Positions 1 to 64,000 of a stretch of DNA of 64,000 nucleotides are shown piece after piece. The notes beneath the pieces are model-generated. The model was given only the letters and a program-made list of their open reading frames with translations, searched no databases and was not told where the DNA came from. The stretch spans positions 1,922,001 to 1,986,000 of the forward strand of contig ML978125.1 of assembly GCA_010015805.1 (NCBI GenBank), given 5' to 3'. Source of the stretch: Rhizodiscina lignyota (lineage: Eukaryota). A program made the position numbers and the translations under genes. Every line of letters begins with the position of its first letter. The stretch's first letter is position 1.

Positions 1-1352
1 CCAGCGGTTGCAACTGTGCCGAAACCAGTGAATGGGACGAATCCAGCTGGCACGCACGTGCAACAGGAGCCGGTCTGTGAACCAATTGGTCTTGCATCAC
101 AGTCTCAGTATGGAAGAGAAGAATTCTCTCTAGGCTCCATGGCCGACTCTACATACGAGTATCTGCCGAAAGAGTACATTCTTCTTGGTGGATTGAATAA
201 CCAGTACAAAAGCATGTACGAAATGGCCATTGACACTGCCACTAAGCACAACATCTTCCGTCCAATGCTCCCAGATGACAAGGACATTCTTCTCTCAGGA
301 TCTCTCTGGGTCCAGACATTCACCGAAGAAAGTGAAAAGCCAACTACGTATAGGCTCCGTACTTCCACCGCGCATTTAACTTGTTTCGTCGGTGGCATGT
401 ATGGTCTGGGCGCCAAAATCTTCAATCGCGAGAAAGATCTCGAGATCGCAAAGAAACTTACGGAGGGCTGTGTGTGGGCGTACGATACAATGCCAACAGG
501 AATCATGCCAGAATCATACAGTATCATGGCATGCGATGATTGGGACGACTGCAAGTGGAACGAGACCGCTTACCACAACGAGCTTGATCCTGGCCGAGAA
601 ACCAGATTCCAGCTCTACGAGCAGCAGATACAGCGCTGGAAGGACGCACAAGCTCAAGGACCTACGACTGAGGTTAAAGTAAAACCACAGGAGACTGCTG
701 ATCCGTCCGCTGCTGCGAAGAAGGGTGGGGATGAGACTGAGGTCCAATCGAAAGCGAAGAGGCAATTAGACATCCCGGATCCTGCGAAGCCCGTGACAAA
801 AGAGTCGGCCACCCCCACTATCCCAGAGAAGACACCCGAAAATGCTTTAGAGAAAGCCATTGAGGATCCTAGCTTTCATATAAAGAAGCCGTTGACACAC
901 GAAGAGTTTGTAGCGATGAGAATAAAGGACGAGAGGCTACCGCCTGGGGTTACTCTACTAAATGATAAGCGATATCTTCTCAGGTCAGTTCATGTGAATC
1001 ATCTTCTCATTACTCTTAGAGATTAACAGACCATAGGCCGGAAGCTATTGAATCCGTCTGGTACATGCATCGTATCACTGGCGACCCTCACTGGCGCGAA
1101 GCAGGCTGGCGGATGTTCCAGGCTGTGGAGCGGTACACGCGAGTAGAATTCGGTCACTCTGCAATCGATGACGTGACAAAGGAGACTCCGTTGCATAAGG
1201 ACGAGATGGAAAGTTTCTGGATGGCGGAGACGCTGAAATATTACTATCTGCTGTTTGAAGACGAGAGCGTGGTTAATCTTGATGAATGGGTGCTGAACAC
1301 CGAGGCACATCCGTTCAGAAGACCGAGCGTGGAGACAAAAGCGGAAGAGTGA
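1..1352 (+). CDS. Class I alpha-1,2-mannosidase (GH47), 5'-truncated by the window edge; exons <1..983, 1037..1352
   Basis: GH47 motifs [31 protein letters not shown] (formed by splicing GT984..AG1036), [14 protein letters not shown] and NTEAHP. Confidence 0.93.
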
Positions 1353-1843
1353 AAGAGGCTAGTAATGTTAGGGGTTCACACTTTATGTTCTGCATGTGGG
1401 CGAATGTATATTTGGGATGGCGACATTACATTGCATAGCATCGGACTCGCGCGTGGCGTTAAGGGCTGCGCCGTATTAAAGACCAGATTTGGCATCATGG
1501 CATTTGTAAAGGAAAATTGGATTTTGTTCATTTCTCGAAGCCACTCGGAGAGTAGTCTATGTCTAAGGGTGCTCCACTACAGTGTTTGTGTGTCCTGTCG
1601 CAGAAGTGTTGCACTCCCTGGCCATTTTACTGCTTCCTCATCAGTTGAGTCGATCAACCACGCGACGCCACAGCCTCATCTGCTGAGGCGGCATCTCCGA
1701 TTCCGCATTCACTACCCCAAAACCTCCAACCCCTCCACGCGCTGTTTACAAATCGCGGCGATTTCCAATGCAAAGTTCTGTCACTCTGCTGGGCGTAGCC
1801 TGGTGATAAACCATGCATTCGCGTTCACGTCGTCGGCCGCAAG

Positions 1844-3541
1844 ATGGAATTTGAGGTCTCCTACGACCTTGAAAGCGCGGAGCAATTCTGGGACGGTGCG
1901 ACCCCGCCACTTCATCTATCTCCTTCTGCCTGCTTGTTATAGTAATGAAAGTAACTGACCTTACTCGGGAGAGACAGAACTCGACGATATAGTCTCCGCG
2001 CACGCGGGCTCGCACGAGACCATCGACAATGCACTGCGCTCATACTTGCGCTTCACCAGCAACTACAAGGGTATGAGGGGCACGCGAGTCTTGGAGATTG
2101 GCTATCGAGAGAGTGATACTGATGCGTAGTGAGCAGATGAATATTTACAATCGGATTACGATGTCGCGCGATGCACGTACAAGCTGCTGGAGTCGGCGCT
2201 GTTCAAGGCGCACATGGAGTATGTCCGGCGGCAAATCGTGTATGGGCTCTTGCAGGTGAGTTCTTGGGCGATAAGTGCTCATAACAGTCAAAGGAAGAGG
2301 ATAGCTGATATCTACACCAGGAAGACGAGTCGCAGACCCTCCACCTCATAACCGCGATCCTCCTTTATGACGGCCGCAACCACGATGAGACATTCCAGAT
2401 GATGCAGACAGAAGGAGCATTCCCGCGTCTGATTGAATTGATAAGGAGTCATGGTATCAACGGCTCCGAAGTTGATCGCGACCTTCACAGGCTACTCCTT
2501 GATCTACTATACGAGATGTCACGGATGCAGCGCTTGACATGGGAGGACCTCACATCCATCAATGACGAGTTCGTGCTCTATCTATTCCAGATAATAGAGG
2601 AGCTGAGCGATGATGCGAATGATCCCTATCACTATCCTGTGATCAGGGTCCTGCTTGTGCTTAACGAGCAGTATATGGTCATGTCGGCAACCGGTGCACC
2701 AATAACGAATCGGGTGGTCAAGATGCTTTCATCGCATGGAAATTCTTACAAGACGTTTGGAGAGAACCTCATCCTACTATTGAACCGCGAGTCCGAGACG
2801 AGTCTACAGTTACTGATACTGAAATTACTTTATCTGGTTTTCAGTTCACAGTCGACGGCCGAATATTTTTATACCAACGACCTGCACGTTCTGTTGGATG
2901 TCATTCTGAGAAACCTGCTGGACCTCCCTGGCCCTCTAGAGGACTCTTCGGACGGAAAGACGAGTGGGATGCTTCGACATACTTACCTGCGCGTCTTGCA
3001 CGTCTTGCTGGCGCACAGCCAGCTCAAGCGACCAGGGATGGGGTACAAGCGCGATGAAGTGTGCAAGATTCTGCGACTTCTAGGCTCAAACTACAACCCA
3101 GAAGCCAACGGGCATAGTGAACAGTACATGAACTCAATGAGCTCCGGCATGTTCGCGCACTTCGCACCCATTGACCCTACGACACTCCGTCTCGCTCGGC
3201 GTTGCGCGGCTGTAGACTGGCTAGGTGATGCGGTAGGCGAAAAGGAGACAGTCTCTCCAATTCTGACAATCAGTCCGGCAAGCAGTTTCCCCACGCCGGA
3301 TCTAAATGCGGCAAATGACTCGACGACGAACGGGAACGGTAATGGTGCAGGGCAGAAAGAAGTCGCGCGGAGACACTTACTTGGAATGAGTTCACCACAG
3401 GGAGGCGAGAGTGCACTGAGTGTCATTGAGATGGCAGAGCAGAAAGAGAAGCCTGGTGTCCTGAGTCCGAGTCGTATTCGTAATGCGAATGGGTTGGGAG
3501 TTGGAATGGAAACTGGAATTGCAGAAGCGGAAGCTGCGTGA
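1844..3541 (+). CDS. LDB17: Ldb17/SPIN90 (Dip1)-family Arp2/3 activator; exons 1844..1895, 1978..2070, 2137..2255, 2321..3541
   Basis: Three GT-AG introns give a continuous frame. Motifs VLLVLNEQY, KTFGENLILLLNRE, FYTNDLHVLLDVILRNLLDLP and LRHTYLRVL. Confidence 0.85.
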
Positions 3542-4280
3542 TCATACTGAAGGGCAGTGAATAATATATATGCGCTTGAAAATTCATGTTGAGAATTTTG
3601 GTTATTGGGTATAAGTCTTTTTCCTTTGGCATGAAGCGAGGTTTCTGTGTCGGCATTGTCGAAGGCGTTCTGCAGGGTAAGATATGAGTATTTTGAGATG
3701 ACGCACATAGCGTCTGAATGATCAATCGAAATGAATTATTGCTTACTTCGATTTTCAAGCGATACTGTGCACCTCTCAACGCTAATCCTACCTGTAGTCT
3801 CCGAAAGGGGCATCATTCTTCAGACGACCATTCTTCGGTGGAGCCTGCGCTGTTGTTCAAGCATCAATTATACTTTAGAAGGCCTTTCTTCTGCCGCGCT
3901 CGCACATGTGTGAAGTGTCACCTCAAATGTGAGCGGGATCTGAGCAGACGGTACGACCGTATTATTCATTTAATCTCACTACTACAACTCTCAGTGTGAC
4001 TCCGTAACTTCGCTCGAATTCTCCGGCCCTTCCACCTTCTGCCAAACCCGGTCAAATCATATCCAATACCTCCATTGCGCTCCTTAACCACTCAACTTCC
4101 CTTGCACGTCCACCGCACCTGCGCCAGACCTTTATACATAGAGCTCCCGGCTCGATAAGTCCCACACCACCCCCCACATGCCTCCACCACTATCATCCAC
4201 ACAAAAAGTAGTGTCGGGACCTTTTTGCCAAACGGCTCTTCACACCTCTGTGCTTTCTCCACTCTCCATAGTCGTCCACT

Positions 4281-5483
4281 CTAATTGCCTTTCGCCTGGA
4301 CCTTTGGCACGACTTTCAGCGAGAAGTCGACATGCTTGACTCCTTGATGTATGCTGCTCGAGCTGATCACATCCACGTCCTCGCACACGTACGCCTCGAC
4401 ATTCTCCGGCGTTAGTCCCCCACTCACTTCAACCAGCGCCCTTGCCTCGTTTCCTCGTCCCCATTTATCTTTCAACTTTTTTGCACATGCTCTTACCCCT
4501 TCGCCAGTGAAGTTGTCAAGCATAACAACATCGGCTCCTGCTGTGATCGCCTCGTCCGCCTCCTCAAAGGACTGGCATTCGACTTCGATCTTGATAGCAA
4601 AGCCACCTGCTGACTTTGCTGCGTGAACGGCTTGGGTGATACTGCCACAGCTCCAAACGTGGTTGTCTTTCAACATAGTCATTGCGCTTAAGTCGTGCCG
4701 ATGAGGGTCGCAGCCGCCAACCAGCATGCCATATTTCTCGACTAGTCTGAATCCCGGCGTTGTCTTACGAGTGCCGGCGAGGGTATTCGAGTATCCAGCT
4801 TTTCGTAGTAGAGAGAGCAAATTTGATGACGCTGTTGCTACGCCAGAACAGCGTGCCAATGTGTTCAGCGCTACTCGCTCCCCGAGAAGGAGTTTGCGGA
4901 CAGGACCACGCACAGTTGCGACATGGGTTTTACCGCCTTCGATATAGCTACCTTCGGGATAGTGCCATTCCACACTACATATAATATCAGATAAGATGTG
5001 CTGATTATTGATGGCTGTCGAGACCTTACGTGCAATCGAGTTGTTTGAAGACCTCGTCAAAAAAGGGTAGTCCTGCGACCACTCCCTGCCGAGAGATTCA
5101 GGTAAGAACTATCATAAATCGATTGAATGAACTGAAGATGGTGATGGAACTGGGGAGGAACTGGGGAGGAGCCATTTTGGAGGGCATAAGTTAATGACCT
5201 CGATAACTGAGAGTGTTCACTCAAGGACAGCGTAAAAAAACAGAGTTCAGAAACGGGAATGGGCCGTTTCAGAGAATAAGCATGTAGATGCAAGACAAGC
5301 GATTCTGATTACCTTGCTCTTGCCCAATAGCTTCGCCTCTGCCATATCGTCCCCTACGACGAAACCTCCATAGTCGAAACTCGGGGTGTCTTCCTCCAGC
5401 CACTCCGCCACCATGCGCTTGTATGTCTGCGGTAGCAAATGCGCCACAGTGCCCTTCGCGGGGGCACCCTCTGTCGATGGCAT
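4281..5483 (-). CDS. BNA6: Nicotinate-nucleotide pyrophosphorylase (quinolinate phosphoribosyltransferase); exons 5483..5313, 5085..5030, 4974..4281
   Basis: [59 protein letters not shown] and DFSLK; splice junctions keep the frame. Confidence 0.96.
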
Positions 5484-6236
5484 GATGATAGAATTCGAAA
5501 TTGGTCTGGCGAACTTATTGAAGGATGGATGAGTATTATGTGCTCTTGATTCTATTTAGCGTTGACCCATCCAAGGCGGACCCGAACAAACCCGACAGGG
5601 GGCATTCACTCCACATCACCACCTTCCTTCCTACATATATACATTTACCCATCAATGTCTAAGATGATAAACTATCCATTTTACAAGTCCCATGCTCAGC
5701 ATATCGTTGACACTTCTTTGCTTCGGTACTCTCGTCCTTTCAAGCTCGAGATGGGTTGTGTGGGAGCTATTCGGCGCAGCCGAAGGGTAGCAAATCGACG
5801 ACAAATATCATACGTTAATGGTAAGGCTGGCAGAGAGGGGCTGCAAAGGCAACTACTTGGCTTCATCATTGCCGCGTCAACGTGCAGAACTGGGCTTTTC
5901 AGCTCGGGTGCTTCAGCGAATGATGAGTTCGTGGAACTCGTGGAACCGTGGCTGGAGGGAGCCGTGTAGTTCACAAGGCATCCTGAAGACTGCAAGGCTG
6001 TGAGGCTGAGCGCAAAGAAGCAACTGCAACGTCTTATTTCTGGCTCAAGTTTTCTTTCCTACTGTTCAGTTATACCAATTTGACTGCTCTACCTATGTTT
6101 CTGCGACGAAGTCATATCTCGTTGCAATTCTCTCATTCTCTTTCGCAAAAGAAGCAGATTTCATGGATCATCGTAGTATCAAATTTCTTCTTCTACGCTG
6201 AAGGACCGCATCGGATGAGACTGGGTTGACACGACA

Positions 6237-9200
6237 ATGACGGACCCTCTATCAATAACTACCGGCGTCCTCACTCTCCTTGGTGTGACTTACCACGTAG
6301 GCTGCGAGTTGAAGAAATTCCGCGATGGCGTGGCTGCCATTGACGCGGTCATTGGATCACTCATTGACGATGTCGATGCCCTTCACAATGTGCTGGAAGC
6401 TATGAAAGAGACCTTTGGCCAGCCGGATACTGTGACAACACTGAATGCTACCGGACACATAGGCAATCATTGGCGAAACATGTCTCGAAGCCTAGGCGAT
6501 GCTGAGGGAACCTTGTCTGATCTTTTGCTTGTGCTTCAAGATGTCAACAAATGTACGACGTTCCTAGATGGTCCTCGAAAACAGCTTCGCTACAAAGCCA
6601 TGTCAGATCGGATTTCGCGATATAGCAACCAGATTTCATCCTACAAACAGACATTGCAATTGTCCCTGCAGACCTTGGTTTTGTGAGCTTTCCATAATCT
6701 TACTAACGTGCCGTGCTGACTCTTTCGTAGATGGAACCAAATAACGATACGAGCAACGACGGATAACATCATGCCTGGTCTCGACGATTTGAATAAAAGT
6801 ATTCGAAAGATCGCGCTTCAGATCACAACGAGATTAGAGAAACTGGAATTACTTCAAGGTGGTGCAGTGGAAGCCCAGACGAAGATTGAAGCTGTCGTTA
6901 TGTCGAACTTGAGAGAATGTGTCCGGTCGTCCGCGACAATCGTGTCGTCAGCATCAACGATTATGGCTAAACTTAGCGACAGGCCTTCAACGACTTGTGA
7001 ATCTGACGTTGCAGACCTTCTCCCACCGCAAAATAATCACCTCGTGGGAAAATGGATGGCGTCAGTACCGGTCTTCGAAGCCGACTCTTTGGATGTTGAA
7101 AGCCCTCCCCAAGTTCCACCCAGTGTCATCGCTTCACAAGTTCTCGAATATCCAGAGGAAGACGCGGACTCGGACTCGGACCTCGAGAACGAGCTTGCTC
7201 GTGTCCTGCTAAAGCACGGGAAAGATCAAATGGAGGCGGGAAATTACGAGAGGGCGGAACGAAATCTTCGGAACTGCTTATCTCGCCTCGCCAGACCTTC
7301 TGGTTCAAGTCCAATCTCTAAGAATGACGTCCGCAGTCTCCTGGTAGATTCTCTCATCAAACAGAGCAAGTGGCATGATGCTGGACAAGAGTTACGCAAA
7401 CAGCTTGCTTGGGACGAAGGAGTCAGAGAGCGGGGAGATCAGAAGCGTCTCCTGGACATGGCTCTTCTTGTAGATGTGCTCATGACACAAGACAAGCTCT
7501 CTGAGGCGCAAGTCTATGCTCGACGTCTGCTTTCGGAGTATCGGGAGCTTGGGGATCGTGGCCACGATGGCGTTGAACTCACTTTGCGGACCCTGGTGAG
7601 GATATGTCAGGCAGAAGGCAACAACGAAGATGAGGAAGCTTACTCTTCAATGCTCGTGGTGTTCTTTCAAGAGTCTGTCAGTGGTGCACCTGAATTAACC
7701 GCGCAATACCCACCTGAGGATAGAGGCGATCTAGCGGTGTCGGAATTTCCAGTTCCTCCTTCCCATGAAGTCACCGGGAGATTGGCATTAGCACCAGTGA
7801 TTGAGGTCACAGAAGAACAGCCACAAATCCATGGGATTGCCGAAGAGGTAGTTTCCAAACCCGATAGAACGCGCCGATTCTCGTTTGAACCCGAGCACTC
7901 GAAACCAGTACAAGCAGTTGATGGGGGAGAGCAAAACCAAGAGCAAGGTGGGAATCAACACAACTCTGCAGAGACTTCTCAGAATTCAGATTCCAACTTC
8001 CAAGCGTTTGGAGAGGGCCCGAAGTTGACGCGATATGATAGCAAGCAGTTCACGGTAAGCTGAATTGGGGTTTCTGCCTTGAGGTTGTATCTCAGCTGAT
8101 GACATATTCTTTCCCTGCAGATGCCACAAACTATCAAGTCCACTGCAGATATGCGGGAGCAAATCCATGCTCCAAAATCTGCATTACCTACCATCAGCCG
8201 ATCCCCATGGTTGAAAGTGAACAGGCAGTTCCCTCTCAGACGGCAGCGTGGAACGTCCCTCGAACTTCCACCGGTTCTGCGGTCCATCTCAGAAGGAGGC
8301 CTGGGCTCCAACGTACTACCGGACCACGTACCCATTGGCACAACAAAGGTTACAACCATTCAGGCGTCTGAGTTAGATCCCATAGATGCTCAGAGGATCG
8401 AAGAAAATGATACTCAACCTCCTACGTCAGGGGAAGCAAGGATAAGTGCTGACTGCAGTCTCTCGACAACTAGTTTCAACACATTTGAAACTCCCCGGAC
8501 GAAATCCAGAAGAGTTGAATTCAGGAGGAAGCTGCTATGTATTGGTGATCCGCTTTGTGGAAAGACATGCTTATTGAGGTTTGTCATTTCTAGCAACTAC
8601 TTCCGCTGTTTACTAACAGTGTCAATTCTCCAGTCGACATGCAAAAGGCTCCTACGCAAGGGTACGAGGAAATCGGGGAGATGACCTCTGATGTTACTCT
8701 AACAATATCGCAGTGGATGAGTACGACCGCCTTCCAGAACTACATTTGCAATGTTAGTATCGCCTCTATGACAGTCGAGTTTGCTTTCTACGACACAAAC
8801 GGCGTGATGGATTACGACCGAATACGTCCGATGTCGTATCCGAACACAGACATCATCCTATTATGCTTTACAATTAACGAGCCCCACGCCCTATCAAACA
8901 TTGAAGAAAAAGTGAGTAGTGGGTATAGTAACGTTGCTGCTTATGCTAAGAGGACCATCAAGTGGGTAGACGAAATTCGCCGCTACCTAGACGGCGTCGA
9001 CGTCGTGCTCGTTGGGAATATGTCGGACCTCCGGGATGATCCAGGACAGCGTCAAGAGGATATGATTAGTACCCAAGAGGTGATTATTTGCCCCAAATGG
9101 CCAATTCTGTGCTAACATCTCCAAGGCTGAGGAATTCGCGGAGCGCATGGGTGCTCTTAAGTACTTCGAATGCTCCGCTAAGACCGGGGAGGGCGTAAAG

Positions 9201-9320
9201 GAACTTTTCGAATTTGTAGCGATGAATTCGATCATCAAAAGTCGCAGCCGAGCACAGAACAGACGAAGCTTCAACCGCCTGTTCAGGAAGTCGATGCAGT
9301 CCCTGTCGCTTCGCTCGTAG
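6237..9320 (+). CDS. Fusion of HeLo-like/SesA-type N-terminal domain, TPR-like helices and C-terminal Rho-family GTPase; exons 6237..6682, 6731..8054, 8121..8578, 8634..8661, 8714..8911, 8963..9079, 9126..9320
   Basis: N-terminus MTDPLSITTGVLTLL is typical of fungal STAND N-terminal helical domains. TPR-like GKDQMEAGNYERAERNLRNCL. Rho motifs KLLCIGDPLCGKTCLL, TAFQNY, DTNG-DYDRIRPMSYP, LVGNMSDLR and YFECSAKTGEGVKELFE. All six introns are GT..AG with branch-like sites and preserve frame. Confidence 0.8.
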
Positions 9321-9526
9321 GGCTGAAGGAAGCTTCTCACGAGAAGACTTTTGCTGCAGCTCATATATGTCGTTTAAGCGAAGGCAGACTTTCAAGGACC
9401 TTTGTTGTTCAGGCGTTTTAAATCGCTCTACACAATGTATTTATAAAGCAGCAACTGCTTTGGGACCCTAGATGAAAAGACTACGAACGCCGACCAAACC
9501 TCGCAATGCAGAAGTGATTATACACA

Positions 9527-11128
9527 TTATGGGAATCCAAAGCCCTCTGGGAAGTGGAAACCTCCACCTCCGCCGCCTCCTTGTGCGTGGAACTTGAAAT
9601 GTTGTTGTCCACCACCCTGCTGGAAGAAGAACTGTTGGCCTCCCTGACCGCCGAAGGGGAACGGGCTTCCCTGGAACGGATGACCACCTTGTTGGCTCAT
9701 TGGGTCGTTCGGATCGTCCCCCTTGTCGAACCTTGCTTTCAACTCTTCGTCTCCTAGCACCTCATAAGCTTCGTTGATGGCAGCCATCTTCTTCTCTGCT
9801 GCTTCCTTCGTAATTCCCTGCGCCGCAGCTTTGTCGGGGTGGTATACCTTCGACAGCTGGCGATAGGCGCGCTTGATCTCGCGTTCATCAGCATCCCTGG
9901 ATATGCCAAGGACTTTGTAGTAGTCCTTCTGTTTCGAGCGCTTAAGCAGCGTTTGCGCCTCGTTGAGCAGCTCTTGGAGCCGATGAGAACCCTGATGGTG
10001 TTGTTTTGCATCGTTGAGTGTGCGGATAGCGGCCTCAAAATCGTCTTCTGCGATCTGCTGCTTCGCCTGAGAGAGTGATGCTGATAAAGAAGTTGGGTTG
10101 TACTCGAGAGTTTCTCGGCAGTATGTCTCCGCGCGCTTGTGGTTGTTCATCTCCATGTACGCCTCGCAAGTAAGTTCCACGAGCATGCCGTAGAGACCTT
10201 CTGGTGATTTTTCGTGGATGTATCCCTGGGTCCGATATTCTTTGCTGTCCTCCTTCACTTCATCCAGCAGCCCCGGCTCCGCCCCTTGTTTGGCCAACAG
10301 CTTCACCGCAGCGTTGAACTTCCTCTCTTCCATGTTCTTCCTCACTTTCTTGATCTGTTTGTCAAGTGCCTTCTCCCGCCGCCTCAACGCCATGCACACC
10401 TTGCTGTCCGGGTCACTTTGCAGACACTTTGCGATCTGTTGCAGCGCTTTCTCCGTCTCGCCAAGGGAGAAGAAGCTCTCTGCGCTAATCTGCAGGTGGG
10501 GCTCAGTATTTCCAGAATTTATCTGCAGAACGTGCTGCAAATCGCTGATTCCTTCAGCAACTTCTCCCTTTTCGAACCGACACCGTGCTCTTAATTTTCG
10601 TAATTCCAGCGCGCCTCCAGCGACCATGAGCGCCACTCCGGCATGCTGCAAACATCCATCCCAATCGTGCGACTTGACAGCTTCCTCTGCTAACACTACT
10701 GCGCCTTGTGCTTCTTCTAGTTCAGCGACCTCAGAGCCCCCTGTCTTGCCCGCCGCCTCATAGTCCTTCCGTGCAGCTTCCCAATCGCCGCTCCTGCTCT
10801 TTAGCTTGGCCCGTTGTAATAAAGCTCCTTCGAAATCTGGTTTGATAGCAAGTGCTCTATCGAAGTCTTGCCGTGCTTGGACATTGCGGCCAAGGGAGAG
10901 GTAGGCGGCGCCGCGCTTGAAGAGGGAGAGGTAATTCTGCGGATCGCGTGAGATAGCGATGTCGAAGTAGGTGAGAGCATCTTGCGCATTGCCTTTCCCA
11001 AGCTCCGTACTAGCAGAACTGAGGAGCTGGTTAACAGGCGTATCGGCGGGTATATCAGCGGCCGAGAGCGCTGCGACTGTTGAAATGATCGCAGCGCTGA
11101 GCGCAATGCTGATGAATGGAACGCGCAT
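9527..11128 (-). CDS. ER DnaJ/TPR co-chaperone (DNAJC3/p58IPK, Jem1-like); single exon
   Basis: Signal peptide, multiple TPRs, J domain KDYYKVLG...YHPDK and G/F-rich tail. Confidence 0.93.
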
Positions 11129-11364
11129 GATGATTAAGGAATGTCGAGTGGGAAAGAGACGCTCGAATAATGCCTCCAGGAGAGGTTTCTATGAGGTTGT
11201 GTCCATGTATATATGAAGGTGGGTGAGAATTGGACACATGTCAATTCACAATGGGACGTCACTCCCAAAGTCCCGAGTTATTGAGGCTGAAAGCGGCAGG
11301 GACAGGTGGCGTCTCCTGTGTTCTGATCGGGCTTAGCGTTTCAGCCACTGCAGGGATATTTCGT

Positions 11365-11400
11365 GTCGCGTTAATCGCCATCGCGACGCGTCGCGCGTAA
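11365..11400. promoter_or_regulatory. MCB-like (ACGCGT/CGCG) cluster in the divergent DNAJC3-POL2 promoter
   Basis: GTCGCGTT...TCGCGACGCGTCGCGCGTAA, plus another ACGCGT at 11580-11585; it lies upstream of an S-phase gene. Confidence 0.55.
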
Positions 11401-11601
11401 ATGGCCTTTAGCATCCGTATGTCGAACCTTGTACTCCTTGTCACAATTGATTCGCATTGACAGCTGGAACACTCGGATTTCTCATTTGTGAGCTCGGGTT
11501 TTAAAAGAACTATCACGATGATACTTGTTTGAGTGGAGGTCTTGAGACATATCCTTTCACAGGTCGCGGCGCGTCCTTGACGCGTCGGTGAAGACATCAC
11601 G

Positions 11602-14600
11602 ATGCCAGTACGACGAAAGGAATTCCGGCGGATGGAGAAAACCGGGCAGACTTCGTACGGACCAAGACGACCGCAAACCATATCGACATCCGCTTTGCGA
11701 AGTTCGGAGGCCACTTCTCAAAATGAAAGGATCGAATCAACCCGCCTCGCTAACAAGATTGATGAGTCCATGGGATTTGAGAGATATGACTCCGGCAAAA
11801 AGCGCATCGGATGGTTATGCAACATGCATAGCACGAGTGTTGAGGACGAAAGGGTACCTGGTGGCCGAGCTGGTGTCGACTTCTACTTCATTGAGGACGA
11901 TGGGGGGACTTTCAAGGCAACGGTTGAATATGATCCTTACTTCTTAATCGCGATCAAAAGGGGGAAAGAGGCTGAAGTCGAAGAGTGGTCCAAGCGAGCA
12001 TTTGAAGGTCTCGTTAAGGCTATCAAGAGAGTGGAAAAGGAAGACTTGAAAATGCCGAACCATCTCCTCGGGTATCGACGAACTCTCCTTCAGCTTTCCT
12101 TTGCCAATGTCAACGATTTGCTCGCAGTGAGAAGAGTCATCATGCCAATTGCCGAGAGGAACAAAAGCAAATTGAATGCCATGGACACGTATGCGGAAGT
12201 TGCTAGTGCAAACGCAGGATTCGACATTTTTGACGAAGATCAAGAGTATGAGAAGCGCTCGAATGGCACTGTTGATGCCAGTGACTTCATTGTCGACATT
12301 CGAGAGTACGATGTGCCATACCACGTCCGTGTTGCGATCGACATGGACATTCGAATTGGAAAATGGTACACGGTCGAAGCGAAACATGGCGTTGTTACCC
12401 TCAGCTGTATCGAGGAGCGACTCCAGCGTGCAGATCCTGTCGTGATGGCATACGATATCGAGACGACAAAGCTTCCGCTCAAGTTCCCAGATGCTGCGAT
12501 CGATCAAGTCATGATGATATCGTACATGATTGATGGACAAGGCTTTCTCATTACCAACCGAGAGATTGTGTCCGAGGATATTGCCGACTTCGAGTACACC
12601 CCAAGGCCAGAATATGAAGGTCAATTCCTGATCTTCAATGAGCCAGACGAGCGCGCAGTCTTGGAACGATTCTTCGAACATATCAAGGAAGCTCGACCTA
12701 CCGTCATGGTCACATACAACGGCGACTTCTTTGACTGGCCCTTTGTTGAAACTCGAGCGAGCATTCTGGGAATCGATATGTACCAGGAAATCGGCTTCCG
12801 TAAGAATAGCGAAGACATCTACCAATCGGATTATTGTGCGCACATGGATGCGTTTGCTTGGGTCAACCGTGACAGCTACCTGCCGCAGGGAAGTCGTGGT
12901 TTGAAGGCCGTGACAGTCGCAAAGCTAGGATACGACCCAGACGAGCTTGATCCTGAGCTGATGACCCCATATGCGAGCGAACGACCGCAAACGCTTGCTG
13001 AGTACTCAGTCTCCGATGCAGTTGCGACTTACTACCTGTACATGAAATACGTTCACCCTTTCATCTTTTCCCTTTGCACCATCATTCCGCTTGGTCCAGA
13101 CGACGTCTTGCGCAAAGGAACTGGAACGCTTTGCGAGATGCTTCTCATGGTGCAAGCATACCAAAAGGAGATTTTGCTTCCAAACAAGCACCAAGCGCCA
13201 AAGGAGTCTTTTTGGGACGGACACCTGCTGGAGTCGGAAACTTACGTAGGCGGACATGTAGAGAGTATTGAAGCAGGAGTGTTTCGAAGCGATATTCCTT
13301 GCAATTTTGCACTGGACACGACTGCGATCGATGAGCTATTGGAAGATCTCGATGCTGCATTGATGTTTAGTATCACTGTGGAAGAAAAGAAGAAGATGGA
13401 AGATGTCGAAAACTACGATGAAGTCAAAGCGCAGATAGCAGAGAAGCTGATGCAACTAAAGACGACGCCAAACAGAAACGAGAAGCCATCGATCTATCAC
13501 TTGGATGTTGCGTCTATGTATCCGAATATCATGACGACCAACCGACTTCAGCCTGACTCTATGATACAAGAGTCTGATTGTGCTGCGTGCGATTTCAACC
13601 GCCCTGGAAAGACTTGCGACAGAAGACTACCGTGGGCGTGGCGCGGAGAGTTTCTCCCTGCCAAGCGAGACGAATACAACATGATCCGACATGCTCTCGA
13701 AAACGAGAACTTTCCAGGGCGATATCCCAACAGTCCTCCCAGAACCTTCCACGAGTTGCCATACGACGAACAAGCCGCTTTCGTCAAGAAGAGATTGCAA
13801 GATTATAGCAAGAAGATCTACCACAAGATTCATGATGCGCGAACGATGGAAAGGGAAGCCATCATCTGCCAGCGAGAGAATCCTTTCTACGTCGATACTG
13901 TCAAGGACTTCCGCGACCGACGATACGACTTCAAGGGCAAGCAGAAAGTGTGGAAAGGAAAGACAGAAGCGCTAAAAGCTGGTGGAGCAAGCGCTGCCGA
14001 AATCGATGAAGCAAAAAAGATGATTGTTCTGTTTGATTCACTACAGCTTGCTCACAAGGTCATTCTAAACTCATTCTACGGCTACGTGATGCGGAAAGGA
14101 TCGCGGTGGTATTCCATGGAGATGGCAGGTGTTACGTGTCTAACTGGCGCTCGAATCATCCAGATGGCTCGACAGCTTGTGGAGCGGATCGGCAGACCTC
14201 TGGAATTGGATACTGATGGTATCTGGTGTATTCTTCCAGCCACCTTCCCTGAGAATTTTGCGTTCAAGCTGAAGAATGGCAAGAAGATGGCTATTTCTTA
14301 CCCCTGCGTCATGTTGAACCATCTGGTACACGCTAAATTCACAAACCATCAATACCAGACGCTTGTGGATCCTGCAACATTCCGCTACGAAACTCACAGC
14401 GACAACACGATCTTCTTCGAAGTGGACGGACCGTACAAGGCCATGATTCTGCCAACCAGCAAAGAGGAAGACAAGAATCTGAAGAAGAGATATGCAGTGT
14501 TCAATCATGATGGCAGTTTGGCAGAGCTGAAAGGGTTTGAGGTGAAGAGAAGAGGTGAACTGAAGCTCATCAAAATCTTTCAGACTCAAATCTTCAAGTT

Positions 14601-17600
14601 CTTTCTTGAAGGCTCAACTCTCGCGGATTGCTACGCGAGCGTTGCAAGAGTCGCAGATCAATGGCTTGATGTGCTTCACCAGCACGGTTCAACGCTTGCT
14701 GATGAAGAACTTATCGATCTGATTTGTGAGAACAAGAGCATGGCGAAGACGCTGGAGGAGTACGGGACACAGAAATCGACAGCCATCACGACAGCAAAAC
14801 GCCTAGCAGAGTTCTTGGGAGAACAGATGATCAAAGACAAGGGGCTTAACTGCAAATACATCATCTCGTCCAGACCAAGAAATGCTCCTGTTACCGAGCG
14901 AGCGATTCCTGTTGCGATCTTCTCGGCTGAGGATCAGGTCAAACGGCACTTCCTGCGAAAATGGCTTCGAGAAGATCCTAGTGATATGGACCCTCGAACT
15001 ATCATTGACTGGGAATATTACCTTGAGCGTCTTGGATCTGTGATCCAGAAACTGATCACGATTCCTGCAGCACTGCAGAAGGTTCGCAACCCAGTTCCAC
15101 GCGTAGCACATCCAGAATGGCTCGAGAGGCGGGTCCGGCAGAAAGACGATGTCTTCAAGCAGAAGAAGATGACAGATATGTTCGAGACAAAGAAGATGCT
15201 TGCAGATATCGAGCCCAACACCGTAGCCAACCGTATGGGCGATCTGGAAGACTTCGGCTCGTCCCAGCTGAAGAAGCCGGTGAAGAATGGGACGGTGACG
15301 AAGATGGTGCAGAAACGCAAGGCCCCAGAGGCCGCTGTACCTGCTCAGGTTGACCCATATGCTGCTTTACCTGCGAAGATGCCATCAATAACGGAGGACT
15401 ACCCAGGCTGGCTGCAATATCAAAAGAAGAAGTGGAAGATCCAAAAGCAAGCCCGGATCAGACGCCGCCAACTATTCGGTGAAAAGCGAACCGATGCGGC
15501 TGATGCGATAGGCACTTTCTTCCGCAACCAAGCCGAGCTCCAGTACATCAGTACTTGGCAGCTACTGCAGCTAAGAGAGAGCGAAGTCCTTGGAGAAGTC
15601 CGAGCATTCGTGCTCATCGGCAAGAAAATCCATGCACTCAAATTCATTATCCCAAGAGTCCTGTATGTCAACGTCAAAGAGGAGGAGCTTCCCGATATCA
15701 AGGAGATCGAGGGATGCAAGGTGGAAAAGGTAGTTGGACATACACTCCCGAACGGACACCCATCGGTCCACCTATTCAAAATGACGATGCCGGAACAGAC
15801 ATTCGTTGGCGAATCACAGAAGCTGGGTTTACTGTTCAATCACCCCAGTGTAGAGGGCGTGTACGAAAAGCAGATGCCGCTGAACATTCGTGCTGTCCTG
15901 GAGCTTGGCAGTACCTGCACATTCGACGAGAAGCAGAAAGGAGTGCTCGGCAAGGGATTAGAGCAAGGATTCGACCTCTCCACTCTTCGGAAGGTTCCTG
16001 CTCGCCAGCCTTACCTGGAGGGCGTAGAGATGGGATACCTTTACCTATACCACTTGATCACAGCAAGCGATCGATCTGGAGAGAGAGAGGTCTTTGTGCT
16101 GATATCGCCATTCACGAACAATGCACAAATGATTCTGCTCAGTCCGACGCGAGAGGAACAGAGCTGGCCAAATGTTGACAGGATATACGAAAAGGAGTTC
16201 TCGGATCGGCTTGAGAAAAACGGTGGTGACCAATGGCAGCCTGGTATCGAGTATCAGTCCAGCGTCAATTTCAAGAGAACGCAGCACATCTCGCGACGGA
16301 AAGCGCTCGAGGAGCTCTCACTGGCCATTAAAAAGATGAGAAATGAAGAGAAGGAGAAACCGCTGCTGCTTGTGCTACAGTCTCAGCATCATCGGATGTT
16401 GCCGCACGAAGTTCCCATCATGAAAGAGTTTCCCATCATTCCGCTTAAGCCTGATGAGGCGAGTGGACAGCGACTCGGCCTGCAATGGCGAGAGTCCGTT
16501 TCTAAGCGGATGGTCAATCACTATCTCAATTTTGGCTCATGGATTTCACATCTCACGGACCTTGCTCGATATGGCGACATCCCCCTTTGCAACCTGGAGA
16601 CGCACGACCCGCGATTCTTGATAGACGTTGCGTATGCTCGGCGACTGCAGAAGGAGAAAGTGGTGCTATGGTGGTCTGCTGGGCCGAAGCCCGACCATGC
16701 TGGTCATGAAAAGGACGATGTTCTCAGCCCACTAGAGACTGTCGAAATGCCATCGGTGAACACTCCAGGAACTTATTCTTCTGTCTGTATAGACTTGAGC
16801 ATCCGCAATCTCGCCATCAACACAATCCTCGCATCTGCCTTGATAAACGAGGCAGAAGGCAGCGACTCCATCTCGTTCAATCCTGCTGCTCCAACGGAGA
16901 ATGGTGAGGACGAAGGCTCGCAAATCATCTACTCTGAGAAGGCCTTTGCGACAGCTGGCATCGCGGTGCTTCGTGAAATGGTCAAAGCCTGGTGGTCGGA
17001 AGCCTGCAATGACAACCAGATGGCGGATGTTATGGTCCAGCATCTAGTACGATGGGTGGAGAATCCTGGCTCCTTCCTGTACGACCGAGCTTTGCACTAC
17101 TACGTTCAGATGATGTCGAGGAAAGCTCTTCAGCAGCTTATGACCGATTTCCGGCGTGTTGGCTCAAATGTCGTGTTTGCTAGCGCACATAGGCTGCTAC
17201 TCCAGACCACGAAGGCTGAAGTCGGAAACGCGTTCGCTTATACTGAGTACATCCTGAAGGCTGTCAAAGCAAAGCCACTGTTCAGCTTTCTGGAGCTCGA
17301 CATCAGAGAATACTGGGACTACCTTGCGTGGTCCGACGAGCACAACTACGGCGGTAAGGCAACCGAAAAAGTCGTAGAGCAAGAGAATCAGCAACTCAAC
17401 CTCGTCATGTGCTGGCAGCTGCAAACATTCTTGCCGAAGCACTTGCAGGAACCCTTCCACAATTGGATCGTCGAGTTCATCGAGCTGATGCACGCCCGGA
17501 AGAGGCCTGCTGTCGTCCCAGGACCAGATGGGTCGACGGCACCTCGAGTGACACAGCTGCCATTTAAGTCACTGACGGAAGACCCGGAATCAACAACACC

Positions 17601-18324
17601 CACGAACCATCTAACTAAGAGCTTCACGAAGCCATTGCTCAAGCAGCTATCCAGCTTGATAAAGCAGCATAGCACTGAGAGTTTGCAAGAAATGTTCCAA
17701 CTAGATTGGACGTTTCCAATGCTGGCGGGTGGCCAGGTTTCTGGCACAAATCCGGTGTTGCAGCTCGCGAAGAGCATCATCCACGTCCTCTCCCTTGACA
17801 GAAGCATTAGTCTCGAAGTACGACTTCTTAGACGCGATATGCTGGCTCTCTGCGACATCAAAGAATTTGCCCCTGAAGCTTCCTGGATCAATCCAAGTGC
17901 CAGCCTTAAGATTGAGGGGCTTGTCTGCGAAGAGTGCTGCGCCGTCCGCGATCTGGATCTCTGTCGCGACGGAGATGTAATACCGCCTCCAAAGTACGAT
18001 GAGAGGAGTGACAACGTACCACGACCAGCCTGGAAATGTCTTGCGTGCCACGCGGCCTATGATAAGCGGCGCGTGGAGGAGAAATTGATTGCGGAGGCAG
18101 AGAAATTGGTGGTTAAATGGACGACGCAGGATTTGAAATGTGCGAAGTGCGCAAAACTAAGGGTGAATGAGTTCATGGAGCATTGTGCCTGCGCAGGGCT
18201 GTGGGTGGAAACGGTCAACAAGCATGATGTGCGGAAGAGGCTTGATGTCTTTGCGAGGGTTGCGGAGGCGCATCAGTTGCGTATTTTGGGACTTGTAGCG
18301 GAGGATATGAAAGAGGGATTATGA
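11602..18324 (+). CDS. POL2: DNA polymerase epsilon catalytic subunit; single 2240-codon ORF
   Basis: Exonuclease motif AYDIETTKLPLKFPD, polymerase motifs YHLDVASMYPNIM, KVILNSFYGY and PLELDTDGIW, and C-terminal CysA/CysB. Confidence 0.99.
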   Translation: MPVRRKEFRRMEKTGQTSYGPRRPQTISTSALRSSEATSQNERIESTRLANKIDESMGFERYDSGKKRIGWLCNMHSTSVEDERVPGGRAGVDFYFIEDDGGTFKATVEYDPYFLIAIKRGKEAEVEEWSKRAFEGLVKAIKRVEKEDLKMPNHLLGYRRTLLQLSFANVNDLLAVRRVIMPIAERNKSKLNAMDTYAEVASANAGFDIFDEDQEYEKRSNGTVDASDFIVDIREYDVPYHVRVAIDMDIRIGKWYTVEAKHGVVTLSCIEERLQRADPVVMAYDIETTKLPLKFPDAAIDQVMMISYMIDGQGFLITNREIVSEDIADFEYTPRPEYEGQFLIFNEPDERAVLERFFEHIKEARPTVMVTYNGDFFDWPFVETRASILGIDMYQEIGFRKNSEDIYQSDYCAHMDAFAWVNRDSYLPQGSRGLKAVTVAKLGYDPDELDPELMTPYASERPQTLAEYSVSDAVATYYLYMKYVHPFIFSLCTIIPLGPDDVLRKGTGTLCEMLLMVQAYQKEILLPNKHQAPKESFWDGHLLESETYVGGHVESIEAGVFRSDIPCNFALDTTAIDELLEDLDAALMFSITVEEKKKMEDVENYDEVKAQIAEKLMQLKTTPNRNEKPSIYHLDVASMYPNIMTTNRLQPDSMIQESDCAACDFNRPGKTCDRRLPWAWRGEFLPAKRDEYNMIRHALENENFPGRYPNSPPRTFHELPYDEQAAFVKKRLQDYSKKIYHKIHDARTMEREAIICQRENPFYVDTVKDFRDRRYDFKGKQKVWKGKTEALKAGGASAAEIDEAKKMIVLFDSLQLAHKVILNSFYGYVMRKGSRWYSMEMAGVTCLTGARIIQMARQLVERIGRPLELDTDGIWCILPATFPENFAFKLKNGKKMAISYPCVMLNHLVHAKFTNHQYQTLVDPATFRYETHSDNTIFFEVDGPYKAMILPTSKEEDKNLKKRYAVFNHDGSLAELKGFEVKRRGELKLIKIFQTQIFKFFLEGSTLADCYASVARVADQWLDVLHQHGSTLADEELIDLICENKSMAKTLEEYGTQKSTAITTAKRLAEFLGEQMIKDKGLNCKYIISSRPRNAPVTERAIPVAIFSAEDQVKRHFLRKWLREDPSDMDPRTIIDWEYYLERLGSVIQKLITIPAALQKVRNPVPRVAHPEWLERRVRQKDDVFKQKKMTDMFETKKMLADIEPNTVANRMGDLEDFGSSQLKKPVKNGTVTKMVQKRKAPEAAVPAQVDPYAALPAKMPSITEDYPGWLQYQKKKWKIQKQARIRRRQLFGEKRTDAADAIGTFFRNQAELQYISTWQLLQLRESEVLGEVRAFVLIGKKIHALKFIIPRVLYVNVKEEELPDIKEIEGCKVEKVVGHTLPNGHPSVHLFKMTMPEQTFVGESQKLGLLFNHPSVEGVYEKQMPLNIRAVLELGSTCTFDEKQKGVLGKGLEQGFDLSTLRKVPARQPYLEGVEMGYLYLYHLITASDRSGEREVFVLISPFTNNAQMILLSPTREEQSWPNVDRIYEKEFSDRLEKNGGDQWQPGIEYQSSVNFKRTQHISRRKALEELSLAIKKMRNEEKEKPLLLVLQSQHHRMLPHEVPIMKEFPIIPLKPDEASGQRLGLQWRESVSKRMVNHYLNFGSWISHLTDLARYGDIPLCNLETHDPRFLIDVAYARRLQKEKVVLWWSAGPKPDHAGHEKDDVLSPLETVEMPSVNTPGTYSSVCIDLSIRNLAINTILASALINEAEGSDSISFNPAAPTENGEDEGSQIIYSEKAFATAGIAVLREMVKAWWSEACNDNQMADVMVQHLVRWVENPGSFLYDRALHYYVQMMSRKALQQLMTDFRRVGSNVVFASAHRLLLQTTKAEVGNAFAYTEYILKAVKAKPLFSFLELDIREYWDYLAWSDEHNYGGKATEKVVEQENQQLNLVMCWQLQTFLPKHLQEPFHNWIVEFIELMHARKRPAVVPGPDGSTAPRVTQLPFKSLTEDPESTTPTNHLTKSFTKPLLKQLSSLIKQHSTESLQEMFQLDWTFPMLAGGQVSGTNPVLQLAKSIIHVLSLDRSISLEVRLLRRDMLALCDIKEFAPEASWINPSASLKIEGLVCEECCAVRDLDLCRDGDVIPPPKYDERSDNVPRPAWKCLACHAAYDKRRVEEKLIAEAEKLVVKWTTQDLKCAKCAKLRVNEFMEHCACAGLWVETVNKHDVRKRLDVFARVAEAHQLRILGLVAEDMKEGL

Positions 18325-18670
18325 AAAACGAAGTGCAGTAGGTAATGCATAACATGAGAGGCATACGGGGGTTGGAGACCATTGCATTCCAAATCAGCGT
18401 ACTGAGCATAATAGGTGTTGGTCTGCGCATCTGTTTAGAGACATCAATATGATGCTTTTCCCTTCATATCCCCAGGAGTTCTCACTTAGGAATCGATCAC
18501 CAACAACTTAACAAATGCATGATTTCAACGAAGAATAGATAAGCAATAATTTGGGGTATCTTAATGTCCAGATCTGCGCCCGTTTCTTTTTAAAATGCTT
18601 CCGTTCAGTTGTCCACTACGCCTCCAGCCATGCATCAATACCAGTCAATAAAAAGGGTTCAAATCCACAC

Positions 18671-19501
18671 CTAGAGACTACAGTGAGAGTCATGCTCCGC
18701 TTTATGGACCAAGCTGCAGACGCGTCCGCCACACTTCAAACACTTCACATCTCCCCAATATCCACAGACGTCGCAAAAGTGCCTTCGCAGTGAAGCGTAG
18801 TGCGAAGCTGGCGCCGCTCTCGCTGCGTTGTAGGAGAGGGGAGGCGCGGTGATGAGGCGCAAAAGCTCATCTTGTGAAGGAAGTGGTGGTATAGATGTAG
18901 CGAGCAATGGATTGACGTCGAATTCTGATGGCTCTACGGCATTCGTGGTAGTGGTAGGAGGTACCGTGTCCGGCGCAGCAGACTTGATATGAGAAGTGTT
19001 CACCGGGCCTGCTTTTCGCTTCTTGGGCGGTGGCGGTTGAGGTATCGCGTATGATGGAGCAATCTGTGGTCCCGCATAAGAAGTAGAAGATCCACCTTGC
19101 TCAGACTGTTTGCTGAGATGAGCTACCTCGTCCTCCAGGTGGTGTTTGAAAGCTTTGTCGCTTAGGAGGATCTTCCTCACTCCGGTGGTCTGTTTCTTGC
19201 TTGGCTTGTCGTCCCCTGCCTTCTTCGGTATTGCTATTGCTACCTCTTTCCGGTCGTACCTGTTCTCACTGTTCAGGTGTTCAAGACGCTGTCGGATCTC
19301 GCGTTCTTTCCTTGAGCTTAGCACATCTCCTGAGACAGCGACATTCTCGAAGCGCGTGGAGCGTTTCCCTCTTATGCTGGCAGTAGGGTTGAGGGGCGCT
19401 TTCGAGGGGTCGATGTAGTTGCTGTCGGGAACCAGGGCCCAGCCGGGGGTCGGGCGCACGGCGCTGGGGCCGGTAGTGGGCAGCTCTTCAATTTGGGGCA
19501 T
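18671..19501 (-). CDS. VPS71: SWR1 complex subunit Vps71/Swc6 (zinc-finger HIT)
   Basis: First ATG gives MPQIEELP; PGWALVPD, VRKILLSDKAFKHHLEDE, PPLSYNAARA and the HIT finger RHFCDVCGYWGDVKCLKCGGRVCSLVHKAEH. Confidence 0.88.
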   Translation of the reverse strand: MPQIEELPTTGPSAVRPTPGWALVPDSNYIDPSKAPLNPTASIRGKRSTRFENVAVSGDVLSSRKEREIRQRLEHLNSENRYDRKEVAIAIPKKAGDDKPSKKQTTGVRKILLSDKAFKHHLEDEVAHLSKQSEQGGSSTSYAGPQIAPSYAIPQPPPPKKRKAGPVNTSHIKSAAPDTVPPTTTTNAVEPSEFDVNPLLATSIPPLPSQDELLRLITAPPLSYNAARAAPASHYASLRRHFCDVCGYWGDVKCLKCGGRVCSLVHKAEHDSHCSL

Positions 19502-19771
19502 GTCGCGCTGAGGCTGAAAGGCGAGTGATATAAGTAGCAGAGGCGCCGGAAACCATAGCTCGGCTGATGGGCGGGGGCCAGGAACTCCGCCCGTGTCAGA
19601 CGAGATACGAGAGGGCGGCAAGAGTGTTTGATAGCGTGGATAGCAAGGCCCCGTAAGAGCTAGGACGCCGACCCATGCCAAGCCGTGCCTTCATTTTATG
19701 TTGCGCCTACTTATAATAAGCTTACCGACGCGACGCCGCTCCTGAAAATGTGAGTAGAATTTCTGGCCGCG

Positions 19772-22765
19772 ATGGAAGAAGACTTCGAAGAGCTGCGGAC
19801 CGTCATCAGGACCTTCCCGGTCATCGACAACCACGCGCACAACCTTCTGGTGCCTGCTGAGCTTGAGAGCGAGCCTTTCGAGTCCATCACCACCGAGGCA
19901 CGTGGATGGGCGCTTGAGGACACGCACACCTCTTTATCTCACATTCGCGCGGCGAAACAGCTCAGGGAGCTCTACGGATGCGATCGCGACGCAGATTGGG
20001 CCTCTGTGCTCAAGAAGCGCGCAGAATGGCTCCAGCAACGGCCCGAGGAGCTGATCCGAAAGTGCCTCGAGGGTACGTACTCGATTTTGATGGACGACGG
20101 CTTGGGTGGAATCGCGACTAAGTGCCATCCTTACGAATGGCATGACAAGTTCACCACCAATCACTGCAAGCGCATCGTCCGTATTGAGACTCTCGCCGAG
20201 GACATCATGGAGAGTGCTCTTAAGGAAGCTACTGAGGAGATGATCTCCGAAAAGTTCCTTGCCGGAATTTGGGTCATCTTTACCAAAGCGTTCGAGGAAG
20301 CAATCCAGGATGCTATTCACGATCCAACTGTTGCCGGATTCAAAAGCGTAGTCTGCTACAGGACGGGCCTGGATGTGCAGCACGACTACGAGGAATGTCT
20401 CATGCGAGTCGGCAAATCTTTTGAACGTTATGCCTCCAAGTGCATCATGAAGGGGGAATATCGGATCAAGAGCAAGTCTGTCAACGACTTCGTTGTGGTC
20501 AAAACGCTGGAGCTGCTCTCTACCACTGCACACCCTGGCGAGACATCGAAGCCGCTCCAATTTCACACCGGCCTTGGAGACAATGATATTGACCTGGATC
20601 GAGCCAATCCCGCATATCTCCAACCACTAATCGAAGTTTATACTAATGTTCCTTTTGTTATCTTGCATTCAGCTTACCCTTACACCCGCGAGGCGGGCTA
20701 CCTGGCAACGGTGTTCAAGCACGTCTATCTTGATGTCGGCGAGGTTTTCCCAATGGTCAGCAGGGACGGGCAGACATCCATTGTCCGCCAGTCTCTAGAA
20801 TTGGCACCGTACAGCAAGCTGCTTTGGTCTACTGATGGGCACTTCTTTCCGGAGACATACTGGCTGGCGAATAAACAATTCCGCGAAATCCTTGAATCGG
20901 TGAGTTCAATTTGTCTTGTCTCTTGTCACATAAAAAATCAACAGCCTACATTCCTTGCAATTGAATGCAGTGAGCCGATTTGTAAGCGAGTGAAACTACA
21001 TAATCCCATTTGTGCTAAATGTGTCATTTTCGATGCATACTATGGCAAAATCCCCCTCCTGAATTTCTCTACATCCATGCACCGTGGAAACTATATTGCC
21101 TGAAGCAGGGCCTGATCAATACGATGTTTAGGTCCTTCTCGAGTACATTCATAACGACGATTTGTCCATTACTCAGGCTATCGAATTGACAAAAGCGATA
21201 CTCTTCGAAAACTCCAACAGGTTGTACCGCCTCAACTTTTTCCCTCCCGGTCGACGATCCTCTGCAGTTTCACTCCCTTCGAGGCCGCTCATGTCTGCTC
21301 TATCGGCTCAGGCACCTCCATTCCCCGCCCCTGGAACATCAAAGTCTCTGTACGATCCCACTGTCCTTTCAGCATTCGTCCGTGGCCGTGGTACCAAATT
21401 CGTATATGTGCAATGGTATGACTACATGGGTACAATGCGCACACGAATCTTTCCTATAGCCGAGTTCTCCCGAATTATCCGCAATGGCTCTAGAATCGGT
21501 ATGTCTCGCGGAAACGCGGGCACCCTGCAGAACGACCATACAACTCCAGCGGTCAGTACTACGGGAGCAATCAACGTCGAACCTGATCTGCGTTCGTTAC
21601 GTCCGACTATAGCAAACGATCCACTGGCACCTTCAGCAACGGTTATGGCTTATTGGCGTGACGAAGAGGGGAGACCCGCCGTGGAAGACCCGCGCAACGG
21701 GCTTGAATTGCTTCTTGAACGGCTGAAAGACGAATACAAAACGCGCCTCCTCATCGGATTTGAGGTGGAAGTCACATTTCTACGCCGCAACCCCGAGAAT
21801 TTACAGTCGCCGTATCTACCGCTCACAACGAATCACGCTTGGGGAACGCTCACTCCGGACCAGTATACCAATGCCCTTCCTTTGTTGGCAGAAATCACAG
21901 AGGCGTTGTCCTCGGTTGGTATCACCATTCAGCAGTTCCACTCTGAATCCGGCCTCGGCCAGTATGAGTTCGCCCTGCCACCACTCGATCCACTTGTAGC
22001 AATTGACACTCTCATGCAAACTCGCCAAATCATTGCACGAGTCGCGGAGAGTAAAGGCCTCCGAGCAACACTTCACCCCAGTCCATTCTCAGGTATTGGC
22101 ACTGCAGCACATGCGCACATTAGCTTGAACCCGATAGGACCTCTCCCGGCGATCCCGGAGAAGATTGAGACGGGATTTTGGGCAGGCGTTCTGAACCATC
22201 TTGAGGCAATCTGTGGCTTTACCCTTCCTGAACTGGAGAGCTACAAGCGCGTTGTGGACGATGGTTGGACGGGAGGAACTTGGATCTGCTGGGGCACGCA
22301 GAACAGAGAGACGCCGCTGAGGAAGATAACGAATGGACGGTGGGAGGTGAGGTGTATCGACGGATGTGCCAACATGTATTTGGCCATCAGCGCAATCATT
22401 GGTGCAGGCCTCATCGGACTTAAGAAGGGCTTCGGGCATGCTTTCCTTGGTCGTGACTGCGAATGTGAGTTTCCATCTCGGCTCTGCCGCTTTGTCCTGA
22501 GCGTTCCTTTTGAGTTTGCTAACCCACGTGAGTAGATAATCCTGCGCGGATGACAGAAGATCAAAGACGCGAGTACGGCATCGAACGGCGTATGCCAGCC
22601 AGCCTCGAAGCCGCTCTCTTCGCCTTGGAAAATGACCAGGAACTCTCCAATGTACTGGCGCAGAACGTTGCGGAGAATTATGTATCCATGAAGCGGGAGG
22701 AGCAGCGCATGCTCAGCGGCATGTCAGAGGCGGGACGCAGGATCTGGCTCATCGAGAGATACTGA
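19772..22765 (+). CDS. fluG: FluG-like protein (amidohydrolase plus type I glutamine synthetase-like domain); exons 19772..20899, 21132..22464, 22536..22765
   Basis: IDNHAHNL, QFHTGLGDND, LHSAYPY and WSTDGH; GS-like GFEVEV, ESGLGQYE, AHAHIS, WGTQNRETPLR and WEVRCIDG; ends WLIERY. Confidence 0.9.
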
Positions 22766-23558
22766 TCGATGTCCCTTGTACACATACATTTGTCTTCTTG
22801 TATTCCGTTGCGGTACCATAGAAACCTGTATACCGCTAGCCTGATTCAGTACCTTTCTCATTCCTGACTCCTGAAATGTTCGGAATCATTCCGGAACGGA
22901 ATAATGGCGTTCTTCCCTAAGGATCATGGCCAAGTTATCTTTCGGTTATTGCTATTGGATCGACGTAAAATAGTTCTGGACAGTCGAAATTGACAAATCT
23001 CTGCGACTCTGATAACATCGCTTAGGCATAATTGGCAAGACTCAAAACATGTTTAAGTCTAACGGTGGCGCCCTCAGGTTCTCACTTGTTGGCGCAACGA
23101 CCTACCTCATATAACAAGTCATGACGGCTGTGTCAGCAACACGAGCCTCCCAGCCTTTGCCAAGTTCTTCGTTTCAGTCCATCGCTGCTCTGCTGAGGCT
23201 CGGCATGGTCACCTTATTCCAGCTGCTGCTTACGTTAGCCGACTAACGAGATAGGCTAAGAGCGCGGCGAAGTAATCCTGGCATCTTCCAACAGGCACCA
23301 GCGTGCCCAGTATCCAGAAGTTTGGGAGCCTCCTTGTCTAAGCTTGCCTTTTTGGTCTAGCCTTCCGTCCAGAGCCAGAGCTTCAGCTGGCGGCGGCCGC
23401 TGATAGTAGAGCAGTGGTAACCTCAGGCGGGCGACATGTATAAGTAAAGCGAGACCGACGCGTCTTGCTTACAGGTAATCTAGAAATTGGACATCTCTTC
23501 ACTCTCACGTTCATTTTATCTTCCATTCATCTCTCGTTCATTTCAATTCAAAATTGCC

Positions 23559-24525
23559 ATGGCGACAGAGCAGAAGCCCTGGGCCGATGGTCCTCTTCCA
23601 TTGCTGGACACAACGTCCTGGAAGTCCACTGACGCGGTATGTTCAATTCCTTCATGATGTCCTTCATGAAATTCTAGTCTTGAACGCGACAATGCCGCAA
23701 TATTGCAAATCACTGATATTCTCCAAGAAAGAGCATATGTCCATCCAAATGGGCCTCGAGATGGTCGCGGCGCACAATGGCATGATCCGCGGCATGAACG
23801 CCATCTGTCTACAAGGCCCTAATATCCACGACCCCCAAGACGTAGCCGACTTCCTCTTCTTCTGCCAGATGTGGTGCGTCAGCCTCGAACACCACCATGA
23901 CTCCGAGGAAAAGTTCCTGTTCCCGGACTTGACAGCGTACACTGGCAAGCCGGATCTCATGAGCGAGAACATTGAGCAACACAAGACCTTCCACGACGGC
24001 TTGGACGCGTTTCAGAACTATGCCAGCGAGACAGCTCCAGAGCAGTACCGCTGGGAGGACATGAAGAAGATCATCGACGCATTCGTGCCGTCGCTGTACG
24101 CGCATCTAGAGGCCGAGGTGCCCACTCTGCTCGCGCTTCGCGACTACGATAACGCCGAGCTGAAGAAAATTTGGAAGAGGACAGAGGATTATGCAAAGGA
24201 CAACAAGGACCCGAGGATGAAGGTTCGTCCTGCTTCTGCGCTGGAGACTCTCCACTGCGGTCCTACGACTACCCAGTCTTATGTACTATACGCGTCGAGA
24301 GGAATGGGCTGTGCTGACCACTGTATGACATGACAGGACATTATTTGCTTCGCAATTGGCAACATTGACCGCACACATGAAGACGGATTGCACAAGAACT
24401 TCCCACCCTTCCCATTTTTCGTTCCGTACGTGGCGCACTACTTGTGGGGCAGGAAGCACAGCGGTTCGTGGAGATTGTCGCCATGCGACGCGTGGGGTCA
24501 GCCAAGATCGATGCCATTTGCCTAG
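23559..24525 (+). CDS. Hemerythrin/HHE cation-binding domain protein; exons 23559..23636, 23728..24222, 24337..24525
   Basis: KPWADGP N-terminus, M..AHN..IRG.NAI, HHHDSEE, EQHKTFH, HLEAEV and a C-terminal W-x-x-x-PCD motif. Confidence 0.85.
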
Positions 24526-25801
24526 GCGAAGCAGAGAGGCTTGAAGAAGTAGCAAATAGACGTTGAAAAGGGGAAGCACATTGTAACGCTGACATAAGCG
24601 CGATACGAGATCTAGATCTGCGAATACTCATTCAGGGAATTGCTGAAAAACAGTGGCGTTTTGGAAGATCCGGGTGCTGGAATAGTCCAATGGTTATCAA
24701 ATGCGTGTAGAACTTATTGTAATAATGACAAGGAATCTAGAACAGTTGAGGGAATTTTTTGTCATTGATCTCAATCTACATAGTGCTAGGCCTGTGTTAC
24801 CCAGCAAGAACAACGCAGACGAACCAACATGCCTTCAAAAAAGGTATTTTCTTCTTCTTTTTTTTCTTTTGAGTTTTCTTTCTACCAAGACAATTCCCAA
24901 GCCGCAGTTCCAGTTAACGTAGTCGAGGAAACCGTAGTCACAAAAGGTCCCCTCATGGTGCGAACTTAGCAGAATACACCCTTGGACTGATCTAGTCTGC
25001 TTTCCCATACCAGTTTCAGCATAAAGTATCCCTCGAAAGAATCTTCGCAAGCTTCGAGGCGTCTACCGTTAAAGGAGAAGCGGTGATCAACAGTTGGAAA
25101 GATCTCAAGGTGGACGGCTTGAGATAGAGTGTGGAAGATTCGGAAGAGGAGATGGGGTGATAGTGACAGCGGCGTATCATTCGTAGACTGTCTCAAGCGC
25201 CTGGTGACACCGGAGACAATTTCGAAGGTAGTAGTTGTGCAAGCCAGCTCGAGTCGTCGTAATTCAGTAATTTGAGAGCGTAGAGGGTGTCAATACGACC
25301 GATAATCGTATCAGGGGGAATTGGTTGATTATCCATATTCATAGTGTGTTGAGGGAAGGTGTTCTTGTCGAGAGATCTTCGTCAAAGCGTGACGACCAGG
25401 ACTGTGTGACCGGCACAGCGGGAGGGAAACTATGAGTACAATGCTGCAGTGGCTCCAAAGAGGTGAGAAATCCATGTCTTCGTCAGGGTCCAGTCAAAAG
25501 TGGATCATGAGGTCGCTGGACTACTCCATCATCGAATGCAGAGCCCAAATGGAGAAAAGAAGCTGCAAATAAGAGGTATGTGCAGAAACAAAACATCGGC
25601 CGATACTAAGATGGCCATCTCATATCGTAGCCGACGCATCCGGATGAGTAAAACCCAAGCTGAACCAAGGAGTGCATATCATGCAAGACGCGCGAAAGCG
25701 CACCGTGATTGAGAAACCCCGCCGCAGTGGAAAGGTCTTTTTGTGAGAACGCCGATACTCCGAAATACCCTCTAAGTGACCCGGTGGAGAAGTGAAGTTG
25801 G

Positions 25802-27426
25802 CTATTGCTGGATAGGAGCAGGCTTTGGCTGCCTGCCTTGTCCAGCAAAACCATTCTGGCCATTTCTCTGGCCTTGAGTGTGTTGGTTGGGATCACGTGG
25901 AGGACCCCTTCGCTGCTGATACTGGCCACCACCGCGCTGACCGCGTTGTGCGAAGCCACCTCGAGAGCCGCTAAGCTGCCTAGTGATACTCGCATCCTGA
26001 TTCTGCTGCTCTTGAGAGGGATTGTTGATTGGTCTCGGGATCGTCTCTGGAGTATCGTAGACATATAGCTTCTTCTCGATGACTTGAGGAATCGGCTGAA
26101 TCTCGGTACCCAGTTCCTGCTCAATGCGATAAAGGTTGAAGCGGTCTTCCCAGTTGATGAGATTGATTGCAAGACCTAAATGGCCAAAACGACCAGAACG
26201 ACCAATGCGATGAAGATAGGTCTCGGCATTCTTCGGGAAGTCAAAGTTGATGACAACGTTGACAGCTTGGATATCAATACCGCGCGTCAACAGATCAGAA
26301 CAGACCAAGTTTCTGCACACTCCATTGCGGAAATCATGAAAGACGCGGTTTCGAGCGTGCTGCATCATGCGCGCATGAGAGTAGAAGCATGAGTAGCCCA
26401 GTTCAGTTATCTTCTTGGCGAGAAGCTCGACGCGGTTCGTCGAATTGCAGAAGATGATGGATTGGTTGATTTGAAGTTTGTTGAAGAGTGTATTCAAGCA
26501 GTGGACCTTCTGCTTCTCTTCGACAAAAGCGTAATACTGGGTAATACCACGGAGGGTAAGCTCATCCATGAGATTGATTTCGTATGGTGTCTTCATATGC
26601 TGGTCCTTGAAGCTTTTCACTGAGATAGGGAACGTAGCACTGAACAGCATGACCTGCCGATCCTTTGGATGGAATGCAAGCAGCTGCTCCACGCTTGGTG
26701 TGAACTCTGGGGAGAGGAGCTTGTCGGCCTCATCCATCACAAAGGTTTGACAACCCGATAGATCAGCCACTTGCTTGCTTGCAAGATCCAAAATCCTGCC
26801 CGGAGTTCCAACAATGATGTGTACGGTCTCGCTGAGTCGAATGATGTCGTCCTTCAAGCCAGTACCACCGGTACTGACCATGACGTTGAGTCCAAGATGC
26901 TTCCCAAGAGTCTTGCAAACCTGAGACGTCTGCAATGCCAATTCACGCGTCGGGACAAGTATGAGCGCTTGAGTTTTTGTGCTCTTGGGGTTGATGCGTT
27001 CCAGAGTGGGGATAACGTATGCGGCAGTCTTTCCAGTTCCATTCTTCGCACGCGCGAGAATATCGCGGCCAGTGAGCGCTACAGGGATCGCCTCTTCTTG
27101 AATGGGGGATGGCTTCTCAAAACCGGCTTCGAATATGCCCATCATGAGTTCGCGCTTGATATAGAAATCTTCGAACTCGAGGCCTTTTGTTCCCAAAACA
27201 TCCTAAATCAGTTAGTAAAAGATGGTCAATATCTACACGTATACCCTTTTTTCGCACATCTGTCTGTACTCGTGTGTCTTTGGAGGGTTGCTTGAGCCCC
27301 TGCTTCCAGTCGTTGCCATCTTTGGCGTTCGTGTCGCTATAACTTATTAATACGCGCAGGGTCTCGAGCGATAGGTACTCACGTCAGCTTTGATGCTGCC
27401 AACTGATTCGTGATATCTGTTGCCAT
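25802..27426 (-). CDS. DHH1: DEAD-box RNA helicase Dhh1 (DDX6); exons 27426..27383, 27336..27258, 27202..25802
   Basis: [40 protein letters not shown] and [13 protein letters not shown]-rich tail. Confidence 0.98.
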
Positions 27427-28162
27427 TGTGAACAATGCCTGTGCAAGCAGGCTATATGGGGTATGTTGTGTCGAGCCGAAGTTGAAAGATCGAGTCGATG
27501 TGGGCCTTGAGAAGGCCCGTTACGCAGTTCAGCCGTAGAAAGATGTGGGGATTGCGGGAGAAAGAGTGGTCTCTGTGCGTGCAATACCTAGGCGACCTAG
27601 GTCTTAAGAAGTTGCAGGGCGTAAGGTACGAGGAGTGAAGTTTTGTGTGTGTTGAAAGTGGCGTCTCGGTTGATTCACAGGCTTGTCGGCTGTGAAAGAA
27701 GGCTGAGTCTGCGAGTAAACGCACTTTAATAGCTTTGGCGAAGCGTTAGAGGCAGTGTGTGGGGGTGGTAGGTTGTGTGAGAGAGTGCGCGCGTTGTTGA
27801 GGGTTGTTTATTGTTGTGGGAATTGTGGGTGTGAAGTGGGAGGAGAAGGCCTGAGGTTGTTTTTGAGGTGCGCCAGCTCTGCGGCCGAGCCACCCCGAGG
27901 TCAGAGCGCCACGTCCGCAGCGCGCCAGCGGGACAAGGACTTGTGTCACCCACCATGTGTCGAAAGGGCACTTCATTCCAGGAAGACCCGTTGCTTATAT
28001 CTCTTTTTTCCTTTCTCCCGAGCGAGAGTTTTCTACGTACTCAGGTAGTCACCGCACTAGCCTGGTCTGTAATAGAAGATGATCTCTCTTATTGACGGCC
28101 TCAGAGCTTCACGTTCCATCTCTCTATTTGTTCGACTACAAACTGTACCATCGCGATGCCTC

Positions 28163-29008
28163 ATGCAATCAAGGCTTTCATCTTTTCAGAATCGTTTATA
28201 TTATAGCGTTCGGCAGCCTTGCCAATTGAGCCTGGAGCTCTTATCACATGGACGACGCAGCCGCTCGAGCTCTTTTCCAAGGTCTACGTCTAGAAACGTC
28301 ATGCTTTCGGCCAGCCGTATAGTTCTTCGAACATATACCACCGGTCAAAGCTATGGAGAATACGTGCGCCATTCCGCCTCGAATTCTCGCTTCATCTGGG
28401 GTCTCATCATTGCCAACACAATTGTGTTTGCAGGATGGGAATACTGCAAATTCGGGCAGGGAAGCGACCAGCTGAAAGCATTCATGTACAGCAATTTCGT
28501 CATCAGTGGAGATCACATCAAAGCTAACCGATACTGGACTATTGTCACATCAGCATTCTCACACATCAGTGAGGGACACTTCCTGGGCAACATGATAACC
28601 CTTTACGCATTTGGATCCCTTCTCGCTACTTTTCCTGGGATGAGAGTAGCTAACTTGGCAGTCCTGAGCTTTGGTTCTGCCGTCTCAGGCAGTCTCGGAT
28701 GGCTCTTGCATGAGAGACGAGATGAACAAGCGTACGTGCAACGCCATGCAGTGGGCGCTAGTGGCATGATTATGGGTCTTGGAGCTGCTGCAGCCTGTTT
28801 GACCCCAACGACGACGTTCTTATTATTCGGTATCGTTCCAATGCCCTTATGGATGCTAGTTGGCGGCTACTTTCTGTACGATTCTTACTACTTGGACTCA
28901 AAGGATAGCAGAGTCGGACATGCGGGCCATTTGGGTGGTCTTGCTTTCGGAGTTGCATACTACGCTCTGAGACTGAGACGTCTTGGAGGTATCTTCCGTT
29001 TACGTTGA
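28163..29008 (+). CDS. Rhomboid-family intramembrane serine protease, probably mitochondrial (PARL/Pcp1-like)
   Basis: R/S-rich presequence-like N-terminus; TSAFSH...HFLGNM, catalytic GASG and HAGHLGG. The start codon is uncertain. Confidence 0.85.
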   Translation: MQSRLSSFQNRLYYSVRQPCQLSLELLSHGRRSRSSSFPRSTSRNVMLSASRIVLRTYTTGQSYGEYVRHSASNSRFIWGLIIANTIVFAGWEYCKFGQGSDQLKAFMYSNFVISGDHIKANRYWTIVTSAFSHISEGHFLGNMITLYAFGSLLATFPGMRVANLAVLSFGSAVSGSLGWLLHERRDEQAYVQRHAVGASGMIMGLGAAAACLTPTTTFLLFGIVPMPLWMLVGGYFLYDSYYLDSKDSRVGHAGHLGGLAFGVAYYALRLRRLGGIFRLR

Positions 29009-29178
29009 GCTCAAGGATTGGTGGGGAGGGCGCCAAGGTTGGATCTATCAATGGATTTAAAGATGCGGTCTCAATTGACCTGCCGAAGGGATCTGTTTGG
29101 ATAATTCGTGGAGCGATAGCGGGTTAAATTCGAGTATAATTGTATACTGCATTCCAGAGTAGAGAATGTTATGGGAAT

Positions 29179-30248
29179 CTATTTGCCCACCATTTCCGCA
29201 AATACTTTGTCTCTCTCCCTCTTCAGGAGCTCGACCTCCTTCTCTATTCTCTTAACCTCCTTCCTAGCTGCATCTCGATCCGGTGGAAGTCCCTCGAACC
29301 CCTTAATTTGGGATTCCAACTGGTTTACCCGTTTCCTCATATCTACTACCTCATTCTCCAGTTCTACAACATCTTCCACGCCAACACTGTACTCGCTTCC
29401 CGGTAAGCTAGCACTGAGGGCATTTAGCCTCTCCTCGTACTCAGCAACCTTGGCCTTTAGCATCTTGGTATTCCGCGTCCATTCTTGTGTCTGTTGTGGA
29501 AGGGACAATGGCACGCTGAATGTGTTTGCAGTCGTGTCTTTCGATGGTTGGATGTCTCGAAGCTGCGCGCGAAGAGCAAACATTTGCGACTGTAGGTAAG
29601 AGTGAAGGTGGTTAAGTCGATGAAGTTGCTGGCTCAAAGCGTGAGACTGGGTCGTTAATTGAATGAGGGTGTGCGCAGTGCTAAAGTGCGTTAGCTCGAC
29701 ACGTTTGAGAATCAAAGTACGGAAGGGTTGTTACGATTCAGCACCAGGCCTTGGAGAGTCAATGGCCACGCTGCAAGCCGCTAGTGCATCAAGACTTTGT
29801 TGTGCGTCTGGCGAGAGATGCATTCTTAATGCCTCCAGGATAGCCGCATCGTCATCCGAACGCTCTAGATCTGCCTTGTACGAGATTAGCGCCAGTGTAT
29901 ACGATCAAATCTTTGAAATGTTGGCCATTTGACGCGTCCAACGCGTCTTGCTCTGGCTCAGACTGCTTCGTGCTTGAATTGACAACGTACCTCAACTTCA
30001 GCCAATGTCCTCTTCTCAACCGTCCACAGCACCTCTCGCTCTTCATCTGCCTTCTCATTTGCTGCAACAAGAGCTAGAAGAGCTTTCAACGTGTCTTCAT
30101 TTCGTTCAAAAAGCGGCACGCTACGACCTTGATACTTGGACGAGAGCCACGAATCGATTTGGGCCCAGTCGGCGGCTTGAGCACGCTGAGCACGAGCTTT
30201 GCTAGGCGAGAAGGAGAGGGAGAAATGGGGAGTGAGTGTCGGATCCAT
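29179..30248 (-). CDS. HAUS1-like augmin complex subunit; exons 30248..29991, 29874..29735, 29680..29179
   Basis: SPSKAR...WL..KY.GRSVP.FERNEDTLKALLAL, coiled coil, and C-terminal FEGLPPD...AR..V...RDKVF. Confidence 0.78.
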
Positions 30249-31002
30249 TGGTAAGATTCAATTACGATTTAAACAGCTGATAACAGGGCGACTCTAGATT
30301 TGCAGTGGAAGGGTGTTCCTCATAAAGTGTCCCAACAGGGCGCACGGACAGGGGGCATTTCAAACACGGCCACCATGCTTCATTTTCACGAGCATATATT
30401 ATTCAGATAGCAGACCTATTTTGCTGGCTCATTTCATTGAGATCGTCCATGTATTCCGCCTATCTTGATTGATGATTTCCTTTAAAATCGTGGGCTGAGA
30501 AATTTGGGAATTCCTTGCTGGTAATTGAACAACCTGTGAACACGCCGTACCAGAAGATGGTATCTTTTGCTACTTTTACTGAATAGACGCTTGCTAGGAT
30601 AGAGATTGAACCGTAAAAGTAAAGCTGTACAGCCATCTAATTATGCCTGTAATGTGAGGGTCGCGAAGTCAGTGCAGCTCCCATGGCAGCTCGAACGCAG
30701 TCTGGCCACATCGCACAACTGGGCGCTGCTGCATGTCTTTTGCGGGCCTTCGCCGTTACAATCTCTTGTTTTCTTCGACTTGGACCAAGTACAGTAAGGT
30801 TGTGTCACATTTGTTCTATATGTATCTTACAACGATCATATCGCCCTTCCCGTTCTTCTCACGCCGCAAAGCTCAATCCAGTGACGCTGGGCGTCATCAT
30901 ATCGTAGAAAGTAGACTTCATGAAAGACGTACCACGAGGGTATAATGCAGAATAGAGATCTTTCGCCAATGTAGCCGGTCAGAAGCACACCAAACCGCAA
31001 CT

Positions 31003-31902
31003 TCACCAAGGTAACTGGAGCGGGCCTGGCAAATCCTTCGACCCAAGCACAGCTTCTGCCGTACCAATGTCACTGGAAAAGCATCAGTAAAGAGTTTGGA
31101 CGACGTATGGAGTAAATGTATGCTTACGCTGCTCCTCGAGGAGCCCAGAATTGTCCCGTCTTATCCAGATCGAACGTCTCGATGAACTCAATCAAGCTCG
31201 TGGCCGCCACTTGTGGATATACAGCTATTTAACGTTAGCATCGCGGCTTAAACTACCAAGCTCACAATTCTTACCACCACCGGATTCCCAAAACTTGTCG
31301 TAGCCGACTCCCTTTGTCATATCGGTCCTCATGAAGCCAGGGTGCACCAGTCCCACAGCAATACCCTTCTCCTTCAAGTCTTCACTTAGCAACTTTCCCA
31401 CCATGTTCAGTGCAGCTTTGCTGGCGTGATGGCCGAAGTTGCCGCCGCCATTGGGTCCATGTCTCAATGCGATGCTTCCAGCCTCACTGCTCACGAGAAT
31501 GATCTTTGGATTCGGCCCGACACCTCTCTTGCGGAACATTCCCGCCTTAACAAGATGGTGAACCAAGAACACGGGGCCGATTGCGGACGTCTTGTACATC
31601 TGGAGCTCCTTATCAAAAGATGGCTCGTCGAACGTTTCGCTTCCGAAGTATCCGGCGGAGATGATGCAGATATCAATGCATGTGTCGCTGCTCAACCGAG
31701 AGGCAATTTTGAAGCCGGCTTCCTCATCTGCAACATCGATATTTGGGATCCAGAACACATTATCGGGAAATTCTGGATTGCCTTTAAATGGAGCAGTGTG
31801 CCGTGATGTAGCGAAAACGCGATTCCGATCTGACGAGGCGTATTGCTTTACGAGCTGGGCTCCCAGACCACGAGTCCCTCCAACTATGAGTACAGTTGGC
31901 AT
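31003..31902 (-). CDS. Short-chain dehydrogenase/reductase (CsgA/C-factor-like); exons 31902..31275, 31224..31128, 31072..31003
   Basis: GGTRGLG Rossmann motif, SSEAGS, HHASKAALN, HPGFMRTDMT, ends LPW. Confidence 0.88.
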
Positions 31903-32397
31903 GATTGATTGATGTTTTCGTGACTTTGTTGAGTAATAATCTGAAACTTTTGAAGCTTGCTGGAATTTGGCAGTCTCTCCATTTCGCTCCCGCTTTGCTT
32001 TATATGCCCAATGTCAAGCGGACGTAGTTCGGACAGGGTATAGCTCCACCCATCTCCCGCGGCTCCGGCCAAACAGACATTGTGACGTTCATGTACCAGA
32101 TCTTGTAGGTGATGGTCAGTAAGCAGCACTTAAGCAGGCATTCGTTGATCTCCGACAGTGGTCCCTTGCAATTTGTCGCGTGCTTCATGCAGGGCGCACG
32201 AAAATGCATCGTGACGTACCTGCGCGGACTTATCTCTGCCCTTTTGCGGATCGGATCGCGGCCAAAGGTTTCAGGAGGGGATTTCGACGACCAAGACCCT
32301 CCATTCGTTCGGGTATATCTCGGGCTTGGCCTTTGATATCAAAACATGAAGCAGTAACTCGGTCGATCTAACAAAACGCATCTTCAAAATTTCCAAT

Positions 32398-33138
32398 ATG
32401 GCAGATGAGGAAGGCCCCGTTATTAAGCCCGCGACAAACCCGCCTTCTGATCCGGCGAAATCGGCGGTTTTCATCTTCCTCCACGGGCTCGGGGATGATG
32501 GATACGGATGGGCAGACATCGCAGATCAATTCCAGGCTGCTCATAAACTACCGCACCTCAAATGGATCTTTCCCAGTGCGCCAGAAAACAGAGATGCGAT
32601 GGAACGCGCTTGGTTTACGCCGACGGGACTGTCGCCTGTCGCAAACTCGAGGCCTGAGCTTGATGATCCTGAAGATGAGGACGGTCTGATGAGAAGTCTA
32701 AGATCTATAGAGGCGATGATTGATGATGTCGTCGCAAAGGGCACACCAGCAGAGAGAGTCATTCTCGGCGGATTCTCGCAGGGTTGCGCTATGACTCTTC
32801 TGGTGGGCTTGATGTCGAAATGGACTGAAAAACTGGGCGGTTTAGCCGGCTTGTCTGGCTTTATACCCTTGGCAGGGAAAATTAAGCAACTGAGAGAAGA
32901 GAACAATTTACCGGGAAAGGTGGAGAAGCAAGTACCGATGTTCATTGCTCGTGGCACTAAAGATATGCTCATTCCCAAAAGATACTGGAGAATTTGTATG
33001 GAGACGCTGAAGGATATTGGCATAGACGACACTACAATCGAAAGCCACGAATATGAAGGGATGGCCCACTCCGCTTCTGGGGCAGAGCTAAGAGATCTGT
33101 GTACATGGCTGGAGAAGACTGTGCCATCAATCGAATGA
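32398..33138 (+). CDS. Acyl-protein thioesterase/phospholipase-carboxylesterase family alpha/beta hydrolase
   Basis: IFLHGLGD, GGFSQG nucleophile elbow, GTKD and YEGMAHS. Confidence 0.9.
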   Translation: MADEEGPVIKPATNPPSDPAKSAVFIFLHGLGDDGYGWADIADQFQAAHKLPHLKWIFPSAPENRDAMERAWFTPTGLSPVANSRPELDDPEDEDGLMRSLRSIEAMIDDVVAKGTPAERVILGGFSQGCAMTLLVGLMSKWTEKLGGLAGLSGFIPLAGKIKQLREENNLPGKVEKQVPMFIARGTKDMLIPKRYWRICMETLKDIGIDDTTIESHEYEGMAHSASGAELRDLCTWLEKTVPSIE

Positions 33139-33243
33139 TTATCAGCTAGAGTACAAAAGTACGACCCTTTCCGAAAGCAACTTCAAGCAATGTTCCTGCA
33201 TGGACAGAAACAAGTGTAATTACATGCTATGTGAATCAATTTC

Positions 33244-36200
33244 CTAACGGCGCTCCCTGGTGAAACCTGAAGGCAGTGGCTGTTGGCCACGTTCAGGATC
33301 GCTCATCCTAGTCAGAGTTAGTATCTCAACATGTTCCAGGTAGACAGGTACTTACTTGATGACAGTCACATCATTTCCGATATGGCTCGCGTTCATGCTC
33401 TGTGGGCTGATCAAGATGAACTGTTTGCTGACACTTTGTCTCGCTGCTTCAATCATCATCTTCATGCTAACATCACGATTGACGTTATCCATGAAGACAT
33501 CGAACTCATCGAGGCAGCGGATCGGTGAGCCCATCGCGTCCCACAACGATAGGAGGAGACAGATCGTTGAGTATGATTTCTCGCCACCGGAGAGAGTTTT
33601 TGTCTGACGGCCCTTGTCGCTCGCACGTGTGATATCGGGTTCGACCTGGATTTCCAGCAACTTCTCCTTATGGTACAATTTTAGCTGCCCCCTGAACTTT
33701 CGATTGCTGAGGAGGTACATGAACTGGTTCCGCGCCCGAACAGAGATAAATCTCCTGAACATCTGCCAGCGGTCCAGACGTTGCTTTCGCGCAAATTTCA
33801 GAGCTTTGCAGATTTTATCTGCCTCGACGAATCGAGCCGTTTCACGATCGCGATGCTCTTTCGCGTCAAGTGCCCTCCTCTTGAGCTCAACCTTGTCACC
33901 ACCAAGCTGCGTCTGAGTCTGGGTAATTTTCCTGCGGATTTCCGTTAGAGTCTGGTCAAGACTGTCGGCAGTCCGTCCAGGCTCGACCTCTACACGCTCG
34001 GAAATTAAGCTGGCTTGCCTAATGTGCTCGGCGACAACGTCTTCTTGCCGTTTCTTGTCTTGATAAACATTCTCGAGGTCCCTCTCGGCGTCTCTTACGA
34101 TGGCCAAGGCCTCGTTTTTCTTTTTGAGCGCAGTCTCTCGTCTCACTGCTGCCTTCTGTTCACGAATAGCAAGTTTCGACTGCTGAGTACTGAGATCTGA
34201 GATCTGTTTTTCAAGATCATCGAGCTTGCTTTTCTGCGCCCTGGATTCGGCATTGATGCGATTTAGATCCTCAAAGGCGCCTTGGAATTGTACTTCGGTA
34301 TTGCGCTCTTCCTCTTCTGCGCTCCGTAGTTGACCCTCTAGTAAAAGCAGCTGGTCTGGCTGGGCAGTCTCCGCCTCGATCTCGTCATGTAACGCATTTG
34401 CTCTATCCCGTGCTTGCTGGCTCTGCAGTTTTATCCTTTTATGGTCGCGGTCGTGGCGGAAAATAGCCTGTGAGGCTTCCTTGATAGCCTTCTCGAGCTC
34501 GCGGAGTTGATCTTGCGTCTCTTTGTACTCTCGGTTTAGTATTTGCAAGTGCTCCTGCTCCTCTCTAAGAAATAAAATGAGCGCAGGTCAGAGGAACGGA
34601 AGGAGTATATGGTACCTCAATTGGTAATCACTGTTAGTGTTCATTCGCGTGAGGCCTCCTCCCCAAGACGGCATTGGAGAGAACGACTCTCCTCCACCCG
34701 AGCCCGGTTGAAGTCGGAATCCAGCCCCGCGCCTCGTCTCATGCATACAAAGTGTTGCCCTCACGCTGCGTGGCCTTGGCCCATTCTTCGGAAACATGAA
34801 TTCGTTTGCTTCGTCACGATTTCGCACCAAGGCAATTTGCTCGGCAGCTTGATTGATAATGGCCGCATTCCGGGCAAGCTCGTTATCAAACTAGAAGAGT
34901 CAGCATTAGCTAATTGAAGATGGGGTTTCCTTTCTCACCTCGAGGATTCTCAGGACAGTCACTACATCTGAATCCGGCTCATTCGTAGTTGTATTGATCG
35001 GCATCTTGTCTATTAATAGAGACATTTGTTCCCTGTGCGAATGAGCTATTATTTGGAACACATGTTTTGGATCCTTACCAGCGAGCCTGTTTCATGAGTT
35101 GGCTCAGAATTCTTTGGTCGTCTTTATTCGTGCAGAGGAACGCATTGTAGTTCCCACCAAAGAGTCGCTCAACAATTGATGTCCACTCAGGTTTGAGAAT
35201 CCGGACGAAGTGTCCCATTGGACCAACAGGTTTATCTTTAAATCGATGTTGCTCCCTCTGGATGAGGTCTAGAAGCTTCTGCAGGTTGTCCGGAGAGGGA
35301 TAAGCCTTGATCCACTTACCGCGACTGGATTCGAGCCGCTCGATGTTTGCTTTGCATTTCTCAAGCTCGTCGCGCTTGCTTTTACCTCTTGGCTTGGCTT
35401 CGTTGACTGCATTATCTGCCGCTTTCTTTGCAAGCTCAAGTTCACGGAAACCTTTACTGCTTTCTTGAAGTTCGTTCTCAAGCTGGGTAGCTTTCTCTTT
35501 GGCTGTTGAGAGTTCGTCCACTTTCTCGGCATGCTGCCCACCGTTCGCATCAGCAATGCGACGTTCTTCGGTGGCGATTTCCATTTGGAGTTTCTCTCTC
35601 CTCTTTTTGGCAGCAGAGAGATCGCCCCCTATATCTCGATGCTGCTGAAGTGTTTCCGCCACCTCTTTCCTGATTCGAGCAAACTCCTCTTGAGCATGAC
35701 TCTGTTCCTCCTTGATGGGTTCTGCCTTGCTCTCGCACTCCTGAACCTCTACATGCGCTTGCTCAGCTGCTGCATTTGCCACATCGTAGTCCTTGCTCTT
35801 ATCGTCAGCATCGGCCTTTTTGCCTTCAATCTTGGTTTGTATTTCACGAATTTCATCGTCGGCTCTGGCAAGTTTCTTTTCTTCATGTTCAACTTGGCAC
35901 CATGCCATCTGCCGCTCATATTTGTAGTATTGATCTTTTAGGCCGTCGGTTGCCTTCAGTTTGTCAACATTGTCTTTCGCTTTGCGGAATAAGGATCTTG
36001 CGTATTTCTTATTTTCCTCAAGTGTGTCCAATTTCAGCTCGAGGTTGTTCAGCGTGTCAGACATGATCTGATAGTCGTTGTCGAGAGTCTCCAGTTGCGT
36101 GCCCTTGAAGAAGAACTTATACTTCTCCTTTGGGCCAGAGTTGTTCAAGAACTCGCGCGCTTGGTCCTGGGTGAGGCACATCATTGGGTTGTCCAATTGA

Positions 36201-37013
36201 AGGGCAAATGCATCAGTAATATCTTCAAGGTCGAGCTTCTTAGTCGATATGACTTTGCCTTGCGAATTTTTGATCTTGAACCCACTGGTTCCAGTCTTGG
36301 TGAAATGCCGCTCCACAATGATGGACTGGCCGTAAACATCTGGGTTGTACGCGCTGGGACCTTGGTTCTTGATTCTCACACTCAAAGATGCAGAATCACT
36401 ACCCTGCTTGATGAAGTCCGAGAGCTTCTGACCACGGTTTGTAACTGTTGTCTTGCCACCCAGACACAACTGCAGGGCGGTGAGAACAGCACTCTTTCCA
36501 CTTCCATTGTGACCGATTATAAAGTTGATCAGAGGTCCAAGCTCAATCGTGAGCCTTGAGTGACACATGAAGTTGGTGCATTGCACCTCTTCGATAATCG
36601 CGTTTTCGGCCGCGTGGTTTTCAGTGAATCGCGAGGCGCGCTCTTGGATTTGCTCGATTGCACGCTGTTGTTCGGTTTCGTCAGGTTGATCATCATCAAG
36701 GCCCGCGTCACGTTGAGTTGCGTAGTCAAATGGCTCATCATTCAGATGCCCATTCTCATGACCGTCGCGATCGTCAGTGTCAGAGGGAAGATCAGCAAGA
36801 ACGTCATCTTCGATGTCGGTAGGCGCGTCTCCATTGATTGTGTCCGAGACACGTTGCCTTTTGTTCAACTAGGAACTTGTTTAGCTTAATAGGGACATGA
36901 GCAGGCTGAGGACTTACGCTAGCTCTGCTCAAGCTAGATGAGGCTGTTTCAACTTCGAACACTTCCTCGCCTGCAGCAGAAGCCTTACGCTTCCTACCGT
37001 CGGCTGGTGCCAT
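33244..37013 (-). CDS. SMC6: Structural maintenance of chromosomes protein 6; exons 37013..36918, 36868..35079, 35032..34939, 34890..34616, 34564..33356, 33307..33244
   Basis: NFMCH, GHNGSGKSAVL Walker A, coiled coils with hinge (PVGPMG), LSGGEKS signature, CLDEFDVFMD Walker B and MSDPERGQ. Confidence 0.96.
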
Positions 37014-37084
37014 CTCAAGACTTCTGAACGGTGTTCAATGGCGGGTGCGAATGCTGATGAAGAAGACGGTGTGAGGTGGTTGAA

Positions 37085-37150
37085 GTCGACGCGACAGGGA
37101 GCCTGTTTGGGTAGGGCACAAGCCTTTAGCGCGTTTCACGAAATCACGTG
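37085..37150. promoter_or_regulatory. Putative MCB/SCB-like cell-cycle elements upstream of SMC6
   Basis: ACGCGA (37089), GCGCGT (37129), CACGAAA (37137) and CACGTG (37145). Confidence 0.35.
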
Positions 37151-37490
37151 ATGCCTTAGTACCACGTCTTTGCAGGGATGAAGCCGATACCAGTGGTGGG
37201 CAGTATGCAGGTTTTCACGTTTGAAAGGGGAGGGAGAGAGTGTGTGCAAAGACTGTGAAGTCGTTGCTTTCGCACGATGAGAAAAAGCCGAGAGCTTAAC
37301 TCGTGCATGCGGTGTATCCCACATGTATGTTACCCACGAACCTTGGCCCATTTCCCCCCCGGAACGCACACGCTAAAGAGCAGGCACAGCGAATGATCAG
37401 AGTAGCGAAGGATCCCAAAAAAGAAGCCTAGAAAATCAAAGCAAACCCAAAGATACCCAGCGGAGCTTGTGAAGCCTCAAAGCCAACTCC

Positions 37491-40400
37491 TCAGTAATTC
37501 CCTCCCGGAGGAGCCACAGGGTATTCCCCTGGAATGTGTAAATCCCCAACCGTAACATCCGTGTTATGCCTGATCACACTGGGAAAAATAGCACCCGTCG
37601 CCTTAGCATTTGCGTTTCCATCTCTCCCAGTATCGTATGCTGTGTGACTCTCCAAGTCGGTCCCAGCCCTCTTCGGCTCTGGAGGCACGCTTGAGATGTC
37701 CGATAGTGTTGTCGGCACGCTACTAGTTCTCCCAGCTGGACTGGAGATCGAGCTCAACCCCTCCGCTGAAGGCCGACTTTCATGGTCAGTACTACCATCG
37801 ACGGTTATGGGAATAGGGACGGTGTGGTCTTGTGCTCGTGGTGGAGGCACATTGGGACCGTCTTGTTCTTGGGCTTGTTCCGCTTCGATCCGCTTCTGTC
37901 GCCAGTATTCTTCTGCTGCAGCTGTTCCAGTTGCTCCCACCACTGCATCTGTGGCAGCTGGCGCCATCCACTCTGCATAATCCGCACTGTGTCGTTGGGG
38001 TCCATCATACATGGAGCGCTGGCCCGCTTGCGCCGCTACCGATGGATAAGGTGCAGGTGCAGTACCCGCAGTCGTGCTGCTTGCATGACGCATCGTAGGA
38101 TAACCCCCGTACGGTGCATCTCGCGGGCTAGTGACGCGATCTGCGTGCGGCTGATCGTAGGGCTGGGCCACCGACGATCTTACTCCTCTTTCGCCATACG
38201 CCGACTCGTACTGCGGTGCCATTTCCCCTGCTGCGATTCCTCCGGCCGCCAGTCCGCCAGCAGCAGTGGTAACGTCGGTGGCTCCGGCTCCGGCGCCGGC
38301 TAAACCACGGTCAAGCTCATTCTCTTCGCTCGTCCCGCTACTAGGGCTCGTTGGCGCTCGTAAGTTACGGCCTATTGCAAGATCTGACGGAAACCTCCCA
38401 CCTGGTTGTGGTCTCTTCGCCCTTTCAGCTAGCACTTCCTTCTCTGTACCCGTGCCTTCCACCACTCCGACTTCTTGCGCGGCGTGCGCGTTGGCAACGG
38501 CGTTAAGACTTGAGGCGTTGGCACTGTAAGGAACTTCGTCCGCTTCGTCCTCTTCCATACCCGAGTCGCCAGAGATGCTGCCAGCGGTGTACGACCCAGC
38601 AGACATGCTGCGGGCATGCTTGCGGACATATGCATCACGTTCTTTCCCAGTAGAACTAGTGAGCATTCTGATTGCATCATACCACGCGAGCATCGTTTCA
38701 TAGGTTTCTGCACGGAATACCCAGGAGTGCCCACGATGCATTGTGCCGGTCTGTCGACCCTTCAACATGAATTTGTGAGAAGACGAACCGGGCTGCGAAT
38801 GCGATCCCAGCTTTTGGTCGGGTAGGAAGAGGGACATAACCGGTGGTTGCGAGTAGATACGGTCCGCCGACTTGAACTCGTGAAGGTGAGTCGGTGACAG
38901 GACGTACCTAAGTTTTGGTTAGCTTTAGTGCAATAATTCTTGTAACGCGGTGGATGCGAGAATAAGTTAAAAAAAGCAACGTAAACCATGACCGAATGTC
39001 CAAGCTCAATCCGCAACTGGTCACTCACCATCCAGGCGTATAACTCTTCAAGTATTTGCTCTTCCTCTCCAACATTCCCGCTCGTACCTCGGCGGCAGCT
39101 GGATGGTCTTTTCCAGGATATTCTATTTCCTCGACTCTTCTCAATGGCACATCCGGGCCAACAAAATGGGGATCTGATTCCACAAAACGAGTCCATTCCT
39201 TATCCTTCGGTATGGTGATTGGGCCTGATCGTAATCTCTCGATGGTGTCATAGTTTTCGTCACTTTCGCGCTTCAAAATGGAAGCGAACGCATTGTACGC
39301 TTTCTGGATCTCGCCGATGACAATTGATTCGAGCTCGCGACCAGAGTGTTCAAGGTTGAGATAGGCCTGGGAGTGTTAGCTGCCTGTTGTAGAAGTGTAG
39401 CTATGCACACGCACTCTGTGGAGGTAATTCTCTTCGTCAATCTGTCTTTCCACTTGCCTATCTACGCCAAGTTTGATGACAAACGGATCCTCTTTCCCAA
39501 CGGTACTCTCGGGGTCCTGGTCAGCGGCAGCGAGAGCCTCCTCGAGATGTGCAACCATTTTCCGCGTCTGTTCTTTCTCCTTCTCGACCGAGTTTTTGAA
39601 GTCACCAGACAGTGATTTGATCTCCTTTATTTTCGCAGCCAAATCTGCCCTGAGACCGCTCAGCTGGCCTATGACATCGTTCTCGATATCGCGCGCCTTA
39701 TTTGCCTCAGTCAAAGTATGCTTGTGATAGTCTCTCAGGATGCGGTTTGCGTCGTTGATGCCACCGTCGGTGAGGAACAGAGGAGGTGCATTAGTATTGC
39801 TGATAACATTTGCGACTTTGAGGAGTGCTTTGGACCGACTATCGTAGGATGCTTGTATTTCTCTGAAATACGTTATAAGGTCTTTGAGGAATTTCCGCCA
39901 CGCTGTGATCTGTTGTTAGCTAGTTGCAAAGCGCACTCCCGTTGGAAATGAGACCATGCACCTTGAAAGCGATTTGCCAGAATATCGGTTGGGGCTCCGC
40001 TCGTAGGAATTGGTGTATAGAATACGCTATTCGATGCCGAATCTACTCTTGCACCTTCTCCATCCATGCTCACGCCCTTGATACTTCCTGCGTGTATACT
40101 TCTACGGCTTCCGCTTCTCTTCAGACTGCCCCTTTTGCTAACGCTTCCCTTCTTCTTCAAAGTATTGCTTCTCGCCACGCCGCCGACTCCCGCGCCAACG
40201 GCTCCTCCTGCGCCTGCTCCTCCCGATGATGCTGCGGACGCCGCGCGTTGCAGCCCTGCGTGCTCGAGCTCGTACACTGAGGAACCACGGTTGTCGGCTG
40301 CGGTACCAAGATCATCGAAGCGACCACTACCCATGTACACGTTCTGATGAAGCGATTGCGAGAGCGGGGACGAGTCTGTGGGGTGGCCTGGTGTGCTCGC

Positions 40401-40511
40401 GAAGTCGGCGCCAGCGATGCCACTGCCAGGCGCATTCATGCTCGTAGAGCCCACGCCATAGCCGCGCGACTGTTGCACAGAGTTGGGCGCTGGCACAGAA
40501 TTGTATGCCAT
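37491..40511 (-). CDS. Slm1-like BAR-PH domain protein; exons 40511..39962, 39902..39415, 39366..39029, 38907..37491
   Basis: PIPTSGAPTDILANRFQAWRK, QIDEENYLHRAYLNLE, PH domain GMLERKSKYLKSYTPGWYVLSPTHLHEFK and WVFRAE; tail LHIPGEYP. Confidence 0.88.
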
Positions 40512-41413
40512 TGAGGCGGTGATGCCGCCCTGGTGGATCGGCAATGTTTACACGGCCAGGCTCGAAATTCCGATAAACTTTAGTGCTGTTTACTTCTGAC
40601 TGTTGGAACAACACTGTTTCGGTATCGATTTTGTCGTTGGTAAGAGGTGAGTAAGGGTTTCCACGAGTTCTAGGCTTTATGCAGAGTGGGGTGACTCTGG
40701 TGTCGTAATGCGTGGAGCTGTGGAGCTGGCTGCCAGGGCTCGGTCCGACTAGGTTGCTCGCTAGTTCGGCAGCATGGGTCGTTTCGAAGGATATTATTTG
40801 TACTTTGAGGCGGAGCGTGAGATTACGAAAGGCTCCTGAGGCGTTGGAGGTGTAAGAGAGTGGTAAGGGTGCAGAAATGGTAGGGGTGATGGTTGTTTGC
40901 GTAGCGAAGCTCGTCGTTGAAGACTTGTGGCGCTGTCGAGACGTTACGTCAGTCCCGTCCACATCGATCGGCGACAAGCCAACCGTCACGACTGATAGTC
41001 ACGCCTGCAGATGAAAAGCTGCGATGTGCGTCTCCGTTGCATCCGAGAAATCACTCGCGCCTCACTAGGATCTACTAGTTAAGGTTGACAAGCCAAGCTT
41101 TCTGCATTCCGATCGCTTTCGGTTACTTCTGTGGAGCACGAGTCTTTGGGCTAGAGACATTGTAGCATATTGAGCGGCTGGATGGTGATGAAGAATTGTT
41201 CTGAATTACGTCATGAATTGTGCAAACGTAGAATGATCCTGATGTACATTGATTGCAGTGTGTGAAGATATCTAGTTACTTTCCCATATCTTGGCCCCTT
41301 TTCGGGGCCGTGATAGTCGCCTCCCTTTTGGATGCAATTGATGCATGGACTTTCGATCAACCTTCTATGAAACTCTCTAGCAAATGTGCCCCCACACCCG
41401 CTCCTGTCACTAC

Positions 41414-43023
41414 TCATGGACTCTCTATTTCACTCTCCTTGATGAGTGTTTCTAGAACACTCCTCCTAGTATCAGGATCCTCGGCTTCAGCGAGATATCT
41501 GACCCACTCTCTCACCAGGGGTCCATAGTCCCACGTCCTTCCATCTGCCCTCTCTTCCTCATCCCTTTGGCTGCGCTCCTCCGCCTCGTACGCACTACGA
41601 AGTCTTGCCTGGTCTATAACGAGATTCTGATGCAGCTGAAGGAGCGTACTCGGCTCTAGGTTGGGATCGTTTTCGAGGATGTGGCATGCCCTGGTCAACA
41701 CGCACGCTTTATCGATTAGAAAAGAGTCGATACCATATGCAGGTTCGGGTCCTATGAGAGGATATGATGGCTCTGGCGCGGTAACGGCCGTACCGTTCGT
41801 TACGGAGTGGGTTCCATTCGTTCTCGGCTCTCCAGAGTCTCCTCCAATGCCCCTATCACTCATTGACTTAGGTGTCAAACTCTGTTGCTGCTGAATAGGA
41901 GACTGATCACGGCCATCAGCGACAAAGTGTCTCCATCCAGGCTGAACTTCGTCCAATCGAGCCTCCAGAGCAGCGAGACTTTTGATATTCTCAGCCAAGC
42001 GTTCTTGTGCAATGAGCAGCGGATCCTTCGTCATTGCGAGGACGTTGAATTGTATGCCTTCGTTCGCAAACAGCGCCATCCGCTCCTGCATAACTGCTGC
42101 GACTTGGGTCACCCAACTGTCATCAGAGTAAGAGCCAAATTTCTGCGGCTGCTTTTCCATGCCATCCATTCGCCATATCTCACCAGATGCCGGCATGAAC
42201 GCGATGAAATGAAAGCCATTTGTATCATCCTCTTCGGGCTTCTTCTTCTTGTTATTCCTTGCTTTCGTGCCCCGATTTCTGTATCGCTTTGCTTTGTCGA
42301 ATTCGTTTTTAAAGGCTAGGTCCTGATACAACATGTCTGACTTCCTCGCCCATGAGTTGTGAGCCTGCCTTACGAAAGCAAATTCGGCAACAGCTCTTCC
42401 TCGTTCAGTGGGTGACATGTCTTTCGTTGAATCTTTGAACCTGCTGATGTGCTTTCCGAGCTCCACGTTTGGGATATTCATGACCAGATTCAATAAAGCG
42501 ACGGAAGCACACGCATTTTGCACTCTCTGATTTGCGAACCACACCTGATTAGACACTTCTTGCTCTTCCTGCTCTTCATCCAAGTCGCAGAAGCGGAAGA
42601 GGAAGATGATTCCGTGTATGGGTTTACTATGAAGCATTAGTTTAGAACACTCGTTATAGTCGATTTGGGCTACGAACGGCAGGCCGTTAAGTGTCTCATC
42701 GTCGAGGCAGAGGACTTCTTGTACTCTTGTGCCTTTGACGCCCCACTTGTTGAGGATAGAATTAAAGAACGCCTGCTATCAGATTCAGCCCATGACAGTC
42801 ATAATTTTGATGCTATTGCTCAAAGAAATAGAATTAAGTAGACGAATGAGTGACGTACTGGCTCAGACTCTATCTCGCACCATCCCTGCCACTTACGCCT
42901 ATCGTCGTCGGTCGCTGGAGCAGTTGGGGGGTTCGGAAATTGAATTTCCTTAGACATTTCGTCTTTGGCAGTTTTCGCAGCTTGTCCTTCGGTCATTTTC
43001 CTCCTCTTGCTTGATCGAGACAT
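41414..43023 (-). CDS. Ubiquitin C-terminal hydrolase (peptidase C12) with UCH37-like C-terminal domain; exons 43023..42859, 42772..42678, 42626..41414
   Basis: GWCEIESEP, GIIFLF, WFANQRVQNACAS (catalytic Cys), FHFIAF (His), MDG (Asp), and tail DYGPLVREWVRYLAE. Confidence 0.9.
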
Positions 43024-43497
43024 TTTTCGCTGCGCCAAAATAACTCTCTTGAGAAAATGGTGAGCGTCGAGTGGGGGAGCGTAAGTGCTGGAGATGTAGT
43101 AAAATCTAGAGACTTCCTTTTACTATTAAGAACTGGAATTACGTACAACTGGGGAAATTTAGTGAAGTGTACAAAGCCGCGACAATCAATGGGCATCAAA
43201 GGCAAATGAAAGAGTTGCAAAGGTGGATGGATTTGTGGCCGGAAGCTGATGCAGCCTCCCAACTGTGAACCTCCGCCAAGCCGCCCAAAACGTCACGTCA
43301 AGCTTGGAAACGCGTAAAACACGCCTTTTTCCACGTCGCGAAACACCCACTCACAAGCATTGCGCAAACCAAAAACTCCCAGCGCATAATCTCCATACCT
43401 TTGCAATTGCAACCACGAGATTTTCACACGTGTGTCGCGCTATCCAGAGAAGAAATTCGCGCCGTGGATTTCACAAAGCTCTTCAATACACGATGCA

Positions 43498-46400
43498 ATG
43501 AACGGCACTCCGCGACTCCGCTCTGCTTTCCCAGACACGCCACAAACTGATCGCAGAAGAAGTCCTGCCAACTCGCGGTATGGAGCATCTCCTGCTACTC
43601 CAGGCTCGGCCTCGCGAGCAAACGGCACTCCGCTACCTCCAGTCCCATCATCACGACCTGAGTCGTCCGCACCTCTCATCCCGTTCGATACGATAGACGC
43701 CGCCTCACAACGACTATATGTCGCGACATTCTATATTGGGCTATGGGCATGGCGGCTTTATGACTTCTACAATCTCCTTATTGACGATACGGAGAGTTTG
43801 TGGCTGTTCATGAAATGGATTGCAATAGACGGCATCTTTCTTTTTGGACTGCCGGCTTTGAGGATACCATGGCTTGAATGGAGCAGTGCTGCGATGACAA
43901 TCCTATTTTTGGCGCATGCATTATTGGATGGCATGCTAATGTTTAAAATTGGCATTCCCATCACAAGCTGGATAGCTGCTCTCGTTAAATTGCTATACGA
44001 CAGAGAGATAGCAATCTCAGAAATATCGGTCAAACCTGGCAACGTCCTCCACAATGCCTCCCTCATCATGGGGCGTCAGGTCATCCATATCCTACCAGAA
44101 GGCTCTGCGATGCTGAATCCAGAAGGCCACTCGTTTTGCCTTGGTACGACGAGGCTTGAAGTCCAGCTGCCGATTCAAATCAACCAAACAACGCCAATCT
44201 CAATCGAGCTACTCCGAATCGATTTGGATTCCATGGAGCAAGAGATTGTCACAATATCTGGATCGACCGCGAGGAAATTGAAGAGAGATGCGGCCCGAGA
44301 ACTCAAGAACGATGACACAAGCAGTCCGTTGACTCTGCGATATCCCGTAAAGAAAACAGGATACTACATCTTGTCGAAAGTTGTGGATGAGTCAAAGCTG
44401 GAAGTTCAACCACGGCGGTCACACGCTGCTGTTGTCTCTTGTCCCTCCGCAAGAGTTAAGCCGACCCTCCCTGATCGCTGCAGAGACGAGCTGTCCAACA
44501 TCGCTCTTGAAGTGCATGGGACTCCGCCATTGAAGCTTAAATATCGGAGATCTGTCAACGAGGATGAAGCGCAGCGAGGATCCTTTCAGAGCCTACAGCC
44601 CGACGACTTTGTTTCTCCTTTATCGAAGCTGCAACCCATGAGTGCTTTGACCAAGACTGGAGAGATAGATGTTTCTTGGGCGCAAGCGCGCACTGTCAAT
44701 ATTCCGCTCAATGAGACGCTGCAGACAAGTGGACTATGGAGCTACGATATCGAAGAGGTCCAAGATGGCCTGGGCAATGTCATCAGCTATGCCAAACTCT
44801 TCGAGAAGAATGAAAGGTCTAAGATCCATGCCCAGGATCTTCAACAGTCTTTCAGCGTTCACGAGAGACCAAAATTGTCATTCCGTGGATGTGATCCTCG
44901 ACATCCCCTTCGTGTTCCAAAGGGTTATTCCACATCACTCCCCTTTCAACTTGGATCTACAGGGAAAGACGGGACCATTTCTGATGTGCATAATATCGAA
45001 TACTTTTACACTCCAGAGCAAGACATCTTGCCGAGCGGAGGGCAAAGTACAAATGCGTTATCCAAACAAATTGTAATCACCCCTGGCCAGGAGCAGCATA
45101 TCCAGGAACCGGGACTCTATTCCCTTTCTTCCGTTTCGACAAACTTCTGCGGAGGAGAGGTCCTTGAGCCCTCGTCCTGCGTGCTTCAGAATCCCGCACA
45201 GCCCGATCTTTCGTTCGAGGAAGAGGACATCACCGACAAATGTGCTATGAAGCCCATCGGGAAAAAGATATCCCTCGATCTTATTGGCACCCCGCCCTTT
45301 CAAGTACGATACTCCGTTCGCCGGCCTGGCCAGAAAGGAAAGAACGAAGCCTCAAAACGATTCGATGGCCACAGAGGCGAGCTCACCCTTACACCATACG
45401 ACGCGGGAAGTTACGAATACCAGTTTGAAGATATCTCAGATGCCGTGTATCCAAACCACAATATACACGGTAAGAATCTGGTTGTACGGATGGACGTCAA
45501 GCCTCCGCCATATGCACGATTCGTTTCCGCAGGTTACGGAGTAGCAGATCAATGCATTGGCGAGCCAATCGAATTGAAAGTCTCCCTGCAGGGTGAAGGG
45601 CCTTGGGACTTGGAGTATGAGATTATCCATGCAGGCAAAAGGACGAAGTATCCTCTGAAAGACATACAGCAGAGTCCAATCACGATAGTGACTGACAAGG
45701 TGAACAACGGCGGGGATTATACGATCAGCCTCTCCAGTGTAACAGACAGCTCCGGGTGCAAAGAATATCCAAAGGAGGAGGCGAAGATTAGTGTCAGGCA
45801 TCAGCGACCAAAGGGAGGCTTTGCGCCAATCGAAGGTAAATACAGCGTAAAAGCACTACAAGGCAAGAGAGTGAGTCTGCCGGTTCGGCTGACAGGAGAG
45901 CCGACGTGGACGGTTGCGTACCAGCACCTTTCTGGGGCGTCGGAGAAAGTGACGATCATAACCATGCAAGACGCAAACGATTTTATCGACGTTGTTGAAG
46001 CCGGGACGTACAAGCTTATGGACATCAAAGATCACGTCTGCCCTGGAACAGTGGATACGGCTGCAGACAGCTTTAATGTAACATGGCTGGAGAAGCCCAA
46101 GCTTCACGTTACAGATAGCGAGCTTGTCACACACAACAGCGATACGAAGTACACAAAGAACGCCGTTTGCGAGGGTGATGAGGATAGTCTGGATCTGTCT
46201 TTCAGTGGTAAGCTGAGTTTCACGCCCCGCATACTGAATAATGCACTAATACCTTATAGGCTCCCCTCCCTTCAAACTCGCATATGAAGAACACCGTCGG
46301 CCGACAAACGGCGCCAAATCCATGCGGAAGCATGAGCTTCCTGGTGCTTTAGGTCTTGCGTCCATCCAGATGGACACAACTCAGGCTGGAGAATACGAAT

Positions 46401-47446
46401 ACAAGTTCACCCAACTCTCGGACTATAATTACGACCACGACTCTCGTGATTTCACACCAATGACAGTCTCGCAAAAGGTCTACTCCAGGCCATCTGCGCG
46501 CTTCGCCAACCCAGGCAAAACATACAGCTACTGCGCTTCAGACCACGAAGAGGCAAGCGAGACAATGGAGACCATACCGATCAAGCTGATTGGTGAGCCG
46601 CCATTCAGCATCGAAGTCGAGCTTAAGCATCATTCGGCTGCAAAGCCAGAATCAATCTCTGTCTCAAACATTCCGGGCAAGTCTTATGACCTCCGCATCC
46701 CACACCGTCACCTTCACCTGGGCAACTCTGCGCTCTCCATTCGGAAAGTGCGCGACTCGCGAGGCTGCCAGTCTGCATCTCTTCCTCTCACGCCTCCATC
46801 TCGAGAGAAAGATGGCCAGAGCAACCAACGCGTCCTTCTCTCTGTACACTCTGCTCCATCCATCACTCCTCTCGAGCCACAGACAGACTATTGCGTCGGC
46901 GACCATGTCTCTTTCAGTCTTGCCGGCCAGCCTCCCTTCAACGTCTTCTACACCTTCGAAGGCGTCGAGCGCAAGGCAAGCTCCCAATCCACCACATTCC
47001 GCCGTCTCGCCGAGAAACCCGGCGTCTTCACCATCAAGGCAGTATCCGACTCTGCCTCTACCTGCCGAGCGCCAGTCATCGATCCGCTTGCGCATGGAGT
47101 ACAGAAGAGCATACATCCTCTTCCAGCTGTACGCGTGTCCAAAGGTAGGGACACCCGCGTCGATATCCATGAGGGCGGCGAGGCGCAGATCCTATTTGAG
47201 TTCGAAGGCACGCCGCCATTTGAGTTTACGTGGACGCGTAGCTCGCTGGAGGATAGGCGCACAGGTAGGAAGGCAGAGGTGCTGGAGACTAGGACAAGTA
47301 CGAGCCAAGAGCATAGTCTGAGGGTCACGGCGAGCGAAGAAGGTGCTTATGAGGTTGTCTCTGTAAGAGACAAGTGGTGCGGTGTCAGTAAGATGGGGCA
47401 GGGAAAGGGTGGAGGTGGGAGGGCAGATAGGCTGTTGACATATTGA
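43498..47446 (+). CDS. POM152: Transmembrane nucleoporin Pom152; exons 43498..46207, 46260..47446
   Basis: MNGTPRLRSAFP, IDAASQRLY, LPALRIPWL, I.GRQVIHILPEG and repeated luminal Ig-like units (G.PPF...Y, C.G). Confidence 0.93.
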
Positions 47447-47743
47447 GGGCATCGCGAAGAGTCAAAAGCATTGCAGGCGTTCGGTCTCTCGTTGCTGCCT
47501 TTGGGATTTTGGAAGTGGCTCAAGTTTGATACCAAGTGTATAGGTTGTTAGAGAAAGGTGCGTACATCAAAGCGGGAATACCATGGTCGCTCACCTTGCT
47601 ACCATTCAAGTGGAGCTAGAAATTATCTGGTGTTTAATTTCCCAATGCACACGATGATATCATTGAGTGTTCTTTATGAATGATGTGTTGTTGCCTATCA
47701 AAACACAACGCAACCTTCATCTCTCTACTAAATTCTCCACACA

Positions 47744-48349
47744 ATGTACCTGACGTCCCCTAAATCAAGTAAATCCTCAAGCTGCAAATCCATTCACAAG
47801 ATGGCCAAGGACAAGTACACTGTTCACTACTCCGACATCCGCAGGCGATGCGAAACTCCTCCACCTCCGATCTTCCCGCATCGCAGCCAACGCTCCCCAA
47901 CACCATCGCCGGAAAAGCGCTCCAATCTTCAACGCGTTCTTTACCTCCATCATGGCGGCAGGACACTTCTCCCACGTCGCTCTGAGATTAAGAAGACCAA
48001 GGCATCCGACTGGTGCAAGGACTACGGTTTGCCATCTTTGCGCGGACTACCGATCAAGTCTTATTCCAAGATCTTCGCGCTACTCTCTGCTGGCGACAGC
48101 CCGGACCGACGGAATCTCTACACAGCGATATCACCGGGCATGAGTCTGCCGCGGAAACTTGGTCTTCTGAGCAATGTGTTCTGGGAGTACGAAACAGAAG
48201 AAGAGAGAGTGGAAGACGATGAAGATGTGAGCATGGAGGATTACGATAATGAGCAGGAAGATCAAGAGAAGCACGAGGACGAGGACGAGGAGGAATACGA
48301 GGAATATGAGGGAAGTGATGATACGAGGGACGGTGACTACAAACCTTGA
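47744..48349 (+). CDS. Hypothetical protein with basic/Pro-rich N-terminal half and acidic tail (start may be 47801)
   Basis: 201-codon ORF with strong compositional partitioning and a pyrimidine-rich leader; no family recognised. Confidence 0.45.
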   Translation: MYLTSPKSSKSSSCKSIHKMAKDKYTVHYSDIRRRCETPPPPIFPHRSQRSPTPSPEKRSNLQRVLYLHHGGRTLLPRRSEIKKTKASDWCKDYGLPSLRGLPIKSYSKIFALLSAGDSPDRRNLYTAISPGMSLPRKLGLLSNVFWEYETEEERVEDDEDVSMEDYDNEQEDQEKHEDEDEEEYEEYEGSDDTRDGDYKP

Positions 48350-49215
48350 AGGCGGAAATGATCCTGATGGAACAGAGCTGGCGTCTTTTGGAAAACTTTG
48401 GGAGAGAGCATTGTCCTGTTGGGAAGAGGAAGCGGAGTGAACCGAATCGCCGTGAGCTGGCTGTCATAGATACCGGCCGAAGCAGATGGAGAGGTCCTGT
48501 AATGTGCTATGGTCGCATTTGGAATATGCGTAGAGGAAGCTGGAGGTGCTCTGAACCTGCACCCCACGCCGTTCATCTAAAATCGTGTGCTGTAGCTGCG
48601 TGACTGCTGGCCACTCACACACCGTCCTTCCGACTCTTTCATCTAATAAAAGGCCCATGTGCATCCGTCTCGTGCCGAACCGTTTCGCGAAGGACGCTTT
48701 CCAGAGTGATCCGGCGCACAAGTTCCAAGATTGTCTTCCGCACGAATCCTTAGGCACGCCTCGGCCGTCGGTGGAGAGAAGAAGCCGCGCCTGGCTCACC
48801 GAGGCCGCCCACGGGCCCACGAGAATAGGTGATTACATGATTACAGGAGCAGGCTCCGCTAGGCAACTGTGACTCCGTGAGGCTCTGGAATTAGATCAGA
48901 CGCAGTCATTCGGAGCCAGTCACGGGGCTGGTGTAGAGATCAAATGCGCGCGATGCAGGGCCGCCGCCGCTGAACGCCCGCATTGGCCGGAGGAAGGCGG
49001 TCTATCCAGGTGCGTGGACGGTGGTTAAGGGTATCCTGCGATTCGGGCCCCATTTCGAACACATCCCTATCGACGTCACCTGAAAAAGTACGAGCTCAAA
49101 ATCCCATGCTGACCCGCTCAACTTCACACTTCCTCCCCGACAAGTGAGCACCTCTATACATACCAATTGGCTTGTCACTCTTCCCTTGACTGCCTTTGTC
49201 GTCGCTGCAGGAGCC

Positions 49216-51290
49216 ATGAACAGGACCAACACGACGTCGTCCTCGCTGTCGCGCGTCGAGTCCTACCAGTATCCGAATGCCCACCTTGGCCATTTGTCGG
49301 AGGCGCAAGAGGGCGCACTAGAAGACTTCAGAATATTATGCGAGAAAGAGGGCTACTATAAGCCAGCTGTTGGGCATACACAAGCAAGCCATGACGATGC
49401 GACTTTGCTGTAGGATTTTAGTGTCCGCTTGCTGAGATTGCTTATAACTGAATGCATGCAGTCGATATCTACGCGCCAGAAAGTTCAGCCCGAGAGATGC
49501 CCTCATCCAGTTCAAAGATACTGAGAACTGGCGGAAAGAGAATCACCTGGAAGACCTCTACAACACCATAGACGTCGATGAATATGAAGACACTCGCAAA
49601 TTGGTACACTTTGCTTTTTCACATCCGTCATGGGACGGCCTGTGCTGATACCGCATTCTCAACAGTACCCGCAATGGACCGGCCGACGCGACAGGCGTGG
49701 CATACCAGTCTACCTCTTCAAAGTCTCTACCCTCGATTCAAAGACCGTCTCCACCTACGAAAAGTCCATTTCTAAATCCATAACCGTTCCGCACGATGAG
49801 AAGAAAGTCCCGACCAAGATGCTCCGCCTTTTCGCCTTGTACGAGAACCTCATGAACTTCGTCCTTCCTCTATGTACTATGCTGCCGGACAGACCGAATA
49901 CCGAAACGCCAGTCACGCAGAGCAACAACATTGTGGACATAAGTGGTGTTGGGCTGAAACAGTTTTGGAATTTGAAGAACCATATGCAGGATGCCAGTAC
50001 GCTGGCAACGGCTTATTATCCAGAGACGCTGGACCGTATCTTCGTACGTGAATTCCTTTAAATTCTGTTCCCTGCGACGATAAAGTGGTCTAACTCCGCG
50101 ATTAGATTATCGGGGCGCCGGCATTCTTCCCCACAGTCTGGGGCTGGATCAAGCGCTGGTTTGATCCCATCACCGTCTCGAAAATCTTCATCCTCTCACA
50201 CAGCAACATGAAATCCACCCTCGAACAGTACATCGATCCTGAAAATATCCCTAAGAAGTATGGCGGCGAGCTCGATTTTGAATTTGGAATGATGCCCGTC
50301 CTTGAACCCGCGATTACGGAGCACTTGAAATGGAGTAACCCAAATAAGCAGAAGGGACAGAACACGATTCCTACAGGACCACTCAAATGGACAGATGCAG
50401 CGTCGAGCAAAGAGCTGGAGCTTGTTGCAGTTGGGACGAACAATGGAATCCCTAGGAAACAGGTTGTTGCGTCGACAACAATGCACAGACATAATCTCTC
50501 GGAAGCGATGAATGGTGACCTGATTGGCATCAAGAATCTCGGTCTCGAACGCACCACAACGACAGACGGCCGCGACACCCAACCAACAGAGGAAGGTGAC
50601 CTTTACTATGGCTCCGATCTCAGGTCCTCATCTAACTCTGGCTCCGCGACACCAAACCCTGCTCCATCCCAAACCGATACATATCCACCGTCAACGTTAG
50701 CCCCCACAAAGACCGACGCAGAAGCCAGCAACACCCACGAGGTCGCTAACGGTGCAGATACTGTCCCAGCTGCTGCGCCCAATGCTGATCCCTCTGCGAC
50801 GATACAGCCCGTCACGGCTGGCAGCTCCGGCAAGACTGGCGAACAACCGCGTGTAGGGACATCTGAGACCCGTTTCGAGGCACAGAATGACACGCATGCG
50901 GCCGGAAAGCTAGAAGAGGGTACTCCCGCGGTTGTCGACCATGGACACGGCGACAAGACCGTGACGATGGAGCCCATGACTATCGGGCAGGCCCCGAAAG
51001 AGAAGCCGATTCCGCCTATTCAGAAGGACCAGGCCACTTTGCTTGATCAGGCGAAGGCTGCCGCAGGAGCTGTCTACGATCAGGGTGTCGCTGTGGCGGG
51101 TGCGGTCGGTCTGGTCAAGACGGAGGAACAGTTGCAGAAGGAGAAGGAGGAAGAGGCGAAGAAGAAAGAGGAAGAGGAGGAGCAGCATAAGCGCGATGTA
51201 AATGATCCGAAGGTTAACGAGGCGAGTGATGGGAAAGTGGAAGGGTTTTTGAGGTCGGGCCTGGGCAGTGAAACGGCGAAGGTGGAATAA
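49216..51290 (+). CDS. CRAL-TRIO/Sec14-like lipid transfer protein; exons 49216..49409, 49462..49603, 49666..50043, 50106..51290
   Basis: HDDATLLRYLRARKF, YPQWTGRRDRRGIP, IVDISGVGLKQFW, YYPETLDRIFIIGAP and IPKKYGG. Confidence 0.93.
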
Positions 51291-52503
51291 TATGCTCCCC
51301 CATGAGCATATTTATCCTGTTTTGGCGCGAGGAGGCTAATATGCGGGTTTTGTAGTTGCCATCCTCCTCGGATCCCAGCTGCATAGCGCCGTCGGGAGGA
51401 GAACTACAGGCCATTGGTGATTCTGGCGGGGATAATTGGTTGAAGAAGCTGGGCAAGCGGATTCGAGGCGAGCTCGGTCGCCTGGATTGCCATAATGCGG
51501 AGAGAGATTCAGATCATTGGATGATGTGAAAATCGGTCATACCCCTAAAGTCTATACTTTCTGCCTCTTTTCTTGTCGAGCAATGGGATACACAGTTGCA
51601 TATCTGCGGCGTTTTGGGGCGCTCATAAATGCGCACTTTATGAATACCTCAACACTCCTGTAGATTTCTTAATACCGGCACAGTATAAAAAAGGCCGTCG
51701 TAATGAATTGAAAATGCACTTATTTGAAAACGGGAACTACTCATGTATTTCCCTGAAGTGCGCTCTAACCAAAGTTTGTTAAGTGTTAGAGTTATGGTTA
51801 GGGTGGCTTCTGCTGTCTTTACACCGTTAAATGCGGACTAGTTCAGGCACAAGAAAGGACTCTTTCAACTTGGTGAGCTAATGCAAGAAAGTTCTCAAGT
51901 TTTCGTATTAGAGTATCTGTATCCTAATCATGGAGATATGACAAGTGGACCAATTGTATTGGTCGAGCTTGCATGCGGCGGATTACGCAGCAGGAGTTGT
52001 CTTCATTCAGCCCTTCTAGCCAGTGGAGGGCAGGCAACTGACAACGTCCATGGGATGGCTCCCTATGACTCGGAGCTTCTGCCACTATGATTCAGCAGAC
52101 CTGAAGCATGCGCAGGTGTCAGAGAACAAACAAATGTCTCAAGCTTGCCAGCGAATGGGTGAAGAGCTACTAGCGCCCGAACATGGTATATTTTGAGTAA
52201 ATACCGATCCTCATTGAGGTAAACCACGAGTGTATGATGTTAGTCCAGGCTGGCCTGAACGAAAAGAGTTCCGCTTTCATGATGCCGGATTTAGTCGACG
52301 TGATGCTTTTGTATTAGACGCCCATCAGGCTTCGTAGGAAATCAGAAAGGAGCACGAGAAAGGACAAGGTGCTGTGCCAAAGGAGAAAACTTTTCCGTCC
52401 GCGCACCATCCGCAATCCGTACTGAACTAATATCTGAAAGAAAGGCAAAAGGATATATCCTGTCCATTGCTTTATAAATGCCACACCCTCGATATCGAAC
52501 TAT

Positions 52504-53100
52504 TCAACCCGAGAGTAAGCTCGCCCGCAGATCCTTCATTGCCTTTCTAAATTCTCCAAATTCTCCGTTCGCAAAGTGCGCACTAAGTTCAACAACTCTT
52601 TGAGCACAGTGCAGGGTCCAGGTGGCACTGCCTAGCTTCTCTTCCGTGTCCTCCAGCTCCTTTCATGCCTCATCTAGCTTATACCGCGCCGCACGAGCAA
52701 GTTCATTGGCGAGGTCGAATGCTTCCTTCTCATATTCGAGTTGTTGGCGAAGCTCAGTATTTCTTTCCTCGAGCTCTGCATTAAGATCACAGTAGTCCTT
52801 CCGTTCCCTTTGATGACGTCTCTTGAGGACGGCAATTTCCTGCTGATGCATCTTTTGTTCTGTCGTCGCTCGTTCCTGAGCGCAAGTTTCGCGCTCTGCA
52901 AGAGTTTCCATTGTCTTCTTCAAGCTTGCCAGGAGGCTCGCCCCCTTTTGCTCTAACTCGGCTCCACGAGCCTCTTGCTGCCGTAGGCTTTGAGAGAACT
53001 GCGTTTGCTGCTCCTCAAGATCTCGGATCTGGTCAATACCATGCAACACATCTTTGAACTCCGCCGGAATTTCCATATTCGTATCGAACGCTTCTGCCAT
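52504..53100 (-). pseudogene. Coiled-coil orphan gene with an in-frame TGA at 52665..52663 (pseudogene, truncated allele or recoded gene); paralog of 53709..54692
   Basis: The frame stays open for 52 codons after the TGA, and that extension aligns with the C-terminus of the neighbouring gene. Confidence 0.55.
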
Positions 53101-53708
53101 AACTCTGAAGACTCTTTAGAATAGTCCAGATGATTCACTCGAATTGTATGATGTGTCGTAGGAGATAGAGCGGATACTAAGAATGTTCTGAAGCGTAGTC
53201 TTATGATCGGTTGTAGATGGGACAAGCTCATGTGGGCGTGTATGGTGAGTTGCAGAGGGCGTGTTTGTTGTTGAATAATAGTGATCAGTTAAGGCACTGT
53301 CAATCACGATTGAAAAGAGTTGATTGAAGGAAGAATGCTCACTGCGGGTGGTGTGGAATATATAGCCGGCAAAGGGCGCTAAGCCTAGCGAACACCCTCC
53401 GACAGGTACTGAATTAAGAGTTGAATAAAATTGATGGTGGAAGGATGTGAAACGATAAAGGTTAGTTTGTGGCTAGTCTTCTCTCAAAAGTACTCTTTTG
53501 AGGGCCTGATTGAACTTGTGAAGGGGCTCGTATAGCAAATTCAGGATTTAGAGAAAATAGTCAATGCTGCAAGACAAGGCTTTTCAGAAGAATGAAAACA
53601 GAAGAGAGAAAATGACCGCCAGAAATGCCGAAATAGAATCGAAGGCCCGCAGAAATGCCCGAAGTGAAAAAGACCTCCGTTAATGTCAATGTGAACTGCT
53701 GAGTATCA

Positions 53709-54692
53709 TCATGATGCACCAGAAACAACATCCACCAATGCCTTCATCGCACGTCCTAAGTCCCCAAGTGTATCCGCCACTAGTGGCCGTCCGGTTTGTA
53801 CGACCGCCTCGGTTGCTCCATGTAGCAGCTTCAGGCGTGAGCGAGCTTCATCTCTCTCCTTACTAACGCCAAGTAGATCTTCCTGCAGCTTTTGCTCCTG
53901 AATAATCCATCCGGACTTGAACGCGCCCAGGGTCGCAATTCCCGACAGTGCTGAATTCAGTTTTGCCTGAAGATGATCGCGACTTTGGATAGCAGCATCA
54001 CGTTTCTTGATTGCGCTCTCCTCTCCAGCTTTGGCATTCTTCGTCTCTTCCATTACTTCTCTCGCCTTCACAGCTTGGTTCGAATCAAGTTCGCTCTTCA
54101 ACCGCTGAATTTCTTTGGAGAGGTTCCGAGTTTGTATGATCTTCGCTTCGAGAGCGCTGTCGGTGGACTGTAGCTTTTCCGAGAAGTTCTTGACTTCAGC
54201 CTTTTCGTGATCGAGCGAGCTCTGCAGCAGGGCTTTATCCGCGGTGTGAGTTTTGACTTGTTCGTTGAGTTGCAGAATAAGCTTGTCTTTTTCAGCCGCC
54301 TCCTTACTCTGTGCATCATGCGCAGCACGAAGAGTGTCCAGCTGCTGTGTCGCAATTTGCCAGTCAAGGTCCAGCTCAGTCCTGATCTTTTTGAGTCGCA
54401 GACTTGTAGCCTCCCAATCCTGCGGTTTACTGTTCGCTTGAACATGGGGTGCCGTCCTTTTAACTGGACTGGTCTTAACCCTTTTGGGTTGTGGATCGGT
54501 GTTGTCCTCCTCTGATGCTGTAGGGGCATCAGTAGCGTCCGGTGAAGGAAGAGCTGCCTTCCTTTTGGTTGGAACCGGCTTGATTTTCTGGGGCTGTTGA
54601 GCTGTGGTCTTTCGATTCGATACCGGTGCGACAGAAGTACTCTTGCTCGGTGCAGATTGGGACGTCTTTGGTTGTTGCTTTGTACGGGCCAT
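53709..54692 (-). CDS. Hypothetical nuclear coiled-coil protein with a histone H3-like N-terminus
   Basis: 327-codon ORF starting MARTKQ; NLS-like PTKRK and PKRVK; long heptad-rich region. Confidence 0.75.
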   Translation of the reverse strand: MARTKQQPKTSQSAPSKSTSVAPVSNRKTTAQQPQKIKPVPTKRKAALPSPDATDAPTASEEDNTDPQPKRVKTSPVKRTAPHVQANSKPQDWEATSLRLKKIRTELDLDWQIATQQLDTLRAAHDAQSKEAAEKDKLILQLNEQVKTHTADKALLQSSLDHEKAEVKNFSEKLQSTDSALEAKIIQTRNLSKEIQRLKSELDSNQAVKAREVMEETKNAKAGEESAIKKRDAAIQSRDHLQAKLNSALSGIATLGAFKSGWIIQEQKLQEDLLGVSKERDEARSRLKLLHGATEAVVQTGRPLVADTLGDLGRAMKALVDVVSGAS

Positions 54693-55808
54693 GGTCTCTC
54701 AAGAGATGGCGGCTTAGAGGTGATTCAAAAGAGAAATTGGGATGAAAGAAGTTTAGTTGCAAGCAGGTACGATACTTGAGATTTGATCCACAAGCGAAAG
54801 TAGTCATAAAGGAAGTTGAAAGTTGACTTGCTTGCGTCCAGAGGGCAAGAGCACTATCTATGGCCTTAGCTGTTCTGGATAAGGGGGAACAGTGCAGAGG
54901 AGAGAGTGTGTGTTCGTGGAGTACATGAGGCGAAGGAAGGGAGATGTAAGAGTAGAAGGTTGATGAAGTAGACTGTAGCACCGATGTTCGGCCAGCTCCC
55001 TACTGGAATGTTGGGAGCAGGAGATCAGCAGGCCTGGAGCGAGGTCGCTTCTCGTGGTTTCAATTGAGATGAGAACGGGCTGCCTCCCAGTACCAATTGC
55101 TTCCACTAGCAGATCACAGTGGCTACAGGACCTCTACACACAGGAAAGCAACTGAGAGTCCCATACCCACTACGATTTCACCTTCGTCTAGTCGTAGCAT
55201 CGAAGATTGACGACCTATCATTGAAAATGAATGTTCCATAGTCTTCACATAAAGCACAGCAAGATACGGAGGATACGAAAATAATCGAAGGCAGAAGAAC
55301 CTCTCCCTCTGTTTCCTTGGGCAACCGTTGGAGAGAACTTGTCCGTGGGGGAGATCCGAGTGGAATTTCGACTCTGCGGGCGACCATTTCTTGAAAGTAG
55401 GTGTGTTAGATGAGGCGCTCTTGTTCGACTAACTTGGGCATTGTGAAATGAAGATGATACGTTTATCTATCACAAAGATTGGCAATAATTTCGAGCTGAT
55501 TAGTCCGAGGTCTTCAGCGACGCCTCTATAGCCACAATCGCGTGAGGTTGATGATGCCAGGTGGTGGAACGGCCCACGGCCTTTCGGGTCTTCCGACTTT
55601 CAAGCCACAGCTGCAGGGGTGTATGCAAGTCTGGGTCGATCGCTAGGGAAGCGAAGCAACCCTGGTCAGTGGCTTGAGTGGCTTAAGTGCGGGAGCTTCC
55701 ATTTTTTCGACTCACACTGGAGGGGACCTTCCCCATCTTTCTTAAAAGACGCCCTGAGACCTCAAATCGCCCACCAGACAATTCAATTGTATACCAAAAT
55801 TACTCAAG

Positions 55809-57343
55809 ATGCAGAACGGCTCACCTCCCAGCTATGCTCTTCCACAGTCCCATCAGGATGTATGCGAACAATTCAAAATGCCCCGCGGTCGCGCTGTTCT
55901 GACGCTGTATAGCTCATGGAGAAGTCCCTCGTCGACTCTGATCCTGAGATCGCAGAGATTATGGTATTTAACCCTCTAAATCATCATTGGAAACCAACTG
56001 ATTCGCAATTCTAGAAAAAGGAAATTCAACGCCAGCGCGAATCTATCCTCCTCATCGCCTCTGAAAATGTCACCTCCCGCGCCGTCTTCGATGCCCTGGG
56101 CTCGCCGATGTCCAACAAATACAGTGAAGGATATCCCGGTGCACGTTACTATGGCGGCAATGAGAATATCGACGCGGTCGAGCTTCTGTGTCAAAAGCGT
56201 GCCTTACAAACGTTTGGGCTGGATCCAGAGAAATGGGGAGTCAACGTCCAGCCCCTCAGTGGCAGTCCTGCGAATCTTCAGGTCTACCAGGCCATAATGC
56301 GACCTCATGAGAGGCTCATGGGCTTGGACTTGCCACACGGAGGCCATTTAAGCCACGGTTACCAGACACCGCAGAAGAAGATTTCTGCCGTCTCGACGTA
56401 CTTCGAGACATTCCCATACCGTGTCGACCTCGATACTGGCATCATCGATTATGACCGGCTGGAGGAAAATGCTCTGATGTACAGGCCGAAAGTACTCGTT
56501 GCTGGCACTTCAGCATACTGCCGGACCATTGATTACGCTCGCATGCGCAAGATCGCGGACACCGTTGGATGCTACTTGATGGTCGATATGGCTCATATTT
56601 CCGGCTTGATTGCTGCTGGCGTAAACGACTCACCCTTCCCATATGCGGATATTGTTACGACAACCACACACAAATCCCTTCGTGGGCCACGTGGCGCTAT
56701 GATCTTCTTCCGCAAGGGCGTGCGGAAGACAGATCCAAAAACAGGCAAAGAGACCCTCTACGACCTTGAAGGACCAATCAACTTCTCCGTCTTCCCAGGT
56801 CACCAGGGCGGCCCGCACAACCACACAATCACTGCTCTTGCCGTTGCCCTAAAGCAGGCCCAGACTCCAGAATTCAAAGCATACCAAAGCCAGGTCATCA
56901 AGAATGCCAAGGCCCTCGAGCAGGAATTCAAGTCGCGTGATTACAAGCTTGTTACGAACGGAACGGACAATCACATGGTCCTTCTTGACCTAAAGCCACT
57001 CTCCCTGGATGGTGCAAGAGTTGAAGCAGTTCTGGAGCAAGTCAACATTGCATGCAACAAAAATACCACCCCTGGTGACAAGAGCGCGCTTACGCCTTGT
57101 GGTATCAGGATCGGAGCCCCAGCGATGACAAGCCGAGGCATGGGAGAGGAAGACTTTAAGAGAGTCGTTGGATACATTGACACCTGCATTAAGCTTTGCA
57201 AGACGGTGCAGGCTGGCCTGCCGAAGGAGGCCAACAGGCTGAAGGATTTCAAGGCCAAAGTTGCGGATGGCAGCGTTCAAGAGATCGCTGAGCTGAAGAA
57301 GGAGATTGCAGCATGGGCAGGCACCTTCCCGCTACCAATTTAG
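55809..57343 (+). CDS. SHM2: Cytosolic serine hydroxymethyltransferase; exons 55809..55859, 55913..55963, 56015..57343
   Basis: [31 protein letters not shown] lysine [12 protein letters not shown] and FPGHQGGP; no presequence. Confidence 0.97.
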
Positions 57344-57836
57344 CGCAATGATGGTCTTTCCTGGCTTGCTGGCGTTCAGAAGGCTTGAGGACAGGCTCGG
57401 AAGGAATCTGAAAAGTATTGGATGAGCAGACGCTTCAACGCTGCATTTTCTGGCGTTAATTGGAATCTCTCTAACCAAGGATCGAGGTGCGACTGCTTAA
57501 CCAGTCCCAGATTCTAGCCATTTTAATCCAATTAATGTGCCACTTTCACAACTACACGTCTCTTCTAATGCTGTCTGGCCAAGTCACGAGTCGCGACCAG
57601 GGGCTGGGTCTCTACAACTGGAAGTCATTTTAGGAATGCGATAAGTCTGGAAGGAAGTGACAATGCACCTCAAGGAATTGGATTGTTTATTTGAAGGAAA
57701 GGACTAGCGAACTCCGAGACTATTTATCTGGCTTCGGAATTGCAGTACCATTGAGCATTGAGTGTCTTGTGCTGCATGCTATTGTTATCCGATCGGAACG
57801 ATTTGTCGATCGCGGGGGCGCTAAACCTTAAGTACC

Positions 57837-59785
57837 ATGCAGGACCAACAAGCCTCAGGGTCTAAAGATTCCATCGACATCAACCCCGACCCAGACTCGC
57901 TCTCACCGAACTCTCCAAACCATTACCCATCTCCCTCCACCCTCTCTCCCGGACAATGTGAGGACTCCGAAACCGACTCAGTTCGCTCAATGGACTCCAT
58001 CACGGTCACGCCGAAATCCGCTGCGACGGTGGCGTCGCCGAAGGTCATCAAAACGGCGAAGTCGTTCCCTTCGCTCACCAACGTCCCTTATGCTGCATAC
58101 GGCTGCGGTAAGCTCATGGAAGATCTTGTCCTCGGAAGCGGAGCTAATGAGGATATAGAGCATGTACAAGAACTGTTCAAAGAGAAGAGGAAGATATCAC
58201 AACAGCAGTATAGCCTCCTTCTTCAAACCATCTTCGAAAAGCCCCACGCCGTCTCTCAGATGCGCAGATCGCCGAATGGCGATGCTGGAAGACCTTCGTT
58301 ACTACCGACGTACCTATGTCTACAATGCCCATATGTATATTCAGAGGAGCAGAGGGATAAGCACTGGCAATTGAAGGGGCATGCATTTTGTACGTCTGAC
58401 GATGATGTCCCGGATGCTCAGCTCTGACATTGCTATAGCTGTCGAATCGAGATCAGGGTATTTGTACTGTCAGGAATGCGCAGACTTTATATACGACCCA
58501 GCGATGGAGGAGATACGCCTGCAGAAAGGTACCCCTAGCACGCACATCGCCTTCGGGCTGGAACATGCTAATCCTACTCGTAGGCCGCCGGAAAAGAAAG
58601 CTCGATGAATACCTAAATGGCGAAGATGCTAGACAGGTCACCACAAACTCACAATCCGTCCCTTGTCGAGCGAACGGCCTGAGGGGCCTCTACAACATGG
58701 GACAGACATGTTTCATGAGCGTGATCATGCAAAGCCTTGTCCACAATCCTCTGGTTCGAGCATTCTACCTTGGAGAAGGACATAAGAATGTAGATTGCGA
58801 GAAAGAGAGTTGTACAAGTTGTGCAATGGATGAGATATTTACGGAATTCTATTCTGTGGAGAAGACAGAAGGGTATGGTGCTGTCAATATGCTCATGGGG
58901 AGCTGGAATAGTGCACAGGTATGCGAGGCTAGCTGAACTCTCAGTACAATTGCTAATAGCGTGCAGGCTCTAGCAGGCTATCAGCAACAAGACGCTCACG
59001 AGTACATGCAATTCCTCTTCCACGCGCTTCACACCGAGAACGGCGGAACATCTGATTCGAAGTCCAGCTGCTCCTGCATAATTCACAAGACATTCTACGG
59101 AAAGTTGCAAAGTACTGTGACTTGTGAAAAATGCAAGAACACTACCATAGCCTATGATCCGGTGATGGATCTAAGCCTCGATGTGAGAAATACAGCAAAG
59201 AAGCGCAAGATGGATAAAACGGATGGAGATGCAGCGCAGTCAAGAGATATCGAACTACGGGACTGCCTGGAGCGCTTCACAGCAAAGGAGAAACTCTCTA
59301 CTGGAGAATACACGTGTCAGAATTGTGGAGGAGAGCAGCAGAATGCGACCAAGCAACTCAGCATACAAAAGCTCCCTCCGGCACTTTCCATCCACTTCAA
59401 AGTAAGTCGCGTCGCTACACGTACTTATACGTGAGAATACTAACGAACTATATAGCGGTTCGAGCATTCTAAAGCGAACGCGTCAAAGCTGGAGACGAAA
59501 ATCAAATTCCCCACACAGCTCGACATGCATCCCTATACTGCTCAGGCGCGCGCGTCAAAATCATCATCCACTTCGCCGAACGAGCATCCGCCATCTCACA
59601 TCTACGAGTTATCGAGCGTCATTGTGCACAAGGGCAAAATGGATTCTGGCCATTATGTGTCCTACTCCCGAGAAGGTAATGACTGGTTCATGTTTGACGA
59701 CAGTAAGGTCGTTTTGAGCAGCGAGTCAGACGTCCTGGGCGCTCAGGCATATTTGCTGTTTTATCTCGCCAGGGATCTGGACTGA
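57837..59785 (+). CDS. UBP8: SAGA deubiquitinase Ubp8 (USP22-like); exons 57837..58107, 58159..58389, 58439..58528, 58584..58918, 58967..59401, 59456..59785
   Basis: ZnF-UBP (CEH after splicing, CLQC, H, CQEC), Cys box GLYNMGQTCFMS, QQDAHE, His box VHKG..DSGHY and FDD. Confidence 0.9.
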
Positions 59786-60164
59786 GGAAATTCTCGCTTT
59801 AATATCTCAGGGTCTCGCAAGAAAGAACTCGCATGGACGGGCATTGCGGCGGGATTGGGACACTGCTTGAGGATTCGTGAGCATTTCGTGGACCAACGGG
59901 ACATTCTAATTCTCGAATTGGCCCGGCTACGGCATTGTTTTAATAGCATAGCGAAGAGGCCCAACTATCGTATTAAACTTGACTGATTTAAACATTGCTT
60001 TGCCGTCGGTTGATGCTGTATGAGTCCCGAGGTCGTTCCTACATAGTGCTCTCACGTGTCGACGTGGTGTTAGCGCGTCCAATTCCAACACTCCAGATTC
60101 CACTTTCGACTAATATAAATTTGCCATTCAATGCCAGCTTCTTTCATCCACAACTTCGTACACG

Positions 60165-61179
60165 ATGCTCGACGTCAAGTCCTTCGACGCCATCTTCTCA
60201 TATGACCCTCGAACGCACTACTTGAATGATCGACTCGGCGAAATCAACAAATGTCGCCATACGCTCGATGTCCTCTTCATCGAACGACTCCTCGATAGCC
60301 TTGGCCTTAAACATGCCGCTCAACTGTATGCACCGCGCGACAATCGCGGACTGAGAGAACTTCACCATGAGATTGTGACAAGCAACATTGCAATGCATCA
60401 CAAGCAAGCTCTGCTATACTACATCCTCATGGACGTTCAGCATCCAGACGAGGAGGAGGCAGAGAGGTTCGCGAACGAAGTGGATCTTCCCCAGTCGTAC
60501 AGATGGGCGATAATGGGCTTCTGGGAGATGGACCAACTGGATTTCAGAGTATGTTTAATCTCGCCCTTTCCCTTTCTATTATGACTTCTGACGACAACAT
60601 TGACTGATGAAATGATAGTCCGCCATGGATCATCTCACACACCCCTCACTACTCCCGACTTTCTCCTCCGATATCCTCGCCATTCTTCTCGTGCACTCAA
60701 AGGACCGTACATTGCCTCTAGCATATCACCATGCAGTTTCGCCCCCGCTGCCGCTCGGCTCCGACCTACGCCAGCGATACTTCCAATATCTCGTGTCGCT
60801 CAGCGTAAAGCAGGCGTTCTTCTTCACTCGCTCACAGCCGGATCGCCAGGAACTCTTCAAGGCTCTCATTAAACACATTCTCACAGAGAAAGCATCCGCA
60901 GCTCGCGCCGACCAGGCAGTTGATCTAGTCGATCTCCCCATGGATGCGGAAGAGCAGGAGTGGTGGGAGGATTTTCTTACGGGCAAAGGCCACGGACTGC
61001 CAAAAGCTAAGGATACATTGAACATGAGGGATATTCTCACAGGACGGGAGGGTAGATTGCTGCTCCCAAAAAAGGATCGTTCAGATGGAACAATGATCGA
61101 TGGCGTTGATTGGAGTACGTTCAGGAGTGGAGTTTCCAAGGCTATGGGCCCGAGGAGCGGAATGACTACCAAATACTAG
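60165..61179 (+). CDS. ELYS-domain nuclear pore assembly protein; exons 60165..60548, 60619..61179
   Basis: LFIERLL, YAP, HHKQALLYYILMD, MGFWEMD, LTHPSL.PTF, AFFFTR and LVDLP...E..W. Confidence 0.8.
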
Positions 61180-61384
61180 TCAGGAGTAAGTCATGATTTT
61201 CAGGAGTCTATTCTGTTTATGATACCCCGTTTTGCTGCCGTTGCTCCCTTCATGGTCTCTCACGGCATGTCACGGCTGAGATTTCTTACACAATAAGAAC
61301 GGAAGAGCCATGCTCTGCTTTCGTTGAACTGAAGCATTGCTTGATGTTCTCCTCTCTTTACATCATTTTTTCACTCTTGTCCGC

Positions 61385-62518
61385 CTATGGTTGGTGATCG
61401 AAGCTACCGTGCTTGACCTTGTCCCTAGCGGTAATAGTGTAATTCCTGAAAAATGGAGGTCCACAGATCCTCCTTCTTTCCTCCGTTGTAAGTGTATATT
61501 CCTCGTCTGTAATCCCCTTCATTTGGCAATACTCTCGAAGCCACTGGGCACAATTCTGCCCATGTGCTGTGGAAGGCCTCACCCAGCGAATCGTCGTCTG
61601 CAGCACATTCCGAGCGGGAGCAGTAGCCGCATCATCCACGATTCTGGGTAACGCACCCAGCAATGTGCGCATATCCCTACCTTGCGGAGCGCCGAATATC
61701 CAACTTCTTTGTCCGAAGACATTCCGAAGATCTATAACAAGCGTTCGCTTACCCTCATCTTGTTCGGTAGCCTGACTTTTATCTTGTTTGGAAGCCTTCC
61801 TCTTTTCCCGTTCGAAAGCTTCCTGGATGCAAGACTTGACTACGATCAGCGCTGCCTCTTGGACTCTGTCTAGTGCGGTTTGAGTATCTGCATATGCGCC
61901 AGATCCACCGCCGACATATCCTCCGAGTAATGCTACGACATCAAGTTTCACATTGTGGATGGAGCGCAGACCATTCTGTGTGGTACATGGCGCCGCCGTA
62001 TTTCCTGTGAGGGGCATCAACACATGATGCGTTTCATTCCACACATGTTCCCTCGTCGTTGCGTTACAAAATCGACAGGTAAAGGTCGCCTCCTTAAACA
62101 TAATACCCCAAAATCCATTGAACATAGCATGGCTTACAAGTGATAGAGGAGGCAGAGGGATCCGCCTATGCAGGCGTTCTGGAACGAAGAGCGACGGGGC
62201 AAGAGGCTGTTGATAGAGCGACAAGTCAAGAGGTTGTCCAACGAGCGACAGGATAAGAGGCTCCCGATAGAGCGACAGGGCAAGAGGTCGCCGATAGCGT
62301 GACTCCACAATATGCGAATCAAGGTCTTCAATGTAACGCTCATAAACCTTATTGCGAAGCTCGGCTGGCAGCCTCGCAAATGGGAAATGTTTTGACGAGG
62401 TTTTCGTAGACGACATTTTAGTCACGTCGGTTGAAGAAACAGCAGCGTCCGATTCAAATACTGACCGCCTTCCCTTTTGCTGCTTGCTTCTTTGGGCGGC
62501 TATGGCATGCTCGCCCAT
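61385..62518 (-). CDS. F-box-like (LPAELR-motif) hypothetical protein, tandem paralog A
   Basis: FPFARLPAELRNKVYE; colinear similarity with 62737..63705. The start could be the later MSSTK. Confidence 0.7.
   Translation of the reverse strand: MGEHAIAAQRSKQQKGRRSVFESDAAVSSTDVTKMSSTKTSSKHFPFARLPAELRNKVYERYIEDLDSHIVESRYRRPLALSLYREPLILSLVGQPLDLSLYQQPLAPSLFVPERLHRRIPLPPLSLVSHAMFNGFWGIMFKEATFTCRFCNATTREHVWNETHHVLMPLTGNTAAPCTTQNGLRSIHNVKLDVVALLGGYVGGGSGAYADTQTALDRVQEAALIVVKSCIQEAFEREKRKASKQDKSQATEQDEGKRTLVIDLRNVFGQRSWIFGAPQGRDMRTLLGALPRIVDDAATAPARNVLQTTIRWVRPSTAHGQNCAQWLREYCQMKGITDEEYTLTTEERRRICGPPFFRNYTITARDKVKHGSFDHQP
62189..62296. repeat. Four degenerate 27-bp tandem repeats within the coding sequence
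   Basis: GAGCGAC..AAGAGG cores at 62189, 62216, 62243 and 62270 (exact 27-nt period). Confidence 0.9.
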
Positions 62519-62736
62519 CGTAAGTCGCGAAAAGCAGCCCAAGAAGCCGAAAGAGAACCCGCCGCAAAGGGGTTAGTTAATCACAGGCGGAAAGAGTTTG
62601 GTAAGCGTCGGAACCTTTGCACTTTGGTATGCACTCTTGCCTAATGTATGCTAAATTTGTCCAGTGTAGAGCTCGTCAACCTCACTTCCATTCGCCTCAC
62701 AAATCCTTTCAATCCTGACCGAGCCTCTTTCTCTGC

Positions 62737-63705
62737 TCACGTCAGCGTTCCGGAAGCACTGCCGCTGCGACCGATCCTTCCTGTGAGAGTCGTCCAGTAA
62801 TCCTCCCACTCCACACCACGGGTGGCGCAATGATGCTCGAGCCATTGTGCGATTGCTTGGTTCGCGGCCGGGATGGGGTAGTTCCACCGAACTGTCACGT
62901 CCAGGCGGAATTTCTGCTTGGCCTCGACAATACTCTCAATCAGAGAGCACAGCAAGTCTTGCTGCGTCGGCGCGCCGCTGTTGCCGGGGAAGCTGAACTC
63001 CTTGACATGGCGCGTGAAGAAGTCGCGTAAATCGATGATGATGGTCCGGTTCTTCGGCGGGTCTTCCTTGGGCTCATGAGAATCTCTGGACTTCAGAAGA
63101 TCTCCCTGGAACTTTGTGGGACCTCCCTTGATCTTTGGACGAATCGCTTTAGCACTTGGAGCTTCTTTTTTGCGCGACTCCAGAGGCTCGTTGTACTCAG
63201 ATAAAGCAGAGATCCTAACAACTTCACAGATTCTTTTCAGTATCTCTCGAACGACTCCCGGATAGCTCGCGTCGTCTTGAACTCCTTTAAACGCCACAAC
63301 GTCTATGCTCACTTGCTGGGCTCTTTTGAGACTATTGAGCGTAGTCTGCTGGCGCGAAGAACCGTTGTATAGCGATTCCTGGGTGCTGTGGGTGCTACGC
63401 TCGTACTCAGCGCTTCCAAGGGTGTAAGTGTACCGGCAGTTGAACGTCATCTGGCGAAATATGATGCTCGCGAGCTCACTGGAGACCTGTTTGTTGACGC
63501 GTAGCATTGGAGGGGAAAAGAGCTGTCGCATGAATGAATCGTCGCCGCCGAAAGTACGAAGGACAAGAGATCGTGGGTTGCCGTGTTTTGTACCCCGCAA
63601 CGATATCTCGTGGAGGTAGCACTCATAGATGGCATTGCGAAGCTCAGCTGGGAGGTCAAGGAAGGACTCGATCTTCTGAGGCTCCATGGTCGTTGTCTTC
63701 TCCAT
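62737..63705 (-). CDS. F-box-like (LPAELR-motif) hypothetical protein, tandem paralog B
   Basis: SFLDLPAELRNAIYE, PPMLRVNKQV; colinear similarity with paralog A. Confidence 0.72.
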   Translation of the reverse strand: MEKTTTMEPQKIESFLDLPAELRNAIYECYLHEISLRGTKHGNPRSLVLRTFGGDDSFMRQLFSPPMLRVNKQVSSELASIIFRQMTFNCRYTYTLGSAEYERSTHSTQESLYNGSSRQQTTLNSLKRAQQVSIDVVAFKGVQDDASYPGVVREILKRICEVVRISALSEYNEPLESRKKEAPSAKAIRPKIKGGPTKFQGDLLKSRDSHEPKEDPPKNRTIIIDLRDFFTRHVKEFSFPGNSGAPTQQDLLCSLIESIVEAKQKFRLDVTVRWNYPIPAANQAIAQWLEHHCATRGVEWEDYWTTLTGRIGRSGSASGTLT

Positions 63706-64000
63706 CGATGTGCGTATACAGGTTAAGGTTCGAGAGGAATGTGCGAGGATTTTAAACGATTCCTAGGTGTTTGTGGATTGGCTGCGTGATGTGTTTGGTT
63801 TGGTGTTTGGGTTCAAAGTTTTCGAAGTATCACATGCTCCTTCCCGCGTTCCCGTCAAGTCACTGTGAACCTTAAGGCTGACGGCTGGCAGTGGCTCGGC
63901 CCGCATCCCTCCAACCTCCACCGGACTCGAGATATCAAGCCAGAATTCCTTGGAGATCGATGGCCATGTGGCGGTGCTCTTAATCAAGTCCGTTTCCGGA

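Follow-up and report, generated by a model that had tools for sequence, protein, structure and literature searches.

Can one gene of Rhizodiscina lignyota unite HeLo-like, TPR and Rho GTPase parts in a single protein, and what would such a protein do? The question comes from a sequence-only reading of a stretch of 64,000 nucleotides (contig ML978125.1, positions 1,922,001 to 1,986,000; hereafter the window), which proposed such a fusion as an NLR-like or integrated-decoy sensor of cell death.

Gene model and splicing

The gene was modelled on the forward strand with seven exons, separated by six introns of the canonical GT..AG type (Table 1); it leads from an ATG at 6237 to a TAG at 9318-9320 and gives a protein of 921 aa, with coding exons of 2766 nt in total (921 open codons and the stop). 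CTRAY-like branch sites were seen in the introns. The proposal that six introns join the open reading frames into one protein thus held, with GT..AG throughout and a 921-codon frame open. The introns had also been called frame-preserving, which is true of the open spliced frame and not of the lengths, because only three of the six are multiples of three. The encoded parts follow in the order PF17111 domain, conserved segment, kinesin-light-chain (KLC)-type TPR module, disordered linker and Rho GTPase with a basic F-x-R-L-F tail, and the three-part architecture was confirmed by Pfam, by profile matches to PDB sequences and by alignment with RhoA.

Table 1. Positions in the window of the fusion gene, its predicted features and the neighbouring genes
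Feature	Position	Strand	Description
Quinolinate phosphoribosyltransferase, upstream neighbour	4281-5108	-	Pfam QRPTase_C E 2.8e-56
HeLo-like/TPR/Rho gene	6237-9320	+	Seven exons, six introns
Exon 1	6237-6682	+	aa 1-148; PF17111 four-helix-bundle part
Hydrophobic first helix	6243-6287	+	MTDPLSITTGVLTLLGV
Intron 1	6683-6730	+	48 nt; GTGAGC...TACTAAC...TAG; in-frame TGA right at donor
Exon 2	6731-8054	+	aa 149-590; PF17111 end, conserved segments, TPR, linker start
Conserved segment	6906-6959	+	NLRECVRSSATIVSSAST; exon 2
Conserved segment with invariant Trp	6999-7079	+	Exon 2
Acidic stretch	7161-7193	+	DADSDSDLENE; exon 2
KLC-type TPR module	about 7194-7667	+	Internal, short, about 160-180 aa
Disordered linker, beginning	7668-8054	+	About 250 aa; runs into exon 3
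Intron 2	8055-8120	+	66 nt; GTAAGC...CTGAT...CAG; inside linker
Exon 3	8121-8578	+	aa 591-742; linker, conserved pre-GTPase segment, P-loop
P-loop	8523-8567	+	RRKLLCIGDPLCGKT; core motif GDPLCGKT; exon 3
Intron 3	8579-8633	+	55 nt; directly after P-loop
Exon 4	8634-8661	+	28-nt micro-exon; (S)RHAKGSYAR; aligns with RYTKGSFSK of P0007
Intron 4	8662-8713	+	52 nt; GTACGA...CAG
Exon 5	8714-8911	+	Switch I and G3/switch II
Switch I	8720-8743	+	STTAFQNY; exon 5
G3/switch II	8792-8830	+	DTNGVMDYDRIRP
Intron 5	8912-8962	+	51 nt; between EEK and W
Exon 6	8963-9079	+	G4 and shortened Rho insert
G4	9014-9028	+	GNMSD
Intron 6	9080-9125	+	46 nt; GTGATT...CTAAC...AAG
Exon 7	9126-9320	+	G5, basic tail, stop codon
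G5	9171-9185	+	CSAKT; exon 7
FNRLF in basic C-terminal tail	9270-9284	+	Protein ends ...SLSLRS
DnaJ and TPR co-chaperone, downstream neighbour	9527-11128	-	Pfam DnaJ E 3e-20, several TPR families

Several of these introns could be traced in relatives. The N-terminal exon stops 45-80 nt before the module match in all 15 metagenome loci with upstream sequence, in keeping with intron 1. Of 94 long relatives whose prediction is a plain ORF, 28 run as a single ORF from the module to just beyond the P-loop and end at most 25 residues past GK[ST]; the metagenome loci L007 and L012, whose module ORF continues directly into the P-loop, end likewise, and this indicates that the intron 3 site is conserved. 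The site of intron 5 also interrupts relatives (aligned tails, and metagenome loci L003 and L008), and the position of intron 6 is a gap in L007, L008 and L012 too. Intron 2, which holds three in-frame TGA codons (8061, 8097 and 8100), is a predicted intron with indirect support from its splice signals and from comparison with relatives.

That the fusion is a single gene, as had been supposed, was supported by the gene models, ORFs and metagenome loci of relatives. Single-protein NCBI models with PF17111 or the module together with Ras were found in Hyaloscypha, Fusarium, Neocosmospora, Cladosporium and Diaporthe, and same-strand Rho exons were present in nine of the ten metagenome loci with at least 2 kb of downstream sequence (six of seven once four near-identical loci were merged). 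Alternatively, the stretch could hold two genes, a HeLo-like/TPR protein ending with the TGA at 8061-8063 and an N-terminally extended Rho protein starting from the ATG at 8121. This ATG does open exon 3, which makes a separate downstream protein formally possible, and no alignment spans intron 2 because it sits in the non-conserved linker. However, only 57 nt lie between the stop and the next start, into which a terminator and a promoter would not fit; a canonical donor, a branch-like site and an acceptor lie within 8055-8120; and fusion is the rule among the relatives. Two genes are hardly to be expected here.

The Pfam matches of the neighbours (QRPTase_C, and DnaJ with TPR) bear out the earlier placing of the fusion gene between two housekeeping genes. 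Its surroundings are housekeeping-rich and hold no NLR or accessory cluster, and the family is widespread, not peculiar to the Rhizodiscina lignyota genome. The earlier likening of the gene to an accessory insertion thus finds no support here.

Domains of the predicted protein and its relatives

Exon 1 matched PF17111 from residue 2 (E 7.7e-8, 32.4 bits), above the Pfam gathering cut-off of 27.2, and 27 of the 29 relatives possessing an N-terminus matched it at E<=1e-3, so the HeLo-like assignment made earlier stands. The last two PF17111 helices are encoded in exon 2. Residues 5-23, which overlap the hydrophobic first helix, form the most hydrophobic 19-mer in the entire 921-aa protein. PF17111 is currently named PigL_N in Pfam (formerly Helo_like_N), after a pigment-cluster protein.

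Predicted models of the relatives P0121 and P0003 consist of long helices with pLDDT 80-97 (84.7 for the P0121 model). By VIA-align, where Z values of up to about 13 are commonplace among helical bundles, residues 1-152 of P0121 aligned with the CC domain of potato Rx (Z 12.6, rmsd 2.1, 107 aa), with MLKL (Z 10.2, 100-117 aa) and with the CC-R domain of NRG1.1 (Z 10.2), all three scores within the helical-protein background. Foldseek gave no match at E<=0.001 for the N-terminal/TPR model against PDB, and neither MLKL nor HET-s was among the 60 matches listed for the family profile against PDB sequences. The predicted models are compatible with an MLKL/CC-type four-helix fold for the N-terminal domain. 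Cell-death activity has been shown for only a few HeLo/HeLo-like proteins (HET-S, HELLP).

A near-invariant segment, S-D-F-G-D-x-F-P...R-W...T-V-Y-E, together with an acidic SDSD stretch, occurs family-wide ahead of the TPR module. Exon 2 matched only TPR_12 in Pfam, below threshold (E 0.0031), and in the ESM Atlas it met only generic bacterial TPR clusters (0.89-0.90). The family TPR profile, in contrast to this single exon, matched the TPR of kinesin light chains KLC1/2 among PDB sequences with E 1.1e-16 to 1e-13, and the family profile also matched 4y6c, a Podospora TPR (E 1.2e-4). The TPR folds align by VIA-align at Z 10-11, again below that mark of about 13. The linker that separates the TPR from the GTPase spans 134-792 aa across the family, and its equivalent in P0003 was modelled with pLDDT 28-38. 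The full-length predicted model has pTM 0.41, so no confident arrangement of the domains can be read from it.

The GTPase head is Rho1-derived and of the Rho subfamily, judged by its matches. Exons 5, 6 and 7 matched Ras (PF00071) in Pfam with E 1.2e-9, 4.6e-3 and 7.4e-5, and the nearest solved relatives of exon 5 were RhoA/B/C and fungal Rho1 (E 3.5e-19 to 5.6e-17), with Rac1 behind (4e-15). The GTPase of P0001 matched Aspergillus Rho1 with E 1.8e-72 and about 70% identity, estimated from the alignment. A full Rho fold had been claimed, of which the Rho-subfamily matches remain; meanwhile the Rho insert falls about 6 residues short of that in RhoA (the P0003 model shows an insert helix at 722-730), the catalytic Gln is replaced by Val after DTNG, and the CAAX box is absent. 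The tails of the family agree with this, with Cys at -4 in none of the 15 complete ones.

By their motifs, the residues that would hold a guanine nucleotide are kept, i.e. GDPLCGKT, the switch-I Thr, DxxG, the G4 Asp (NMSD in place of NKxD) and SAK. In the family alignment of 26 GTPase domains, read by eye, DxxG is intact in 19 and the Gln after it is retained in just 4, being lost in the other 22. Residues equivalent to Thr37, Asn41 and Tyr42 are retained, as is the Rho1-like switch II stretch DYDRIRPMSYP; switch I is degenerate in many clades, e.g. in P0079 and P0107. The closest relative, P0007, has GKN and TFSD, and together with NMSD as G4 of the window protein this suggests that nucleotide binding may be decaying in the clade.

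An exhaustive search returned 336 cluster representatives at E<=1e-3, with 71 at E<=1e-30, and the named members came from Sordariomycetes, Leotiomycetes and Dothideomycetes. The family is large and uncharacterised and occurs in many filamentous ascomycetes, and the window copy is one member of it and no one-off. Its N-terminal match to P0007 has 45% identity over 311 aa; at the other end aa 691-920 align with P0007 and aa 651-917 with P0037. In further relatives the module is accompanied by RhoGAP (P0113, E 4e-31), SH3 (P0069), UBA (P0144) or ankyrin (P0174), and by WD40 in three. Relatives ending in UBA were considered as swaps of the head and rejected: at L003 an ORF leading into a P-loop and Rho exons begins 31 nt after a UBA-like end. 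On this arrangement the UBA, SH3, WD40 and perhaps RhoGAP forms may be incomplete predictions with the Rho part further downstream. No paper on a HeLo-like and Rho architecture was found in the freely accessible literature.

Possible modes of action

The protein had been called NLR-like, with the small GTPase replacing the STAND NTPase as the switch of oligomerisation. HeLo-like domains and KLC-type TPRs are described as standard parts of fungal NLRs (bioRxiv 2024.11.26.625400), and the match of the family profile to the Podospora TPR 4y6c fits with this. Neither NACHT nor NB-ARC was detected by Pfam in the window exons or in the 55 relatives scanned, and since it has no NOD module the fusion protein is not an NLR. 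The order of the parts also differs: the TPR is internal and precedes the NTPase, with a long disordered linker between, and the C-terminus is the GTPase and not a set of repeats. Nothing points to GTPase-driven oligomerisation, the catalytic Gln is gone in most of the aligned domains, and we know of no Rho domain that forms NOD-like rings. Both the NLR-like label and the STAND-like switch were thus abandoned, a receptor of this type being very improbable.

We tentatively prefer a two-part protein resembling MLKL, with a membrane-directed four-helix bundle that would be under the control of the TPR and of a Rho head that does not hydrolyse GTP. The Rho head would bind GTP and hardly hydrolyse it, as atypical Rho proteins do, and would therefore be no cycling switch but a module for docking to the Rho1 machinery or for sensing it. 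Like a pseudo-enzyme, it would keep the bundle inactive with the help of the TPR, and a change at the head would lift this restraint, so that the hydrophobic helix at the N-terminus could act on membranes.

Nearly as likely, although still doubtful when taken by itself, is a scaffold or regulator of the Rho pathway that has nothing to do with death. The helical N-terminus and the TPR would then be protein or membrane adaptors, and the non-cycling head would tether the protein to GEFs, GAPs and effectors of Rho1 in polarity, cell-wall integrity or septation. Such a role would suit the gene's place among housekeeping genes, the Rho1-like switch II stretch and the signalling domains found beside the module in relatives (ankyrin, and also SH3, WD40, UBA and RhoGAP, whose carriers may be incomplete predictions), and a death function is unproven for most PF17111 domains. 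However, the hydrophobic first helix is conserved, and the loss of the CAAX box takes away the usual route of Rho proteins to membrane-bound partners. In addition, PF17111 domains are described as typical N-termini of fungal NLRs and amyloid-triggered executioners (PMC9815663; bioRxiv 2024.11.26.625400).

The head could also be an integrated decoy, a Rho1-like surface for the Rho-targeting toxins or effectors of competitors, whose binding to it or modification of it would release the HeLo-like domain. Its derivation from Rho1, as seen in P0001, would be in keeping with this, and a bait should show just such a retention of the Thr37, Asn41 and Tyr42 equivalents and of DYDRIRPMSYP while the catalytic residues decay; the member with RhoGAP (P0113, which may be an incomplete prediction) could be counted on the same side. 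However, a degenerate switch I, as seen in many clades, would be intolerable for the bait of switch-I-modifying enzymes, the genomic context is housekeeping, and we know of no toxin that targets fungal Rho1, so a decoy or guard appears unlikely. A more specific form, in which a single chain without NOD uses its GTP-hydrolysis-dead Rho1 look-alike to bait attackers of Rho1 and frees a pore-forming HeLo-like domain, is a distinctly long shot. If it were true, fungi would possess, within one polypeptide, an equivalent of the way pyrin guards Rho, and the relative with RhoGAP would be a lure for attackers of a different step in that pathway.

Relation to known systems and significance

With the HeLo/HeLo-like executioners (HET-S, HELLP, HELLF) and the HeLo-like N-termini of NLRs, the window protein shares an N-terminal PF17111 domain, a hydrophobic first helix and an all-helical predicted fold. 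Control there lies with a C-terminal amyloid motif or with NACHT/NB-ARC; the window protein has neither and carries TPR and Rho behind its helical domain instead. For MLKL (four-helix bundle, brace and pseudokinase), the likeness preferred above, the common logic is a helical bundle ahead of an enzyme-fold head with impaired catalysis; the MLKL head has a kinase fold, however, and the window head a Rho fold, with no sequence-level link among the matches listed. Rnd, RhoH and RhoBTB are atypical Rho GTPases, with which the family shares the loss of the Gln while the nucleotide-binding motifs are kept. Unlike these, the fungal family lacks CAAX and carries an N-terminal extension of about 720 aa with domains of its own. 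Pyrin and the integrated decoys of plant NLRs couple a copy or a monitor of a pathogen target to an output of death or inflammation; the similarity to them is one of concept only, with no homology and no NOD in the window protein.

In KLC an LFP-acidic region upstream of the TPR is described as binding the TPR in cis (PMC6214655), and just upstream of the family TPR lies the conserved D-x-F-P / Trp / Y-E-acidic segment. The window copy, however, reads DLLP and not D-x-F-P, and the resemblance of the family segment to the KLC motif may be coincidental.

The name "Big Ras GTPase" was considered for the family and rejected. Large fungal proteins with a Ras-like domain have been described under it, among them TBRG-1 of Trichoderma virens (PMC8146680), while BRG proteins are described elsewhere as paraseptins, unrelated to the Ras superfamily (PMC13393502); the window head is a genuine Rho, and TBRG-1 was compared by its description only.

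HeLo-like domains are known as outputs of NLRs and of amyloid signalling. If the preferred MLKL-like reading is true, the family would present a third wiring of the HeLo-like domain, through TPR and a non-cycling Rho and without NOD. In addition, multidomain Rho proteins without CAAX would enter the inventory of fungal GTPases as a large class; a 2021 survey gives fungal Rho proteins of 151-338 aa (PMC8146680). Since the family is widespread and its parts are modular, a coupling between Rho signalling and regulated cell death in fungi could be tested by simple experiments.

Gene model and domains of the fusion protein

The gene at 6237-9320 (+) starts with ATG, stops with TAG, and could be read as seven exons and six introns with an open spliced frame of 921 codons. 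The introns were 48, 66, 55, 52, 51 and 46 nt long, all of them GT..AG, and a CTRAY-like branch site was visible in most; lengths of 46-66 nt are typical of filamentous fungi. The sequence-only reading had joined fragmented ORFs through six frame-preserving introns. The joining was borne out with small corrections. Frame preservation held for the spliced product and not for each intron, since only three of the six are multiples of three. No competing gene was found on the opposite strand of this interval, where the ORFs were short.

Exon 1 matched Pfam PF17111 (E 7.7e-8, above the curated threshold), which was named PigL_N in the Pfam copy used and 'Fungal N-terminal domain' or 'Helo-like-N' in UniRef relatives, and the protein is by sequence a PF17111 member. 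Exon 2 gave a weak TPR_12 match and nothing else in Pfam, and a profile of 73 family sequences matched kinesin light chain TPR domains with E values from 1.1e-16 to 6.7e-13. Exons 3-7 encode a small GTPase according to Pfam, with RhoA/B/C and fungal Rho1 as its closest solved relatives, followed by Rac1. This C-terminal head had been described as a full Rho fold. The Rho-subfamily assignment stood, but Val replaced the catalytic Gln, Met replaced the Lys of NKxD, the Rho insert lacked about six residues and there was no lipid anchor, with the C-terminus reading ...FNRLFRKSMQSLSLRS. On its residues the head is thus an atypical Rho, a member of the subfamily lacking both the catalytic Gln and the CAAX box.

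Just upstream of the kinesin-light-chain-type TPR lies a nearly invariant segment, S-D-F-G-D-x-F-P...R-W...T-V-Y-E-[FY]-[DE]-[DE], in which Ser was conserved in 71/72, Trp in 70/72, Phe in 60/71 and Pro in 46/71 sequences; the window copy has DLLP in place of D-x-F-P. In kinesin light chain the LFP-acidic peptide is bound in cis by the TPR, as described in PMC6214655. The segment is alike the LFP-acidic and W/Y-acidic cis-acting ligands of kinesin light chain by position and composition, and its likeness to the LFP-acidic peptide suggests that it may be an intramolecular TPR latch.

The model of the relative P0121 (393 aa, covering the N-terminal domain and some of the TPR) had a mean pLDDT of 84.7, with six long helices (3-224), the partly ordered conserved segment, a disordered acidic stretch and the TPR helices. 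In the full-length model of a second relative, P0003 (pLDDT 77.7, pTM 0.41), the N-terminal, TPR and Rho domains were confident, with a linker of pLDDT about 30 and no fixed domain arrangement. Foldseek of the N-terminal model against the PDB gave no significant match, and a relative's model gave Z 10-11 against numerous TPR proteins. In all-against-all structural alignment, residues 1-152 of P0121 were placed near IncA at Z 13.3, the coiled-coil domain of Rx at 12.6, the N-terminal domain of Sw-5b at 11.8, and MLKL and the CC-R domain of NRG1.1 both at 10.2, values which are common among helical bundles by the alignment tool's own warning. Such neighbours are the ones a HeLo-like domain should have, and the alignment is compatible with that fold without proving it.

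Positions of features in the window and in related sequences
Feature	Position	Strand	Details
Conserved segment before the TPR	window 6999-7079; P0121 residues 236-265		alignment A2 (family alignment)
Intron 2	8055-8120	+	GTAAGC donor, CAG acceptor, three in-frame TGA codons
GTPase motifs			G1 GDPLCGKT; switch I STTAFQNY; G3 DTNGVMDYDRIRP; G4 GNMSD; G5 CSAKT
Housekeeping list headed by DNA polymerase epsilon catalytic subunit	11581-18324 and elsewhere	+	
POM152 nucleoporin	43390-47446		
SHMT	56015-57343		
HLVRLYMT(K/R)MSFPEIKE(C/Y)M motif	L006:2800-2939; L008:4800-4943; P0046 tail		

One spliced protein or two genes

The module (the conserved N-terminal/TPR part) and a Ras-family domain occurred in one protein in the deposited models of Hyaloscypha variabilis, Cladosporium allicinum, Diaporthe amygdali and several Fusarium and Neocosmospora species. 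Of the relatives collected, 94 reached 550 aa or more; the family GTPase domain was matched in 26 of these and a strict P-loop motif was found in a further 20. Among the 94, 28 ended at most 25 residues past GK[ST], the outcome to be expected from an ORF caller if they had an intron exactly at the site of intron 3 in the window. A looser test took the 53 relatives that have the TPR anchor motif and extend 150 aa or more past it: 37 had a P-loop or GTPase, and the remaining 16 were truncated or ended differently. Linker length ranged from 134 to 792 aa across relatives, and the 28-nt micro-exon aligned to the closest relative P0007, supporting this exon.

A metagenome scan, in which no gene caller was involved, gave 17 loci. 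Upstream DNA was available for 15 of them, and in every case the N-terminal exon lay 45-80 nt ahead of the module, which makes intron 1 a conserved intron. Same-strand Rho exons were present at nine of the ten loci whose downstream sequence spans 2 kb or more (6/7 counting four near-identical loci once), L004 being the sole locus without them. The module ORF reached the P-loop without any stop in L007 and L012; it ended earlier, with the Rho exons coming after, in L003, L006, L008 and L009, so introns in the linker, like intron 2 of the window, occur elsewhere. Downstream of the module gene, L004:7500-8300 contained a tandem repeat, with ...ASTNDQATGRRSRR... recurring in several frames on both strands. 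A look for RNA records over 6100-9450 found none, and the case for one spliced protein is a comparative one, which these relatives and loci support. Two separate genes could be proposed from the ATG that opens exon 3, but this would leave just 57 nt between them and is very unlikely.

The family and its GTPase heads

Exhaustive HMMER search with exon 2 gave 336 cluster representatives at E<=0.001, of which 71 reached E<=1e-30. The protein of the window itself did not turn up in the protein collections searched, and its nearest relative had no more than 45-46% identity. Database names of members were automatic ('hypothetical protein', 'Helo-like-N domain-containing protein', 'small GTP-binding protein'). 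In a quick FastTree tree of 148 module sequences (local supports only), the label was Rho-bearing for 60 and truncated or unknown for 82; Rho-bearing rows were found in every major clade, and the window grouped with P0007 and P0037 in a well-supported group of six.

The GTPase domains ranged from very Rho1-like (P0001 against Aspergillus Rho1, E 1.8e-72) to strongly degenerate. DxxG was kept in 19 of 26 aligned domains and the following Gln in only four, three of which were close Fusarium/Neocosmospora relatives. No CAAX box was found in the 15 complete tails of the family alignment; many tails were basic and contained F-R-R-L-F. P0007 has the P-loop GDPMCGKN and the G4 GTFSD, changes which indicate that the clade of the window is probably losing nucleotide binding, with the window copy better preserved.

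Several variants were also observed. Two members, P0096 (816-990 and 1027-1249) and P0118, carried tandem Rho-like GTPase domains. In P0113 the common module, which aligned to window 6243-7655 (32% identity, E 2.6e-66), was followed by a RhoGAP domain (PF00620, residues 550-700, E 4e-31). P0006 (Coniochaeta ligniaria, 1120 aa) had the common module and a similar ...PPSIFGRVKR tail, with a weak P-type ATPase fragment match (PF13246, E 3e-4) in the expected GTPase region; either a replaced domain or an error in the gene model may explain this. In L003:3-3898 the module ORF ended at 2330 in UBA-like sequence, and a 262-aa ORF beginning 31 nt past it reached the P-loop GDPLCGKS and Rho exons ending ...SLRRLFRKD; from this layout, the UBA-ending relatives P0100, P0020 and P0144 probably also bear Rho, cut off by ORF calling. 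The tabulated HLVRLYMT motif, short and conserved, belonged to the linker of one subclade, directly ahead of an apparent GTAAGT donor.

Possible function and genomic setting

The architecture and its conservation are the firm part, and function is what we infer. Rho proteins without the catalytic Gln hydrolyse nucleotide poorly; the head would still hold guanine nucleotide but, with this Gln missing, be expected to hydrolyse it poorly. Without a CAAX box it cannot reach membranes by the usual route. It keeps the switch II stretch DYDRIRPMSYP and the equivalents of RhoA Thr37, Asn41 and Tyr42, so proteins that recognise Rho1 could recognise it. Studied members of the N-terminal domain's family act on membranes once released.

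The favoured reading, held tentatively, is an MLKL-like design, in which a regulatory pseudo-enzyme head and a TPR latch would control a four-helix bundle. A scaffold in Rho signalling without a death function was ranked nearly as good and is possible, if rather doubtful. The integrated decoy, proposed from the sequence alone, is improbable. The NOD is the defining feature of fungal NLRs, whereas it was absent from the window protein and the 55 relatives scanned, so the protein is not an NLR; a GTPase replacing the NOD was called unlikely, and decidedly so. Of the earlier interpretation the three-part architecture stood, together with the fusion after small corrections, and the NLR-like part did not.

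The rest of the window was core housekeeping, including glutamine synthetase-like protein, DEAD-box helicase, SMC-like ATPase and UCH peptidase C12, with no NLR or secondary-metabolite cluster in it. Identity with the 'Big Ras GTPases' was rejected, as those are paraseptins according to PMC13393502 and the window head is a Rho-subfamily domain. No description of a HeLo-like, TPR and Rho architecture was found in the literature searched. The window protein joins a HeLo-like domain to an atypical Rho head and is part of a large, unstudied family, a fusion which is moderately surprising for specialists of fungal immunity and small GTPases and is directly testable.
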